Below, one piece after another: positions 1-64,000 of a stretch of 64,000 bases of DNA. The DNA is taken from NCBI GenBank assembly GCA_041739995.1, contig JBGSMV010000046.1, forward strand, positions 9,774-73,773, given 5' to 3'. The DNA is from Bdellovibrionota bacterium. Its GTDB lineage: Bacteria > Bdellovibrionota_C > UBA2361 > JBGSMV01. Every line of letters starts with the position of its first letter. Within the stretch, counting starts at the first letter, position 1. The notes beneath the pieces are model-generated. The model made no database searches. It was not told the DNA's origin and was given only the letters and a program-made list of their open reading frames with translations. The position numbers and the translations under genes were made by a program.

Positions 1-534
1 AATGCTTTTGAGCAAAGTTTCGTGGTCTCCTCCGGGCAGGTCTGTGCGTCCAATCGACCCCTGGAACAACACATCCCCTCCCAGCAGCACTCCAGCCTCA
101 GGCTGATAGAAACATACGTGCCCCGGGGAATGCCCTGGGGTGAAAATGACCTGGAAATCATGGTTCGCAAACCGTAGCACTTCACCACCTTGTACATAGG
201 TATCTGGCTCAGGAGCATTCTCAAAGCCCGCAGACGGCAGACCATACATCTGACAGATTTGGACAACGTGCTTTCGCATGTCCTTCTCGAGGGGATGCCC
301 GATTAGCTTAGCACCAGTACGCCGAATGATTTCAGCGACTCCGCCAACATGGTCCAGATGTGAGTGTGTGAGCCATACCTCTTTAACTGAGACTCCCGCT
401 GCCTCAGCAGATTTGAGGATGCGTTCAGGCTCTCCTCCGGGATCTATAAGTAAGCCAACCCCCGCTTCAATGTCCGAGATTAACCTGGCGTTCTGGGAAA
501 ACGGTGTAACGGGGATCGTTTCAATTCGTAACAC
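1..534 (-). CDS. MBL-fold metallo-hydrolase (YcbL/glyoxalase II-like), runs off the left edge
   Basis: Manual translation (not in ORF track) from GTG at 534: VLRIETIPVTPFSQNARL...WLTHSHLDHVGG (HxHxDH)...FTPGHSPGH...GDVLFQGSIGRTDLPGGD. Confidence 0.9.
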   Translation of the reverse strand, partial: MLRIETIPVTPFSQNARLISDIEAGVGLLIDPGGEPERILKSAEAAGVSVKEVWLTHSHLDHVGGVAEIIRRTGAKLIGHPLEKDMRKHVVQICQMYGLPSAGFENAPEPDTYVQGGEVLRFANHDFQVIFTPGHSPGHVCFYQPEAGVLLGGDVLFQGSIGRTDLPGGDHETLLKSI

Positions 535-679
535 GAGCTAATAACCCTCTCTTAGTAAGTACTCTCAGCAACGACCCCATTTCCTCACCAATCAGTCATG
601 AAATGCAAATGCTTTAGGCACCTTGGATATGGGCCCGAACAGCCGTACTACCAAAGGTGATTAGAATCAAACTCTGTTT

Positions 680-706
680 TAGAAAGTGGTGTTCTCTGGT
701 CGATAG
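680..706 (+). promoter_or_regulatory. Candidate sigma28 (FliA)-type promoter upstream of the HDOD gene
   Basis: TAGA-N15-GTCGATAG vs consensus TAAA-N15-GCCGATAA. Confidence 0.3.
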
Positions 707-839
707 ACGAATACCGGAATTGTTCGGGGTAACAAGGATCGAAAGACCTCGACCAGGAATCTAATGCCTCGAATGAAGCGAGATATTTCGCCTCAAAAAG
801 GCTTGCCGCGAAAGCGATGGTTGAGGAGCTCCTTTTCGA

Positions 840-2255
840 ATGAATGAACGTCTGGAACGCGGTGTGAGTTATGCCCTGCAAGGCTGGGCACCCGTCTCCG
901 ATTCGGTTATCCGAGACGTTCGTCTGCGCGCCTCCCAAGGTGAGTATAGAAACGATACCTCACTGGCGATGAAAGATGTACGTCGCGACCCGACGCTTGC
1001 CCTGCTGGTACTCAAGCGGCTTTCTGAAACAGCAGCTGTGCGAGGTGACCTACAAAGCAATCTTTCTGAAATTTTTTCCAAAAATGGCGAACGAACGCTT
1101 TCCGATATTTTGGAATCAACGCCCGAAATTTGCTCAAACCATCGTCTGACCGACGCCACTCCCGAGCAACTTGCATGCATTACGCGCAGTGCGATTGCGG
1201 CTTCAGCAAGCGAGAGTATCGGCGAGCACACCGGCATCTCTCCACATGCCGCGTTCGTCACCTCTAGCTTGCGACAGATGGGACACATCTTGATTGCATG
1301 GAACTATCCGCACCTCTACCAACGAGTGCTTAAAGAACGCAGTCCGGACGCAAACGTAGATCAATCTCTCACTGCTCTTCTGGGCTTTAGCCCTACGTTG
1401 TTGGCGGTTACCATCGCGCAGCGTTGGCACTTCACCCCAAGCACCTGCGCGGCACTCGGCGACGAACAAGCGATAGAGCTGCTCTCCGCCGAAGAGCAAA
1501 TGAAGAGCGAAGCGCTTCGGCAAATTTGCGAAGCTGGCGAGGCACTCGCGCGTTCGATGTACCCCGAGCACTTTCCAGATGCGGAGCGCGACTGGCAGGA
1601 TGCGTCAGCCTTTATTCGCGCCAAGCTCGGACCAAGCGGCATGCGCGCCGTGCTCTCCTCGGTTCGTACCTATCTCACTGAGTTTCAAGGCCACACGCCA
1701 CAAGTCACCACGCTGCCAAGCCGATTAACGGTTCAACGCGATGACACAGAAGCCCCGGTTCTTAAAACTAAAACCAACAAGCACATTCGAGCGTGCCCCC
1801 CTGCGCTTGCCGCTATTATCGAAGATATCTATGAACAGATGCCGCACAACGGCGTCAGTCGAGATGCCCTTGATGCTCTTTTGAAGCAAGCTATTCCCTT
1901 GGCTGGTTTCGATCGTGGTGGACTCTACCTACTGGACCCCGATTCCATGTTGTTACGACCACGAGTGCCAATCGGAACGATAGAACTCACCGACCTTGCA
2001 TCCCATGCCTTTTCGGGACGTTCACGGTCTGCAATCAGCGCGGCCCTGCATTCATTGCTGCCGTATGAGGGTCATTCGTCAGAAATTGACGGAACAACCC
2101 GAAGTATTATTGCAGGAGCACTTGGCGTCGAGCACAAATCAGGCGTGCTCTACCTCGAAGTGGGCGAACAACTCAGCATGCGTCCGGCCGAAGAACGATT
2201 GTCCATCTTCAAAGCGCTGCGACAAGCGCTCAATGACATTTTGCGCCTCGAATAA
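840..2255 (+). CDS. HDOD-domain signalling protein with C-terminal GAF-like region
   Basis: VRRDPTLALLVLK, AFVTSSLRQMGHILI, LLGFSPTLLAVTIAQRWHF are HDOD-like; the C-terminus has GFDRGGLYLLDPDSMLLRP and GVLYLE (GAF-like). Confidence 0.75.
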   Translation: MNERLERGVSYALQGWAPVSDSVIRDVRLRASQGEYRNDTSLAMKDVRRDPTLALLVLKRLSETAAVRGDLQSNLSEIFSKNGERTLSDILESTPEICSNHRLTDATPEQLACITRSAIAASASESIGEHTGISPHAAFVTSSLRQMGHILIAWNYPHLYQRVLKERSPDANVDQSLTALLGFSPTLLAVTIAQRWHFTPSTCAALGDEQAIELLSAEEQMKSEALRQICEAGEALARSMYPEHFPDAERDWQDASAFIRAKLGPSGMRAVLSSVRTYLTEFQGHTPQVTTLPSRLTVQRDDTEAPVLKTKTNKHIRACPPALAAIIEDIYEQMPHNGVSRDALDALLKQAIPLAGFDRGGLYLLDPDSMLLRPRVPIGTIELTDLASHAFSGRSRSAISAALHSLLPYEGHSSEIDGTTRSIIAGALGVEHKSGVLYLEVGEQLSMRPAEERLSIFKALRQALNDILRLE

Positions 2256-2284
2256 CGCCGAAATCTGGCCTCTCGCTTCGTTTC

Positions 2285-3028
2285 TTATGTCGCCATGTCT
2301 TGCGGGTGAAGAAATTGATAGCCCACGCCTCGTACCGAGCGAATCGCCGCAGTCGACTCACCAGGAAGTATCTGCCTTAGTCGCACGATAGCATTGTCCA
2401 CCGAACGCATCGCCGGAGAAGTTTCCCCCTCCCACACTCGCTGAACTATCTCCTCCCTACTCAGCACCCTGGGAGACGCGTCAACAAGCAGGCACAGTAG
2501 AATAAAATCTTTGGTCGGCGGTTGTATCCGCGCACCGCCAGCCAACACCACAGTAAACGCCGGGCGATCAAGCGAAAAAAGCCCGCGGGTCGGATCTCTT
2601 CGGGCTCGTGTTGAACGCTGACCACCTTGCTCGGCATCCAGAGGCAGCACGCGCTGAATCCTGAGAATAAGCTCCTTTAAATGAAAAGGCTTCGGAATAT
2701 AATCTTCGGCGCCAAGCTCAAACCCTTCGAGGCGATATTCAGGCGAGCTCATGGCAGTGAGAAAAATGATAGGCACTTGCGACACAAGCCGAAGGTCCCG
2801 GGCCAGGTCGAGCCCCGACCCGTCAGGCAGTCCAATATCTAGCACCGCAAGGTCCACCTGAGGCGGATTCCCTGACTTAGTACCGCCATCCGTCACGCCC
2901 TTGCACCAACGCATCGCCTCAGCGCGCGTTTGTACCCAATGGATCGCATAGCCTTCACGCGAAAGGCGTTCCGATAGAGTCGCTCCAAGACTTTCGTCGT
3001 CCTCTACTAAAAGTATCTGTAACGCCAT
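2285..3028 (-). CDS. OmpR/PhoB-family response regulator
   Basis: ILLVEDD, LAVLDIGLPDGSG, IFLTA, DYIPKPF receiver; winged helix RSVDNAIVRLR...IRSVRGVGY; start placed at MALQ. Confidence 0.93.
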   Translation of the reverse strand: MALQILLVEDDESLGATLSERLSREGYAIHWVQTRAEAMRWCKGVTDGGTKSGNPPQVDLAVLDIGLPDGSGLDLARDLRLVSQVPIIFLTAMSSPEYRLEGFELGAEDYIPKPFHLKELILRIQRVLPLDAEQGGQRSTRARRDPTRGLFSLDRPAFTVVLAGGARIQPPTKDFILLCLLVDASPRVLSREEIVQRVWEGETSPAMRSVDNAIVRLRQILPGESTAAIRSVRGVGYQFLHPQDMAT

Positions 3029-3071
3029 CGAAGATTCCCTGTAACTCGCATGCAGATAAGATCTGCATTCC

Positions 3072-4019
3072 TCATATGCCAGAGACGCTCCCTCGCATTC
3101 TGAGCTGCACCACAAACTCATGCTCACTTGGAACGATAGTCACCGATCCCCCCATTTCGGCCATGAGCGTTCGAACCAAATGGAGCCCGATACCACTACC
3201 ACTACCTTGATAGAATCTCTGGAATAACTGTCCAAGCTTGGAAGCATCGCCAACGAACGGCGTCCCATCGTTCCGAACGGTAAGCAGGACCCAGCCCTGT
3301 TCAGGAACGCTGGCGGCAACATCAATATTTCGAGCCTTGCCATGCGATATCGCATTTTGAAACAGGTTCAAAAACACGCTCTCCAGCGCACGTCGGTCTG
3401 CCTGCACTTCAACGCCGGGCACACAAACAACCGTCAAATGCGGCCAGTGTTCTGCCAAAGCGCCCACCAACGGAGTCAGAGCCACTAATTCCATTCTGAG
3501 GGCGCGATCCTCGGTGAGAGTCTCAGAGCCCGCGGCGAGACGTCCCCCTCGCAAGAGTCCGCTGCGTCCGCTGAGCAGGTCGGCAAGAAAAAGCGAGTTA
3601 TCAAGCTGCAACGTCAGACGTGCAGTGTCAGCCACGAGCCTCCCGAGTAGTCGCTGAACATCCGCAGGCGCATCGGAGAGATCTTCACGCAGGGCCTCCG
3701 CTTGAAGACGAAGACTCGCAAGTGGAGTTTTTAACTCGTGGGTGAATGTCGCCAGGAACTTCTGGACTTGCTCAGCCTCTCGGCGCTCCCTCATCATAAA
3801 GTAGCCAAGCGCCCCGGCACCTGCGGTAAGAAGGAGAAATAAGGCTCCGCCTTCCCACAGCAGCATCTTCTGCTGTCGAACCATCCGGGCTTTATCCGCA
3901 TGGTCGAGCTCCATGAGGTTATCAATCTGTTGTAATCCAAAGATGACCCACCATCCCGTCAAGGAAACGGTGAAAAGGAACCATGCTGCCGCCACCAAAT
4001 AACGCAGAGAACGAAACAT
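3072..4019 (-). CDS. Membrane sensor histidine kinase
   Basis: Two N-terminal TM segments, H-box THELKTPL, N-box NLFQNAISH, GSGIGL G2 box; adjacent to the response regulator. Confidence 0.92.
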   Translation of the reverse strand: MFRSLRYLVAAAWFLFTVSLTGWWVIFGLQQIDNLMELDHADKARMVRQQKMLLWEGGALFLLLTAGAGALGYFMMRERREAEQVQKFLATFTHELKTPLASLRLQAEALREDLSDAPADVQRLLGRLVADTARLTLQLDNSLFLADLLSGRSGLLRGGRLAAGSETLTEDRALRMELVALTPLVGALAEHWPHLTVVCVPGVEVQADRRALESVFLNLFQNAISHGKARNIDVAASVPEQGWVLLTVRNDGTPFVGDASKLGQLFQRFYQGSGSGIGLHLVRTLMAEMGGSVTIVPSEHEFVVQLRMRGSVSGI

Positions 4020-4208
4020 TTTTGCACGTGGAATCAACCGTCTTGGCACCTGATATCTCGTTGAGTAGAGGTTTCGAATGTTGCTGGACTTCTACCTGTC
4101 AGAGTTTACCACGGCAACTTACCGTCGCGGCGGAATCTTTGGTAGAAGCTGACTGGTTAAAATCGCCCTGTTGAACCCTGAGAGATGTAGACCAGGGCGA
4201 TACCGGAA

Positions 4209-4976
4209 TTATCTGAGCTGGTAGGATACCGCGACACGCTCCCGCCATGCGACGGCAAACCCGTTCATTCGCGCTGGAGAGAACCTCCAGCTAGCGAGGA
4301 TGGTCTCGCGTGCGGACTCATCGCAGTCCTCGCGACCTGATGATACAGAGACCTGAGCATCCCCTACGGACCCATCGACATCGACCAGAATGTCGAGCAC
4401 CACCCGCCCCTCAAACTGCGCTCGTCTTGCTGCTCTCGGATATTGGGGTCGCGGACTACTCAGCAGACGTGGGCCATCGCCAACCCCTCGCAGAGACCCG
4501 CGCGCTCCTCCAGAAGCCGCGGCCGCTTCAGCACCGCTCGCAGAATCGCTGCCACTTGCGGTGTCGCTGTTCGATACACCCGCAGCATCATTTTTTACTG
4601 GAGCTTTTACGGGAACGAGCTTCGCAGGTGGATTACTGACAGGCTTTCTAGCCGGCGGTGGTTTCGGCTGTACAGGATCAGTTTTCTGAATTCGCAGAGT
4701 CAGCTCCGGCTCAGTAGGAACCTCAGGCATGATCGTCTGAGCGACTTCATCTCGTGCCTTAAGACTCTGCTCAACTAAATCTCGCTGGCGCTCATCGCCC
4801 TCAGAGTTCAGGGCTTCACCCTCTTGAGCATTCACTACTGACACGATGAAGGTTTCTCCCCCGTCACCGCCCCCATCGAGCAAGACCGGCGGAGTGATCG
4901 ACGAGCCAAACAGCCCGACCGCGAAAATCGCGTGCAATCCTACCGAAAATAGCAAGCCCAGCGTGGAATTACTCAT
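4209..4976 (-). CDS. tonB: Energy transducer TonB
   Basis: N-terminal TM with SVGLH motif, Pro/Lys-rich linker, C-terminal PQYPRAARRAQFEGRVVL...WRFSPA. Confidence 0.88.
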   Translation of the reverse strand: MSNSTLGLLFSVGLHAIFAVGLFGSSITPPVLLDGGGDGGETFIVSVVNAQEGEALNSEGDERQRDLVEQSLKARDEVAQTIMPEVPTEPELTLRIQKTDPVQPKPPPARKPVSNPPAKLVPVKAPVKNDAAGVSNSDTASGSDSASGAEAAAASGGARGSLRGVGDGPRLLSSPRPQYPRAARRAQFEGRVVLDILVDVDGSVGDAQVSVSSGREDCDESARETILASWRFSPARMNGFAVAWRERVAVSYQLR

Positions 4977-5258
4977 CCCCCCATTAAACCACGCCGCGCA
5001 GACCTGTCGCACCCATCGGGAGCAATTTCTCCAGAAAGCACTGCCGCCAAACGTGAAAAAATCGCTCTCTAAGAGCGAATTGTCATGCCTTTGTCACGAA
5101 GCATCGGTGTTCCTCGTGCGATTCACGATCTTCCCGTTAATGACCGCCTCTGAATCTATTGACCGAGAGTCGCTGATTGCTGGAAGGTCTCGGCATCGAG
5201 AATAGCGAACTCGCCATTTCGTCATGTTCGCCGCTTTCGATTTTCTCAAGTTCAAGGA

Positions 5259-7520
5259 GTGCCCATGATTCTTCGCTCGGTGTTTTTAAGCCCTATCGGT
5301 CTGATTTCCCGGTTCAATTCTTCACTTAGATCTCCACACGCAAAGCTATCGTTAGCATTTGCCGGTGCAATGGCATTTGGAATTGGCGCAGCAAGTGTCT
5401 CCTGGGCTCAAGAGGACGTAACGCCTGAAGAGAGAAAGCCTCTAGAAATATTCGTTACCGCAGGGCGCGGGCTTGAACAGTCTCCCCTAGACGTGCCGCA
5501 ATCGATTGACACAATCACCGCCGAGCAGATAGGAGCCCAAGAATACGCCGACGTTGAAGACATTATTCGTCGAGTCCCGGGCGTTGGGCTCGCGCCGAGT
5601 GAAGGAAATCCAAATTACTGGCAGGAAGGCTTCACCATTCGTGGTCTTGGTGCTCAGCGCGTACTGACGCTCACCGATGGTATCCGTCAGGCTGGCCAAG
5701 GCATTGGCTACGGCGGTGGCAACCTGGGCCTTTATGACACTATCGGGATTGAAAGAATTGAAATTCTTCGTGGACCAGCTTCTGTGTTGTACGGCACCGA
5801 CGCCTTCGGCGGCGTGGTAAACATTATCACCCGTGAGCCAACGCGGCGCGAGGAGTTCGGTCTGAATGGGGCAATGCGCTATGGCTATGATGGTCAATTT
5901 GACCGTAATCGAGCGGGCGGCTACGTCGATTTTGGTGAAGATGCTTACGCCGTTGTGGTCGGTGGTAGTTATACCCGACAGAATGAACCGCAGCTTCGTG
6001 ACGGCGAGGACCCAAACCAGGGCTCGTATCGCCAGGTTGGCCTCTTCGGAAAAGCAGATTTTTTTCTAACCGAAGACACCACTGTGCGTTTCATTGCGAA
6101 CAACACCAGAAACTCTGATGTGCTGGTCACCCGCGATACTATCTCACTACCGATCGCGACTTTTGGCCCTCCAGGGTCATCGGAGCTTATCACTAATCCT
6201 CTATACTTCAGTTTTCCAAAGTATCAGCGCACCATGACGGGCGTCGAGATGACAGTCGACGATGTTGACGCTTCTTGGAAGGAATTCAAAACTGGCCTCT
6301 ATTGGCAACAGATTAGTCGCGAGTTTTATCGTGAGACAGCGGCATATCCGCAGTTTAATCCTGGCTTCGCTGGTCCTCCCACCTTCATTAACCCTTCAGC
6401 GACCATTGTCGCCGAGCGCACCAAAACTGATGACACGGTCAATGTATTCGAGTCTCAGTCCCAAGGTCGATTTGAACTTGGTGACCACACACTCACGGTC
6501 GGTCTCGACTTAGGCTACGACGATTCTGATCTGCCTGAAGACGTCGAGACGGAGATTGTTGCACAAGCCGGCTTTGGCGCAGTGATGAGACCACCCACCA
6601 CAGTTTCGCGCACACGTGCTGATGCTGACCAAGTAAGAGGCGGAATTTATGCCCAAGACAACTGGGACTTGGGTCAGTTTGAACTTGTTCACGGTGCTCG
6701 CTTTGACTATTTCGAAGTGAACGATTCGATCAGTGACTTCGATGACAGCGTTGCGGGAGTCAGTGGATCCGCCGGGGCAGTTTACAAGCGCACCGATGAA
6801 CACTCGATCTACCTTAACGTCGCCACTGGATTTCGTGCTCCTGATTTAGGAGAGCGTTTTCAAGACGGTGTCGTGAACTTAGGGGTACCGTCGCGGGTTA
6901 TTGGTAACCCCGATATTGATCCTGAGCGTTCGTACACCTCAGAAATTGGTACCAAGTATGATGACGGCTTCTTCAACGCCGAGCTCGCTGGGTATGCCAC
7001 ACGCATCATAGATTATATTGGACGAGTACCAGTCGGTATAATGGATGGGTTTTCAACTGAGATGATCGATAACGTCGGAGACATTACGCTCTACGGCTTT
7101 GAGTTCGCTACGAGCGCCCCGGTTTGCGATCTCTTCGAAGTGTACTTCAATGTTTCTCGTACTTGGACTAACCAGTCGGATAAGATTGATGTTCCCGGTG
7201 TGACCTTCAACTACGGCCTGTTCAGAGATTTTGAGATGAGCTCTGAGACGCTTGAAAGAGTGCGTACGGGCTTGAACTTCCGTACTGTGGGCCCGTCAAA
7301 CGACGATACAGTCACCCCTGGACGACCTCAGTTCCCTGGTCAGGCGGACTTCACCGTGGTGGATTTTGAACTCAACTTCTACCTCACCCAAATGTCCTTC
7401 GGCAAAGCGTCGATTGTAAGCGGCGTTAAGAACCTGTTCGACAAAGACTACCGCGAGCCATTCTTTGATGTGCTCCAACCTGCACGTAACGCCTATGCGG
7501 CGATACAGGTTGACTTCTAA
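5259..7520 (+). CDS. TonB-dependent outer-membrane receptor
   Basis: Signal peptide, TonB box IFVTA, plug IERIEILRGPASVLYGTDAFGGVVNIIT, FRAP and NPDI motifs, KNLFDKDY, terminal Phe. Confidence 0.95.
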   Translation: MPMILRSVFLSPIGLISRFNSSLRSPHAKLSLAFAGAMAFGIGAASVSWAQEDVTPEERKPLEIFVTAGRGLEQSPLDVPQSIDTITAEQIGAQEYADVEDIIRRVPGVGLAPSEGNPNYWQEGFTIRGLGAQRVLTLTDGIRQAGQGIGYGGGNLGLYDTIGIERIEILRGPASVLYGTDAFGGVVNIITREPTRREEFGLNGAMRYGYDGQFDRNRAGGYVDFGEDAYAVVVGGSYTRQNEPQLRDGEDPNQGSYRQVGLFGKADFFLTEDTTVRFIANNTRNSDVLVTRDTISLPIATFGPPGSSELITNPLYFSFPKYQRTMTGVEMTVDDVDASWKEFKTGLYWQQISREFYRETAAYPQFNPGFAGPPTFINPSATIVAERTKTDDTVNVFESQSQGRFELGDHTLTVGLDLGYDDSDLPEDVETEIVAQAGFGAVMRPPTTVSRTRADADQVRGGIYAQDNWDLGQFELVHGARFDYFEVNDSISDFDDSVAGVSGSAGAVYKRTDEHSIYLNVATGFRAPDLGERFQDGVVNLGVPSRVIGNPDIDPERSYTSEIGTKYDDGFFNAELAGYATRIIDYIGRVPVGIMDGFSTEMIDNVGDITLYGFEFATSAPVCDLFEVYFNVSRTWTNQSDKIDVPGVTFNYGLFRDFEMSSETLERVRTGLNFRTVGPSNDDTVTPGRPQFPGQADFTVVDFELNFYLTQMSFGKASIVSGVKNLFDKDYREPFFDVLQPARNAYAAIQVDF

Positions 7521-7766
7521 GCTCGGCGCAAACCCAACACTTAACGAGTCGCTTGCCTTGGCGTGATATTCGCTCTCGAGTATCACCCCAAGGCGGGCTC
7601 GTTCCGAGTTCGCGGCATAGGTAGCGCGGAACTACACCTTTATGTATGCTCTGCCCCCTCTGGAACGCCCCTAGCAACTTGCTTTGCGGAATTCCTTTGA
7701 AGTACAAGGTTCAAAAGCAAAACAGCCACGAGCATTTTATACTTTTATTCTCTCTACAAGGAAGAC

Positions 7767-8681
7767 ATGAACTCCTCCCCGCTTTCCTCTGACCTACTTA
7801 CCTCTGGTGATCGTGGCAGCCAACTCGCAGAATTCTTCTCCGGATATTTTAGATTATCAATGCTGCTGTTTGTATCGTCGTTAGCTATTTGTTCAATATT
7901 CTACGGGCATGCCTTTGCTGAGTCAGGACCGGCGGGGACAGTGGCGTCCCAGGACGATGCTGCAGAACTGGCAAAAAAACTGCAGAACCCTATTGCCGAT
8001 CTTATCAGTTTGCCTGTGCAAAATAATTGGGACTTTGGAATCGGGCCAAAGGATGCCTACCGTTATACCGCTAATATTCAACCCGTTATTCCTATCTCAA
8101 TTAGCGAGGACTGGAACGTAATCACCAGAACAATACTTCCAGTTATTCACGCTCAATCACCAGTCGACGGTCTCGACAGTACTACTGGTCTTGGTGACAT
8201 GGTTCAAAGTTTCTTCTTCTCTCCTAAAGCACCGACTAGTAACGGTTGGGTTTGGGGTGCGGGGCCCGTCTTTTATTGGCCCACTTCTTCAGATCGGCTT
8301 CTTGGTTCAGGAAAGACCGGGGCGGGCCCGACTGCGGTGTTCTTGAAGCAGGATTCGGGTTGGACCTACGGACTACTCGCCAATCAAATATGGTCTTTCG
8401 CTGGGCCTGATACCTCAGCGGATATCAACGCGACTTTTGCACAACCTTTCTTCTCATATACTACCAAGAGCTTCACCAGCCTCGGCCTTACGTCCGAGAG
8501 CACCTACAACTGGGAAGCAAGAGAATGGACAGTGCCTTTAAACGTCAACTTATCTCAACTCCTAAAAGTTGGTGGCATACCGATGCAATTTCTTATTGGG
8601 CCCCGCTTTTACCTCGATCGTCCTGACGGCGGACCGAATTTTGGATTGCGCTTTATGGTCACTTTCTTGCTCCCGAAATAG
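7767..8681 (+). CDS. Putative outer-membrane beta-barrel/transporter (family often auto-annotated 'neuromedin U')
   Basis: ELAKKLQNPIADLISLP, NIQPVIP, TGLGD, GAGP repeats, amphipathic C-terminal strand; start may be further downstream. Confidence 0.6.
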   Translation: MNSSPLSSDLLTSGDRGSQLAEFFSGYFRLSMLLFVSSLAICSIFYGHAFAESGPAGTVASQDDAAELAKKLQNPIADLISLPVQNNWDFGIGPKDAYRYTANIQPVIPISISEDWNVITRTILPVIHAQSPVDGLDSTTGLGDMVQSFFFSPKAPTSNGWVWGAGPVFYWPTSSDRLLGSGKTGAGPTAVFLKQDSGWTYGLLANQIWSFAGPDTSADINATFAQPFFSYTTKSFTSLGLTSESTYNWEAREWTVPLNVNLSQLLKVGGIPMQFLIGPRFYLDRPDGGPNFGLRFMVTFLLPK

Positions 8682-8823
8682 TGGGGCCGCTACAAAGATT
8701 CGCTTCGCCAAAGGAGAAGAAACCTGCCCCGCGGATCTCGCGATGCTCAGTTAGAACGAGTCCAAACCTGTGTGGAAGATGAGCCCAGCGCGCCGGAGCC
8801 GAATGGCGACTCGGTATCAACAC

Positions 8824-9432
8824 CTACCTCGACACCTTTGCGAAGGTTTTTAGCTGCAACAATTTGCCCTTAATGTCCAATAGCTCGGAACGAAACGGGC
8901 GAGAATCGGCGTATCGAACCACCTTCTGTTGGTCTTTGCCTGATTCAGTTGGTACCGCCCATAAATCACAATTGAGGCATAATAAAATCGTGAGAAATGG
9001 CGCGTCCGTGTGGCCAGGCATTCCAGGGGAAAACTCATGGAATGAAAATTTAATCCCGGGCTGGAAGGTGCAAGTCTTTAGCCTGTCTGCGATCGATAGC
9101 AGCGGCGCCTTCTCTAGGTAACCAACAATCTTTAAAATTTCTTCCTTCGATAAGTAATGAGTTGTTTCCTGGGGCATTTCCTGACAGTGGTGCAGACTTG
9201 GGCAAAATGGGCAGGAATCGGGTGTCGAAATTGGCGTCGGAGCGAGAGCAACTCTCTTCCTCTCAGCCGCGTCCATAATCAAACTGACAGAGACCCATGG
9301 TGCATTCTTCAATTTTTCTAGTTGATCGGCAGAAAAAGCGGCTCCATTAGCTGATTCAGCGATTACGCGTAGAGGCACCAGGAGGAACAAGAGCAACAAT
9401 ATTCCACATTGGTGTTTCATCCACACACTCAA
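8824..9432 (-). CDS. Hypothetical exported Cys-rich protein
   Basis: Signal-peptide-like N-terminus; CPFC, CTFQPG and CLNC motifs. Confidence 0.55.
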   Translation of the reverse strand: MSVWMKHQCGILLLLFLLVPLRVIAESANGAAFSADQLEKLKNAPWVSVSLIMDAAERKRVALAPTPISTPDSCPFCPSLHHCQEMPQETTHYLSKEEILKIVGYLEKAPLLSIADRLKTCTFQPGIKFSFHEFSPGMPGHTDAPFLTILLCLNCDLWAVPTESGKDQQKVVRYADSRPFRSELLDIKGKLLQLKTFAKVSR

Positions 9433-9485
9433 ATTTCCACCGCGAATCTAAACCGGCTTGCACTCGAATCATTCAAGCGAGGCTA

Positions 9486-10766
9486 CTATTCTCTCGGCTC
9501 AATCTTCTCTTGTCCGCCCATGTATGGCCGCAGCGCGGTCGGCACACGAACACTACCATCAGCTTCCTGATTGTTCTCAAGCAACGGAATCAGGATTCGC
9601 GGAGAAGCGATGAGCGTATTGTTCAGCGTGTGGCAAAATACATTCTTGCCAGAAGCATCTTTATAGCGAAGCTTCAAACGCCGCGACTGGAAGTCATGAA
9701 ACGTAGAGCAACTATGCGTCTCGCCATAGGCCTTACGCGAGGGCATCCAGGCCTCAATGTCATTCTTGTAAACCTGCCCCAGTCCAATATCACCGGTACA
9801 TACATCAACTACTCGGTAGGGAAGTTCAAGAAGCTGCATGAGCTCCTCTGCATTCCCTAACAACTCTTGGTGAAGTCCGGCACTCTCTGCCTCATCAGCT
9901 CGGCAAATGACGACCTGCTCTACCTTGTAGAACTGGTGCACGCGATACAAGCCAGCGGTATCCTTTCCGTAACTTCCCGCTTCACGTCGGTAGCACGGCG
10001 AATGCCCGGCATAACGCCGCGGCAGTGACTTTTCTTCTAGGACTTCATCAATATGGTAAGCGCACACCGGCACTTCTGAGGTTCCAATCAGATAGGTATC
10101 AGGGTCGCGCTCATCAAGGTGATACGCCATATCCTCGCCACCTGGGAAATAGCTGGTTCCCACCATGGCTTCGTAGTGAACAATGTGCGGAGGATCAAAA
10201 AGGATGTAGCCCTTATGATGCAGCAAATCCATGGCGCACTGCAGCACGGCATGTTGCAGTCTGGCACCGTCGCCCTTCAAGAAATAAGAGCGGGCACCAC
10301 TTACCTTCACCCCACGCTCAATATCCAGAATGTCTAGAGCCCGACCAAGCGTGAGATGGTCTTTGGGGGTAAAGCCAAACTCAGGAACGCTGCCCCATTT
10401 CTTAATCTCAACATTCTCAGTGTCATCTTTGCCCACGGGCACTCGAGCGAGTGTCGGTTGTGGGATAAATAATTGTAGGCGCGTCCACTCGGCTTCCTCT
10501 TCCGCAAGTGCTGCCGACTCGTCTTTGAGACGGGCGGAAAGCTGCTTCATCTCCGCAAGCTTCTCCTGCTTCTCGGCCCCTTGGAGACTCGGCATAGCCT
10601 TACTGACCGCGTTCTGCTCAGCGCGCAGTTGCTCAACGCCTACTTTTTTGGCGCGTAAGGAGGCATCAAGCTTAAGGAAAGCATCGATATCGAGTTTGAC
10701 CCGCTTTTTTGTGCAGGCATCTTTATAGAGCTCAGGGTTTTCGCGAAGATGGTGTAAATCAATCAT
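9486..10766 (-). CDS. serS: Serine--tRNA ligase
   Basis: N-terminal coiled coil, LIGTSEV, CYRREAGSYGKDTAGLYRVHQFYKVEQ, HTLNNT. Confidence 0.98.
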   Translation of the reverse strand: MIDLHHLRENPELYKDACTKKRVKLDIDAFLKLDASLRAKKVGVEQLRAEQNAVSKAMPSLQGAEKQEKLAEMKQLSARLKDESAALAEEEAEWTRLQLFIPQPTLARVPVGKDDTENVEIKKWGSVPEFGFTPKDHLTLGRALDILDIERGVKVSGARSYFLKGDGARLQHAVLQCAMDLLHHKGYILFDPPHIVHYEAMVGTSYFPGGEDMAYHLDERDPDTYLIGTSEVPVCAYHIDEVLEEKSLPRRYAGHSPCYRREAGSYGKDTAGLYRVHQFYKVEQVVICRADEAESAGLHQELLGNAEELMQLLELPYRVVDVCTGDIGLGQVYKNDIEAWMPSRKAYGETHSCSTFHDFQSRRLKLRYKDASGKNVFCHTLNNTLIASPRILIPLLENNQEADGSVRVPTALRPYMGGQEKIEPRE

Positions 10767-10928
10767 GTGCTATCTCATTAGAATCGCGCTAGAAAATAGC
10801 CTTGGGCTCGCCCAATAGCAACTAGGCACTCTGATAGGCGCTCGGCCAGAAGCCTCATATTTAGTGCCCCGGGGCACGCAACTTCGCTTGGTTCTCTCCG
10901 AAGATGTAAGTATTTCTACAAGCAGGAC

Positions 10929-13145
10929 ATGAATTTCTCTTCCCCAGAATCTTCAGAACAAGTGGTCAGAGGCACGGTTTCTCGGGTCACGTTTTATAAT
11001 CCCGAGAACGGGTACTCGGTCATCCAGCTCACCACCACCGGGCAAGATGAGCAGATCACCGTCGTGGGCTCGTCACGCGGAGCCGCAGTGGGCTCTCACC
11101 TGGTCGTTCGTGGCACCTTTAAAACCCACCCGAAGTTTGGACGACAACTGAGTGCTTCTTCCATCACCGAAACCGTACCGAGCACCGCTGACGGCATAGA
11201 GAAGTACTTAGCGAGCGGCATCATAAAGGGTATTGGTGAAAAAACCGCCCAACGCCTGGTCGAAGAGTTCGGTGATCAGGCACTGGAGACCATAGTGAAA
11301 GATACCGACCGGGTAGCGAAGCTCCCTGGAATCGGTCGCAAGAAAGCTCTGCTTCTGAAAGAAGCCATGGCCCAGCAGCAAGACGTCCAAGAAATCATGC
11401 GCTTTCTGCTCGAACATCATATCTCCCAAGGTCTGGCGTATCGTATTTTTGATAAGTTCGGCAATCGCTCGATTGAGGTAATTTCTCGCGACCCTTACCT
11501 ACTTGCCCGCGAAATGCGCGGTGTGGGATTTGCGACTGCCGACACTATTGGCCTGAACCTCGGGCTTAAGCCCGATTCTCCTCAGCGTCTGAAAGCGGGA
11601 ATTTACTTTGCGCTAGAAAAATCAGTCGACGATGGTCACTGCTTTCTTACTCAGTCGCAACTAATGCAAAAGTCGTGTTTCTTGCTCGGGCTCGGAGAAG
11701 AGAATGCAGCCCTCCTTGAACCTCCCATTGAGGCTCTCATAGAAGAAGACTATCTAGTGCGTTCCCTGGACGGTATTTATCTAAAGCACTTGGTGCGGGC
11801 AGAAGAGTTCGTTGCACAGTTTATCAATGACAGAATTAGCCCCCGTGAGACAGCCGACATTGACGCTGAAGACATCGATATTGCCTTGGTAGATGCCGAG
11901 AAAACGCTGTCGCTGTCTTTTTCTCCCGAACAGCGCCGCGCCGTCCATTCCGCTGCATCCGCTCGCTTTATGATAATCACCGGAGGCCCCGGCTGCGGCA
12001 AAACTACTCTTATACGGGCGCTGTCGGTCATGTTCAGAAAATCTGGGATGCGCCTGATGTTGGCAGCGCCCACAGGGCGCGCGGCACAGCGCATGGGTGC
12101 AGTGTGTGAAATGTCCGCCAGCACCATTCATCGCATGCTGCGCTATGACCCAGGCAAGCGCTCGTTCCTGCACGGGATAAACGATCCTCTCCCCGCGGAT
12201 GTCGTCATCGTCGATGAAGCCTCGATGATAGACATCATGCTCGCCAAAGATTTATTTTCTGCAATTCCAAGGGAAGCCACCCTCATTCTTGTGGGCGACA
12301 AAGATCAGCTTCCGTCGGTCGGTCCTGGACGAATATTTGGCGATCTGATCTCGGTTGAGTCTGTACATACCGTTTCACTTTCACGCCTGTTTCGTCGCGC
12401 CGAGGAGTCAGCCATCACCAACGTAGCGCACTTGATTAATTCCGGCGTTGTACCAGAGATCCCCCAGCCCGATGGTATCACCAAGAGCGACGCCTACTTT
12501 CTTCCGCGCCCAAAACCTGATGAAGCAGCGCTCACCATTGAAAAGCTCGTGTCTGAAACGATCCCTAAGAAGTTCGGGTTTTCAGGCCCAGAAATTGCGG
12601 TCCTGACTCCTTCTAACCGCGGAGATCTTGGCGCAGAACGCTTGAACGAACGGCTTCAATCACGACTCAACCCACCTGGCTCAATTGACAGCGAACAGGA
12701 AATTTCTGTTCACGGACGTGCGTTACGCGTAAATGACCGCGTATGTCAGCGCGTGAACAACTATAATCTTGATGACGTCGGCGTGTTTAACGGCGACACT
12801 GGCACGATTTGTAGCATTAATCGTAAGGACCAAGAGATCGTAGTCGAACTGTGGGACGGCAGGCTGGTCAAGTATAGCTCTGGTGATGTGTCTCAACTCT
12901 CACTCGCATACGCTCTTACCGTGCATCGCTCACAAGGCTCAGAAGTTCCTTGCGTGGTGCTCGCACTGCATGACTCGCACTTTACATTGCTCGATAGGCA
13001 GCTGATTTACACCGCGGTCACCAGAGCAAAGCGACTGCTGGTCATTGTAGGCTCTAAACGCGCCATGATGATGGCCGTTCGGCGCAGCTCGTCGAAGCGC
13101 AGAAATTCAAAACTCAGGGAGCGCGTACAAATGCTCTCAGTTTAG
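10929..13145 (+). CDS. recD2: ATP-dependent RecD2-like DNA helicase
   Basis: N-terminal OB/HhH (GIGEKTA), Walker A TGGPGCGKTT, APTGRAA, DEASM, VGDKDQLPSVGPG, AYALTVHRSQGSE, YTAVTRAK. Confidence 0.96.
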   Translation: MNFSSPESSEQVVRGTVSRVTFYNPENGYSVIQLTTTGQDEQITVVGSSRGAAVGSHLVVRGTFKTHPKFGRQLSASSITETVPSTADGIEKYLASGIIKGIGEKTAQRLVEEFGDQALETIVKDTDRVAKLPGIGRKKALLLKEAMAQQQDVQEIMRFLLEHHISQGLAYRIFDKFGNRSIEVISRDPYLLAREMRGVGFATADTIGLNLGLKPDSPQRLKAGIYFALEKSVDDGHCFLTQSQLMQKSCFLLGLGEENAALLEPPIEALIEEDYLVRSLDGIYLKHLVRAEEFVAQFINDRISPRETADIDAEDIDIALVDAEKTLSLSFSPEQRRAVHSAASARFMIITGGPGCGKTTLIRALSVMFRKSGMRLMLAAPTGRAAQRMGAVCEMSASTIHRMLRYDPGKRSFLHGINDPLPADVVIVDEASMIDIMLAKDLFSAIPREATLILVGDKDQLPSVGPGRIFGDLISVESVHTVSLSRLFRRAEESAITNVAHLINSGVVPEIPQPDGITKSDAYFLPRPKPDEAALTIEKLVSETIPKKFGFSGPEIAVLTPSNRGDLGAERLNERLQSRLNPPGSIDSEQEISVHGRALRVNDRVCQRVNNYNLDDVGVFNGDTGTICSINRKDQEIVVELWDGRLVKYSSGDVSQLSLAYALTVHRSQGSEVPCVVLALHDSHFTLLDRQLIYTAVTRAKRLLVIVGSKRAMMMAVRRSSSKRRNSKLRERVQMLSV

Positions 13146-13395
13146 AAAGATGGCTATCAAGCATCCTCTCACGACCACCAGAGCGGGACGACAATGGTAT
13201 CGTTCAAATCGAGCTCAGTTCAGACCTCCGTCCCACTATTCATTACCCCTTTTCCCTGCCCCTCTGCTCTGCAGCTGTTCCCTGCGACTGTGTCCGGCCA
13301 GTGTTCCTGACAACGGCCCTCCCCCAAATAGGACAGGGGCTTTGCGGTGTCACCGCAAATATGGTTCCCTGACAATCCCCCTCTATACCTGAAAC

Positions 13396-13412
13396 TTGGC
13401 CCGAGTTTTGCT
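13396..13412 (+). promoter_or_regulatory. Sigma54 (-24/-12) promoter
   Basis: TTGGCCCGAGTTTTGCT vs YTGGCACG-N4-TTGCW, with exact GG-N10-GC spacing. Confidence 0.6.
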
Positions 13413-13423
13413 CTTAAGAGACT

Positions 13424-13546
13424 CTATAACCACCATCTCTTTGAAGATGGCCGACATACCGCCCCGAAAGTATCTGGTACGGGTCGCGTTCGCCTGCAAA
13501 CCCGCGGATCGTGACTTTGTACCAGGTGCTTTCGGGATTTTTATTT
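13424..13546 (+). ncRNA. Candidate structured small RNA
   Basis: Short hairpin 13433-13450, long G-U-rich hairpin 13463-13536, then a T-rich tail; lies just downstream of the sigma54 site. Confidence 0.4.
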
Positions 13547-14025
13547 CTTCGCCGCCACGAGACGTGCAGTAAGAGCAACCCTGCTATCGGAGGAGTCAGC
13601 AGAGTCCGCCTTACAATTACTTAGCGACCATGATTCTGTTAGTGGGCAAAGATAATATCAGAATCTAGTAATGAGATTCCGTACGCTGCTGCGAATCCTC
13701 GGAGAAAGTCTCTACTCGCCGCCATTGAGCCCTTCCTACTGGAGGTGCTCTTGCCGTCACCTTGAATCTCATGCGGCGATTCTGGCAGAAGCCTCAGACC
13801 AGTGGTCGGTGATATCCTCTACGCAAGCACCTGCAGGTGGTGAACGTAGTCCCCTGTCCCAGGTTAGTTGAGTTAACGGAGCCAGTAACTGCCGACTCTC
13901 GATCTGGCGCGGTACCCGAGCGAAAAACCTTCTCAGGTGCTCAGTGATTCGGCATCCTTCGACAGATACCGCACAAAGCTTTTTGGTAAATATTGATCAC
14001 CGAGTACGTTCATAATGGTTCGCCC

Positions 14026-14490
14026 TCAAGAACGGCCTTGTTTCGTTATGGCCTGCTGAGAATTGTCCTGCTTTTCGAGCGTCCCTCGTGCCGTCCCTCC
14101 TTGTTTCAGTAGCGCCTGGTTCTCGTTCCAGATTTTCAGTCGTTCTGAGAATTTAGTGGAAATGGGGCGAGACTTCCGCTCACCTTTCATGCCGAAGACC
14201 GCGCCCTCACCGCCCTCAACCAGCAAATCCCCAGCTGCCAGTGTGGGATTCTCCGCATCCTCAGCGAGGGAAAGACCAGTGCAGGTAGCGCGACACCCTG
14301 GTGCCGGACCAGCGCAGGCTTCAACTTCGTGGTCATTTAAATCTTTGACGTAAGAATGGAAGGAACAGCGTGCTTCATAGTGCACCTCGCCTGCCGTCGT
14401 AGGGACGGTCTCGGCCCACGCTTCTTGGGCAACAAAGGGGAAGGAAAATAAGAATATACTTGCGGCCAGTAGGCCATAGGGTCTATCCAT
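14026..14490 (-). CDS. Hypothetical exported protein
   Basis: GAGGAG RBS, signal peptide ending AWA, four Cys. Confidence 0.55.
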   Translation of the reverse strand: MDRPYGLLAASIFLFSFPFVAQEAWAETVPTTAGEVHYEARCSFHSYVKDLNDHEVEACAGPAPGCRATCTGLSLAEDAENPTLAAGDLLVEGGEGAVFGMKGERKSRPISTKFSERLKIWNENQALLKQGGTARGTLEKQDNSQQAITKQGRS

Positions 14491-14903
14491 AAGCGCTCCT
14501 CAGCCACTTAAGAACCAGATCCTAGGATGAACCCAACACCGAACGTTTAAGTACAATGCAACCCACATGCCGATGGATTTAGATTCTAGAAGGCGTCATG
14601 GTTACCAGTTCGAAGATTCCAAGCTATTGCGCGTAGTTAGAATTGAGCTTTGTACTTGGCGGCAGCTGCTAGGCCTCCGAACTGTCTCTCAGTTGACCCC
14701 TAGCGCCTAGGATAACCACTGGTTTTCTTATGCCAATTGGTTGTTACGGCGCTCTTTGACCATCGTTCAGAATAAAAGACTAAGGTCGCCCTCTCTGGCG
14801 TCCGCGCTCATTTCGCACTGCGCCAATCCGAGTAGAAGCACTTCTGAATTAGATGTCAGTTGGGAAAGTGTATCCAATCACACCAACTTCGAAAGGAAAC
14901 AAC

Positions 14904-15260
14904 ATGGACAGTAAAGTTATTGGACTCCTGCGCTGGGTCGTCGGACTGCTGGCCCTCAACCTCGTCGTCATCGCGGTTACGGCCGCTGTGCTCATTCTGG
15001 GACTGACGCCAAAGGCGGAACGAGGAGTGCAGGTGGCAGAACGGATGGAAGAGCGCTTCCAAGGGATTGCCGATCATGTCGAACCAGTTGTCATGGCTGG
15101 GGCTGGCAAGACGATTCAGGCCATTCAGAACATGGACGCCAGCCAAATCGCTGATCATGCTACCGATGGCGTCAGCGGAGTAGTTGACTCGGCTGCTGAA
15201 CGCGCTCGCGACTATCTGAACAACAAGAAGCAGAAGAAAGAAGGTCAGACCGACGAGTAA
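14904..15260 (+). CDS. Hypothetical single-TM membrane protein
   Basis: AAAGGA RBS before MDSKV, hydrophobic helix followed by an amphipathic region. Confidence 0.6.
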   Translation: MDSKVIGLLRWVVGLLALNLVVIAVTAAVLILGLTPKAERGVQVAERMEERFQGIADHVEPVVMAGAGKTIQAIQNMDASQIADHATDGVSGVVDSAAERARDYLNNKKQKKEGQTDE

Positions 15261-15470
15261 TTGAATCACGCCGCACAAGACCACCTCCAGAGGTTTCTAG
15301 TTCTCACTACGGTTATTCTATTTTGGAAAGTGCCCCTGGCACTTTCCCACCTGACATTCAAAATTAGACGACCGCATTTGATCGTGGCGGCCATCTGGGA
15401 ATCGCTCAGTGTCGCTTGCTCAGAACGCGCAGTGGATCACGTTGCCCTCAGTGAGGATCTTTGAGTCAAA

Positions 15471-17882
15471 TCACTGATCGCCTTTCCCCCAAGCAAACTG
15501 CGCCTTCAGTTCATTCGAGGTCGCCGGCAGCTCACCGCGTTGCTTTAAGGCCCATTCGTGCTCAAGGCTCGCAAAATCAGCCTCCTTCAGAGAAAACAAA
15601 GTCAAACGCGGATTATTGAAACCATAGGTGCCGTGTGGCGCTTCAATCTGAGTAACTATTGGTACTCGATCAAAGACCGTACGCAAACGCTCTTGGAAAA
15701 CTTTTGCGGCAAGCGGTTGCGAGAAATAACGATCGTAAAAAAGGCTGGAAAGAACCAAGTAATCCTGCCCACTTGATTTTAAATCGTCAATTTCCAGTTT
15801 CTCTAAAATCTTTGCCCTTGGAATGTGTGTTATCTCGAACTCCCCGTTCCAAAACCGCGGCGCATAGGGCTTCCAATCGAGATACACTTTACTCCCAGGC
15901 GGAAGATTCTGAATCATCCACTGCGCCATTTGATCTCGCGTATCATCGGGCACCTCACTGGCCAGTTGCACGGTCCTCACCAGAGGCACCGCTATCACTA
16001 GCGGAATCAGTAATGGCACTAGAGTTCTAATGGGCGACTGCCTTGCCATTCTTAAGAACTCGCCTGCGGCGAGGGCAAGAAACGGCAAGCACGGAAAGAT
16101 ATATCGCTCTGGCTGAGGCTCAGGTTTGGCTTTGACCCACTCAGCAGGCAGATAAAACATAAGGACCAGGCCGACAATGAAGAGATCTTCTATTCGTCTG
16201 CGCCACAGCAGAATACCCATCCCAATCAATCCCGCCACCGTAGCAATGGTCGACGTTCCAGGGATCACACTTCTCCAGAAGTGGTACATCCAAAACTGTG
16301 ACCAGGAATCAATCGGTATGGTATGCCCACGCAGCATATGATTTCGCTCTGACTGGAAGTCTTTGAGAAATACTGCCGAATTCAAAACAGCGTACGGAGT
16401 GCACAAAAGAAATCCCAGTGGCGAGAGCGCCACGGCTCCGACCGTCGGAGCCACATAGGACCAATCGGGGCGAAACGAGCGCGAGCGCAGCCAAGGAGCA
16501 GTGGCGACAATGCCTACGGCGAGTAACCCTGAGTACTTACTCGCTGCCGTCATGCCGGCCAGAATTCCTGCGAACCACAACCAGCCGCGTTTATCTTCTT
16601 GGACTGCACGCAACAGCACCGAGACCGTCAACAACAGCATGCAAGTAAGCAGCGCATCCTCTTTCATGTATCTGCTGCAGGTCACGTGCAACGGAAAAAC
16701 CGCCAACAAAAAGGCCCCGGTCAGTCCTACTTCACGAGCAAATAATCGTGCTCCGATCCGGTACACAAGGAATACCGATAGAGTCCCTGCCAAGGCACTG
16801 ACGATACGCCCGGCAAAAAACTGAGTGGAACGAAAGTCGCCAGGAATACCTAGCCACGCATCGACTGGAATCCCAAACCAATGAATCACACTGTTTACGA
16901 AATAGCTGGTGTAGAGCAGAAATGAAGGATGCAAGAAGTATTGCGGATCTAGGGTGCCGCTCTCGACCATACGCATGATTGCGTTAATCTTTGGAACTTC
17001 GTCAGGATGGTAATTGCTGGGCAGTCCAAAGCTTAAGCCCCAAAAGCGTAAGCCCGCTCCAAGCAGCACAACCGCTGTTATCCCTGTTCCCCACAGCATC
17101 CCTGAATTAGAGCTCCGGGGGGCGGAAGAGTCTTGCCCCGGTGTAGCCGCCGGGATGAAAGAGCCCAGAAGCATCCCTGCACCAAGACAAGCGAAGAGCA
17201 TCCATAGTCCGACTAACTTCTGCATTGAAGCATCATCGGCATGTTGAAGAAGCATCCATCCACACAGCGGAATCAACCAAAGCGGAACATGCGCAAGTCG
17301 CGCCAAGGCTGGCGCACGCTTAAACCACCAAAAATAGACAAACGTGAGTAGCAGCAGCATAGAAAATGCGGGAATAAGAATCCTCGCGGAGCGAATCGGC
17401 GCAAAAAGCCGCGAACCTACTTCCATGCTGAGCATTCGCGCACCGACTTGTCGCCTATCTCGCGCCGAAGCAACAAACGGATTTAGCACCTCAAATTCAA
17501 CCACGCGTGGTTCGCAGCTTCCTCGCAGCGCCACACGATGGACCGGAGCTTCACGCGTCACCGTGAATGTAGTGGTCAGCTCGCCACACACACGCGCAGC
17601 GATTTGCGCAGGCTCAAGACCAGCAGGACGCCAAGCGTCAAACGTAAGGTCGAGGCGATTCGCGAATGGCGCCAAATCATTGAGTCGAATCTGCGACCCA
17701 TTCTCTATCCATCCATCTACGCCAATTTGTTCAAACAGGCCTTTGGAGTCAGCAGGGGTAATTTTTTGCTCCTCAGACCAGCCCAGACCAAAAACCACCG
17801 CTATCGCGCATAGCAGGCCGCCAAATACCAACGCTCGCCAAGAATCTTTCACGCTCACTTCCTCACTTTTCACAAACTTCAA
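15471..17882 (-). CDS. GT-C fold glycosyltransferase (GT39/PMT-ArnT-like) with extra N-terminal periplasmic domain
   Basis: LRFWGLSFGLP..YHPDE, HPSF, GRIVSALAG, SRYMKED, ASKY, ERYIFP; many TM helices. Confidence 0.85.
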   Translation of the reverse strand: MKFVKSEEVSVKDSWRALVFGGLLCAIAVVFGLGWSEEQKITPADSKGLFEQIGVDGWIENGSQIRLNDLAPFANRLDLTFDAWRPAGLEPAQIAARVCGELTTTFTVTREAPVHRVALRGSCEPRVVEFEVLNPFVASARDRRQVGARMLSMEVGSRLFAPIRSARILIPAFSMLLLLTFVYFWWFKRAPALARLAHVPLWLIPLCGWMLLQHADDASMQKLVGLWMLFACLGAGMLLGSFIPAATPGQDSSAPRSSNSGMLWGTGITAVVLLGAGLRFWGLSFGLPSNYHPDEVPKINAIMRMVESGTLDPQYFLHPSFLLYTSYFVNSVIHWFGIPVDAWLGIPGDFRSTQFFAGRIVSALAGTLSVFLVYRIGARLFAREVGLTGAFLLAVFPLHVTCSRYMKEDALLTCMLLLTVSVLLRAVQEDKRGWLWFAGILAGMTAASKYSGLLAVGIVATAPWLRSRSFRPDWSYVAPTVGAVALSPLGFLLCTPYAVLNSAVFLKDFQSERNHMLRGHTIPIDSWSQFWMYHFWRSVIPGTSTIATVAGLIGMGILLWRRRIEDLFIVGLVLMFYLPAEWVKAKPEPQPERYIFPCLPFLALAAGEFLRMARQSPIRTLVPLLIPLVIAVPLVRTVQLASEVPDDTRDQMAQWMIQNLPPGSKVYLDWKPYAPRFWNGEFEITHIPRAKILEKLEIDDLKSSGQDYLVLSSLFYDRYFSQPLAAKVFQERLRTVFDRVPIVTQIEAPHGTYGFNNPRLTLFSLKEADFASLEHEWALKQRGELPATSNELKAQFAWGKGDQ

Positions 17883-17958
17883 TTTTCCTTAACCGCAATC
17901 GACTTCGCCGAAATCCTCATCAATAGCAGGCTTGCGAAGAGATTTCTTCACATCGCTG

Positions 17959-20004
17959 CTATGGTTTCCTTTCTGCCAGCCACGTCTTAAGCGCCTGAAC
18001 ATCCACCACGACGGACACGTCATCTCGAAACGGCATCGCCGGAAAATTAATCATATCAATCTCGCGCGGCAGTTCTCGATACGCGTACTCGGGCCAACTG
18101 CGCCCCGCGATCTCACGCAGCAGCGAGTTGAAGGGCTCAAAATATTTCACTGAGGCAAGAGCTTCAGGATAGAATCGCTTTCTGTCGAACACAAAGTAAT
18201 CGATCCCCTGCGGCTCAACCAGAGACAGAAACTCATTAAGATCTCGTGCGTAATGCGCGCGAAGCGTGATTTCAATTCGCGGCTTGATGGTGGCGTAATA
18301 TCCATCATAGAACGGGTGCGCCGTCTCCGTGGTGATGTAAGCGGTGCGATGCCCAAACAGCATCGCCCCATCGATAAGAGACGGCTCTCCCGCAATAAGC
18401 GCGTCCCGAGGCGTGTGCGCCCTTATCCAATCAAACACTCCACCTTTCTTGTGTGCGGAGTAGTTAAAATTTCCCGAGCCCTGCAAGCCAGACCCGGAGC
18501 CAAGCACCACTACCAGAGCGACCGCAGCCAGTCCTAAATAACTCCACCACCAGCGATGAGCGGCGCTGGCCCCCAGGTACGGCGCGCCGACGCGCCAAGC
18601 GGCGATTGAAACCCCCACCACAAAACAAATCGCCAGCGGAAACTGCAGATGCCTGTCAGGCACATACAATTGAAAGGCGAATGCGCGCGCAGCGGCATAA
18701 ACCAGCAAAGTCGCCACACCGAACCACAGCACTGGTTTTGGAAAAACTTCCCTGCGTTGTCTGAAGCCGACGCCCGCAAGGAACAGACACCCAAGCACTA
18801 CCAACGGAATGATCGCCGCCTTAATAATTGTGCCAGGATTATGGAGTCGCGACGCGAAGGCTTGAAACCCGAAGGTGGCAAGTTCCCATCGCACTGGTTT
18901 CAAGGGATAGAAAGGAAATCTTCCGTCAGGCGTTGAGAACTCAGGCATGTGCGCCGCTCGTTCCAGCGTAGCCATTGTTCCAATTTCGGCGGGCATGCGC
19001 ACTACTAGCCACGCAAGAACCACCAGAAACGGTGCGAGTACTGTAAAACGCCAAAGCGGTGCCCATGCACGACGGCTTGCGGCAGAATCCAACGCCCTAC
19101 CCTGCGAAGAGCTCCGTAAGAAATCCCACATCAACCACAGACCGTACGCTCCGGCACAGATAATGGTGGCCGGTGGATGCACCAAACATCCAAACACGAG
19201 AGTGGCGAGCACTCCTCGGTGATTTCCTTTCAACGCAAAATAAAGAAAAAATGCGAACAGCGGCGCAGCCCAGCCGCGCGGCAGTCCGCCAGTCATGCGC
19301 TGCACTATAAGTCGGGTGTGCAGCATCCACGTGGCGGCGAAAAGCCCAGGAATCATTCCTGCGACGACTCCCCCACACGCTGCGCTGACCGCAAGGAATA
19401 TTCCAAGCACAAGCAGAGAAAGCTGAATGAGCATCACCACATGCCCAGCCATGACCGCATCGCCTGTAACCCACGTCATGGCCGCCGTCACACCGTAGTG
19501 AATCGGCGTTAAGTAGCGCTCCATCATTTGGGTGATCACATCACCAGAAAAAAGTTCTGGATCGAACACACGAAGAAAAGGATAGCTCTGTTGCAATGCG
19601 TCATCGGTCGTCCATTCAGGACTAAACCACCAATCAGAAACGCTGAAGTAGAAGCAAGCGCAGTAGACGAGGAACCCGACGAGAGCTACGGCTTTAAAAA
19701 GCACTTCAAGGTTGTCGCGAATGCCCTGCACTACAGCCTTCACTACGGCCGCTACGGCAGAGCCTGATAATTTGGGCAGTCTCTGGTCGGCACGCTGAAC
19801 TTCAGGTCCGGAGTCCGAGATATTTTCTAGGACATCAGCGAGACTACCCCTTTCTTCGGCATGCCTAACCTCGTCCGCATTTTGTGCTAAGTTCCCGAAG
19901 TTCTTCATAAGAAACACTGGATATACCTGTGTTCCAAAGCTTCCGTCAAAACTCAGGCCCCGCCCGTAGCCACCAAACAGAATCGCAAATAGGCGCTTGC
20001 TCAT
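17959..20004 (-). CDS. Polytopic membrane protein, possibly a GT-C type glycosyltransferase
   Basis: TTDDALQ acidic loop after TM1, about 11 TMs, C-terminal soluble domain FDWIRAHTPRDALIAG...GIDYFVFD; start uncertain (19908 possible). Confidence 0.6.
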   Translation of the reverse strand: MSKRLFAILFGGYGRGLSFDGSFGTQVYPVFLMKNFGNLAQNADEVRHAEERGSLADVLENISDSGPEVQRADQRLPKLSGSAVAAVVKAVVQGIRDNLEVLFKAVALVGFLVYCACFYFSVSDWWFSPEWTTDDALQQSYPFLRVFDPELFSGDVITQMMERYLTPIHYGVTAAMTWVTGDAVMAGHVVMLIQLSLLVLGIFLAVSAACGGVVAGMIPGLFAATWMLHTRLIVQRMTGGLPRGWAAPLFAFFLYFALKGNHRGVLATLVFGCLVHPPATIICAGAYGLWLMWDFLRSSSQGRALDSAASRRAWAPLWRFTVLAPFLVVLAWLVVRMPAEIGTMATLERAAHMPEFSTPDGRFPFYPLKPVRWELATFGFQAFASRLHNPGTIIKAAIIPLVVLGCLFLAGVGFRQRREVFPKPVLWFGVATLLVYAAARAFAFQLYVPDRHLQFPLAICFVVGVSIAAWRVGAPYLGASAAHRWWWSYLGLAAVALVVVLGSGSGLQGSGNFNYSAHKKGGVFDWIRAHTPRDALIAGEPSLIDGAMLFGHRTAYITTETAHPFYDGYYATIKPRIEITLRAHYARDLNEFLSLVEPQGIDYFVFDRKRFYPEALASVKYFEPFNSLLREIAGRSWPEYAYRELPREIDMINFPAMPFRDDVSVVVDVQALKTWLAERKP

Positions 20005-20111
20005 CTGTTAATGTGGAAGCACAGAGGTGCGTCGGTTTGTGCCCAAATGGCCCTACTGAACGACCTCGTTGAGTAACAAGGTTTTTCACCGTTTTTGTCT
20101 GGAGTGTGGAG

Positions 20112-20330
20112 ATGGATACGTTACAACGTTTAATGGATATCGCGAGTCGTCTTGAGCAGTTAGAGGGGACGGCAGACTGGATCGCACGCGAGACCGTACA
20201 CTCCGACAGCGGCGTTTCTCAGAGCGCTACCTTAATAACAGTGCTCTCAGACAATGTGAGGGAGCGAATCTACGCGCTGGTAAAGGATCTTGAAGAGAAT
20301 GAGGAAGAAGATCAAAACCAGTTTCACTAG
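20112..20330 (+). CDS. Small hypothetical coiled-coil protein
   Basis: GGAG RBS 7 nt upstream, helical heptad pattern, acidic tail. Confidence 0.7.
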   Translation: MDTLQRLMDIASRLEQLEGTADWIARETVHSDSGVSQSATLITVLSDNVRERIYALVKDLEENEEEDQNQFH

Positions 20331-20418
20331 GCCCTAGAGCGCTTCGCTGATAGGCGCTAAAGCGCCCCGCTCAGGAACACTGATTTCGAGCGCGAGGTCA
20401 CTTTTGAGAACCGAACAT

Positions 20419-20460
20419 TAGAGCCGAATTAGCTTTAACTCGCTGATTCGGCTCTATTTC
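20419..20460 (+). terminator. Stem-loop, possible terminator
   Basis: TAGAGCCGAATTAGC / GCTGATTCGGCTCTA 15-bp stem with one G-U pair, short T tail. Confidence 0.4.
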
Positions 20461-20639
20461 ATTGTGTTGCTGACGTGACGTCACTTAAGCGCTCCCCGCA
20501 CAGAAATGACCCGGGTATATTCCCCGAATACGAAATTTTCCTAGTTGAACCAACAGATTAGCGAATATCTGAAGCACGCAGCGCTTGTAGGCAGAACTCT
20601 TATTGGGTACTTTCTCTCACCCGAACGGAGTTTAGGCAG

Positions 20640-21110
20640 ATGGGCCACGCGCTTCCAAAAACTGAATACGCCACTGCTAGCTCGCTCTCTTCTGTGGCTT
20701 CCTCGTTCGGTCCGCGCCTTTCACTCGTGCGAGGCGGAGTTCCTCGCAGTGTCGATTTCGATCCCGGCGCCAAGCCGCAGTCCGCAGTCGCAACCCGAGA
20801 GATCACTATTCTTTGCCTGATCCTTGTCGGCTTACAATTTTTGGACTTCGCTCTGACGGCGTTGGGCGTTTCCCACCTCGGCATAGAAGCTGAAGGCAAT
20901 CCGATGATTCGCGGACTCATGCATCTGTGGGGGCCGCTACCTGCTCTGCTCTCAGTAAAGTTTCTCGCAACGCTTGTAATTTACCTGCTATTTATCGTTG
21001 CTCGACAGGTTAAATGGATACGTGCGGCACTTAGAGCGGTCATCGCTCTCTATCTATGTGCGGCTATTTTGCCATGGTCCGGGATTCTACTCGGAACGTT
21101 CTTTCTCTAG
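20640..21110 (+). CDS. DUF5658-like membrane protein
   Basis: LQFLDFALTALGV...EAEGNPMIR...SVKF pattern, three TMs. Confidence 0.7.
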   Translation: MGHALPKTEYATASSLSSVASSFGPRLSLVRGGVPRSVDFDPGAKPQSAVATREITILCLILVGLQFLDFALTALGVSHLGIEAEGNPMIRGLMHLWGPLPALLSVKFLATLVIYLLFIVARQVKWIRAALRAVIALYLCAAILPWSGILLGTFFL

Positions 21111-21318
21111 GAGTCTGTGACAAAGACGCCGAGGACCCGTGACGCCTCCTCGAATCAAAGGGCAGCACAGACGTCCGTGACCGAAGGCGAATTGTCATAA
21201 ACCGGGCTGTGTCACACACACTAGCAGCTTCGTGAAAAGCTTTTTCAACCTGAATAGACCTGCTTAAACTTGAATTGACTTGTCATTCACTCTCTCCAAG
21301 GAGCATACTTCCCCCTAC

Positions 21319-21972
21319 ATGAGAGTCACTCGCTGGGGAGAATATGGGATTTTGTGCTGCCTATACTTGGCACGTCGTAGCCTAGCGTCGAGCAGCCTCG
21401 CATCCGGAAATGTAGAGGAGCCAATCGGCGCAACAGAGATCGCCGAACAGCAGAGAATACCTACTCAATACGCCCAACAAATTCTTCATCGCCTCCGTAA
21501 GGGAAACATCATCAAGAGCGTGCGCGGCCCTAAGGGAGGATTTCTCTTAGTAAAAAGTCCAACGGAAACCAACCTACGAGAGATTCTCTATGCGGCCGAG
21601 GGCAAAACCTTCGAGCTCATTTGTGATGCCGATCCAGTTTTCGAAGAAGAATGCGGTGCCGACCATGCCTGTCAGCTACGCGGCGTCTGGCAAGACTTGC
21701 GACACGCAGTGGACTCTCTGCTTGAAAGCAGAACTCTGAGCTTCCTACTCACTTCCGAGGACACGATTCGAGGGTGCCACGGAGATGCTACCCAACCCAC
21801 AAAGCTTGGCTCCGCCAACAATAAGCTTGGCTCCGCTAACAATAAGCCTGGCTCCGCCAATAATGGACAGGGTCAGAACAGTGGGCAGAGAAATTCTCCC
21901 TGCTCATCAGCGCTATCGACCAGCAGCGCAAATACTAACCTCGTATCGCCTCCTCATCGACGCGAAGTATAG
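21319..21972 (+). CDS. Rrf2-family transcriptional regulator (three Cys, likely Fe-S binding)
   Basis: MRVTRWGEYG, EIAEQQRIP..Y..QILHRL, SVRGPKGGF, C-x9-C-x5-C. Confidence 0.92.
   Translation: MRVTRWGEYGILCCLYLARRSLASSSLASGNVEEPIGATEIAEQQRIPTQYAQQILHRLRKGNIIKSVRGPKGGFLLVKSPTETNLREILYAAEGKTFELICDADPVFEEECGADHACQLRGVWQDLRHAVDSLLESRTLSFLLTSEDTIRGCHGDATQPTKLGSANNKLGSANNKPGSANNGQGQNSGQRNSPCSSALSTSSANTNLVSPPHRREV
21802..21864 (+). repeat. 3 x 21-bp coding tandem repeat (KLGSANN)
   Basis: aagcttggctccgccaacaat / aagcttggctccgctaacaat / aagcctggctccgccaataat. Confidence 0.9.
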
Positions 21973-22067
21973 CAGCTTCCCCGAATGCAGATGCAGTGAC
22001 CCGGATGCCGCAACTCTTTTGAGACTGCCGGAGAATCTCAATCCATGGAGCTTCTCCAGACACTCGG

Positions 22068-22556
22068 CTATCGGGTGAAAGTATACTTAAACAGCAGTGG
22101 CTGATCGCCTCGCATCACTTCTATCTGAGCTTCAGACGCATTCTTCAAAAGGCGAACATAATCACGAAATACATCAGGATTGCGCAGATAGCGCTCGCTT
22201 GCAGCGACAAGAATGTCCGCGTTCTGAAGCCCAAGCAGGGTGTAAACGCTGCCTGGATTGATATCGAATAATCGATACAGTGGCTGAGCGCTCACGTCCC
22301 GTGCCGCATACATTTCAATCACTCTAATTTTATTTGTCAGCAGATCTTTCTCGAGAGCGGTCTTCAACTGACTTACAGGGATAGTAAGCTCTATAGTTTT
22401 AATCTCAGGTGGGGTCTCGCGAACTACCGAATACTTCTCGGGCTCTGATTCGAAGAGGCTCGCACAGCCCGTGCTACCAAGACTCAAAACCGCGAGCAAA
22501 ACGCCCTTACAGAGCCAGCTTCCAGCACTTCCGCCATTCATCAAGCACTTCCACAT
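22068..22556 (-). CDS. Lipoprotein with GspC-like PDZ domain
   Basis: Lipobox STGC; YRLFDINPGSVYTLLGLQNADILVA...IEVMRGDQ. Confidence 0.6.
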   Translation of the reverse strand: MWKCLMNGGSAGSWLCKGVLLAVLSLGSTGCASLFESEPEKYSVVRETPPEIKTIELTIPVSQLKTALEKDLLTNKIRVIEMYAARDVSAQPLYRLFDINPGSVYTLLGLQNADILVAASERYLRNPDVFRDYVRLLKNASEAQIEVMRGDQPLLFKYTFTR

Positions 22557-22694
22557 ACCTTGTATTCCTCAAAAATTAAGGCAAACCAAAAACCCAGGTA
22601 AACGTTCACATCGAATCTACTAATCTGCGCAAACCGCAAAAATGACTCGCCCCCTCAGGGGTCGATTTGCGGAGCAAATCATGGGGTGAAAAAC

Positions 22695-22817
22695 TATCCG
22701 TTCACAAAATGCAGCCGTCTCCGATCAGGGGACGACCACCGAATTGCCACCACTCAATTATTTTTCAGCCCAATAACTAACTAACACCGCCAGTTAATTT
22801 TACCGTGTGAACGGATA
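22695..22817. repeat. 123-bp element bounded by perfect 12-bp inverted repeats (MITE-like)
   Basis: TATCCGTTCACA ... TGTGAACGGATA. Confidence 0.5.
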
Positions 22818-22865
22818 CAAACCCAAACACTCACCAGAATCTCGAAGACTCCCTCAAAGAACAAC

Positions 22866-23528
22866 CTAGCTATCAGCTGTTCCTTCACCAAGAATCTGAT
22901 CGATCCAGCTCAAAGTTCCCCGTACCAGGCGGCACCGCTCGGCCACAAGAATCGACTGCACACTGGCACAAGCAACTTCAAGATCCTCGTTTACTACTAG
23001 GTATTCACCGCCCTGCCCTGATAAATAGGCCTCTCGAATAAGGCGATACTCCTCTTCGGCGGTCTGCAATCGTTTTGCTAACTCCGCAGGCGAAACAGCA
23101 CCACGCGCCAACACTCTCCCGCCCACATCCTGAAACGAGGGAGGCATCAGAAATACTATAACGGTCTGTTTATCAAACTGCGCAGAAAGACTGCGCGCCC
23201 CCCGGATATCAATATCAAATACCTGATCCTGCCCTGCCTGGATGGCCTGCTCTAACGGAGCCCGCATCGTACCGTATAGATTGCCGTGTATTTCTTCCCA
23301 CTCAAAAAAAGCGTTCGCTTGGACTTGCACCATAAAGTCAGCACGAGATACGAAATGATAGCTTTCGCCCTCCTGCTCACTCTTACGCTTTGGTCTTGAA
23401 GTAACCGACACTGACTTTCGGAGTGCGCCATCACTAGAACTAATCATCCGCTCTGCAATGGTCGTCTTGCCGCCGCCAGCTGGTCCTACCAAACAGAGCA
23501 GTATGCCTTCTCTAACTATCTCTAACAC
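22866..23528 (-). CDS. gmk: Guanylate kinase
   Basis: GPAGGGKTT, SVSVTSRPKR, YHFVS, FFEWEEIHGNLYGT, DIDIRGA. Confidence 0.95.
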   Translation of the reverse strand: MLEIVREGILLCLVGPAGGGKTTIAERMISSSDGALRKSVSVTSRPKRKSEQEGESYHFVSRADFMVQVQANAFFEWEEIHGNLYGTMRAPLEQAIQAGQDQVFDIDIRGARSLSAQFDKQTVIVFLMPPSFQDVGGRVLARGAVSPAELAKRLQTAEEEYRLIREAYLSGQGGEYLVVNEDLEVACASVQSILVAERCRLVRGTLSWIDQILGEGTADS

Positions 23529-23624
23529 ATGACTCCTCGGTCTCTAGGTCGCGGGCCCTAAGTTGAAAACCGCTATCCAAGCTTGGTAGCCCAACTTCGA
23601 CAGCTCGCGATTGATTAGATTCAC

Positions 23625-24689
23625 TTATGCAATATTTTGAACCTGCTCTCGAAGTTTCTCAATTTCCACCTTTGATTCGATCATGACGCCCTGCATCTCA
23701 CTGTCCTGCGCCTTTGATCCAATGGTGTTGAACTCGCGATGAATTTCCTGAAGCAGAAAATCGAATCTCTTACCCGAGGGCTCAGACTCAAGCGTCTCAG
23801 CAAACTGGGTGAGATGACTATTGAGTCTCACCAGCTCCTCTGTAATGTCGGCCCTGTCAGCGAGCAACACCACCTCTGAAGCCACTCGCGCTTCGTCAAG
23901 CACAACCTCAGGCGATAACTTTCGCACACGCTCAAGCAGCTTGCTCCTTAGGTTGTCATGAACAACTTTCGAACGCGCCAAGATTCGAGCACGCATACTC
24001 ACTAAGTGCGAGATTCGCAGTTGTAAATCTTGGCTCAGCGCCAACCCTTCAGCTCTCTGCATCTCACGCACCTTGGCAAGCGCCGCACGCAGAGTCTCAA
24101 TCAATATTTTTTGCTCGCCTTCCTGGTCGACTAGTTGCTCAACCGTAAGGCTCACATCCTGGCGACGCAGCACGTCTTTGACTAATTCGGCCTTTAGACT
24201 GATTAACTGCTGCGGCGACAGTCCCGCACAGTGCGGAGAAGCTTCAAGCGCACGAGTCTGCGCCTCACAAAGCTCGTCGAACAGCACCTGGTCAAGCTGC
24301 ACTCGACCAAATTGTTTTGCCGAGTTCGATTTAGTGTCGCGCCTCCCCGCAGGACGTGAGTCCACGACTCTGCCAACATATACGTCGACTCTGCCACGAG
24401 TAATTTCTTCTGAGATCAACTTCTTCAAGTCCGATTCAAAAGACCCATAAAGACGCGGCAGTTTCATCGAAATGTCTAGGAAGCGATGATTGACGCACCG
24501 CACTTCGACCTGCACACAGAGCCCTGCTTGCCGTCGTTCAGCATAACCATAACCGGTCATGCTCAAGATCCCTGCCTTTGAAGAACCTCGACCTGCCTTC
24601 TTCCCGCCAGAGCTCCCTTTGTTCTGCGCAGCGAGGCGTTGGCCTGAACCCCGTTTCTCCGCACTGCCTGTCTGCGCACTCCTAGTCAT
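23625..24689 (-). CDS. yicC: YicC/YloC-family endoribonuclease
   Basis: SMTGYG, VNHRFLD, DITEELVRLNSH, GKRFDFLLQEIHREFNTIGSK, EKLREQVQN; upstream of gmk as is usual. Confidence 0.93.
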   Translation of the reverse strand: MTRSAQTGSAEKRGSGQRLAAQNKGSSGGKKAGRGSSKAGILSMTGYGYAERRQAGLCVQVEVRCVNHRFLDISMKLPRLYGSFESDLKKLISEEITRGRVDVYVGRVVDSRPAGRRDTKSNSAKQFGRVQLDQVLFDELCEAQTRALEASPHCAGLSPQQLISLKAELVKDVLRRQDVSLTVEQLVDQEGEQKILIETLRAALAKVREMQRAEGLALSQDLQLRISHLVSMRARILARSKVVHDNLRSKLLERVRKLSPEVVLDEARVASEVVLLADRADITEELVRLNSHLTQFAETLESEPSGKRFDFLLQEIHREFNTIGSKAQDSEMQGVMIESKVEIEKLREQVQNIA

Positions 24690-25795
24690 CGAGAGCCCTT
24701 AACAATTGAGGTGCTGCCGTCAGTCGCCGCGTCTGTGCTCCGCAGGATCTCCGCTCTCACCTTTTCCGTCGTAGCCGCAACCGTGCCCACTTCGGAGACC
24801 ACAACACCCGCTCCGATGTTGGCCAGGTCGCCCGCCACCTGAACTGACGATCCAGAAGACAGTGCCGCCGTGAAAATTGCGGTTACGGTATCTCCCGCTC
24901 CGCTGACGTCGAAAACTTCTCGAGCAGCGGTACTACGAAACAGCGGCTCTGGGTTGTCCCGCGAGAGCATCATCAAGCCGTCCTCTCCCAGGGTAATCAT
25001 CACCAAGTCGGAGCCCCACAACTTGATCAGTACCTCTCCGGCAAGTTTGGCCGATCTCAGATCGGTAATAGCAAATCCCACCGCCGCTTCGGCCTCCTTG
25101 CGATTAGGCTTTACGATTGGGATCTCTCGGTAGATGGCGTAATTCGTCGGATGCGGATCCAAAACCAACGGTCGTTTCTTTACGGAAAGTTCTCCGGCCG
25201 CGCGCGCAGCCACGATGCGCTTAATGAGAGCATCTGAAATGGCGCCCTTACCGTAGTCAGAAATCACCAATCCCTTTGAAGCTTTCAGGTGGGTATCCAC
25301 CATGGCCGCGAAGCCTTCACTCAAGCCCGCTCCAAGTGCCCCCTTCTTCTCGCGGTCAATACGAACGAGTTGTTGACGACTGGCGACCACCCGCGTTTTC
25401 AAAGCGGTAGGGCGACCTCGATCGATCATCACTCCGTCACGCTCAATTTCGTCCTGCTCCAAGAGTGCGAGAACTTGCGCTCCCTCGTCATCGTCTCCGA
25501 TGAAGCCGCACAGAGACACGGTTGCTCCCAGCGCTCTCAAATTTCTCGCCACGTTTGCCGCGCCGCCAAGACGATCCTCAACGCGCTGCACTTCAACGAT
25601 GGGCACCGGCGCTTCAGGCGAAATGCGGTCGACCCGACCCCACACGTAGCGGTCAAGTATAATGTCGCCAACGACCAGTAACGGGGTGCCCGCGATACGG
25701 TCTAGGGCCGCAAGTAGCTGCTCGGCGTCAGGATTGGGTACTGGAAGAGGCGCCGTTGGAGTATTCACAAAGGTAATCCCTGGTATTGGTGTCAC
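24686..25795 (-). CDS. rfaE1: D-glycero-beta-D-manno-heptose-7-phosphate kinase (RfaE1/HldA, PfkB family)
   Basis: VGDIILDRY, RISPEAPVP, GGAANVA, SDYGKG, KPNRKEA, DVSGAGDTV; no adenylyltransferase domain. Confidence 0.93.
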   Translation of the reverse strand: MTPIPGITFVNTPTAPLPVPNPDAEQLLAALDRIAGTPLLVVGDIILDRYVWGRVDRISPEAPVPIVEVQRVEDRLGGAANVARNLRALGATVSLCGFIGDDDEGAQVLALLEQDEIERDGVMIDRGRPTALKTRVVASRQQLVRIDREKKGALGAGLSEGFAAMVDTHLKASKGLVISDYGKGAISDALIKRIVAARAAGELSVKKRPLVLDPHPTNYAIYREIPIVKPNRKEAEAAVGFAITDLRSAKLAGEVLIKLWGSDLVMITLGEDGLMMLSRDNPEPLFRSTAAREVFDVSGAGDTVTAIFTAALSSGSSVQVAGDLANIGAGVVVSEVGTVAATTEKVRAEILRSTDAATDGSTSIVKGSR

Positions 25796-25869
25796 TAGAA
25801 GCTAATGAAGCCACCCTCGTATCGCAAGAGCTCAAGCAAATTAGTAGCTTAAACCCGGGGGTTGCCCTG

Positions 25870-27027
25870 TCACTTTAGCCCCAAAGCACCTCCAGCCGTA
25901 TCATTTTGGAGAACGATATAGGGCCTAAGTGCGTCAAACACGGCTTCGGGGCTTATCAAACGCATACACACCCGATTAAGCCCTGGGCAGACTCTTCGAT
26001 AGCAAGGAGAACAGCCTAACGAGGCGCTGAGTACCGCCACCTGATTTTGGAGACCACCCTGAGAGCCCTTAATAATCGGCGCAGTTCGGGCCGAAGACGT
26101 TGGGCCAAATAAACCGACGACCGGTACTCCCAACCCGGCGGCGATGTGCCCTGGACCAGAGTCCGGCCCGACCACCACTGTTGATTCAGCCAATAATCCC
26201 ACGAGCTCCTCAAGGGAAGTCTGTGCGACCATGTCGACTACCCGAGCGGATTTCTCGGTCGGTAGAGCCGTGTCTTTCTTGCCTTGCTTGGAAAGCGCCG
26301 CAGCCACACTCCCTGCCAGCTCAATTTGAGACCGGTCGCCGACCAATACGAGCGAGTGCGAGGTTTCTGCTAACAACTTCTGCCCAAGCGACAGGTACCC
26401 AGACGCGAGCCAATTCTTGGACTCCCAGGAGCTCCCCATCACGCACACCACATAATTTTTTGAGCGTAGTCCCTTGGACGCCGGTAGGTTCGCATTTCCT
26501 AGAGAGAGCTCACTACCGTAGTCCTGCGCAGTACGGGGAATTTCCAGAAGATCGAGAAAGCGTTGATACACTTCTCCCTTGTTCTCCAAATCTTCGTCAA
26601 AGGCGCGGATTCGCTCGGTTGAAAGCAGCCAATTTCCTTCCTTGGCGTTCGCGCGAGCGAAGCCGATGCGACGCGGGCACCTGGAAAGCCAGGTCACCAG
26701 CGCGCTCTTGGCGTGGCGCTGCAAATCCAGCGCCACATCATAGCGCTCACGTCGAAGCTCTTTAACAAAGTCCAGCTGAGATTGCAGACCCTTTGCGCGC
26801 GGGAACACCACGACCCGATCCACCTGCGTCGACAATCGCACAAGCCCTTCTGACTTGGGCTCGACCACCCACGTCACTCGAGCATGCGGCCAGTGGCGCT
26901 TGATGCGCGGAACGAGCGTAAGACCACGGGCGACATCGCCAATCGAACCCATGAGAGTGACAAGAATTCGGTGAGAAGGAGAAACCTCTCCGTCCTGCCT
27001 TTCAATAGGATGCTTGTTATCAGACAT
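25870..27027 (-). CDS. GT9 LPS heptosyltransferase
   Basis: SIGDV, YDVALDLQRHAKS, DSGPGHIAA, GLFGPTS, CSPCYRRVCP. Confidence 0.9.
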   Translation of the reverse strand: MSDNKHPIERQDGEVSPSHRILVTLMGSIGDVARGLTLVPRIKRHWPHARVTWVVEPKSEGLVRLSTQVDRVVVFPRAKGLQSQLDFVKELRRERYDVALDLQRHAKSALVTWLSRCPRRIGFARANAKEGNWLLSTERIRAFDEDLENKGEVYQRFLDLLEIPRTAQDYGSELSLGNANLPASKGLRSKNYVVCVMGSSWESKNWLASGYLSLGQKLLAETSHSLVLVGDRSQIELAGSVAAALSKQGKKDTALPTEKSARVVDMVAQTSLEELVGLLAESTVVVGPDSGPGHIAAGLGVPVVGLFGPTSSARTAPIIKGSQGGLQNQVAVLSASLGCSPCYRRVCPGLNRVCMRLISPEAVFDALRPYIVLQNDTAGGALGLK

Positions 27028-27030
27028 GAG

Positions 27031-27768
27031 CTAGCATCCCTGAGCTGCCACCTGCCGCAGCTCCATCGCCATTAACTCAGAGAGAGTCTCTGGCAGAGAG
27101 TGCTTAATCACTGCTCGACGCCAGCGCCGCAAGTACTGATCCCTAAGGTCGCGCTCGCTACCGTCAAAGGCTGCCGCATTGTCAAAATCCACTACGTGCA
27201 CTCGCCCTGACTGATCGACCAACACGTTCCCCGGATGCAGATCTACGTGCAGTACTTTATTCTCAATCAGAATGCGCACCTGCCGAGCCAGGTCGTTAAT
27301 GAGTTTCTCCGGCCCAAAACGCTCAAGCACTGAAGTCTCCGCAAGACGTCCATGTTCGGCAATCTCACGCATGAGCAACCAGCCTTCGTAGCAAAGTGCT
27401 CCTCGAGTAGCGAAAGCGATTGGTTCGGGCGCTTCGACCCCAAGACAACGAACCTGTTCAAGCAGTTCAAACTCTACCTGAGGCCTTACCCTCCCAATGC
27501 GCAGATAATATCGTGAATTCAAAAATCGCATCACGCCTCCACGCAGGTAACGCTTCACCGCGATCGACCCTAAACCGTCTACTTTTTGAATCGCCACTCC
27601 GCCACGACCTCCAAGCGGCATGCGCTCGCGCTTGGGCACTTCTGACAATAGCAACGCAAGCGCAGAGAGTTGCTCAGTGGTGAGCGAGTGCGTGAACCCA
27701 AAGCGGTAGTCGCCTACACGAGCGACCCGAAGTTCGGAGCGCCCTGCCGTGTCATTCGTTTCTCGCAT
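27031..27768 (-). CDS. Kdo kinase / LPS kinase (KdkA-like)
   Basis: GGRGG, VKRYLRGG, EF..L, HVDLHPGNVL, VDFD. Confidence 0.8.
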   Translation of the reverse strand: MRETNDTAGRSELRVARVGDYRFGFTHSLTTEQLSALALLLSEVPKRERMPLGGRGGVAIQKVDGLGSIAVKRYLRGGVMRFLNSRYYLRIGRVRPQVEFELLEQVRCLGVEAPEPIAFATRGALCYEGWLLMREIAEHGRLAETSVLERFGPEKLINDLARQVRILIENKVLHVDLHPGNVLVDQSGRVHVVDFDNAAAFDGSERDLRDQYLRRWRRAVIKHSLPETLSELMAMELRQVAAQGC

Positions 27769-28823
27769 TAAATCCTCATCCCTGAATCTGCCATCCCCGA
27801 ATCAGATTGCGCATGCGCCGCGAGCATCCGCTTCAGCTCTTCGTATACCAAGTCACTGCCAAGCTCGTACATGCATGCGTTTGTACCTGTAGGGCAGACC
27901 TTTCCGCCGTGACGCGCACACGGCTTGCAGGCCAGTCCCTCTTTCTCGACTACTGCGGCAAAAGGGTTATTCCACGGGCCAAACCCGAACTGGGGCGAGG
28001 TCGCACAAAAAACCGCTACAGTCGGCCGCTTGAGCGCAGAAGCAACGTGCAAAGCAAAGCTATCATTACAGACCACGCCATTTGCATGAGCCACACAGCA
28101 CAAGAACTCTTCTATTGAAGTCTCCCCGCAGAGATTTCGGACCTTCAGCCCCTCGGCGACCCGATCAGCGGTCTCTCTTTCGTCGCGGGCGCCAAGAATC
28201 ACGACCTCCACGCCCTCCTGGGCAAGACGCATGCAAAGCTCGCGGTAACGCTCCCAGGCCCAACGTTTCGTATACCAAACACTTCCCGGCACCAGCACGA
28301 TGTAGCTCCCTTGCTGTGGTAGTCGCTCACGTACTGATTCTCGCATCTGAGCAAGCGGAATGGGGTGTACTCGGAGAGACGTATCAAAGCGAGGGATCCC
28401 ACTCTGATCCGAGAGGATTGCCAAATTTCTAAGTACATCGTGCGAGTACTCTGAGCGACCGATAGTGCGGTGAAAGGCAAACGGAAACGCCGCCTCTTTA
28501 AAACCGATACGCTCAGGTATTCCAGAGAGCATCATCAACAGCGCCGTGCGCCACGATCGATGTAAAACAAACGCGCGCGCAAATTCGCGCTCTCTCAAAG
28601 TGCGAGACAGCGCTATGAGCCCACCAACTCCGGCGTGCGCACCGCGCTTATCAAAGGTAAGAGTACCGGCTACCAAAGGGTCGGAACGAAAGATTGGCTC
28701 AGCCAGAGGTGTCGAAAGCGTCCATAGCTCCGTATCAGGAAACAGCGTACGAATCCCTGCAACCACTGGGGTTGAGAGAAGGGAGTCTCCCAAAAAGCTG
28801 GTCTGAACCAAAAGCGTGCGCAT
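27768..28823 (-). CDS. waaF: LPS heptosyltransferase II (GT9)
   Basis: QTSFLGD, PGSVWYTKRW, NDSFALHVASA, CKPCARHGGKVCP. Confidence 0.8.
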   Translation of the reverse strand: MRTLLVQTSFLGDSLLSTPVVAGIRTLFPDTELWTLSTPLAEPIFRSDPLVAGTLTFDKRGAHAGVGGLIALSRTLREREFARAFVLHRSWRTALLMMLSGIPERIGFKEAAFPFAFHRTIGRSEYSHDVLRNLAILSDQSGIPRFDTSLRVHPIPLAQMRESVRERLPQQGSYIVLVPGSVWYTKRWAWERYRELCMRLAQEGVEVVILGARDERETADRVAEGLKVRNLCGETSIEEFLCCVAHANGVVCNDSFALHVASALKRPTVAVFCATSPQFGFGPWNNPFAAVVEKEGLACKPCARHGGKVCPTGTNACMYELGSDLVYEELKRMLAAHAQSDSGMADSGMRI

Positions 28824-28870
28824 GCAAGAACATTAGAGGTTAATTAGGGAGCTTCTAAAAACTCCAGTTT

Positions 28871-28970
28871 TAGATCTTGGTGCGCTTTGTGGTCTTCGTG
28901 GTTAAATCGAATTTGGTCAATTTCTAGAGTTTATTTGCACCACTAAGACCATTAAGACCACTAAGATTTA
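28871..28970. repeat. REP-like inverted repeat built from 3 x 9-bp units
   Basis: Left arm tagatcttggtgcgctttgtggtcttcgtggttaaa matches the reverse complement of right arm caccactaagaccattaagaccactaagattta. Confidence 0.65.
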
Positions 28971-29945
28971 GCTTTTCAGCGGCTCCCTAGATAAATTGCT
29001 TAACAGATCTCGAAGCCAGTTGATTTCTCGTTCGATGCCAGTGGCAAGCCCAATTTTTGGTGAAAATCCGAGTTTGGCGCGGATTAGCGATGTATCGGCG
29101 CTGGTATGGCGCGCGTCCCCTGCCTGTCGTTCGCTTCGCTTAATATCAAGCGGGCCGACATGCTCGGAAATTATGGCAAGCACCTCATTCACAGTTGCCT
29201 GAACGCCGCCACCCACATTGAACACCGCTCCGCTCTCACCGAGCTGAGCGGCCAGCACATTCGCCTCAACGATATCATCGATAAAAGTGAAGTCCCGTGA
29301 CTGCTCACCATCACCGTAAAGCGGCACCGGCTCACGCGTTAGGCCTGCGCGAATGAACTTATGAAAAGCCATGTCGGGGCGTTGCCGTGGCCCGAATACA
29401 GTAAAATAGCGCAACGATACGGTGGGCACATCGAACTCTTGCGCATACAGCACCATCAAGTGCTCAGCCGCGAGTTTGCTCACGCCGTAGGGACTTACTG
29501 GTCGAGGACGCTCGCTCTCTGGGGTAGGAAACTTCTCTGCATCTCCGTACACAGAGGAGCTAGATGCGTATACCAACTTACGGAGAGAGGAACTCCCTTT
29601 AAGTGCTTCAAGCAGTCTCTGAGTGGCGAGAATATTATGGTCTGTATAGGTCTGAAAGGTAGTGCCCCAACTCGCTCGAACGCCAGCCTGGGCAGCCTGA
29701 TGGAACACCAGTTCCGCACCGCCAACCCACTCATTAACCGGTCCGTCGAAGAGACTCGCCTCAATGAAACGGAAGCTTTTGTGTTGGCGGGCCCCAATGA
29801 GATTTCGTTCTTTAATGGCTCTCGGGTAGTAATTCAGAAAGGTATCAACCCCAATGACCTCGTGACCGTCACTAAGCAGGCGATCGCACAAGCTTGAGCC
29901 AATAAATCCAGCAGCGCCGGTAACTAAGCACTTCATATTTCCCAT
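28968..29945 (-). CDS. NAD-dependent nucleotide-sugar epimerase/dehydratase (extended SDR)
   Basis: TGAAGFIGS, HQAAQAGVRAS, ASSSSVYG, YGVSK (YxxxK), RYFTVFGPRQRPDMAF. Confidence 0.93.
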   Translation of the reverse strand: MGNMKCLVTGAAGFIGSSLCDRLLSDGHEVIGVDTFLNYYPRAIKERNLIGARQHKSFRFIEASLFDGPVNEWVGGAELVFHQAAQAGVRASWGTTFQTYTDHNILATQRLLEALKGSSSLRKLVYASSSSVYGDAEKFPTPESERPRPVSPYGVSKLAAEHLMVLYAQEFDVPTVSLRYFTVFGPRQRPDMAFHKFIRAGLTREPVPLYGDGEQSRDFTFIDDIVEANVLAAQLGESGAVFNVGGGVQATVNEVLAIISEHVGPLDIKRSERQAGDARHTSADTSLIRAKLGFSPKIGLATGIEREINWLRDLLSNLSREPLKS

Positions 29946-30163
29946 ATTCTCCAGGTGCCCCCTAAGCTATAGAAACGTCTCAAGAGGAGCAACCGCAGGT
30001 CCGTTATAGCTGTTAGCATGCTGACCGGCCCGTTCGGGGCCACATTGGACCTCTGGGTCGGGACGAAGAGACGGATTCGGCTAGTTCCCCCGGAGGCCTA
30101 TGGGTAGCGAGGAATTTTTGCACGATATCAGCCTCGGCGAGCTAATTGAATTTAAGGGGTCGA

Positions 30164-31531
30164 ATGAAGGCGCAGTCCAGTGATGAAAATGCTCCGTTTG
30201 TGATGCTTCGGGGAGACGATGCTTCATTTTCGGCTATCACTTCGTTGCTGGGGCGCTTCGCCCATCGCGTCGAGCTTGTACACGATCTCGACCAGGCTCG
30301 AGAACTCGTTCAGCATCCTCTGCGTCCAACCCAAGGGCTCCTGATACCGCTTCGCTTACACGACGACAGCTCAGGAATTAAAAGTTGCCTGGAGGCCAAG
30401 GCCGATCCTCTGCTTTCTCAAGCACCAGTCGTCGGACTCACGCCTTCACGCGATCGCGCCATCTTACAGAGTTTCTACGGTGCGGGAGCGGACAGTGTGA
30501 TACCTGTTCCCTTTGACGCTGAGGCGCTTTTTTTTCAACTTGACGCGTTAGTGCGAGCCTACCGCAGCATTGCTGAAATCTCGGCAGCGGGGAAAGACAC
30601 GTTGGCTCTCTCAAAGGGCGCGGTCGCTGCCCTCGACGCCACTCAAGAAGCCATTGTCCTATTTGACACTGACTACAGCCCGGTCTTCGCCAATGCGGCA
30701 GCCCGTTCTTACCTTATCGCTGAAAGAGGCATCACACCCGATCAGCTCTCGAAACTTTCGAATGAACTGAAACCTAGTTTGCGCGCAGCGCTTACCGGAA
30801 AAGCTCTTCCCACATCTGAGAGCAAGAAGAATTCTCTGGCGGCTACATTTACGCAACTGCGCGGAGAACGAGGGCTTCCAATTGGCGTAGCCGTACGGCT
30901 CGCCCACCTCGCTGACATCGAGTATTTAAGCCACAACCTCGAAATTGCCTTAAGATCCCAAGCACTTTCGTTACTTGGATCTGCTGCTCTTTTAAACTCC
31001 CTTACGCGTGCACACGGGGGCTACCCCTTAACGCCTCTGCATCAGTTTTTCTCTTCTATTTCCAAAGAAACTCCCCTCACTCCGCTTGGGCCCTTACTTA
31101 CGGCGCTTACAGAAGTGCTCGATAGCGTACTCCCCGCCTCCCTCGAACTCACGGTCCACGTTGAGGGAGAGCCTACCGTTTCCCTTCGACCAAGTGACGC
31201 CACGCGTCTCGTTGGCCACTTGCTGCTTTATACGGCAATGCGTTGCGGAAAAGACGGCTCAATTGCCGTAACCGCCGAACACGATCCCAGCGCCAAGGTC
31301 GTCAGTCTTTTGATCGTCGGCGAACACGGCAAGACGCGTCTTGGCGTTCAGAGGGACTATGTCGAAGAATGCTTGAGCAACGCCCAGGGGACCCAAAAAG
31401 GCTCGGATGGGGAAAAGCTCGTGTTTGGCCTAGAAGCAGCGCAGACAATCGCCGATCAATACCACCTACAGCTTGAGTACAAAACAAACGCCTCGCATAC
31501 GAAGGTGCGCATGCAGGTCTCGTGTAGCTAG
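30164..31531 (+). CDS. Degenerate receiver-PAS-kinase-like protein (pseudo-receiver/pseudokinase)
   Basis: REC-like N-terminus (GAGADSVIPVPFD) lacking the phospho-Asp and Lys; PAS-like EAIVLFD...FANAAA; HATPase-like tail FGLEAAQTIA. Confidence 0.6.
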   Translation: MKAQSSDENAPFVMLRGDDASFSAITSLLGRFAHRVELVHDLDQARELVQHPLRPTQGLLIPLRLHDDSSGIKSCLEAKADPLLSQAPVVGLTPSRDRAILQSFYGAGADSVIPVPFDAEALFFQLDALVRAYRSIAEISAAGKDTLALSKGAVAALDATQEAIVLFDTDYSPVFANAAARSYLIAERGITPDQLSKLSNELKPSLRAALTGKALPTSESKKNSLAATFTQLRGERGLPIGVAVRLAHLADIEYLSHNLEIALRSQALSLLGSAALLNSLTRAHGGYPLTPLHQFFSSISKETPLTPLGPLLTALTEVLDSVLPASLELTVHVEGEPTVSLRPSDATRLVGHLLLYTAMRCGKDGSIAVTAEHDPSAKVVSLLIVGEHGKTRLGVQRDYVEECLSNAQGTQKGSDGEKLVFGLEAAQTIADQYHLQLEYKTNASHTKVRMQVSCS

Positions 31532-31564
31532 TGTGGTGATTAAACCAGGAACGCGGTTTTCTCT

Positions 31565-31713
31565 CTCCGCTCCCTCCGTGTCTCCGCGTCACTAAAATTT
31601 AACCAGAAGGCCTGAAGGACCTGAGACTTCCATTGATGGATACGCAATGTTGCATTGGATGGGCGCGCTTTCTAGTTAGGGATTTTTATTGCGGAGACGG
31701 GGAGAGGGCGGAG
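31565..31713. repeat. Intergenic imperfect inverted repeat (REP-like)
   Basis: ctccgctccctccgtgtctccgc (31565-31587) vs gcggagacggggagagggcggag (31691-31713), 19/23 complementary. Confidence 0.55.
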
Positions 31714-31768
31714 CGTTTGAGCTGCCTCTGTTGCGAAAATATAAGCGTAGAGGAATCGCAGAGGCGAA

Positions 31769-31807
31769 CCTTGGACTGAGCAAGTCGAAGCTTTGCTCAG
31801 TCCAAGG
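31769..31807. terminator. Perfect 15-bp hairpin between convergent genes
   Basis: CCTTGGACTGAGCAA-gtcgaagct-TTGCTCAGTCCAAGG; no U tract, so the terminator role is uncertain. Confidence 0.45.
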
Positions 31808-31903
31808 ACAGCCTGCACCTGACCAGATAACAAAAGGCTAGTGTTGCGTCTGCGCCCTGTCGTTATTGCCTATCAGGTTTGTGAGGAAGCCTAGCGCGGA
31901 GAT

Positions 31904-33265
31904 TTAGCGCGAGAGTAACCACCACACGACCATCAAGATCAAGGCCAGCACCATCAAGAGACCGACGGTGAGCCAAATCTTGTCTTCCAGTGATGAACTT
32001 ACTTCATCTTCGCTCACCTCTGACGAGTACCGTGACCGACCGCTCGCATCAAATCCGCCACGGGGGCGCACGAGCGATGGATCAATCGCTACAGTCTGAT
32101 CGGCTCTCACATCATCCAGTGACCCGATCTTTCCAAATGGCAAACGATCAGGATGACGCGGAGTAGGCGGTGCATCTTGGGTATCATCCGCTTCCCCCTC
32201 TCCCCAAGGAAAGGAGCGCGTTGGATCTCGCCGCCCACCAGTCACATCTCCGGCCATATCACCTGACGCCTGCATCTCAACGGACTCGTTCGCCGAGTGC
32301 GAGCCACCTGAAGGACGTGTCGCGCGTGCGGCTTCTACCCAGCCGCCTTCAGTGCTTTGCTCATGCGCGGAGGGAGTCGAAAAAGTTCCTGCAGAATGTG
32401 CGTCCCCTTGGGCGCCACTCGCGTGCGCAAGCGAAGCTCCAGAGAGTGTGCCTGCCTCGTTTGCTGAAATAGGCGATTGGCCCGGTGGCGCACTGCGAGG
32501 ATCTCCTGCTGGTCCTTGCCCGAGCAGGTCTCGACTGCTCTCGCCACCACGGCGTCCACGATCCGCATCGGGCGAATCTGACGGGCTGCGCTTCGCACTC
32601 ACCACGTCATTGAAGATGATCCGGAAATGCTCAACCACTAACTCATCACGGTCCTGCAACACTCGCGTTTGGCTCAAGGCTTGGCCATTCAGCTCCACCA
32701 AAATATCTTTGGAGATAGTGAACGCCGCGACACTCTCACCACGACGCTCCACCACGAGAGATGGCAGGTCGTGCATATCGACACTTAGCTGGAGATCCGC
32801 ATTCTTTCCGCCAACGACGAGAGCGCGCCCAAACTCCGGCACCGGATACTCGGACTGAAATGCCTCGCGCGAGAACACCAAAAGAGATCTGATGCCAAAA
32901 CCCATTCGATCGAACTCAGCGCTCCCTCTTCGCTCCGCGTCCTCAACTTCGATCGCTACATCACCTAGCTGCAAGTAATCGCCCGGCTTTATCAAAAGCC
33001 AGACTTGTGTGGGGACCTTTTCGCCATTCAACCAGGAGCCGTTGGTGCTACCTTCGTCCCGGTAGGTCCAGTGCTGCCCTACCCCCCGAAGCAGACCATG
33101 CACTCGAGAGACTGCGCTGCTTGGAAGCGTGATACCCCCAGGTGGCGGTTCTCGACCAAGCAGCACTTCGTCGCCCTCGACAATGGCGAGCTGCCGGCGT
33201 GAACGTTGGTCAGGGGTGCCCCCAGGGGCTTGGACGATTTGAAATAACACTATAGGGCGAGCCAT
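31904..33265 (-). CDS. FHA-domain protein (FHA + degenerate second FHA, disordered linker, C-terminal TM anchor)
   Basis: LLGRE...AVSRVH...DEGSTNGSWLNG; second ALVVGG...VELNG...LQDRDEL; terminal hydrophobic helix; start at MARP. Confidence 0.85.
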   Translation of the reverse strand: MARPIVLFQIVQAPGGTPDQRSRRQLAIVEGDEVLLGREPPPGGITLPSSAVSRVHGLLRGVGQHWTYRDEGSTNGSWLNGEKVPTQVWLLIKPGDYLQLGDVAIEVEDAERRGSAEFDRMGFGIRSLLVFSREAFQSEYPVPEFGRALVVGGKNADLQLSVDMHDLPSLVVERRGESVAAFTISKDILVELNGQALSQTRVLQDRDELVVEHFRIIFNDVVSAKRSPSDSPDADRGRRGGESSRDLLGQGPAGDPRSAPPGQSPISANEAGTLSGASLAHASGAQGDAHSAGTFSTPSAHEQSTEGGWVEAARATRPSGGSHSANESVEMQASGDMAGDVTGGRRDPTRSFPWGEGEADDTQDAPPTPRHPDRLPFGKIGSLDDVRADQTVAIDPSLVRPRGGFDASGRSRYSSEVSEDEVSSSLEDKIWLTVGLLMVLALILMVVWWLLSR

Positions 33266-33406
33266 AGGGGGCAAAATAAACCTCAACAGCCCAAAGGTAC
33301 AATAGCTCAAGCTTCGATCTATGCATTTGAAAGATAGGGACCAGATCCGGAGGCCGGGGCACATATCTAGGCCCCCTTCTCACGCATGAGGGTCCAACAT
33401 CGTGCC

Positions 33407-33706
33407 TCAGGTGCTTCTCCGACGCGAAGAAGGTTGTTGCCGCTCTAACTCCGCAAGAACAGTGGCGACCGCCTCAAATAATTCTGCAGGAATAGACTGA
33501 TCGAGCTCGAGCTCCCCAAGCATACGGGCGAGTCCAGAGTCCTCGCGCACGGGAATGCCATAGCGATGTGCAAGCGCCACCACTTGATCGGCATGCATGT
33601 GTTCGGCGGTCACATTCACCGCCGGGGCTGCTCCTCCAGGGGTTCCTTTCTCTCGCGCCTGATATTCAATCCCCACCGCTCTGCGGTAACGCGCTTCTGC
33701 GGTCAT
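33407..33706 (-). CDS. Stand-alone FlhB/SctU C-terminal (CC) domain protein
   Basis: AVGIEY...AP.V...A..VVALAHRYGIPVREDSGLARML..LELDQSIPAELFEAVATVLA. Confidence 0.88.
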   Translation of the reverse strand: MTAEARYRRAVGIEYQAREKGTPGGAAPAVNVTAEHMHADQVVALAHRYGIPVREDSGLARMLGELELDQSIPAELFEAVATVLAELERQQPSSRRRST

Positions 33707-36700
33707 CGGCCCTCCTTCGGAGCACCTCGAACACCCTGTGGCGACTTCTCAATAAGTGGATTTTTAGACCTACTCTGCCCTTCTGTAGCTTCTGTCCGTG
33801 CTTGATCGGGTCGATCTGCCCTTTGTGCGTAATCAGACGATCCCTTTGATCCCTCCTTTCCCAGTCCGGAAGGATACGGTGGCATCTGCGGGATTGAGCT
33901 TCGCTTCCGCTCTGCCACACCCTGATGCACTTCACCGGGATGCACAGCACCGGGAGCAAATGAACCCTGAGCGCGGGGAAGGACGGGAGCCACGGGTGGG
34001 ATGGGGTTCTCCACCTCTGAGCTAACCCGCAAGGCAAGAGATCCTCCCGTCAGGCGATTTTCAAGAACGCTACGAATTTGTTCGCTCATCGACCAAATTC
34101 GTAGAGGTTTTTCAAAAAGCTGGCAGCGATCTCTCGCCAATTCCTTGCTTTCCCAATGCTGTAGGTCGGCAACATACCCAAAGATATTTACCGCTGGATG
34201 GATTTGGAGGATCGATGCAACAAGGTCTGTGGCTACGGTCCCGACACGATCAAGATCAATGAGGACCAGCGCTCGCACATCACGTACTTGGCGCAGCATC
34301 TGCAACAAGCGCTCGCGAGTCAACGGAATAGCCACGTCCGCGTGCGGCCCTTCGAAGGAAGATCGCAGCGAATAGCCAATCGCAGAATCAATCTCAAACA
34401 TGAAGACGTGAGTGAACTCGGTAGCTCTGTCGCTGCCGCCCACACCCACATGCGTACCGGTCGCCGTCTCGCCCGACACTGCAGGAAGATATACACTAAA
34501 GGTCGTACCCTGCCCCTGCTGGGTGCGCACCGTGATCGCTCCATCGTGCTGCTTTACGATCGAATAGGCAGACGAGAGTCCTAAGCCCGATCCACCGAAT
34601 CCAAGCCCCGTGCGCGTATCAATATTCTTGGTGGTGAAAAACGGCTCAAAACATCGTGTTTGGCTCTCTGGCGTCATGCCGGGGCCATTGTCTTCAACTT
34701 CGACACGCAGATATTCCCCTGGTGCAAGTTCGGGATCTACCTCGCCTGATCTAACTTTCACGCGACGAACAAAGACTTTTACCTTTCCGTCGGACCTGCC
34801 CTCGAGCGCTTCTTTGGAGTTCACCAATAGATTGGTAATGACCTGCTGCAACTGGCTCTGATCGGCAACGATTGGCGGCGCGTCAGAGGTGACATCATAC
34901 TCGAGCTCAATTCCCGCGCCGAGCACTGAGCGATAAAGCTCTTTGGAGTCTTCAAGAAAGCTCTGCACTGAAAGAGTGGTAGGGGCAAAACCGCCCTGCA
35001 TAGAAAAATTGAATAGCTGCTTCACAAGGCTGGCCCCTTTTGAGGCCGCATCATTAATCATGCGCGCTGACTGAGTGACTCTCTTGTCGTGGCCCATCTG
35101 CATCTCTATCAAAGAAGCCTGACCCATCACTGCTTGCAGAAGATTATTGAAATTATGCGCCACCCCAGAAGCAAGTAAGCCTGCCATGCGCATCTTGTCG
35201 GCATCCGCCATGCGCGCTTCGAACTTTCTGGCGAGAATTACAGTGGCGATCTCCGTGGCCATGCTGTTCAGCAATGGAAGTTTGCGCTGCACAAAGAATG
35301 TCGATGGCACTGCCGGTTCAACTACTAGTACGCCGACCACTTGCCCCAAAGCGACCAGAGGCACAATGACAATGGTTCCACAGTTCAAGCGCGCAAGCAC
35401 TCGCCCAAGATCGCCGCATTCCTGCTCGGCGGAGGCGTCGAATACCACAGGAGATCTGGTGCGAATGGCGCGATCGAGCAACTGATTCTTGGCGCCAAGT
35501 TCGACTTGCATGTCCACTACGTGCTTACGAATTCCTGGGCCCACACCTGCGGTGCCCATCAAGTGAGAACCACGATTGTTCATCACTCCAAGCCACATGC
35601 GCTTGCACGCAATTTCTTCTTGAATTGAAGGAAAGGCATGCTCGGCCACTTCCTTCAGAGTCATTTGCTTTGAGAGTTCGTGGCTTAAGCGATAGAGCGC
35701 AGACAGCGAGCTTGAATGTCTTTTCTCTGCGGCATAGAGCTCAGCTTGTCGAGCGGCCAATGCGATCTGTGCGCATGCAGCCGAAACAAGATCATAATCA
35801 TCCGTTGAGTACTGCGCTTCAGTTCTGCGGAAAAGAACCATGACCCCGAGCACCTGTTCCTCGAAAACAAGTGGCATGATGATGGTGGCTCGAACTCCCT
35901 CGCGCCGCGCAAGTTCGACTGCGGCACGTGGTTCTTGTTGAATGTTGCTGAGCAACACACCCTCACGGCGGTCGACTGCGTCTCGCGCCAGGGTGTGCTT
36001 CCCGATAATCGCGCCGACATCTTCTACATACTGACTGGACAGCCCCTCTGCCGCGACCACTTCCAGCTGACCTGTTGAGGGATCGATCAGTCCGCTAAAA
36101 CCACAATCACTTCCCGTCGCGCGAATAAGTGCTCTTAAACCTTTGAGCGCGACCACACTGGGATCCAAATTTAGCTCAAGAGAACGCGCCACTTCATACA
36201 GCGCCTCAATGCGACGCCCTTGAGAACGAGAACGCTCTTCTGCGGCGCGACGTGCAGTGGTATCAACCCAGAACCCTTCCCAACCCATCAAGCTTGGATT
36301 GACCTGATCTGAGCCATTCGCAAAAAATGGAATCGCACGCATTAATATCCAGCGCACCTCTCCAGTCAGCTGATTGGTGACCTGAACTTCATCATTGAAC
36401 TCGCCAAACGGCAGAGAACGCGCGCGGCGCAATACTCGTCTTAACTCATGTGCTCGAAAAGAGCGTCGCCAACGCGAGGGGGAGGAAAGCAGTTCGTCCG
36501 CTGGGAAACCAAACAGGCGTTGGGTGTCCCCCACAAGTTCAGTCACTCTCAATGCAGGATCGGTACGAACGATCAGGAGCTCTCCGTGCTCTGCGATCCT
36601 TCGATATGATGAACGGCGCTGCTCTTCTAAATCGCCTGCGGCAGCGTCCGCTCTTTCGGCAACACGAGACTCAATTTCTGAGGGCTTAGAAACAAGACTG

Positions 36701-37233
36701 AGTGGAGACGACTCCACTTCGGTTTCCTTCAAGTCAGCGCGATGCTCTGGCGAGGTATAAAAGTCATCCCGCGATCCAATCTCCCTCTCGATACGAAGCC
36801 CAAGCAGAGTAGCTGCTAATTCTGAATAGGCTCGCTCCTCTCCACGCAGGCGAAGATGCTCATGAATCGTGAAGGCTTCCAAAGCGGCGACCATGCGATC
36901 TCCAGCATACACCGGAACTAGCAGATACGATTTGACTCCATTCTCTTCGAGCTGCTCTCGAAGCATCGGGTCGATTCGCTGTCGCTGGGGATCGGAGACG
37001 AACAGCGGTAGACGCATCGCACGCCCTCGAAGCGAAGCTTCGCCGGAGCGAATAGTAATTCCTGCGACGGAGCTTGAACTCCAGGATTCGCCACTTTCAG
37101 AAAGAAGGATAACCTGGTCGAAATTAAGAAATTCAGAGAAGAGTTTGGCGACGATCTGCGACGCGTGAGACGTATCTCTGGAGGCAGAGAGCGCTTTGCG
37201 AAGCGAGGCCAGAGGTGAAAACGCTTCAGTCAC
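33703..37233 (-). CDS. Soluble hybrid histidine kinase (GAF-PAS-GAF-GAF-HisKA-HATPase-REC)
   Basis: H-box GVAHNFNNLL, N-box QVITNLLVNSKEA, DNGPGM, FEPFFTTK, GSGLGLS; C-terminal REC-like LIDLD...EKP; no TM seen. Confidence 0.93.
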   Translation of the reverse strand: MTEAFSPLASLRKALSASRDTSHASQIVAKLFSEFLNFDQVILLSESGESWSSSSVAGITIRSGEASLRGRAMRLPLFVSDPQRQRIDPMLREQLEENGVKSYLLVPVYAGDRMVAALEAFTIHEHLRLRGEERAYSELAATLLGLRIEREIGSRDDFYTSPEHRADLKETEVESSPLSLVSKPSEIESRVAERADAAAGDLEEQRRSSYRRIAEHGELLIVRTDPALRVTELVGDTQRLFGFPADELLSSPSRWRRSFRAHELRRVLRRARSLPFGEFNDEVQVTNQLTGEVRWILMRAIPFFANGSDQVNPSLMGWEGFWVDTTARRAAEERSRSQGRRIEALYEVARSLELNLDPSVVALKGLRALIRATGSDCGFSGLIDPSTGQLEVVAAEGLSSQYVEDVGAIIGKHTLARDAVDRREGVLLSNIQQEPRAAVELARREGVRATIIMPLVFEEQVLGVMVLFRRTEAQYSTDDYDLVSAACAQIALAARQAELYAAEKRHSSSLSALYRLSHELSKQMTLKEVAEHAFPSIQEEIACKRMWLGVMNNRGSHLMGTAGVGPGIRKHVVDMQVELGAKNQLLDRAIRTRSPVVFDASAEQECGDLGRVLARLNCGTIVIVPLVALGQVVGVLVVEPAVPSTFFVQRKLPLLNSMATEIATVILARKFEARMADADKMRMAGLLASGVAHNFNNLLQAVMGQASLIEMQMGHDKRVTQSARMINDAASKGASLVKQLFNFSMQGGFAPTTLSVQSFLEDSKELYRSVLGAGIELEYDVTSDAPPIVADQSQLQQVITNLLVNSKEALEGRSDGKVKVFVRRVKVRSGEVDPELAPGEYLRVEVEDNGPGMTPESQTRCFEPFFTTKNIDTRTGLGFGGSGLGLSSAYSIVKQHDGAITVRTQQGQGTTFSVYLPAVSGETATGTHVGVGGSDRATEFTHVFMFEIDSAIGYSLRSSFEGPHADVAIPLTRERLLQMLRQVRDVRALVLIDLDRVGTVATDLVASILQIHPAVNIFGYVADLQHWESKELARDRCQLFEKPLRIWSMSEQIRSVLENRLTGGSLALRVSSEVENPIPPVAPVLPRAQGSFAPGAVHPGEVHQGVAERKRSSIPQMPPYPSGLGKEGSKGSSDYAQRADRPDQARTEATEGQSRSKNPLIEKSPQGVRGAPKEGR

Positions 37234-37244
37234 GACGAATCAGC

Positions 37245-38033
37245 TTAAGAGAGACTATTTCGTTCAACAATAATAACTCGGGCCCGTTTCACACGGCGCT
37301 CTACTTCGCGTAGCGCCAATGCCTCGTGCAATGCCCTTCTTGCACTCTTGAGGAGTGGATCACCCTCCTCTTCTCGATAATCCCGACGAACCTCATCGGT
37401 TGTCATGGACATTTCCCTTAAAAAACTTCGTCGGTTGAGCACATACTCCACTGCTCCCAGAAGAAGCAGCATTACACCTGCGATGGCTGACAACACGATC
37501 AGCTCTGACCGACACCAGTCCAGCAACACTCTCACATCCGAACCAAACAATTCGAATGCAGAGCGAAAGGAGCTGTTTAAAACCAAAAACAACCCGGTGC
37601 CCAAAAGGGCTACCATCAGGATTGTCCGCCATACTCGCAGCATGCCAGTCCACACTGTGCCGAATCCGGCAAAGGGACTACATCGCTCCAACTGCGGACT
37701 TAAGAGTGCCCACGCGAAACGCAACCCGACCTGAAAGAACTCGAACAGCAGTCCTACGAGCGCCCCGGCTCCCAAACTAATTAAAAGAAATGAAAGCGCG
37801 GACTCTAGGAAAGAACGAACGCAGCCGAACCCTTCGGTTCTGACATCGTTAAAACAATAGTTTAGCAAGATTGTGGGGCTTACCCAACCTGACTGCAGCA
37901 GCCAGCCTGCACATAGGCAGACTGCCAAAGCTGCGGCATTTTGCGTTAAAATTCGGCTCCTTACCACCCTACCGCGTTTACGGGCGTCTTCTAGACGGCG
38001 CTGTGTCGGGGCGTGTCCTTTGTACTCAGCCAC
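37245..38033 (-). CDS. flhB: SctU/FlhB export-gate protein, N-terminal part only (ends at the cleavage site)
   Basis: PTQRRLEDARKRGRVVRS, four TMs, MSMTTDEVRRDYREEEGDPLLKSARR; ends ARVIIVERNSLS* without NPTH. Confidence 0.88.
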   Translation of the reverse strand: MAEYKGHAPTQRRLEDARKRGRVVRSRILTQNAAALAVCLCAGWLLQSGWVSPTILLNYCFNDVRTEGFGCVRSFLESALSFLLISLGAGALVGLLFEFFQVGLRFAWALLSPQLERCSPFAGFGTVWTGMLRVWRTILMVALLGTGLFLVLNSSFRSAFELFGSDVRVLLDWCRSELIVLSAIAGVMLLLLGAVEYVLNRRSFLREMSMTTDEVRRDYREEEGDPLLKSARRALHEALALREVERRVKRARVIIVERNSLS

Positions 38034-38877
38034 CGATTCCTCCTAAAAAAGAGTCAGAATCGGGCTCCTTCTGGCCGTTCTGGAGAGCTTGAGGGCCGCT
38101 CTGAGAGGCCTCCGATACCGGCACCAGAGCGGAAAGTACCACCGCCGGCTGCGCAAGTTGTTGAAGACTCGAGAACAATCCAAGCTGCCAAGAACCGACA
38201 GCCATAGTCCACAGCAGCAGTGATTTTATGAGAAACACTTCGCTGGTGAATGAGACCTGCGGCATTACTTTGGAAACCCATCCGAAGGCCAGCTCAAGCA
38301 AGAGTGCGACGACAGAAAACCACCCGACCAATAGAACGCACCACTGCATGGTAGAGACCGTTGCCTGCAAAGCAAACCTACAATACTGAACTACGGAACT
38401 AACGCTTGTGACCGGAGACATGCGCGCACTCTCCAGGAAGGTCCCGACCAACTGATCGCCAAGCCCTGACAACAACAGCAGTGCCCAGATCCATGCATGC
38501 GCAAGAATCGCAAAGGACGGTTCTCCCTCCATTTGTTCCTTGGCACCTAAGGGATCAACAAAGGCTGACAGGGTTTGGCCACGTACAGTCTCAAACAGCT
38601 CTCCCCCCATAGATACCAGCGAGAGCACTAACGCGGCGGGAAGTCCTAAACATAATCCAAAGAGAAACTCGCTTATAAAGAAATGCCACTCGAGCGTGAC
38701 ATTCATCGCCCCCGGCCCTATTCCACAAAACGCGAGTCCCCATGCAAGTGCCATTCGAAGCGCCAGCATCGAGGGTGAGGATCCAAGCGGGAGCAGCGTT
38801 AACATCCCCAGTGCGCGAAGCACCAGTCCCGCCACGCCCACGCCGTAAACCTGGAGATACTCGAAGACGGTGCTCAT
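38026..38877 (-). CDS. fliR: Type III export-gate protein SctT/FliR
   Basis: Multi-TM, EFLFGLCLG, GGELFETVRG..L...VDP, SKVMPQVS; position between sctS and sctU. Confidence 0.82.
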   Translation of the reverse strand: MSTVFEYLQVYGVGVAGLVLRALGMLTLLPLGSSPSMLALRMALAWGLAFCGIGPGAMNVTLEWHFFISEFLFGLCLGLPAALVLSLVSMGGELFETVRGQTLSAFVDPLGAKEQMEGEPSFAILAHAWIWALLLLSGLGDQLVGTFLESARMSPVTSVSSVVQYCRFALQATVSTMQWCVLLVGWFSVVALLLELAFGWVSKVMPQVSFTSEVFLIKSLLLWTMAVGSWQLGLFSSLQQLAQPAVVLSALVPVSEASQSGPQALQNGQKEPDSDSFLGGIGG

Positions 38878-39137
38878 GACATTTGACCGAAATATACCAG
38901 GCTGCTCAGCATGTCCTGCATAAAGCGAACCAACTTCTCGCTGAAGAAATCTGCTCCGACAATTAAAACGGCGCTGACGGTGACCACTCGCACCAGAAAC
39001 TGCACTGTCTGTTCTTGAATCTGTGTTGCTGCTTGAAACACGGAGAGCACGAGACTGACGACACAGCTGACGAGCAGAGGAATTCCGCTTATGATCGCGA
39101 CAAGTAACAGCCCTTCAGCTACCAATGTATCAAACAC
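38874..39137 (-). CDS. fliQ: Type III export-gate protein SctS/FliQ
   Basis: 87 aa, SVFQAATQIQEQT. Confidence 0.92.
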   Translation of the reverse strand: MFDTLVAEGLLLVAIISGIPLLVSCVVSLVLSVFQAATQIQEQTVQFLVRVVTVSAVLIVGADFFSEKLVRFMQDMLSSLVYFGQMS

Positions 39138-39175
39138 TACTTACTCCCCTTAAGTTCATAACGCCTCTGAAGCGC

Positions 39176-39916
39176 TTACTGATAAGATTGTACGAGTCCT
39201 CGTGTGATCAGCAGCCACCCATCGGAAACCACCAAAAGAAGAATTTTCAACGGAAGTGCCACCATGATGGGGCTCACCATCGTCATCCCCATGCCGACCA
39301 GAAGATTTGCCACGATTAGGTCGACCACCAAAAACGGCAATAGCAGCACGAATCCCATCGCAAACGCTTCTTTGATCTCGGTAAGCACGAATGCGGGTAA
39401 CAGCACTCGAAGCGAGAGCACTTCAGCAGGAGTGCTCGTCCCCTCACCCTCAAGCGGTTGATCAGACGCGGCACCAAGCTCTTTCAAGGCATGAATTTCT
39501 CTCTCTCCGGCATGCCGCTCTAAAAACCGCCTAAGCGGTGCGAATACTTCGACTGCCACCTGCCCGGCCTGCTCCATAGAAAGCGCCCGTATATCTCCTG
39601 CGGGAAGGGCCTTTGCACATTCATCGAATACCGGGGCCATGGCATACCCGGTGATTGCGACCGACATCGCCATCACTACCAAGCCGCTCGGCGTGTGTTG
39701 AGTTCCCAATGCGCTGCGAACCATGCCCAGCACCACACTCACTTTGAGATATGCGGTAAAAAGTCCCATGACCATCGGAACAAGTGCGAACACTGTGGCG
39801 ATAACGATGAACCACCCAGGGTGTATCGCTCCCCATTGGCTTCCTGCGAGCTGCGCGGCACCGCTTTGAGCTGAACCGAAGTGTTGCTCGATTCCTGCTA
39901 TCAGATCAGGCTTCAT
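39176..39916 (-). CDS. fliP: Type III export-gate protein SctR/FliP
   Basis: TAYLKVSVVLGMVRSALGTQ, LPAFVLTEIKEAF, PFLVVDLIVANLLVGMGMTMVSP...LPLK...DGW. Confidence 0.93.
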   Translation of the reverse strand: MKPDLIAGIEQHFGSAQSGAAQLAGSQWGAIHPGWFIVIATVFALVPMVMGLFTAYLKVSVVLGMVRSALGTQHTPSGLVVMAMSVAITGYAMAPVFDECAKALPAGDIRALSMEQAGQVAVEVFAPLRRFLERHAGEREIHALKELGAASDQPLEGEGTSTPAEVLSLRVLLPAFVLTEIKEAFAMGFVLLLPFLVVDLIVANLLVGMGMTMVSPIMVALPLKILLLVVSDGWLLITRGLVQSYQ

Positions 39917-40289
39917 ACGTTTCTCCACTTGCTAGATGAAATGGTAGAAGCGTGGTCGTTGAGGCGCGCACTTCAGAGATGTGGGGATGCCCAGAAGCTT
40001 CTCTTGTCGTTTTCTGCTCTGCGACTCCCTTCTCGCTCAGTACTTGAACTCCCCGAGAGGAAGTGGCGAGCATCCACTGCCTGTCCCCCCACTCCACGAC
40101 AACAAGGCGTTGCTCCCGACCTATATTGATGGCCTCTCGAATCCGCATACCCACCTCGGCACGTTTTCCAATGCCGATTCTTCGCATGCGCACTGTGCGT
40201 ACGGTGACTCCCCACAACACCAGGAGCACGACGAGAAACGCTGCGCTACGCGCAAGCACTTTCAAATCTTCGGCGTTAAAAATCTCCAT
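39906..40289 (-). CDS. fliO: FliO-like export-gate assembly chaperone
   Basis: Single N-terminal TM then MRIREAINIGREQRLVVVEWGDRQWMLATSSRGVQVL; directly upstream of fliP. Confidence 0.8.
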   Translation of the reverse strand: MEIFNAEDLKVLARSAAFLVVLLVLWGVTVRTVRMRRIGIGKRAEVGMRIREAINIGREQRLVVVEWGDRQWMLATSSRGVQVLSEKGVAEQKTTREASGHPHISEVRASTTTLLPFHLASGETYEA

Positions 40290-40295
40290 ATGTGC

Positions 40296-41354
40296 CTATC
40301 TCCTTAAGTATCCCTGCTGATTTCGTGGCTGCTCTCTATCACCGTCACAAACTTGATATCCTTTGCGGGTGAGTGCTGCTCGCACTTCTCGCAACGATCG
40401 TGAAAGTAGATGTCGATCCGCCAATTTTTCAGGGGCAATCATCATGCTGACTTGGCCCTCGACTGATCGGGAGATCTGCACCTGCACTACTCGGCCACCT
40501 TCTAACTGATATCCAAATCGCACCGACTTCGGAGCTCCTTGCGCATCTGTTTCGACCCCCGATGTTTCAGAATTTTTCTGTAGGTGTGCAGCAAGGGCCT
40601 GTTTCCATTCGAGGACTCTTGCCGACTCTCCGCGAGCTTCAGGCGCTGACCCTGGTGAATTGAAATTGCGTTGATCTCGACTTTCACTAGAACCCTGCCC
40701 CATGCCGGCATTTCCTTCGGAAAGGCCTGCCAAGTTTGCCAAGTTTGATTCCGGCGCGCTCACGGCGAGCGGCTCCACAGAAGCCACAGATTCTGCAGAC
40801 GAGCATGGCATTTCGGATTCTTTTAAATGCTCGAATGCTCCAGCGCTCGACTTCTTGGTCTTGTCACACTGACGCCGAGAACCGACCAGCTGAGTGAGCT
40901 CGTCTGCTTGCGCGAATTCGCTTTGGATCGCCTTCTTTCGCCCAAGCACTCGAACCATTTCGTCCAGACACTCTGCTCTTTGACGATGAAGACCAAGACT
41001 CTGAGTAGCTTGTGCCACGGTGTCGCGCTGCTCCCGCAGCTTAAGACCTGCAGAGCTCGCCGCAGTCCGTGCGTCTGCACCAATGTGTTGCGCACGCTTA
41101 ACGGCTGCTTCGCAGCATTCTAGGATAAGACGCGGAGAACTATTGGTATGGCCCGGCCGCTCAGATCTCTCCCGTTCAACGCGCGAACGAGCCGCCCCAA
41201 ACGCCGCTTCAAAAGCGCTGCGCTCCTGGGCAGCTTGGCTCTCGGTGACTCGAAGCGAAGAGCTTCGCTGGTGAAGTTGCACTTCGGCGTTTCTCACCAG
41301 ACTTCGCTCGTACTCAGCTCTTCGCTGCACTATTTCGTTATCGAGCATTTCCAT
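40296..41354 (-). CDS. Coiled-coil (SctO/FliJ-like) protein with C-terminal FliK/SctP-like domain
   Basis: N-terminal half is an R/E/Q/A-rich coiled coil; Ser/Gly linker; C-terminal VQVQISRSVEGQVSMMI...LLSRSLREVRAALTRKGYQV; AAGGAG RBS. Confidence 0.55.
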   Translation of the reverse strand: MEMLDNEIVQRRAEYERSLVRNAEVQLHQRSSSLRVTESQAAQERSAFEAAFGAARSRVERERSERPGHTNSSPRLILECCEAAVKRAQHIGADARTAASSAGLKLREQRDTVAQATQSLGLHRQRAECLDEMVRVLGRKKAIQSEFAQADELTQLVGSRRQCDKTKKSSAGAFEHLKESEMPCSSAESVASVEPLAVSAPESNLANLAGLSEGNAGMGQGSSESRDQRNFNSPGSAPEARGESARVLEWKQALAAHLQKNSETSGVETDAQGAPKSVRFGYQLEGGRVVQVQISRSVEGQVSMMIAPEKLADRHLLSRSLREVRAALTRKGYQVCDGDREQPRNQQGYLRR

Positions 41355-41405
41355 CGATCCTCTCCTTGCGAACCGCTGTTGCCGGCGCACTTTCCTTTGA
41401 GGTTG

Positions 41406-41792
41406 TTAGGGCTGTGATTGAAGTTTCTTGAGTGTCCCCTGAAAGCTATCCGCCACCTTTCCAATCATCTCGACTCGCAGATTCAGCTCGCCGGCTTTGA
41501 TTTGGTACATCAGTAGCTCACGTGCGCTGAGCGACTTACCTTGCATGGCGGCATCACGAATTCCTAGCAAATCACGGTGGAGCGCTGTATCGAATACGTC
41601 GCCAATACTTGCGCCTCTCACACTTGCACTTTGCGTAGTTCCTTCTATCCGCGGCTGCTCCTTTACCTTGTCGAGTACCTGCTGGAAACTTGGCTCAGAA
41701 GTCACATTCAGTCGTTGTGGTACCGCAGAGGTGGGCGCAGCCTGTGAAACAGACGACTGTGAAATAGCAAAGGCAGAGGTAATACTTTCCAT
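41406..41792 (-). CDS. SctI (YscI/HrpB2)-like inner-rod protein
   Basis: Low-complexity N-terminus; C-terminal LSARELLMYQ...RVEMIGKVADSFQGTLKKLQSQ; AAGGAG RBS. Confidence 0.6.
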   Translation of the reverse strand: MESITSAFAISQSSVSQAAPTSAVPQRLNVTSEPSFQQVLDKVKEQPRIEGTTQSASVRGASIGDVFDTALHRDLLGIRDAAMQGKSLSARELLMYQIKAGELNLRVEMIGKVADSFQGTLKKLQSQP

Positions 41793-41864
41793 AGGGATGC
41801 AGCTCCTTCGGGCACGGAGTTTACGGATCACCTCACAAGACTTCGGTGACCAGAGTCGAAGCGC

Positions 41865-41891
41865 TAATCGGAGATTTGGTGGAAAAGTTTC
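41865..41891 (-). promoter_or_regulatory. Candidate sigma28-type promoter of the export operon
   Basis: GAAACTTT-N11-TCCGATTA vs TAAAGTTT-N11-GCCGATAA. Confidence 0.4.
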
Positions 41892-42017
41892 CTCCTGAGC
41901 ATATAGGCTCAGGCAGCGCGGTAACCGCCTGGAACGATTTGCAAAAAAAACCACCTTAATGAGGTGTGCAGGAAAACTGCGAGAGGAGTGCTATGAAGGT
42001 TGCGCGCCGAAACCGTC

Positions 42018-43013
42018 CTATCGAGTCTCGCCGTCATCATCGGCCGCCCCGCCTAAAAGATCAGCTGGAGATTTAAGCCCCTGGGGTTCTTCAGGTGAGC
42101 CGACAAAATCTTCGCTTCGAAAATCATCAGATCTTGCGCCAAAGAGAAGGTCGGCGAGGGACACGCTATCGTCATCACCTTCTTCTCCTCGCGCACCCCG
42201 GAGCCCACTAAGACTCACCTCTTCACCCGGCGCCAGTCCAACAGCCGGAGCCTTGAGCCCCCGACGAAACTCGGGAAACACAGGATCGTCGGCTCTGGCT
42301 GGCTCGCCCTGTTCTTCTAGGAGACGATCCAGTGCAGATCTTAATCTAATGACATCGTAGCTCACCCGCAGGGCGACCCCTTGAATGCGAGCCACTAGAT
42401 TCGCTCTGTCAATATTAGAGAACGTGACCTCGGCGAGACGATTCGGATTCCACCTCACGTCCGCCGCTTCAAACGCCCGCCGCAACTCATCCGTAAGTTC
42501 ACGTCGAGCGCTCGCGGCAACGTCAATCGGTTCACTCACTTCTCCATTCCTTTCACCGATCACTCCGCTATTCACTGCTCCATTCACGGCGCGGTTCACG
42601 GCACCATTCAAGCTGCCATTTTGATCAGTCGCAGTCCCTGCCTGGGAATGGGGAGGCTCTGTGTGATCACCGCCCCCCTGAACCGCGCGAGGCTGCGAGG
42701 GAAGCGGTCTTACTGGCGCATCTATCTCGAGAGATGTTTTCTGCGAAAGAATTCGCGGCCGAAGGCGTATCTTGGCAAGGAAATTGGGATCTCGGCGTGC
42801 AAGCACTCCGAAGGGAGAATCCTCTGAAAATCCTCGGGCCGGCCGCAAAGAGCTCGCGACAGGGGGGAGAGAACCAGAGTCTGAGGCGCTGTCCCCGACC
42901 TGCAGCGGCAAAGCAGAGCTCGAAGCCTCATCGGGCTTGTCTATATTTGTGTCCTCTCGTGGTCTTTGCTGCAACATACACCCCCACTTTCTAACAACTG
43001 CGTCAGCGTACAC
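42018..43013 (-). CDS. Hypothetical, largely disordered protein
   Basis: 331-aa ORF filling the gap, central helical segment, NGAV/NRAV repeats; start uncertain. Confidence 0.55.
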   Translation of the reverse strand: MYADAVVRKWGCMLQQRPREDTNIDKPDEASSSALPLQVGDSASDSGSLPPVASSLRPARGFSEDSPFGVLARRDPNFLAKIRLRPRILSQKTSLEIDAPVRPLPSQPRAVQGGGDHTEPPHSQAGTATDQNGSLNGAVNRAVNGAVNSGVIGERNGEVSEPIDVAASARRELTDELRRAFEAADVRWNPNRLAEVTFSNIDRANLVARIQGVALRVSYDVIRLRSALDRLLEEQGEPARADDPVFPEFRRGLKAPAVGLAPGEEVSLSGLRGARGEEGDDDSVSLADLLFGARSDDFRSEDFVGSPEEPQGLKSPADLLGGAADDDGETR

Positions 43014-43091
43014 GAGAGCGGAGAGCTAGAAAAACACTACAAAAACGCTAAATTATGGACAACTTTGTATTTAGTGGGCTCCAGGCACACT

Positions 43092-43541
43092 TTATTTTGA
43101 TTTACGAATCTCAGAAGAGTCAAGGTTGCCGGCTTCATCACGCGCAGAACCAGACGCTAATTCAGCAAGAGTAGCAATAACTTGCGCATTAAAGTCGCGC
43201 TGACGCCGCAGCGTATCTTTAAAAAAGACCCGCAGAATCGGAAACATGCAGCGCTTCGCCGCTACAATGAGTGGTCCAATAAATTTGCGATGCGACGACA
43301 GCTTCCGCGGAGCAACGAGGTCCACTTCCCAGAGCTGACACAGTCGTCTAAGGCGCTCAAGCACTTCGTTAGAAACATTAAGGCGATGGCGCACTGGGAG
43401 AAACGTTACGTCCTGCACGTAACGCACGTCACCTTCCTTAAACGACCCCGAAGCAATCTTCTCTCGCACGCGACCTTGAAGACTGCGTTCGAGCTCCAAG
43501 ACAGAGACCGGTGATTCTTGAGGAACTGAAATCCAACCCAT
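43092..43541 (-). CDS. Hypothetical protein associated with surface-polysaccharide genes
   Basis: SSHRKFIGPLIVAAKR...RQRDFNAQV; follows the GT4 gene. Confidence 0.6.
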   Translation of the reverse strand: MGWISVPQESPVSVLELERSLQGRVREKIASGSFKEGDVRYVQDVTFLPVRHRLNVSNEVLERLRRLCQLWEVDLVAPRKLSSHRKFIGPLIVAAKRCMFPILRVFFKDTLRRQRDFNAQVIATLAELASGSARDEAGNLDSSEIRKSK

Positions 43542-43606
43542 AGTCATTAATCTCACTGGCGGTCTTGCCTGCGACAGCCTTCTGGCTATCCTTCAAAACT
43601 TGGACT

Positions 43607-44743
43607 CTACCCTACTTTCACCAGCTCCTGAAACAGCTGCTCATACTGGGTAGTAACCCCCTCCCACTGATAGCAAAGTTCCGCTCGAGCTCGCGCCGAC
43701 GCCCCAAGATCCTGTGTCTTTTCCGGGCTACACATCAGCTCCGACATACGCCTGGAAAGCACTGCAAAATCATTTTTGGGGTAATACCATCCGGCATCTC
43801 CCAAAACCTCGCGGTGCTCGGGAACATCATTCGCAATCACTGCGTTTCCGTATGCCATGGCTTCCACTAAAGCCGGATGAGTGCCTCCCACCTCAGTGGC
43901 CTGAATGGTAATCGCACAGTGAGAACGAAGCTCCTGGTAAGCTTCCCCGAAACGAAACCCCGTAAAGATAACACCGGGAACCGCGCGCTCGCGCAATTGC
44001 TTCTTATACTCATCGGCATACGGCGCATCTCCGACAATTACTAAAGGCATACGCCGATCCGCTTCGGGTAACATGCGATACGCCTCTATAACTCCGAGCG
44101 CATTATTCTCAGGCTCTAGGCGACTCACATACAAAATAAAATTTCCCGACTTCAATCCGAACTCGGCCAGAGTCGCTCCCGGCTCGCGTCGATGCACCGT
44201 TGCTCCGTATGCGATCACCGTGGACGAAATTCCGTATTGTTCTAAATAGTAGTCGGCTATCACTTTCGCATCGGACACCACTCGTTGCCCAAACCATACC
44301 GAGCAGCGCTCGCCCAGGGAGTACCAAAGTTTGCCGACCTTGTTCCATTTGGTGCGCCGACGTTCAATGCCGTCGACGTTCACCGCGAGCGGAATTTTTC
44401 TTAAGTTCGCAAGCCAGGCGAAGGGACTGTTGGCCGCGTTGCACAGCAACAAAACATCGAAGGCTCTGTCGCCACTACGCAGCGCCACATCGAGGAAACT
44501 AGTCAACGCATGCAGCGGGGTCTCTAGATACTTGTGCATGATGGTGGGAACGACGCGACGTTGCACTCCTTTGAAAGCGCTATCCTCACGGCTTTTCTGG
44601 AAAAAAGGTCGGCGCCCATACACCGTCACTTCATGCCCCTTGGCCACAAGGCGAACAGAGAGCTCCTCTGCAAAGGTTTCAAACCCGCCGTAGGCAGCAG
44701 GAATGCCACGAGTTCCTAAAATTCCGATCCGTAGTCGTTTCAT
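43607..44743 (-). CDS. Glycosyltransferase family 4 (DUF1972 type)
   Basis: IGILGTRGIPAAYGGFETFAE, NVDGIE, VSRLEPENN, EVGGTHPALVEAM. Confidence 0.93.
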   Translation of the reverse strand: MKRLRIGILGTRGIPAAYGGFETFAEELSVRLVAKGHEVTVYGRRPFFQKSREDSAFKGVQRRVVPTIMHKYLETPLHALTSFLDVALRSGDRAFDVLLLCNAANSPFAWLANLRKIPLAVNVDGIERRRTKWNKVGKLWYSLGERCSVWFGQRVVSDAKVIADYYLEQYGISSTVIAYGATVHRREPGATLAEFGLKSGNFILYVSRLEPENNALGVIEAYRMLPEADRRMPLVIVGDAPYADEYKKQLRERAVPGVIFTGFRFGEAYQELRSHCAITIQATEVGGTHPALVEAMAYGNAVIANDVPEHREVLGDAGWYYPKNDFAVLSRRMSELMCSPEKTQDLGASARARAELCYQWEGVTTQYEQLFQELVKVG

Positions 44744-44879
44744 GAACAGCCCTAAAAGCGCCGGTTCCAAGACCCCAGCGCCCCTGACCCTAGCCGCTCG
44801 CGTGAACTCGCTCAACGCAAAAAGTGTTTGAAATATTCCCTGCTTACAGTACTCTCGCGGACGGGAACTTTGCGAAGGA

Positions 44880-47606
44880 GTGAGAAGTTTGGGCTCGTTT
44901 CGCCGAATTCACGACCCCAAGAAAGAGCCACAGGAAGCCTCTAAGGGGGGGCTGTCTCCTGAGATCTCTCCATCAAGTGCCTCCAAGCCCCGTCGTCCTG
45001 GAACTCTAAGCATTCGGGGAAAGACCCAGCCTATCCAAACTATTCAAGTTCAGGCTTATCAAACCGAGCCGGACCAAAGAGCGGCCCTCCATACGGAGCA
45101 GCAAAGCGCCAAGAACCAGGCCAAGAGTAGCGGCTACCCTGATGTCAAATATAACGAGGAGCATAGAAGTGGAGGCAGCGCTTCCCTCGACGAGGCGCAA
45201 GACACCTCATCACTTATCCCGGCTACCACTTCCCACGCCACTCGACCGGTCGAGCAAGACCTGGATGCCGGGGATCTCTCTCTTAGTCAGCAAGATCTTG
45301 GTTCCCGTGGGCTACAGGATTCGCCACCTTCATCTGTCATTCCACAGGGCGAAAGTCTCTTCTCCCGCGCCCTCTCGGACAATGCCCAAGTTCTCGTTTT
45401 CTCCTATTCACCTCAACTCAAACGCCTGGTCTCATGGAGCGGAAACTCCTTGGAGGTCCTCGGTGCCTCGGAATCCTCACTCGTGAGAGATGGAAATCTA
45501 TTTTTAAGACACGTTCACCCCGATGATCGTTTTGGGGTTCTCGCTGCGCTCGAGTGCGCGCTTGAAGGCTCCGCTCCCTATCGCATCGCCTATCGCTGGG
45601 TCCGACCAGATCGCAACGAAGTCCGTTGGCTTTTGTGCCGCGCGGCACTGCAAGACTTCACTCCTGCCCAAGACACGCTAGCGCGCGGTGGCTCAGCGCA
45701 CGCCGGACGAGTGTTGCAGGTCAGTGATGCCAAAAAAGTCGGACCACTTTTTGAGGGAATGATCATCGACGTGTCCGAGACCGGGGCTCGGATTGCTTCG
45801 CATCCGGGAGATCAGGAACTGCCGAGCATCAAATTCCTTGAAGGCCTCCCTGAGTTATTCTTTACCCTCGACAGAGATTTCCGACTCTCACAGACTAATC
45901 GCAGAGAGGCCAAGCGCCACGAAACAGATCGCGATAGGTTCGGTCGCAATGAGTCAACTCGAAGCGACTCTAGTCGGAGCGCTCTGCCGTCCTCTCAACA
46001 TGTTCAGATAGATGCTTTGGACTTTGGGGACACAAACTTCGATGTCACTCGATTTTCTGTCGGTCGCCCGGTACTCGAAGCCTTTGGCACTGAGACTTTA
46101 CGACTGCAATATGGCCGGGTGTTTGAGCAAATTCTGTCCGGGGCACTCGACTCCTACAGAACGCGCCTCAATCACGTTGAACCTCCCCTGATGCTTCAAT
46201 TGTTTCCCGTATGGTCTTCCTCAGGCGAGTTCTCAGCCGGAGAGAACCCTGAGAGAACCAGGGGCGAAATCCATGGCATTCTTGGCATTGTCTCGGAGCA
46301 CTCTGTCGTTGCAGGACTTGAACGCCAAGTCATGGAACTACGCAAAGCTGAGAGCATGAGATCTCTCGCTTCTGGAGTTTCGCATCATGTGAACAATGTA
46401 CTTCAAGGAATATTGGGACAGGCGACACTAATTCAGTCACATCCAGGCGACACCGCTGCGGTCGCAAAAGAAGCGCTCAGCATTAGCGAACTTGTGCAGC
46501 GCGCTTCAGAATTAATGCAGCAGCTGTTCCTTTTCGATGACAGCGCAGGTGGTAGAGAGACCGCGGTAGACCTGAATCTCGCGGTCATGACCGCAGTAAG
46601 CGCCATCGAAGACTTATTTGCCAATCCTATCGAACTTCAGGTCTCATTCGGGAATCCCCTGCCGGTTTTTGCCAAGCAGCCGGTAGTAGTTGAGCTGATT
46701 CAAGAACTGCTTAGAGTCGCGAGAAACTGCGCCCTCTCCCCACATCAACCTTCCCAACGAGCAGCATTCTCTCACCGTTCTCCCATAGAGCGCGTCACGA
46801 GAAACCATCCTGGTGAATCATTTGCCCCACATGAGCGGGTAATTCTCTCGGTAAAGACTCTGCATTGCGATACCGCGCCGGTCGATCTCCGAGGCCTTCA
46901 GAGTGGAAAGTTTTCACAACTTCTTATCGCGGAGCATCCGTCGGGCAGCGAGCCCTCACGCGCTGACGTACAGCGCTCCTCTGCACGTATGGAGTCAGAG
47001 CATGGTGCGGATGTCGCATCCGCACCTTCATCTCCTCTAAGACGCATCCGTAACATTCGCTCGGTCACCAACAACCCCGCTTTTCGTAGAGCCCAAGCCT
47101 CCGCTGCGCGCATGGCGGGGACCATTACCGTGGCACTTGACGACCAGTCGAATTTCGCCTTTTCGCTTTTTCTCCCCTCAGCAAACGTGGACGAGAATTC
47201 TCTTTTCGTTGTCGATCAACACGCCGCACCCGAGGTTTTAATCGTCGATGACGATCTCACTATCTTGGGCACGATAGAGCACCTTTTACGGAATTTCGGC
47301 TACGAATGCGTCACCACACAGTCGGGCTCCAGAGCACTTGCGATGGCGCACGCATATCGCGCGTCCCTTAAGCTCGTCCTGCTCGACGCGATTATGCCAG
47401 GAGAAGACAGCGTCTCCCTACTCTCCTCTCTGCAAAAATTGAATCAGAGCTTAAAGATCGTCGGATTTACTGGTGCCGGGTCAGAAACAAGCAGTCTGAT
47501 GTTAGCAGCGGGGGCTTCTCGCGTTTTGAAGAAGCCCGTGGAACCTAGTCTTTTGAGAGACGTGCTCCACTCCCTCATTGGAACCTCAAGCGCGATGAAT
47601 TCATAG
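44880..47606 (+). CDS. PAS-domain hybrid kinase-like protein with degenerate ATPase domain and C-terminal receiver
   Basis: PAS RHVHPDDR...YRW...VRWL; H-box GVSHHVNNVL; REC VLIVDDD, LLDAIMP, KKPV; no N/G1/G2 boxes; start uncertain. Confidence 0.75.
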   Translation: MRSLGSFRRIHDPKKEPQEASKGGLSPEISPSSASKPRRPGTLSIRGKTQPIQTIQVQAYQTEPDQRAALHTEQQSAKNQAKSSGYPDVKYNEEHRSGGSASLDEAQDTSSLIPATTSHATRPVEQDLDAGDLSLSQQDLGSRGLQDSPPSSVIPQGESLFSRALSDNAQVLVFSYSPQLKRLVSWSGNSLEVLGASESSLVRDGNLFLRHVHPDDRFGVLAALECALEGSAPYRIAYRWVRPDRNEVRWLLCRAALQDFTPAQDTLARGGSAHAGRVLQVSDAKKVGPLFEGMIIDVSETGARIASHPGDQELPSIKFLEGLPELFFTLDRDFRLSQTNRREAKRHETDRDRFGRNESTRSDSSRSALPSSQHVQIDALDFGDTNFDVTRFSVGRPVLEAFGTETLRLQYGRVFEQILSGALDSYRTRLNHVEPPLMLQLFPVWSSSGEFSAGENPERTRGEIHGILGIVSEHSVVAGLERQVMELRKAESMRSLASGVSHHVNNVLQGILGQATLIQSHPGDTAAVAKEALSISELVQRASELMQQLFLFDDSAGGRETAVDLNLAVMTAVSAIEDLFANPIELQVSFGNPLPVFAKQPVVVELIQELLRVARNCALSPHQPSQRAAFSHRSPIERVTRNHPGESFAPHERVILSVKTLHCDTAPVDLRGLQSGKFSQLLIAEHPSGSEPSRADVQRSSARMESEHGADVASAPSSPLRRIRNIRSVTNNPAFRRAQASAARMAGTITVALDDQSNFAFSLFLPSANVDENSLFVVDQHAAPEVLIVDDDLTILGTIEHLLRNFGYECVTTQSGSRALAMAHAYRASLKLVLLDAIMPGEDSVSLLSSLQKLNQSLKIVGFTGAGSETSSLMLAAGASRVLKKPVEPSLLRDVLHSLIGTSSAMNS

Positions 47607-47736
47607 CTAATACAGTGTTGCTGAGCTCTTGCTTTCGACCCCACCTCATGCTCCTCGCGAGTGGGTAGCTTCTTCCCTATTTTTTCGGGCACAATGCCCC
47701 TTAGAAATTTGCTCGGCTTGGTTTAGTTGTCCGTCT

Positions 47737-48501
47737 ATGATTTTGTTTAAGCTTCTCTATTGGGTCGCGCTCATTGGCGCCGTGTTCGCCCTTGTGGCGG
47801 GAACAATCATGCTTGCCCAACTTTTTCACCGCAGTTTTAAGCGCTACTGGTTTCTTTTTCCATTTCTATTAATTCCACCGCTTTTTTTATTGGTGCAAGC
47901 GCCTCAACTTTCATCGCTTCTCTGGCGCTTTCTTGCTTTGTTTTGCGTAGGACTGATGCTGTGGTCAATGTTCAACGGCGCCCTCGCCTCCTGGCTTTGG
48001 ATTAAGCCGTCTAAGCCCATACCCCAACCAGAGGGACTTCGGGAGGATGAAGAACCCCATTCACAGAGCACTCACTCGACCGTTCTTACTTGGGAAGAAG
48101 CCTTGCAAATAGTCCTCGCCCTTGAAGAACGAAGATGGGGATTGGGCTTTCCTCTTGAGTGGCTGGTTACCCAGTGTCAGGGGCTCCCTATTTTGCTGGA
48201 AGCGCTTGAACACCTCAAAGCTCGAGGACATGTCGGTGATGCAGCGAAAGAACGCCACTCTGCTTCCAGCAATTCAAAAGCATCACATGCGAGTCCCCCT
48301 CCTCAAGCACCACACGAAATCCTGGGAGTTGCGCATGACGCGAGCGCAGGACAGATAAAGGATGCGTACAGAGAGCAAATGAAACGCTACCACCCTGATC
48401 GGCTGCATCAATTTGGGCCGGAGTTTGCGGCTCTTGCAACTGAAAAAACAAAGCTCATCCAGCAAGCCTTCGAGCACATGCTCGCTTCCCGCCCAAGCTG
48501 A
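47737..48501 (+). CDS. Membrane protein with C-terminal J domain (DjlA-like co-chaperone)
   Basis: Three N-terminal TMs; PHEILGV...IKDAYREQMKRYHPD...ATEKTKLIQQAF. Confidence 0.85.
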   Translation: MILFKLLYWVALIGAVFALVAGTIMLAQLFHRSFKRYWFLFPFLLIPPLFLLVQAPQLSSLLWRFLALFCVGLMLWSMFNGALASWLWIKPSKPIPQPEGLREDEEPHSQSTHSTVLTWEEALQIVLALEERRWGLGFPLEWLVTQCQGLPILLEALEHLKARGHVGDAAKERHSASSNSKASHASPPPQAPHEILGVAHDASAGQIKDAYREQMKRYHPDRLHQFGPEFAALATEKTKLIQQAFEHMLASRPS

Positions 48502-48509
48502 TAGTCAAA

Positions 48510-48713
48510 CTAGCCCCGTTTCGAATCGATCAGCGCTTTAAGCTTGGCAATTAAAGCTTTTTCTCCAAGGCCAAGTTCCGCTACCCGCAGCTCCTGCTCA
48601 TCAACCATCACTACAGCCTCAAGCCCTTCTCGAAAAGGACGGCGCATAAAGCGGACGCGGTACCTTATGCTTCGGTGCTGAAATGTTTTTGTGTGGCTGA
48701 TTTCGGAACTCAT
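48510..48713 (-). CDS. Small hypothetical protein
   Basis: 67-aa ORF starting 10 nt after the guaA stop, same strand. Confidence 0.55.
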   Translation of the reverse strand: MSSEISHTKTFQHRSIRYRVRFMRRPFREGLEAVVMVDEQELRVAELGLGEKALIAKLKALIDSKRG

Positions 48714-48723
48714 CTCACGTCAA

Positions 48724-50382
48724 CTATTCCCACTCAATCGTCGCAGGTGGCTTGGATGAAATATCGAGTACAACTCGATTGACGCCCCGCACCTCATTGA
48801 TGATTCGATTGCTCACTCGACGAAGAAGATCTTCTGGTAAATAAGTCCAATCAGCCGTCATGCCATCTTCTGAATGCACCGCACGCAAGGCGATGGTCTG
48901 TTCGTAGGTTCTTCCGTCTCCCATCACGCCGACGCTTTGAATCGGAAGAAGCACGGCAAAGCTCTGCCAAAGGCGGGTGTATAAGTCAGCCGCCTTTACT
49001 TCTTCTTGAAAAATCACGTCAGCGTCTCTAAGAATTCGTAGTCGCTCCGGGGTGATCTCTCCAAGAATACGCACCGCAAGTCCTGGCCCAGGAAACGGTT
49101 GTCGAGAAAGCAATTCTTCGGGAACTTTCAAGTCTCTTCCAAGACGACGCACCTCGTCTTTGAATAGCTCTCGAAGCGGCTCTATCAGCCGCAGCTTCAT
49201 ACGCTCGGGCAAGCCGCCGACGTTATGGTGTGACTTGATAACCGCTGAGGGGCCGCGCACCGAAATACTCTCAATCACATCTGGATAAAGCGTGCCTTGG
49301 ACAAGATGAGTTACATTCTCGATGCGGTGTGCCTCACGTTCGAAGACTTCAATGAACACCCGTCCAATTATCTTTCTCTTCTGTTCCGGATCCGTGACTC
49401 CCTTAAGTGCCGAGAGGAAATCCTCACCCGCGTCAATAATTGAGAGGTTAAGCCCAAGTCCATTCTTGCCCAGCTGTCTTTCGACCTCTTCGCTTTCATG
49501 TCGGCGCATTAAGCCATTGTCGATGTAAAGACAGTGCAGACGTTTGCCAATCGCTTTCTCCACAATCACTGCGGCGACGGTTGAATCAACTCCGCCGCTC
49601 AGTCCGCAGATAACCTGGGCATCTGATGCAACTTCCGCTTGGATCGCACTGACCCAGTTATTTATAAAATCAGCAGGCGACCAACTTGGCGAAATCCCCG
49701 CGATTTTGAACAGGAAGTTCCCCAAAATCTCTTTACCGCGCGGTGTATGCGATACCTCGGGGTGAAATTGCAGTGCATATGTCTTAGTGGCTGCATTTCC
49801 GATAGCAGCAACCGGCGCGCCTGCGGTGCTCGCAAGCACGGTAAATCCTTGCGGCGCCTCGCTTACATGATCGCCGTGACTCATCCAGACGGAGAGACGT
49901 TCGTCGGACTCAAAACCGTCGAACAAGCCATCAGCTTTTTCAACCTGGAGTACGCTAGGCCCGTACTCACGACTCTCTCCTCTTTGTAACTTGGCGCCAC
50001 ATCGATGCGCGATGAGCTGGAGGCCGTAACAAATCCCAAGGGTAGGAAGTCCAAGTTCGAGCCATTTAGGGTCGAACGGCGGGGCATCAGCATCCGTAAC
50101 GCTGGCAGGTCCTCCCGAAAGAATCAGTGCTTTCACCCGAGAGGTGTCGATGGCGCCTGGTGCCATGGTGCAGGGGCGAACTTCACTATAAACACCTAGC
50201 TCCCTAACTCGCCGGGCGATGAGCTGGGTGTACTGAGAGCCAAAATCAAGGACCAATACCTGATCGGCCAGAACCGCCATAGGAGGCGAACTAGGCTGCT
50301 GATCCTTGGACTGGCTTTCCGATTCCGTGCTATTCCCCGACTTAACGCCTGATGCGCCGCGCTTCTCTACCACTATATCCAC
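48724..50382 (-). CDS. guaA: GMP synthase (glutamine-hydrolysing)
   Basis: [52 protein letters not shown]. Confidence 0.98.
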
Positions 50383-50488
50383 CCCTCAGTAATTCTCTCG
50401 CCAAGATCTTAAAGCGCCCCTACCCCAATTGTCACCTAAGCCCAAGGCACGCTAGCATGGGGCCAGGCAGCCAGTATCCAGCCCCCTT

Positions 50489-51556
50489 TTGGTGAAGAGA
50501 GGTATAGTTCTGATTTCCATAAGCTTCAATCGGTCAACCCGAGCTACCTTTAAAAGTCGCTCCCTCGCATGGATTCCTTACGTTGCCAGCGTTTCTCTAG
50601 CCCTCATTCCTTTTGCCCCGGTCGACCGGTTCTTTGGGGGAGCCATAGGCTACGAACTAAGCTCGTTGCTCTCTCCCGCTGAAGCCCAGGCCGAGTTCGT
50701 TCAAACCAGTCCAGGAGTTCTGCAGAGTTCAGATCTGACCACGAAGGTTATTATCTCACACCGCGTTCCAGGAATTTTTTTCTTGGTGGGGGAACCCATC
50801 GATCTGCAACTCTTCGACCCGTCCGGCCTTGAATCACCAGAAAACGAAGCTGCTTTTCCAGCAGTGCATATGTTTATCGAGTACGACGCGGCGCAAGATC
50901 GCTATGTCGCTCTGCACGTTGGTTCAAGAGCGTTTCGAATTAAGGGCGGCTTTTCATTAGTGATCCCTGCCAAACATCCACCTAAAGGTGGCAATACTTG
51001 GCAACAGCGAATTACGGTAGACAATAACAATCCCTATCTCTCCATAGTGCATGAACCTGCGGGCGGCTCCGAATCTGCCCAGCCCGACATTTTAGGCTTT
51101 CGCGGCATTCAACTAGTGGTCAAAAAGACCGGGCAGAGAAATGCAGCACTTCTTGAAGCCAACCAGTTTAATGAGCTCAAAGGTTTAATTGAACCTTATA
51201 CACTAAACTCGGGAGTGCTGCGATTTAAAGGCGAAGATTTTACAGGGGCCTCCGTCGGTGTAGATATTGAGCCGGCCAAGAACTCTTGCCTGCAAAGCGG
51301 AACCTCTTTCCTTGCCCAAAATGAAGCTTCAGGACTGCGCAAGAGCCAAGACAGAAGCGTTGCCTTGCGCGAACTTGAAGAGCTGCTAAAGAAAGGCGCT
51401 GCAAAAGACCCTTTCCGTGGTGCTTTACTTCTGCGAATCACCCCGCAGGAAATCATTGCGCTAGACTATCGAAAGAATCGGGCAATGGTAGTTCGGCCTC
51501 TCCCCAAAGGAGCACAACCAGTGTGTCTGATTGAAGAAGTGTCGCTGGATGAATAG
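50489..51556 (+). CDS. Hypothetical exported/membrane-anchored protein
   Basis: 355-aa ORF with N-terminal hydrophobic segment and beta-rich body. Confidence 0.55.
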   Translation: MVKRGIVLISISFNRSTRATFKSRSLAWIPYVASVSLALIPFAPVDRFFGGAIGYELSSLLSPAEAQAEFVQTSPGVLQSSDLTTKVIISHRVPGIFFLVGEPIDLQLFDPSGLESPENEAAFPAVHMFIEYDAAQDRYVALHVGSRAFRIKGGFSLVIPAKHPPKGGNTWQQRITVDNNNPYLSIVHEPAGGSESAQPDILGFRGIQLVVKKTGQRNAALLEANQFNELKGLIEPYTLNSGVLRFKGEDFTGASVGVDIEPAKNSCLQSGTSFLAQNEASGLRKSQDRSVALRELEELLKKGAAKDPFRGALLLRITPQEIIALDYRKNRAMVVRPLPKGAQPVCLIEEVSLDE

Positions 51557-51577
51557 CTTTATCATACAATTTTGCTG

Positions 51578-52522
51578 ATGCATTTAGGCCACGATCACAG
51601 CTGCGGCGCTCACGGCGAGTCCTCTCACGGTCATCACGCGTCCTTTGATTCCCAATCACCAAAGCTGCGCCGCACGCTTGTGATCGGAATGATTATCAAC
51701 GCGGCATTCGTAGTGACGGAGTTTGTAGCCGGCTGGCTTGCCAACTCTGTGGCGCTGCTCGCCGACGCGGCCCACAACCTCGGCGATGTATGTGGTTTGG
51801 GGCTTTCTTGGCTTGCCGTATACGCGGCGTCGCGCGCACCGAATCAACGTCACACTTGGGGCTATCGAAGATCGTCCATGCTTGCGGCACTTGCTCACGC
51901 AGTGGCACTGATCTCACTTGCGGTTTTCACCATATGGGAAGGCGCCGAGCGTTTTTTCCTGCCCTCAGAAGTGCATGCTCCAACCATCATTGGAGTTGCG
52001 TTAGTAGGAATTCTGATAAACGGTGTCACTGCTGTGCTACTTTTTAGGCACGACCAGGGCGACTTGAATGTGCGTGGCGCGTTCTTGCACATGCTCGCCG
52101 ACATGATGGTCTCGGTCGGGGTGGTCGTCACCGGAATTTTGATCGCTTTCACCAATTGGCTGTGGCTTGATCCAGTCACCAGTTTCATTATTGCTGGAGT
52201 AATTCTTGCCACTACTTGGAAACTTCTTACTCAGTCACTTGCACTTAATCTTGATGCGGTTCCAAGTCGCCTCAATCTTGAAGATATCGCCGCCACACTG
52301 GGCGCTCTCCCTGGGGTGGACGAGGTGCATGACCTGCACGTTTGGAGCACAAGTACTACCTCCGTCGCTCTCACCGCCCATTTAGTGCGCTCGGAAACGA
52401 GCGCTACCGATTCGCTCCTGGCCGAGGCGGCGTCGGTATTACGTTCCCGCTTCGGAATTACACACAGCACATTACAGATTGAATCGACCTCGAGGTCAGC
52501 CGACTGCGAACGCTGCGACTAG
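51578..52522 (+). CDS. Cation diffusion facilitator (Zn/Co/Cd efflux, CzcD/ZitB-like)
   Basis: His-rich N-terminus, ALLADAAHNLGD, NVRGAFLHMLAD, VHDLHVWS, HSTLQIE. Confidence 0.94.
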   Translation: MHLGHDHSCGAHGESSHGHHASFDSQSPKLRRTLVIGMIINAAFVVTEFVAGWLANSVALLADAAHNLGDVCGLGLSWLAVYAASRAPNQRHTWGYRRSSMLAALAHAVALISLAVFTIWEGAERFFLPSEVHAPTIIGVALVGILINGVTAVLLFRHDQGDLNVRGAFLHMLADMMVSVGVVVTGILIAFTNWLWLDPVTSFIIAGVILATTWKLLTQSLALNLDAVPSRLNLEDIAATLGALPGVDEVHDLHVWSTSTTSVALTAHLVRSETSATDSLLAEAASVLRSRFGITHSTLQIESTSRSADCERCD

Positions 52523-52660
52523 CAGATACTACTTGAATTCTAGCGTGTTAGGTCAAGAAGCGGCCAGCTCACGCTCGAAGATTGAACTCCTTCGGCCCTG
52601 GTGCTCACCAAACGCACATCGTAAGCTCGCGCCTAAGCTCCAGCTCTCAGATCTCACTCT

Positions 52661-54514
52661 ATGACAGACTCATTGTCCTCGATTATAGATGGCCTTCTCC
52701 ATTGGCTTCGTCTTATTGCTAACAGCCCGGTGAAGGTGCTTTCAATCTTCCTTGTCTGCGCGCTCATTGCTCGCGCATCCACCCTAGAAATCAACGCTCT
52801 GGCCGATCCCACTGAAACACGCTACGCGAGCATCGCTCAGGAAATGATTCTTGGAGGAGACTGGGTCACCCCGAAGCTTCCTATGCCGACTGGCATAGAA
52901 CCTTACCTTGGGAAACCGCCACTTCATTTTTGGATGACCGCAGCCTCTTACTCAGCCTTCGGAGTGGATGAATGGTCGAGCCGATTTCCAAGCTTCGTTG
53001 CCATGCTCGCCATCGTTGCTCTGCTGCTCGTATTTTCTCGCAAATTCCTGACACTAGAAATCGGCATGGGCGGTGCCGGGATTCTTCTCTCATGCGCCAT
53101 ATTCTTCTTTTTCTCCGGCGCAAGCGTTATTGACGTCACACTGACTGCGTGTGTGACGCTCGCGATTGTGGGTTTTGCTCTCGGGATGAATGAGACCGGT
53201 CGAACGAGACTCTTTTTTGGCGCTATGGTTTCACTAGGCGCAGCACTCGGCTTTTTGACAAAGGGGCCAATCGCAATTGCACTCATCGCGGGCACGGCGT
53301 TGGGATTTTCGCTGCTGCGACGAGACTTTGGAGCACTGAGACGGTATCCGTGGGTAGCGGGCATTGCACTCTTCCTTGTGGCCACGGCTCCATGGTTCAT
53401 CTGGTCAGAAATTCGGAACCCAGGATTCCTCAAGTATTTTGTGTGGAACGAGAACATCGCTCGCTATTTGTTCAAAGAGTACGGGGATCTCTACGGGAGA
53501 GGCCATCGACATCCACGCGGCTTTGTGTGGCTGGCGTTGTTTTTAGCACTTTTGCCGTGGACTCCATTGTTGCTCCATCAAAGTTGGCGACAACGACGAG
53601 CACTTTTGTCTGAGCCACGAGCACTGCTGCTTGCATGGGGTCTCTCGGTCGCAGTATTTTTCACTTTCGTTCGACAACTTCACATTGGCTATGTCATTCC
53701 CGGACTGCCCGCGCTCTCACTTCTACTCGCCGATCTCGTTCATTCGTCAAACTCACATAAAGATACTAAGGTTTTCGGCTCCCGCTACTTGAACTGGCTG
53801 AGTGTGATCGCTTGTGTCGTCTCGGCAGGCTCTCTGCTTTGGATTCTCTATACCATCGGCATTCGCCCGCGCTGGGAGACCCTCACCCCGGTTCTCATAC
53901 TCTGTCTTTGTGCTCTCGGTGCTTATTCAATCTGGCATGTGACGGTTCGTACAGCCAACGGTTCCCTAAGTATTCTTCATGGGGCCACCGTCTCGTGGGC
54001 CTTGATGTACGGAATCTTGTTAATTGCCGTTACACCGCAGCTAGATCGAAGTACTTCCACCGAAAATATGCTCGACAAAATGTCTGTCGAGATTCGAGAG
54101 GACAATCCGCAAATCGGGGTCTTCGCAAACAACACCTATTCCTATTATTGGCTCGCCAATGCCGGGACTGAGGAACTCGATCGGCCCGTCAGAATTACCT
54201 ATTTCGACTCCTTTGACGTGGGTACCATTCGACATCTGCTGGTAAGACAGAAGGATATATCAGGCCTTCCCGAAGACGTTGCCGAGCACTATCGCCAAAA
54301 AGCGCAAATTGGCAAATGGGTGTGGCTACGAAAGAGAAAATTTCCAGATTTTCGACTTGATGCGTATCTGCAGAAAACCTGCACTCAACTGCAGGCACCA
54401 TATCTTCTGAGCCCAATTCAAACCTCGATGTTCGTCCCTCATGACTGCCTTCCTGAGTCGATGCGTCCGAACTTTACCGCAGGATCTCTACAATGCAATT
54501 CTAAACAGGGCTAA
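52661..54514 (+). CDS. ArnT-like (GT83/GT39) glycosyltransferase
   Basis: DPTETRYASIAQEM...GDWVTP, KPPLHFW, FLTKGP, APWF. Confidence 0.9.
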   Translation: MTDSLSSIIDGLLHWLRLIANSPVKVLSIFLVCALIARASTLEINALADPTETRYASIAQEMILGGDWVTPKLPMPTGIEPYLGKPPLHFWMTAASYSAFGVDEWSSRFPSFVAMLAIVALLLVFSRKFLTLEIGMGGAGILLSCAIFFFFSGASVIDVTLTACVTLAIVGFALGMNETGRTRLFFGAMVSLGAALGFLTKGPIAIALIAGTALGFSLLRRDFGALRRYPWVAGIALFLVATAPWFIWSEIRNPGFLKYFVWNENIARYLFKEYGDLYGRGHRHPRGFVWLALFLALLPWTPLLLHQSWRQRRALLSEPRALLLAWGLSVAVFFTFVRQLHIGYVIPGLPALSLLLADLVHSSNSHKDTKVFGSRYLNWLSVIACVVSAGSLLWILYTIGIRPRWETLTPVLILCLCALGAYSIWHVTVRTANGSLSILHGATVSWALMYGILLIAVTPQLDRSTSTENMLDKMSVEIREDNPQIGVFANNTYSYYWLANAGTEELDRPVRITYFDSFDVGTIRHLLVRQKDISGLPEDVAEHYRQKAQIGKWVWLRKRKFPDFRLDAYLQKTCTQLQAPYLLSPIQTSMFVPHDCLPESMRPNFTAGSLQCNSKQG

Positions 54515-54538
54515 GTCCCCCCTCCGCAAGGGACACGC

Positions 54539-56221
54539 TCAACTTCTGTCCGCAGTGCTCTCCTCTACAACAGCATCAGAATCTGGACGAAGCACAGCGG
54601 CGACCCATGCTTCCAAATGGCCTGCCAAACTCCGTCCAACTTCCTTTTCGTCTCCAATGACTATCGCGCCATGAATCTCAAAATCATCGGTGAATTTCTG
54701 ATAGCGTGACCGCACGAAGACAGGAGTATGTGGCGCATGCGCTCTGACGTGTTCGAGAATCGCAATTGCCGACAAGTGATGTGGAATACTAATTACGACA
54801 GCTTTAGCTCGCTCAATATGAGCATGCTCAAGCACCTCATCTTGAGTCGCATCGCCGACAATTCCCTTGAACCCTAGGCGATGAGCTTCTTTAACGGAAA
54901 GCCTATTCATGTCTATGACGGTGACCCGATCGCCAAATTCAACCAAAGGCATCGCTGCGATCTGCCCGGCAGGGCCAAACCCAATCACCACCACCTCGGG
55001 GTATTTTGCCAAACTCTCCTGTGAATTCGGGAGAAGCGTCTCTCCGCCTAAAATGCGTGCGATTCGTCCACCGATTCGCGGAGCAAGTGGCACCGCGAAT
55101 GCGGTAAGGAAAAACGAAACTATCGCCACCGAGACTATCAGTGAGTACGTCTCACTGGTGACCGCGCCGCTACTTTGTCCGATTGTCCCAAGCACGAATG
55201 CGAACTCTCCAATCTGAGCCAAACAAACTCCAGTCGCTGATGCCACGCGAACAGTATGACCAAGCGCCTGGAAAATACCCCAAATCAAAAGCGCCTTTCC
55301 TAGGGTCACCATCGCGGTAACAACTACAACAAGACCCCAATTGTTAAGCATCCACATCGGATCTGCCACCATGCCTGCAGACCCAAAGAAGAGCGTGAGT
55401 AATACGACTCGGATAGAGGAGATGTCAGCGCGCACTTGGGTAGCAAATGCGGAACTTCCCAATAGCATTCCCGCCAAGAAGGCCCCAAGGGCTGGGGAAA
55501 TCCCCAGAGCAGACGACGCCCACGCGGCTCCCAATCCCATCACTACCGCAAACACAATGGTAAGCTCCCGATTGCGGTGTAGTGTCAGCGTCCCGAGCAT
55601 CAAGACCGAGAGCTTAGTAATCAAGAAGAGCCCCGCAACCAAGGCAACCATCATAATAAGAAGGTGGGTGATTGCTCCTGCGACTTGGCTCACGCCGCCT
55701 TCGCCACCAAGCACAGCCATCAGGAGCGCCAGTGGGACAACCGCCATGTCCTGGGTGAGCAGTACCGCGAGGCTATTTCTGCCGTGCGGCATCTCGACTT
55801 CAGCTCTCTCCATTAGCATGCGTAGCACTACGGCCGTGCTACTGAGAGAGATCATTATTCCGAACGCAACGGCTTCTCTGAAGGGAAGTCCAAAGAAATT
55901 TCCGAGAACTGCAGCAGCCACAACCGTGACCGTGACCTGTACCACACCTCCGATTAGGGCCTTAGTGCCCAGTTCACGAACGCGCGCGAACGAAAACTCG
56001 AGCCCGATACTAAACAGCAGCAACGCAACGCCGAGTTCCGCGATTGCCTCTATCTCGTGTCCCGAAACAATTACGTCCAAACTGCCGGCACCACCAAGCA
56101 GCATACCAGCAAGTAGGTAGCCGAGAATTGGGCTTTGGCCGAAACGCGCCATGAGTCCGCCGAAAAGCAGACACGCCAAGAGCAGCGCAACGATGTCACC
56201 GAGAATTACCGAAGGACCCAT
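54539..56221 (-). CDS. CPA2 cation:proton antiporter with TrkA-N (KTN) domain
   Basis: AELGVALLLFSIGLEFS, LSSTAVV, QD, LGAFLAG, QIGEFAFV, GFGPAG, GDAT. Confidence 0.93.
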   Translation of the reverse strand: MGPSVILGDIVALLLACLLFGGLMARFGQSPILGYLLAGMLLGGAGSLDVIVSGHEIEAIAELGVALLLFSIGLEFSFARVRELGTKALIGGVVQVTVTVVAAAVLGNFFGLPFREAVAFGIMISLSSTAVVLRMLMERAEVEMPHGRNSLAVLLTQDMAVVPLALLMAVLGGEGGVSQVAGAITHLLIMMVALVAGLFLITKLSVLMLGTLTLHRNRELTIVFAVVMGLGAAWASSALGISPALGAFLAGMLLGSSAFATQVRADISSIRVVLLTLFFGSAGMVADPMWMLNNWGLVVVVTAMVTLGKALLIWGIFQALGHTVRVASATGVCLAQIGEFAFVLGTIGQSSGAVTSETYSLIVSVAIVSFFLTAFAVPLAPRIGGRIARILGGETLLPNSQESLAKYPEVVVIGFGPAGQIAAMPLVEFGDRVTVIDMNRLSVKEAHRLGFKGIVGDATQDEVLEHAHIERAKAVVISIPHHLSAIAILEHVRAHAPHTPVFVRSRYQKFTDDFEIHGAIVIGDEKEVGRSLAGHLEAWVAAVLRPDSDAVVEESTADRS

Positions 56222-56355
56222 CCAACATCCTCAATTCCTAGCGGCAAAGTCGCTAGAGGTAGCACCTTCCTTTCGTGCAATCTCAGTCACTAACGTGTTG
56301 AAAACATTTAAGCCAGAGCCTTATGATCTGCTTAGACGACCACCCTTCACCTATT

Positions 56356-56383
56356 TTTGGAACGGATTTGGACTAAATTTGGA
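56356..56383. promoter_or_regulatory. Three TTTGGA direct repeats at 11-bp phasing (candidate transcription-factor site)
   Basis: tttggaacgga tttggactaaa tttgga, upstream of the antiporter. Confidence 0.4.
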
Positions 56384-56492
56384 TCAAAGCCCATAGAAAT
56401 TCCCCAGAGGTTGAGCTGACGACCTAAACCCTCCGGTGCAGACCTTCGGAACCCCCCTCAAGGAGCCTGAAATCTCTTTGACCGAGCTCATT

Positions 56493-57992
56493 CTACTCTA
56501 TCAAGGAATCGGTCGCCGACCACTCACCTGAGTCATTCTTCTCAAACTCTGCAGCCAGCGTCTCTTCCAAATCAACTTCCGGCACCTCTTTGCCGTTACG
56601 TTCCTTCTTCTCCTGCTGCTTTTCGGTTCGCTTTCTAAGCTGCAACTTTAGATCTATTCCTTCCATAGGATACGTCTTTCGCATCTGCTGCTTAATATAG
56701 CGCACGTAAGAAGGTTGAAGCTCCTTTGGATAATTGAGGAACATCAGAATCGTAGGCGGAGCCACGCTCACCTGAGTCGCAAAGAAAAGCTTCACCGGAT
56801 GCCCACGCACCACCGGTGGAGGATTCACATGGAATATTCTCTGCAACAACCGATTCAGTTCCCCCGTAGGGATTCGTATTTGAGAAGACTGATAGACATC
56901 AACCACCTGCTTCAAGATATTAGGACAACGCCTTCCGGTCAGCGCTGAAACAAAAATAATTGGTGCATAACGCGCGAAGGGAAGCTCCTGATAAATCGCC
57001 TCTTCAAACCCTTTGGCGGTACGATGATCTTTTTCCACCAAATCCCATTTATTAGCGACGATAATGAGCCCACGTCCACGTTCATGGATTAACTCAGCAA
57101 TCTTCTTGTCTTGCTCACTCGGCAGTCCCTCGCTCGAATCCAGCATAAGAATCGCGACGTCGGCACCCACAAGTGCTTTAAGAGTGCGCAAGTTGCTAAA
57201 CCGCTCGAGCGTCATCGCGTCGACTCGGGCCTTCTTTCGAAGCCCCGCCGTATCGATGAATACGAACTTCTTACCATCCCGCACCAAAGAAACGTCGATG
57301 CAATCGCGCGTAGTGCCGGGTGCGTCCGCGGCGATCACTCGCTCCGCGCCAAGCAAACGATTCACCAAAGATGACTTACCGACATTTGGCTTTCCTACAA
57401 TCGCCACTCGAATATCTTTTGGCGCTGCCGGCGCACCTTCGACTTCCTCACTCGGTGGTGGTGCCACGGGAACATATTCTGCAAGGCGCTCCCGCACCGC
57501 GGATCGCAGGTCATCAAGACCAAGCCGATGCGCCGCACTCACACACAACAGTTCGTCAATTCCAAGCGCGTAGAACTCAGCTGCAAGCACGCCCGTCAGA
57601 GGTCTCTCGCACTTATTCACCACCCACAGAACTGGCTTTCCGGAACGTCGTATAAGATCGACGACTTCATCATCCAACGAGCTAGGACCGTGCAAACCGT
57701 CGAACACTACAAGCACCAAATCGCTTTCTTCAAGCGCTACCTTTGCTTGCGCCTTTACCAGCTGCGACATTCCCTGAACTTGTTCTTCCTCGTCCTCGCC
57801 AACCAATCCACCTGTGTCTACAAGCGTAAAGGGCAACTTATCGTCTTTCACGAACGCATAATTACGGTCACGAGTAACCCCGGCCGTGTCTTCTACTACC
57901 GCGATTCTTCGACGAATAATTGCATTGAAAAGGGTTGATTTGCCGACGTTGGTTCGACCAACGATGGCTACCACCGGTACTCTGGAACTCAT
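56493..57992 (-). CDS. der: Ribosome biogenesis GTPase Der
   Basis: Two G domains (GRTNVGKS, GKPNVGKS; DTGG, DTAG; NKCE, NKWD) and a KH-like C-terminus. Confidence 0.97.
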   Translation of the reverse strand: MSSRVPVVAIVGRTNVGKSTLFNAIIRRRIAVVEDTAGVTRDRNYAFVKDDKLPFTLVDTGGLVGEDEEEQVQGMSQLVKAQAKVALEESDLVLVVFDGLHGPSSLDDEVVDLIRRSGKPVLWVVNKCERPLTGVLAAEFYALGIDELLCVSAAHRLGLDDLRSAVRERLAEYVPVAPPPSEEVEGAPAAPKDIRVAIVGKPNVGKSSLVNRLLGAERVIAADAPGTTRDCIDVSLVRDGKKFVFIDTAGLRKKARVDAMTLERFSNLRTLKALVGADVAILMLDSSEGLPSEQDKKIAELIHERGRGLIIVANKWDLVEKDHRTAKGFEEAIYQELPFARYAPIIFVSALTGRRCPNILKQVVDVYQSSQIRIPTGELNRLLQRIFHVNPPPVVRGHPVKLFFATQVSVAPPTILMFLNYPKELQPSYVRYIKQQMRKTYPMEGIDLKLQLRKRTEKQQEKKERNGKEVPEVDLEETLAAEFEKNDSGEWSATDSLIE

Positions 57993-58005
57993 GTTATCTC
58001 CTCGA

Positions 58006-58884
58006 TTACTCGCCGTTCTCGGTTTTGGTTTCCCCGGGAACTGAATTCTCAGGTGCCGCTGCTGCGGTTAAAAACATTTGGTCGATGGCATCGCCATGCG
58101 ACACTTTCGCCAGCGCCTCTGCTGCTGCTGCTTGTTGTGACGCTTTCTTGGTAGTGCCCCGGCCACGACCTACAATTTGCCCGTCGACTTTAACGACTGA
58201 AACAAACGTCGGTGAGTGCTCTGGTCCTTCCACTACCTCAAGCAAGTACTCCGGGGGTTCGCTGCCCTGCGCGTGTAACGCTTCTTGAAGCTCCGTCTTA
58301 GGGTCCGTCGGCGTCACATTCTGCAACTTCTCTCCAAACAGCCGTTGCACGCATTGCAACGCCACCTCAAAACCAGCTTCGCGGTATATGGCGCCCATGA
58401 GCGCTTCAAATACGTCGGCAAGAGTAGATGCGCGCTCGGCGCCGCCACTGATCAACTCGCCACGACTAAGGCGGATGTAGGGTCCAAGCCCAAGTCCACG
58501 CGCAGCTTCGGCAAGCGACTGAGTATTTACCAGCGCCGCTCTCATCTTTGAAAGTTCACCTTCGCGAGCATCGGGATAGATATCAAGAAGCAGGTGCGCC
58601 ACCGCAAGGTCCAGTACTGCGTCCCCAAGAAACTCAAGCCGCTCGTAATCGTTCTTCGAATTCGTCCTGGCATGAATCGATCGATGCGTGAGAGATCTCT
58701 CAAGCCATGCTCGATCAACGAACTGGTACCCGAGCACGGCCTCAATCTGCTGGTAGTGCTCGCGTCCCAGTGGTTGGGCTATTTCTCCTTCTCCGGCTTT
58801 CGATGCCTCTCCACTGCTGTTGTTGCCAGTGTTATTGCCAGCAGGTGGCTTTCCACTCCCGCCTGGCGGAATCACAAATCGCAT
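58006..58884 (-). CDS. rnc: Ribonuclease III
   Basis: ERLEFLGDAVL, ADVFEALMGAIY, dsRBD DPKTELQE...GPEHSPTF. Confidence 0.97.
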   Translation of the reverse strand: MRFVIPPGGSGKPPAGNNTGNNSSGEASKAGEGEIAQPLGREHYQQIEAVLGYQFVDRAWLERSLTHRSIHARTNSKNDYERLEFLGDAVLDLAVAHLLLDIYPDAREGELSKMRAALVNTQSLAEAARGLGLGPYIRLSRGELISGGAERASTLADVFEALMGAIYREAGFEVALQCVQRLFGEKLQNVTPTDPKTELQEALHAQGSEPPEYLLEVVEGPEHSPTFVSVVKVDGQIVGRGRGTTKKASQQAAAAEALAKVSHGDAIDQMFLTAAAAPENSVPGETKTENGE

Positions 58885-60158
58885 ACTGCTTCCTCCCTAT
58901 TTCCTTCATCCAAAACTTGAAGAGACTTTGGTCCACGACGCGCTGCTTGGTCCAAATCTCTGTCGACAGAATCTGCCTCCTGATCCCGCACCATGCGTCC
59001 GCCACCAAGCACCCGCTGATTCTCTCCATCATAAAACACTGCGGCCTGACCCGGACTTACCGCAGCCCATCCTTCCACGAACTCGACGACTGCCATCTGT
59101 TCCTCCCCCGGCCGGATACGAACAAGCACGGGAACTCCACGATGCCGGTAACGTAGTTGCGCGTGGCAGCGTATTTCTATCTCGGCCTGGTCCGCAGACT
59201 CTTTAGAAAGCTGTTGGCGAATCGTCGGGCACTGCCAGTTCATTTCAGCAACTCCAAAAGAACTGCGCTCTAAATCAGCACGAGGCCCCACGATTACCAG
59301 CTGATTCTCGGGATCGATCTCAACTACATAGAGCGGCTCTTCCGGAGCGCCGGCTCTGCCGCCCACTCCGAGACCTTTTCTCTGCCCTACTGTAAAGCCG
59401 TGCACTCCTTCGTGCGTACCTAACAGCTTACCGCTTCGATCCACTATCTTACCCGGGGCTACCTGCACCCCCTGCTGCTGGACGAACTCTCTCACAGATC
59501 CGGAAACAAAGCAGATGTCCTGACTTTCGGGCTTTTCAGCGGTGGGAAGGCCCGTTTTCCTCGCCAATTCACGCACCTCGTCCTTGGTAAGGTGCCCCAC
59601 GGGGAAAAGGGTGTTGGACAGCTCTTCCTGGCTCAAACCGTAGAGGAAGTAGCTCTGGTCCTTACGCTCGTCATTTCCGCGCAGAAGTCCAAAACCTCCT
59701 GCCACAGGCTCAATACGAGCATAGTGCCCGGTTGCAATGTGCGTTCCCCCAAAGCTAAGTGCTCGGCGCCGGAGCTCTTTGAACTTGACCTTGTTGTTGC
59801 AATCTATGCAGGGATTAGGGGTAAGTCCGCGTTGATAGCTCGCCACAAAGCGGTTGATGACTTCTTCGCGAAATACTCGCTCAAAATCGAAGACGTAGAA
59901 GGGAATGCCTAAGTTAGAAGCAACCATGCGTGCGTCGCAAAAGTCGCTCGGCGCACAGCAAGTAGCCCGCGATGCGGACCCGCCTTTCTCTCTGTAATCC
60001 CAGACCTGCATCGAAATGCCGACAAGGTCTTCGCCTTGTTGCGCAAGGACAGCGGCGGCCACAGAAGAGTCCACGCCACCTGACATGGCAACCACAACAC
60101 GGCGCGCGGAATTACGTCCGGAGATCTTAGTAAAATCAATTGGCGGGCTAGACTGCAT
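58872..60158 (-). CDS. mnmA: tRNA 2-thiouridylase
   Basis: AMSGGVDSS, TPNPCIDCN, ATGHYA, KDQSYFL, ESQDICF, TVGQRKG, PGQAAVFY. Confidence 0.97.
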   Translation of the reverse strand: MQSSPPIDFTKISGRNSARRVVVAMSGGVDSSVAAAVLAQQGEDLVGISMQVWDYREKGGSASRATCCAPSDFCDARMVASNLGIPFYVFDFERVFREEVINRFVASYQRGLTPNPCIDCNNKVKFKELRRRALSFGGTHIATGHYARIEPVAGGFGLLRGNDERKDQSYFLYGLSQEELSNTLFPVGHLTKDEVRELARKTGLPTAEKPESQDICFVSGSVREFVQQQGVQVAPGKIVDRSGKLLGTHEGVHGFTVGQRKGLGVGGRAGAPEEPLYVVEIDPENQLVIVGPRADLERSSFGVAEMNWQCPTIRQQLSKESADQAEIEIRCHAQLRYRHRGVPVLVRIRPGEEQMAVVEFVEGWAAVSPGQAAVFYDGENQRVLGGGRMVRDQEADSVDRDLDQAARRGPKSLQVLDEGNREEAVCDL

Positions 60159-61353
60159 GCGCGCACCTCTGTTCTCGCATCAGAGCGACGCTCTTCACTA
60201 TGGCGTCGGCACCACGCAGCACGGTCTCTCGATCCATGAACGGCTCGAGTGAAATTCTAATGGTTGATCGCGCTTCCGCCCCGGTAAGTCCCATAGCGCG
60301 TAGCACATGCGAAGGGTCTGGCTTACCTGAGCTGCATGCCGCGCCGGCGGAAACACACACACCTGCAATATCAAGAGCGACTACCAGATCGTCGGCATTA
60401 CAACCGGGAAACGTCACGCTCAGAGTGTTTGGTAATCCCGCATCAATTGAGCCTCTAAGCAGAGCGTCAGGCACCCCAGAGGAAATTTCTTGCCATACTA
60501 AAGCTGCCCCAGAACGCATGGATTCAATGCGCTCAGTGAGGCTTGTACGTGCCTCACGCGCCGCCACTCCAATCGCCACGATGCCGAGCACATTCTCCGT
60601 GCCGCCGCGGAGGCGCGATTCTTGAGTCCCGCCTCTGATCATCGGGTACGCTGCCACAGATTCGGCAAGTATCAAGGCGCCTATTCCGGCAGGAGCTCCA
60701 AACTTATGCCCAGAGAGAGACAGCGCATCAACTCCGAGTTCTGCGAAATTTACTGGCATCTTTCCGATAGCCTGGGCGGCATCAGTGTGAAAAATGGCTT
60801 GAGGTGCTTTTTCCTTTACTGTTCGTGCCAGACTCGCAACAGGAAACCGCAACCCGGTTTCGTTGTTGGCGCACATGACAGAAACAATCTGAGTGTCTGT
60901 GCCGAGAGCTTTTTCGAAAGCGGCTTGGTCTAATACTCCGCTAGTATCGACCGGGATTATCGCGAGAGACGACCCAAGTCGTGCAAGTTCTTGTGCGGGT
61001 TCAAGTACTGCTGGGTGTTCAAAAGACGTTACTACTATCTGCTTACCAACTCCGGTAGAAGCTCTGGCTCGAGCTCCGCGCGCGGCTAGAGTAAAGATAT
61101 GGTTATTGGCCTCTGTCGCCCCTGAACAGAAGATCACATGAGCGGATTTTGGTGCCCCGACCAGCGCGCGCACTTCCTCACGCGCCGCTTCGACCATCGC
61201 CTTCGCCCGCTGCCCAAGGCGATGGATAGCGCTCGGATTCAGCGATGTCTCACAGACCTTGGGGTCAGCACCCGCTCCGATAAGCACCCCCAACTCCTCA
61301 CGGACCTTGGGGTGCAAGTTGCAGCTGGCATTTGCATCAAAATTGATAACCAC
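60148..61353 (-). CDS. Cysteine desulfurase (IscS/NifS type)
   Basis: NPSAIH, EHPAV, NNETG, HTDAAQ, SGHKF (PLP Lys), SAGAACSS (catalytic Cys). Confidence 0.94.
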   Translation of the reverse strand: MVINFDANASCNLHPKVREELGVLIGAGADPKVCETSLNPSAIHRLGQRAKAMVEAAREEVRALVGAPKSAHVIFCSGATEANNHIFTLAARGARARASTGVGKQIVVTSFEHPAVLEPAQELARLGSSLAIIPVDTSGVLDQAAFEKALGTDTQIVSVMCANNETGLRFPVASLARTVKEKAPQAIFHTDAAQAIGKMPVNFAELGVDALSLSGHKFGAPAGIGALILAESVAAYPMIRGGTQESRLRGGTENVLGIVAIGVAAREARTSLTERIESMRSGAALVWQEISSGVPDALLRGSIDAGLPNTLSVTFPGCNADDLVVALDIAGVCVSAGAACSSGKPDPSHVLRAMGLTGAEARSTIRISLEPFMDRETVLRGADAIVKSVALMREQRCAHAV

Positions 61354-61402
61354 CGGGAAAGTTTAGCTTTTTATTGGCCCCTAGAAAAGCTTAGCCCCTA
61401 AC

Positions 61403-61430
61403 TAAAGCCAGGAAGCGAATATACCGATGT
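61403..61430 (+). promoter_or_regulatory. Candidate sigma28-type promoter
   Basis: TAAAG...; TAAA-N16-ACCGATGT. Confidence 0.35.
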
Positions 61431-61515
61431 AATATATGGAAAGTCTTACTGTAATTCGGAGCGCGTGACTTTGAAAGCAGAAGGACCTGGATAGACGCGC
61501 TCAGGGAGAGCAAAG

Positions 61516-61821
61516 GTGACCAGCATTATACCGTCACTAGGAACCGCAGTTGCCGGCGCCACTCAGCCGAATACCCAGCCGAGCGTGCGCGAATCCCCTG
61601 CCGCTACCAACTCAGCAGCCTCAATCGCAGTAGGCTCCCAAGCCGCCGACCGTGCTGCGAAACGATCAGACAAAGATCCAAAAACTCGAGCGCCAGCAGC
61701 TCAAAAGCGAGTTGAGTCGACCTTCGGCACCAATGGCATCAACCCACGCCCTAGCCCAGAGCAGAACGAAGAACCCCCGTCATCCGCCACGCATGATGGC
61801 AAACTTAACGTAGTTGCCTAA
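61516..61821 (+). CDS. Small low-complexity protein with YjfB-like C-terminal motif
   Basis: GGAGA RBS before GTG; Ala/Ser/Pro rich; ends GKLNVVA. Confidence 0.6.
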   Translation: MTSIIPSLGTAVAGATQPNTQPSVRESPAATNSAASIAVGSQAADRAAKRSDKDPKTRAPAAQKRVESTFGTNGINPRPSPEQNEEPPSSATHDGKLNVVA

Positions 61822-61972
61822 ATTCAATTCGAAAAAATGCCTTTAATTTCAAGAGCAGAAGTTTCGGCGCGCATAGTTATTGGCACCTCGTCGGTGCCGA
61901 AAGACTTGCGTCTCTCGGGAGCACTCCGCGCCACCTTGTTATCTCGCTCCTTCCTGACGCGAGTCTGATTGC

Positions 61973-62869
61973 ATGGAATTCGAAATCGAAGAATCCATCG
62001 AAACTAAACCTCGTCAAAGTCACTTCACCGCAGCGAAGACTCCTTCGCCGAAGCGAGTCAGAAGTCGGAGCACCCTCGAAAAAGTTCCTAAGGTAGTATG
62101 GAGATCTCTGAGGATGCTGGCGCGCACCGCGCTCTACCTAGGACTAGCCACCTTCCTTTCGGGGAAGTACTACTTCTCAAAGTTTGACGATAAACTTTCA
62201 ATTGCTCAAGAAGTGCGCAGGGACCCCAAGCAAGAATCAATTTCTGCTTCGCCCTTCCCCTTCGAGTATCGCGGCAAGCGCTATCAAATAACTCCCGTGG
62301 CAAACTATGACATTAGTGGCCTGATAGTTTCTCACAACGAAATTTCAAGCATAACTGATGCCTATCACACCAGCGATTCAGTCGATTTTCGTGACGTGTG
62401 TGTGGTGTGGGGCGCCAACGTTGGCTCAGGAGTGTTCCGACGCTTCAAGTTCTGGAGCGAGCCGTGGTCTTGTCACTTTCACACCGACGATCCTCTCGCC
62501 GCAGCGTCGCTCAACAAAGCGCAAGTCTCCAACAACCACCTTCTTACCGACAATGAACAAGTCAGGGAGCTCATCAAAGACATGCGTATCGGCGATCAAA
62601 TTCGCCTTCAAGGAATGTTGATCAACTACTCCCCTGCCGGACAGCCCGAGCTATCTCGTCGCTCCAGCCGAATTCGAGAAGATACCGGCAATGGCGCCTG
62701 CGAGGTAATATGGGTTGACCATGCGCAGGTACTCCAGCGTGGTGCAACATCATGGCACATACTACGCGAAGGCGGTTTTTGGCTTCTCATTGGTGCCATC
62801 ACACTCAACGCGCTACTTTTTGTCTTTGCTCCTTACGGGGCCATGTCTCGACGCCGATTGATGTGGTGA
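61973..62869 (+). CDS. Hypothetical membrane-anchored protein
   Basis: N- and C-terminal TMs, DVCVVWG, SNNHLL, SRIREDTGNGACEVIWV. Confidence 0.7.
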   Translation: MEFEIEESIETKPRQSHFTAAKTPSPKRVRSRSTLEKVPKVVWRSLRMLARTALYLGLATFLSGKYYFSKFDDKLSIAQEVRRDPKQESISASPFPFEYRGKRYQITPVANYDISGLIVSHNEISSITDAYHTSDSVDFRDVCVVWGANVGSGVFRRFKFWSEPWSCHFHTDDPLAAASLNKAQVSNNHLLTDNEQVRELIKDMRIGDQIRLQGMLINYSPAGQPELSRRSSRIREDTGNGACEVIWVDHAQVLQRGATSWHILREGGFWLLIGAITLNALLFVFAPYGAMSRRRLMW

Positions 62870-63115
62870 CACTGAAAGTGACCAAACAGCCGCATTTTGA
62901 CAACTCGGCATCTCAATCTTCATTAGTTCTTGATTAGCCGGGGCTCTCCAATCGCTGGGTGGCGTGACCTTCTACTTCTCGATTCATCTGCGACCACTTA
63001 CGTTATGACGTCAGGATTTAGGCCGGTCTTGCGGCATTTCTTGACCCGAGAATGTTCATGGCCGTATGGTCGCCGCGAATTTTGACCGCGATGCACTCTG
63101 AATGCTTACCCCGTC

Positions 63116-63147
63116 CCCTCAGAGACCTTGGGAGGCAACTCCTCTGA
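63116..63147 (+). repeat. Hairpin-forming direct repeat, copy 1 (REP-like)
   Basis: ccctcagagaccttgggaggcaactcctctga. Confidence 0.75.
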
Positions 63148-63213
63148 TTGAGCGCCGAAGCGGCAGACGGTTGTCGGGTACTTTGCATTTCACGCACTGG
63201 GAATGAATAGCTA

Positions 63214-63678
63214 ATGAAATCAATACTAACCGTCTTCATGCCGTTTGGCGCGATCGCTCTAGTTCTCGCGATCTTGCTGTTTGCATCCGCTTCATCGGTA
63301 ATAGCCGAGGACTCCTCCCCTGGTAAGGAATCAAAGTCAGTCGAGGCTAACTCCGTTGCTCCATTCAACGTTCTGCTCGGACGTTGGGTTCGCCCTGATG
63401 GGGGCTATCAACTCGTAGTCAAGAGCATAGAGACAAAAGGCAAACTCGACGCGATGTACGCAAATCCCAACATCCTGCCATTTTCAAAAGCCGAGGCATC
63501 CCTCGACGGGAAGACGATAAAAGTATTTCTTGAATTACGAGCCGGCGGCTACAACGGCTCTACCTATACACTGACTTACGATCCCCTACGTGACGTGCTG
63601 AAGGGGGTGTATTTCCAAGCTGTTGCGCAAGAGCAGTATGAAATCTTTTTTGAACGCGTGAAAAGCGGCACGATCTGA
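63214..63678 (+). CDS. Hypothetical exported protein
   Basis: Signal peptide; GRWVRPDGGY, YANP, LRAGGYNGSTYTLTYD, LKGVYFQA. Confidence 0.75.
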   Translation: MKSILTVFMPFGAIALVLAILLFASASSVIAEDSSPGKESKSVEANSVAPFNVLLGRWVRPDGGYQLVVKSIETKGKLDAMYANPNILPFSKAEASLDGKTIKVFLELRAGGYNGSTYTLTYDPLRDVLKGVYFQAVAQEQYEIFFERVKSGTI

Positions 63679-63710
63679 AGGGCGGTCTATGACCCTCTGC
63701 GCCCCCCATT

Positions 63711-63744
63711 CCCTCAGAGACCTTGGGAAGCAACTTCTCTAAGG
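63711..63744 (+). repeat. Hairpin-forming direct repeat, copy 2 (REP-like)
   Basis: ccctcagagaccttgggaagcaacttctctaagg. Confidence 0.75.
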
Positions 63745-63767
63745 AAATACCGAATAGATAGCCCAGT

Positions 63768-64000
63768 ATGGGCTATCATCCACGCATAGAGAGTTCTGAG
63801 TACGCATCGTTCCTGACCACTAGAGCCAGGAATAGTGAGCTGTGGTTTGTGAATAACCGAAGGCTTGAGGAGGCTATACTTGGCTACGTGGCCAAGTACA
63901 CTAAGAGATACGATGTGGTGCTCTATGGGCTTGCTATAGAGGGCAACCACATTCAGAGCCCGGCAGCGTTTCCGAAGCTTCGCCGAGCAGACTTTATGCG
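63768..64000 (+). mobile_element. RAYT/IS200-like Y1 HUH transposase, 5' part (runs off the right edge)
   Basis: Manual translation MGYHPRIE...FLTTRARNSELWF...YVAKY...YDVVLYGLAIEGNHIQ...P...RADFM fits the Y1_Tnp N-terminal pattern. Confidence 0.7.

Follow-up and report, generated by a model that had tools for sequence, protein, structure and literature searches.

The purpose of the self-cleavage that FlhB/SctU proteins normally undergo at N|PTH has long puzzled the type III secretion field. After cleavage, CN and CC stay associated as a single fold in the solved structures. Stand-alone FlhB-CC-like proteins, such as H. pylori FlhX and B. subtilis YlqH, co-exist with the full-length FlhB of the same system. 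A pre-cleaved form of SpaS has been reported to be fully functional (PMC4620466), and the CC fragment of Yersinia YscU has been reported to dissociate or to be exported (PMC3504009). Among non-flagellar machines, the "Myxo" T3SS of Myxococcales was described by Abby and Rocha in 2012 (PMC3459982) and a needle-less T3SS* has been reported in M. xanthus (PMC12075869, PMC12428579); the available portions of these three articles contain no mention of sctU or of a kinase. In rhizobial-type T3SS, the secretin gene is reported to be split as sctC1/sctC2 (PMC3574062). A full-text search of the literature, which covered few subscription journals and main texts without supplements, recovered no report of a split sctU/flhB or of a kinase between the two halves.

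We analyzed a 64,000-nt stretch of DNA (the window) from a Bdellovibrionota bacterium, the minus strand of which carries, in this order, sctR-sctS-sctT, sctU-N (262 aa), a histidine kinase gene (1176 aa), sctU-C (99 aa) and a gene encoding an SctD-like FHA protein. The gate genes, all on the minus strand, were assigned using Pfam and NCBIfam models: sctR (FliP family, 39176..39928) matches FliP with 175 bits, sctS (FliQ family, 38874..39137) matches Bac_export_3 with 69.5 bits and has SctS TIGR01403 as its top NCBIfam model, and sctT (FliR family, 38026..38877) matches Bac_export_1 with 56.5 bits and has SctT TIGR01401 as its top model. They are directly followed by sctU-N (37245..38033, minus strand), which starts with GTG and encodes a four-TM domain, the CN linker and the β-strand normally preceding NPTH, ending in ...RARVIIVERNSLS before the stop codon; the cytoplasmic tail of the protein spans about residues 205-262. 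The kinase gene (33703..37233, minus strand) starts with a GTG at 37233, 11 nt past the sctU-N stop, and its own stop overlaps the ATG of sctU-C (33407..33706, minus strand) in the sequence ATGA, with a Shine-Dalgarno sequence (AAGGAGG) located 4 nt 5' of this ATG, within the kinase gene. These open reading frames, including the 11-nt gap and the overlap, agree with those of the original prediction. The FHA gene (31904..33364, minus strand) starts 42 nt after sctU-C; its product matches Pfam FHA and Yop-YscD_cpl (34.1 bits for a cut-off of 33.2) and is a candidate for the large inner-ring component. Scanning positions 31500-44000 yielded 6 promoter-like and 13 terminator-like sites, which is no excess over shuffled sequence (5.2 and 13.0, respectively).

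It had been predicted that SctU is genetically split at its autocleavage site and that the two gene products would tile the family model, and both proved correct. The 262-aa protein aligns with positions 3-256 of the 335 positions of Pfam Bac_export_2 (PF01312; 146.8 bits, cut-off 24.4) and the 99-aa protein, which is the CC sub-domain of SctU, with positions 262-333 (45.5 bits). The two halves thus cover the model without overlap and leave the NPTH loop alone uncovered. The top NCBIfam match of SctU-N is SctU TIGR01404, with 127 bits, and SctU-C scores 47.4 with the same model, the cut-off of which is 358 for a full-length protein. When the junctions were aligned with the flagellar FlhB of the same genome as reference, SctU-N was found to stop 6 residues past the strand that normally precedes NPTH, and in every orthologous N protein the C terminus lies 1-20 residues past the strand aligned with it. 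All C proteins start just ahead of the strand aligned with the segment beginning at the His of NPTH. A profile of SctU-C (alignment A3) matches the CC chains of the PDB (3b1s_B, E 2.2e-20; EscU; YscU), position 9 of the profile corresponding to residue 3 of the solved post-cleavage chains. NPTH or NPEH was found in none of 35 N proteins, 35 C proteins and 149 cluster representatives. The locus belongs to the FlhB/SctU family by its four-TM domain and CN linker in the N gene, its CC domain in the C gene and the presence of sctR/S/T directly upstream. It is not a single-polypeptide SctU with NPTH, since there are two genes, the motif is absent and the TIGR01404 cut-off is not reached. An intein or trans-splicing origin was also considered and rejected, since the insert is a complete kinase that has kept its catalytic residues and is read from a start to a stop codon of its own; Pfam found no Hint/intein domain in its 1176 aa.

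We then looked at the relatives of the locus, the order sctU-N / kinase / sctU-C having been proposed as a test of the prediction. Of 124 genomes in the phylum-level group, 106 gave a match at E <= 1e-8. The same order was found in 34 of 40 related loci (23 families of the window's phylum-level group), namely 21/23 loci from the order of the window and 13/17 from other orders, with sctR-S-T directly upstream of sctU-N in the window and in the relatives. This recurrence places the split arrangement far beyond chance. Four of the remaining six loci are cut by contig ends. In one (L074) N and C are adjacent, with a 4-nt overlap, and the kinase is absent, which indicates that the kinase is dispensable for the split; in the last one (L072) N and the kinase are present and C was not found, no C lying within 3.7 kb. 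The 35 sctU-N orthologues are 252-280 aa long, and in a cluster search of a library of 1.8 billion proteins the best 150 representatives (50% identity) were all of 254-290 aa. A fused relative of 350 aa (P0008, 31% identity, NPTH absent) also exists, so that two polypeptides are not strictly required in the family. A homologue of the FHA SctD-like gene follows sctU-C in 25 of 41 loci, as determined by blastp. Taken together, these sequence comparisons support a split of SctU at the autocleavage loop that is old, conserved and under selection. As judged from the loci compared, the arrangement occurs across a whole lineage of uncultured Bdellovibrionota, almost always with the kinase between the halves.

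The gene located between the two halves encodes a soluble sensor histidine kinase, assigned from Pfam matches (GAF_2, GAF, HisKA and HATPase_c, the latter with 84 bits) and an AlphaFold2 model (mean pLDDT 78.3). Its domains are, in order, GAF, a disordered linker, PAS, GAF, GAF, DHp (with His693), ATPase, a receiver-like domain (942-1061) and a disordered tail (1063-1176). The phospho-acceptor His and the N, G1 and G2 boxes are present, and H693, N805, D848/G850/G852 and G883 are invariant in 35/35 orthologues. The conserved core spans residues 481-920. Lengths of the orthologues range from 551 to 1205 aa, the sensor region (1-480) and the receiver being variable or missing. The kinase had been described as a hybrid one, which holds in part: the AlphaFold2 model of the window's protein displays a (βα)5 receiver-like domain with five strands and five helices (pLDDT 67-94 as means of 10-residue blocks), whereas Pfam Response_reg does not match it even at E 10, and the domain is present in only about half of the orthologues. 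Among the 17 orthologues carrying it, D993 is kept in 14 and D995 in 14, with Glu in the other three, and K1042-P1043 is kept. The kinase gene is tightly packed against sctU-C in most loci: its stop overlaps the sctU-C start in 21 of the 35 and lies 1-15 nt from it in another 12 (33/35 in all), the distance being larger in 2. No partner response regulator is conserved group-wide in the locus, a receiver-like neighbor occurring in 10/41 loci only. In the window, a convergent gene (30146..31531, plus strand) encodes a 461-aa protein whose N terminus weakly matches a receiver domain (Response_reg E 0.0036, residues 1-165; PhoB model E 0.0018). This protein is a candidate partner response regulator of the kinase, and its homologues, found in 10/41 loci, are kept among closer relatives only. 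Another gene of the window (44880-47606) encodes a PAS-receiver protein of 908 aa. Co-folding two copies of kinase residues 481-925 with SctU-C, using alignments of 35 rows, gave a score of 0.00, which speaks neither for nor against binding.

To which type of secretion system the locus belongs is indicated by sctR, which scores 196 bits with the EscR/YscR/HrcR model NF009438 (cut-off 179) and 159 with the flagellar fliP model, under its cut-off of 217. Together with the SctD-like FHA protein and a separate flagellar set, this match identifies a non-flagellar gate. The search for a full-length SctU with NPTH in the rest of the genome, which had been proposed as a check, recovered only the flagellar FlhB, lying in a flhB-flhA-flhF-flhG-fliA cluster; FliF/FliI and FliM/N are encoded elsewhere. 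The genome further encodes two non-flagellar SctV paralogues, either of which may serve this gate; one of them occupies the terminal position of a Tad-like pilus operon. The needle protein PF09392 had no match at E <= 0.1 in this 91% complete genome, in which divergent needles could escape detection, and the two secretins of the genome (also read at 91% completeness) reach 112 bits for a TIGR02516 cut-off of 238. This type III system is non-flagellar and probably needle-less. Upstream of sctR lies a gene for a FliO-like small membrane protein (39906..40289, minus strand; Pfam FliO 32 bits, cut-off 22; TIGR03500 35.8, under the cut-off). Further upstream of the gate genes, a small conserved protein of no recognized family (41406..41954, minus strand) has HMM matches in most loci. 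Its C-terminal helix is kept across the group (alignment A4), and A4 gave no significant match among PDB profiles, the best being a type III needle protein at E 0.22.

In this respect, the machine is similar to non-flagellar systems of the "Myxo" type, which are needle-less. Like the "Myxo" T3SS and the T3SS* of M. xanthus, it has a non-flagellar gate with neither a detectable needle nor a T3SS-type secretin, in a genome that is 91% complete. The FliO homologue adjoins sctR, as reported for Myxococcota (PMC12403147), and the SctV that terminates the Tad-like operon calls to mind the Kil (Tad-like) system, which is reported to be functionally paired with T3SS*. The phylum is however different, and the sequences compared here are all from the window's phylum. 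These features suggest that relatives of the Myxococcus predation apparatus occur in Bdellovibrionota. With YscU, EscU and SpaS, the split SctU has in common the four-TM domain, the CN linker, the CC fold and the place after sctRST, as well as the end state of two polypeptides, TM+CN and CC. It differs from them in being encoded by two genes, without the NPTH/Asn-cyclisation chemistry (0/35) and with a kinase gene between the halves. The rhizobial sctC1/sctC2 pair is likewise a core T3SS gene that, within one family, is conserved and functional as two separate ORFs, but the component concerned is another one, its break does not coincide with a self-cleavage site and its parts are not separated by a signaling gene.

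Our favored explanation, which we regard as likely, is an ancient functional fission of sctU that takes the place of autocleavage, in a non-flagellar and probably needle-less system, with a co-translated, dedicated kinase. That the locus is a decaying pseudogene, formed by insertion of the kinase into an intact sctU, or an assembly artefact was a natural concern in a single genome, where a truncated N beside a separate C would look like disruption. This concern is effectively refuted and we give it next to no weight: the break point is identical and the frames are intact in 34 independently assembled genomes, among which sctU-N identity is 19-44%, relatives have the gene in its split form and not an intact SctU, the best 150 representatives are all of truncated length, and contigs from public runs, which may include the source sample, bridge both junctions without difference. 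SctU-C might also be an independent factor of the FlhX/YlqH type acting elsewhere, for instance on the flagellar gate, SctU-N being then a lone truncated gate subunit. Stand-alone CC-like proteins are indeed a known family (TIGR00789, flhB_rel), of about 90 aa and limited to the CC sub-domain as is SctU-C, and the genome has an additional, orphan CC gene on a different contig (C42) as well as another SctU of which only the TM domain is left. Here, however, the operon partner is itself truncated at the complementary position and always keeps the strand with which CC is paired in the known structures, and SctU-C shares the operon in 34/40 loci and directly follows N in L074. With 47.8, SctU-C does not reach the TIGR00789 cut-off of 117.35 and scores about the same as with the SctU model; four orthologues score 34.9-61.1, while the orphan CC on the other contig, at 84.2, is the more FlhX-like copy. 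An independent SctU-C is accordingly very improbable.

It is rather unlikely, in our opinion, that the kinase is a passenger, inserted once in or next to an already split sctU, kept there by the overlapping junctions and regulating something unrelated. The adjacent N and C of L074, the variability of the sensor domains and receiver, and a locus without a conserved partner regulator would all fit such an origin. A neutral passenger should nevertheless have disappeared or changed place in more than 1 of the 36 informative loci, and the kinase occupies the same position in 23 families, with protein identities down to 17-30%, a highly conserved core and invariant catalytic residues. This conservation argues for a functional tie between the kinase and the split SctU, as far as sequences can tell.

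Under the functional fission of sctU that we favor, SctU-N and SctU-C would come together again on the SctRST gate, without a covalent link, to form an SctU that is permanently in the "cleaved" state, since cleaved CN and CC stay as one fold and pre-cleaved SpaS is functional. Gene fission would thereby take over from the self-cleavage chemistry, as would suit a machine in which there may be no needle whose length must be measured. Judging from its conservation and gene packing, the kinase may be a regulator devoted to this machine and produced together with SctU-C. Its GAF/PAS domains would detect a cytoplasmic ligand, and it would act via a putative response regulator on how strongly the machine is expressed or how active it is. 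The lineage can be seen as a natural experiment, in which a genetically pre-cut SctU without NPTH chemistry has been run for a very long time, and this supports the view that the cleaved conformation matters and the cleavage event does not. It also offers two naturally separate and stable SctU halves for biochemistry, and the conserved kinase between them points to an undescribed regulatory link between the type III gate and two-component signaling. A more speculative version, to which we assign a low probability, is that the export gate is the input of the kinase, which would hold free SctU-C or dock on CN/CC, so that docking, dissociation or export of CC would switch its activity. If true, a predatory, Tad-pilus-linked type III machine would have its state of assembly or secretion turned directly into a phosphorylation signal, and the kinase would represent a new kind of secretion-coupled two-component sensor.

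Clusters of Bac_export_2 proteins of 249-267 aa were also observed in the ESM Atlas, the few labelled members of which are from Pseudomonadota or Planctomycetota. This provides a lead that similar SctU truncations may exist outside Bdellovibrionota.

Three tightly packed genes on the minus strand were recovered from the window: sctU-N (37245-38033, 262 aa); a kinase gene with a GTG start at 37233, 11 nt downstream of sctU-N, which encodes 1176 aa; and sctU-C (33407-33706, 99 aa), whose start overlaps the kinase stop (ATGA). These frames match the original prediction of a SctU split at its autocleavage site, with a sensor kinase between the halves. An AAGGAGG ribosome-binding site lies within the kinase gene, 4 nt upstream of the sctU-C ATG. 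As predicted, the two SctU pieces tile the 335-position Pfam Bac_export_2 model without overlap (SctU-N, positions 3-256, 146.8 bits; SctU-C, positions 262-333, 45.5 bits), and the model is uncovered only at the loop bearing NPTH in other members. Pfam recognized GAF, PAS, HisKA and HATPase_c domains in the middle protein.

To locate the break, SctU-N from the window and from 20 relatives was aligned with the full-length flagellar FlhB of the window's genome. All of these N proteins end a few residues past the hydrophobic strand directly preceding NPTH in FlhB, and in all C proteins a short basic N-terminal leader precedes the strand that, in FlhB, starts at the NPTH His. In a profile of 35 C proteins, position 9 aligns to residue 3 of post-cleavage CC chains in the PDB; this profile matched Aquifex FlhB (3b1s_B) at E 2.2e-20, as well as EscU and YscU. 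Neither NPTH nor NPEH occurs in any of the 35 N or 35 C proteins. Since both proteins break at the NPTH loop, the fission represents a gene-level copy of the two autocleavage fragments, CN and CC.

Such an arrangement might be produced by decay of an intact gene or by an assembly error. Decay was rejected, since the reading frames stay intact at 19-44% identity for the N protein and 21-52% for the C protein; none of the 35 kinase orthologues departs from His693 or from the N-box, G1 and G2 residues. Mis-assembly, envisaged with the original prediction, was not borne out, as four public runs from a single study, which may include the source sample, yielded contigs that bridge both junctions and are identical to the window. 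The order of the three genes is also conserved among relatives. A SctU-N match at E ≤ 1e-8 was obtained in 106 of the 124 species-level genomes of the phylum-level group, all labelled as the same class or closer. When 40 loci were read by tblastn and by HMMs derived from the initial set of loci, 34 (23 families in all) showed the sctU-N/kinase/sctU-C order; within the window's order these were 21 of 23 loci, and outside it 13 of 17. Contig ends cut four loci: L042, L068 and L069 within the kinase gene, L071 just past sctU-N. At locus L074 (genome G016, 3995-5022), the kinase is absent and sctU-C directly follows sctU-N, overlapping it by 4 nt; the split can therefore be maintained when the kinase is missing. 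The other 21 complete loci of that order all contain the kinase. At L072, sctU-N and the kinase are present and no sctU-C was found within the next 3.7 kb. The genes sctR-S-T lie upstream of the triad in relatives, and an FHA gene usually lies downstream. With the C start taken as the in-frame start closest to the kinase stop, the kinase gene and sctU-C overlap in 21 of 35 loci; 12 loci have a gap of 1-15 nt, and the other two have gaps of 53 or 116 nt; the sctU-N stop lies ≤50 nt from the kinase start in 29/35. At L057 (genome G063, 3417-6753), the kinase was read as two ORFs (HMM positions 7-163 and 164-896), which would be explained by a frameshift, an assembly error or a genuine division of the N-terminal GAF domain.

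A SctU-N profile run against a library of 1.84 billion cluster representatives retrieved 4197 proteins at E ≤ 1e-30. The best 150 of these all measure 254-290 aa; leaving out the protein of the window itself, NPTH is absent from each of the remaining 149. One single-chain, full-length relative of SctU-N (P0008, 350 aa, 31% identity) was found on a 2.7-kb contig; its junction lacks NPTH, and it is thus a fused, presumably uncleavable form. Family members of 249-267 aa in Atlas clusters give a hint of possible comparable truncations outside the group.

The genome (91% complete) contains five Bac_export_2 matches, two being the window pieces. A search for a full-length NPTH-containing SctU, suggested by the original prediction, yielded as sole full-length copy a 366-aa flagellar FlhB with NPTH, in a flhB-flhA-flhF-flhG-fliA cluster; there is no full-length SctU in this 91% complete genome to serve the window gate. 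The other matches are a 229-aa TM-only SctU (model positions 2-220), encoded on contig C55 within a second cluster of type III-like genes, and a 93-aa orphan CC gene, located on contig C42 (L007, 8851-9132), the more FlhX-like copy (84.2 bits against TIGR00789). The C55 cluster (L006, 2251-10158) comprises two FHA genes, SctJ, a FliJ-like gene, SctQ, SctR, SctS and the TM-only SctU.

The gate is of the non-flagellar type: SctR scored 196 bits against the NCBIfam non-flagellar EscR/YscR/HrcR model (cut-off 179), and SctS, SctT and SctU-N each scored best with a Sct model. A FliO-like gene precedes sctR, and FliO homologues have been reported in non-flagellar operons of Myxococcota (PMC12403147); the FHA protein encoded downstream of sctU-C passes the YscD cytoplasmic-domain model. 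In the 91% complete genome, no needle protein was found and no T3SS-type secretin scored above cut-off. In its gene content, the system resembles the "Myxo" systems, described as secretin-less and needle-less (PMC3459982), and the M. xanthus T3SS*, reported to work with the Tad-like Kil system (PMC12428579, PMC12075869). Of three FlhA/SctV paralogues in the genome, one is flagellar, one accompanies a SctJ gene and one ends a Tad-like pilus operon. The latter, of 700 aa, lies on contig C47 (L076, 792-14478) directly after genes for a Ser/Thr kinase, a TadZ-like ATPase, RcpC/CpaB, a TadA-like ATPase and two TadB/C-like proteins, and is followed by a pseudokinase-HEAT protein; this arrangement recalls the Myxococcus predation pair of Kil and T3SS*. 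On contig C36 (L008, 395-2519, minus strand), genes encoding a FliH-like protein and a second type III ATPase (TIGR01026, 372.8 bits) are divergent from the flagellar flhBAFG-fliA cluster, and FliI is found with FliF on contig C53; the C36 pair may serve the non-flagellar systems. A small protein encoded upstream of the gate genes (41406-41954, minus strand in the window) is conserved throughout the group, including its C-terminal helix. Its alignment with orthologues (A4) gave only faint PDB matches, to needle proteins and flagellins (E 0.22-9); the protein may be an axial or rod component that has diverged.

FlhB-C is divided into CN and CC by cleavage between the N and P of NPTH, a step described as needed for substrate switching (PMC7064499). 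In Salmonella, pre-cleaved SpaS is reported to be fully functional, the cleavage event itself not being the signal (PMC4620466). SctU-N and SctU-C would reassemble on the SctRST gate into a permanently cleaved-state SctU, and fission would thereby make the NPTH chemistry unnecessary. The kinase would be made from the same tightly packed message, and translation of SctU-C would probably be coupled to termination on the kinase reading frame. Full-text literature searches turned up no account of SctU/FlhB encoded as two genes, nor of a kinase gene lodged between the two parts; the closest comparable case of a core T3SS gene in two pieces is the split secretin of rhizobial-type systems (PMC3574062).

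In our view, the kinase is a cytoplasmic sensor dedicated to this type III machine, which it would control. A bolder and rather improbable reading has the kinase sensing when CC docks at the gate or is released; this would echo the YscU-CC dissociation and secretion reported in Yersinia (PMC3504009). No TM segment is evident in the kinase. In its AlphaFold2 model (mean pLDDT 78.3), GAF (6-153), a disordered linker (155-199), PAS (about 195-324), two further GAF domains (326-470 and 477-640), DHp (645-744), a catalytic domain (752-918), a receiver-like domain of five strands and five helices (942-1061) and a disordered tail (1063-1176) follow one another. The most conserved part, residues 481-920, is found in every one of the 35 orthologues; the N-terminal sensors are variable, and the receiver-like domain, which Pfam did not recognize, occurs in about half. 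Where present, it retains D993 (14/17), D995 (14/17, plus three Glu) and K1042-P1043. No conserved partner regulator was found in the loci, a receiver-like neighbour (30146-31531) being present in 10/41. A possible signalling partner is a 908-aa protein (44880-47606, plus strand) with PAS and a C-terminal receiver domain and without a recognized output domain, whose gene is divergent from the upstream end of the type III cluster.
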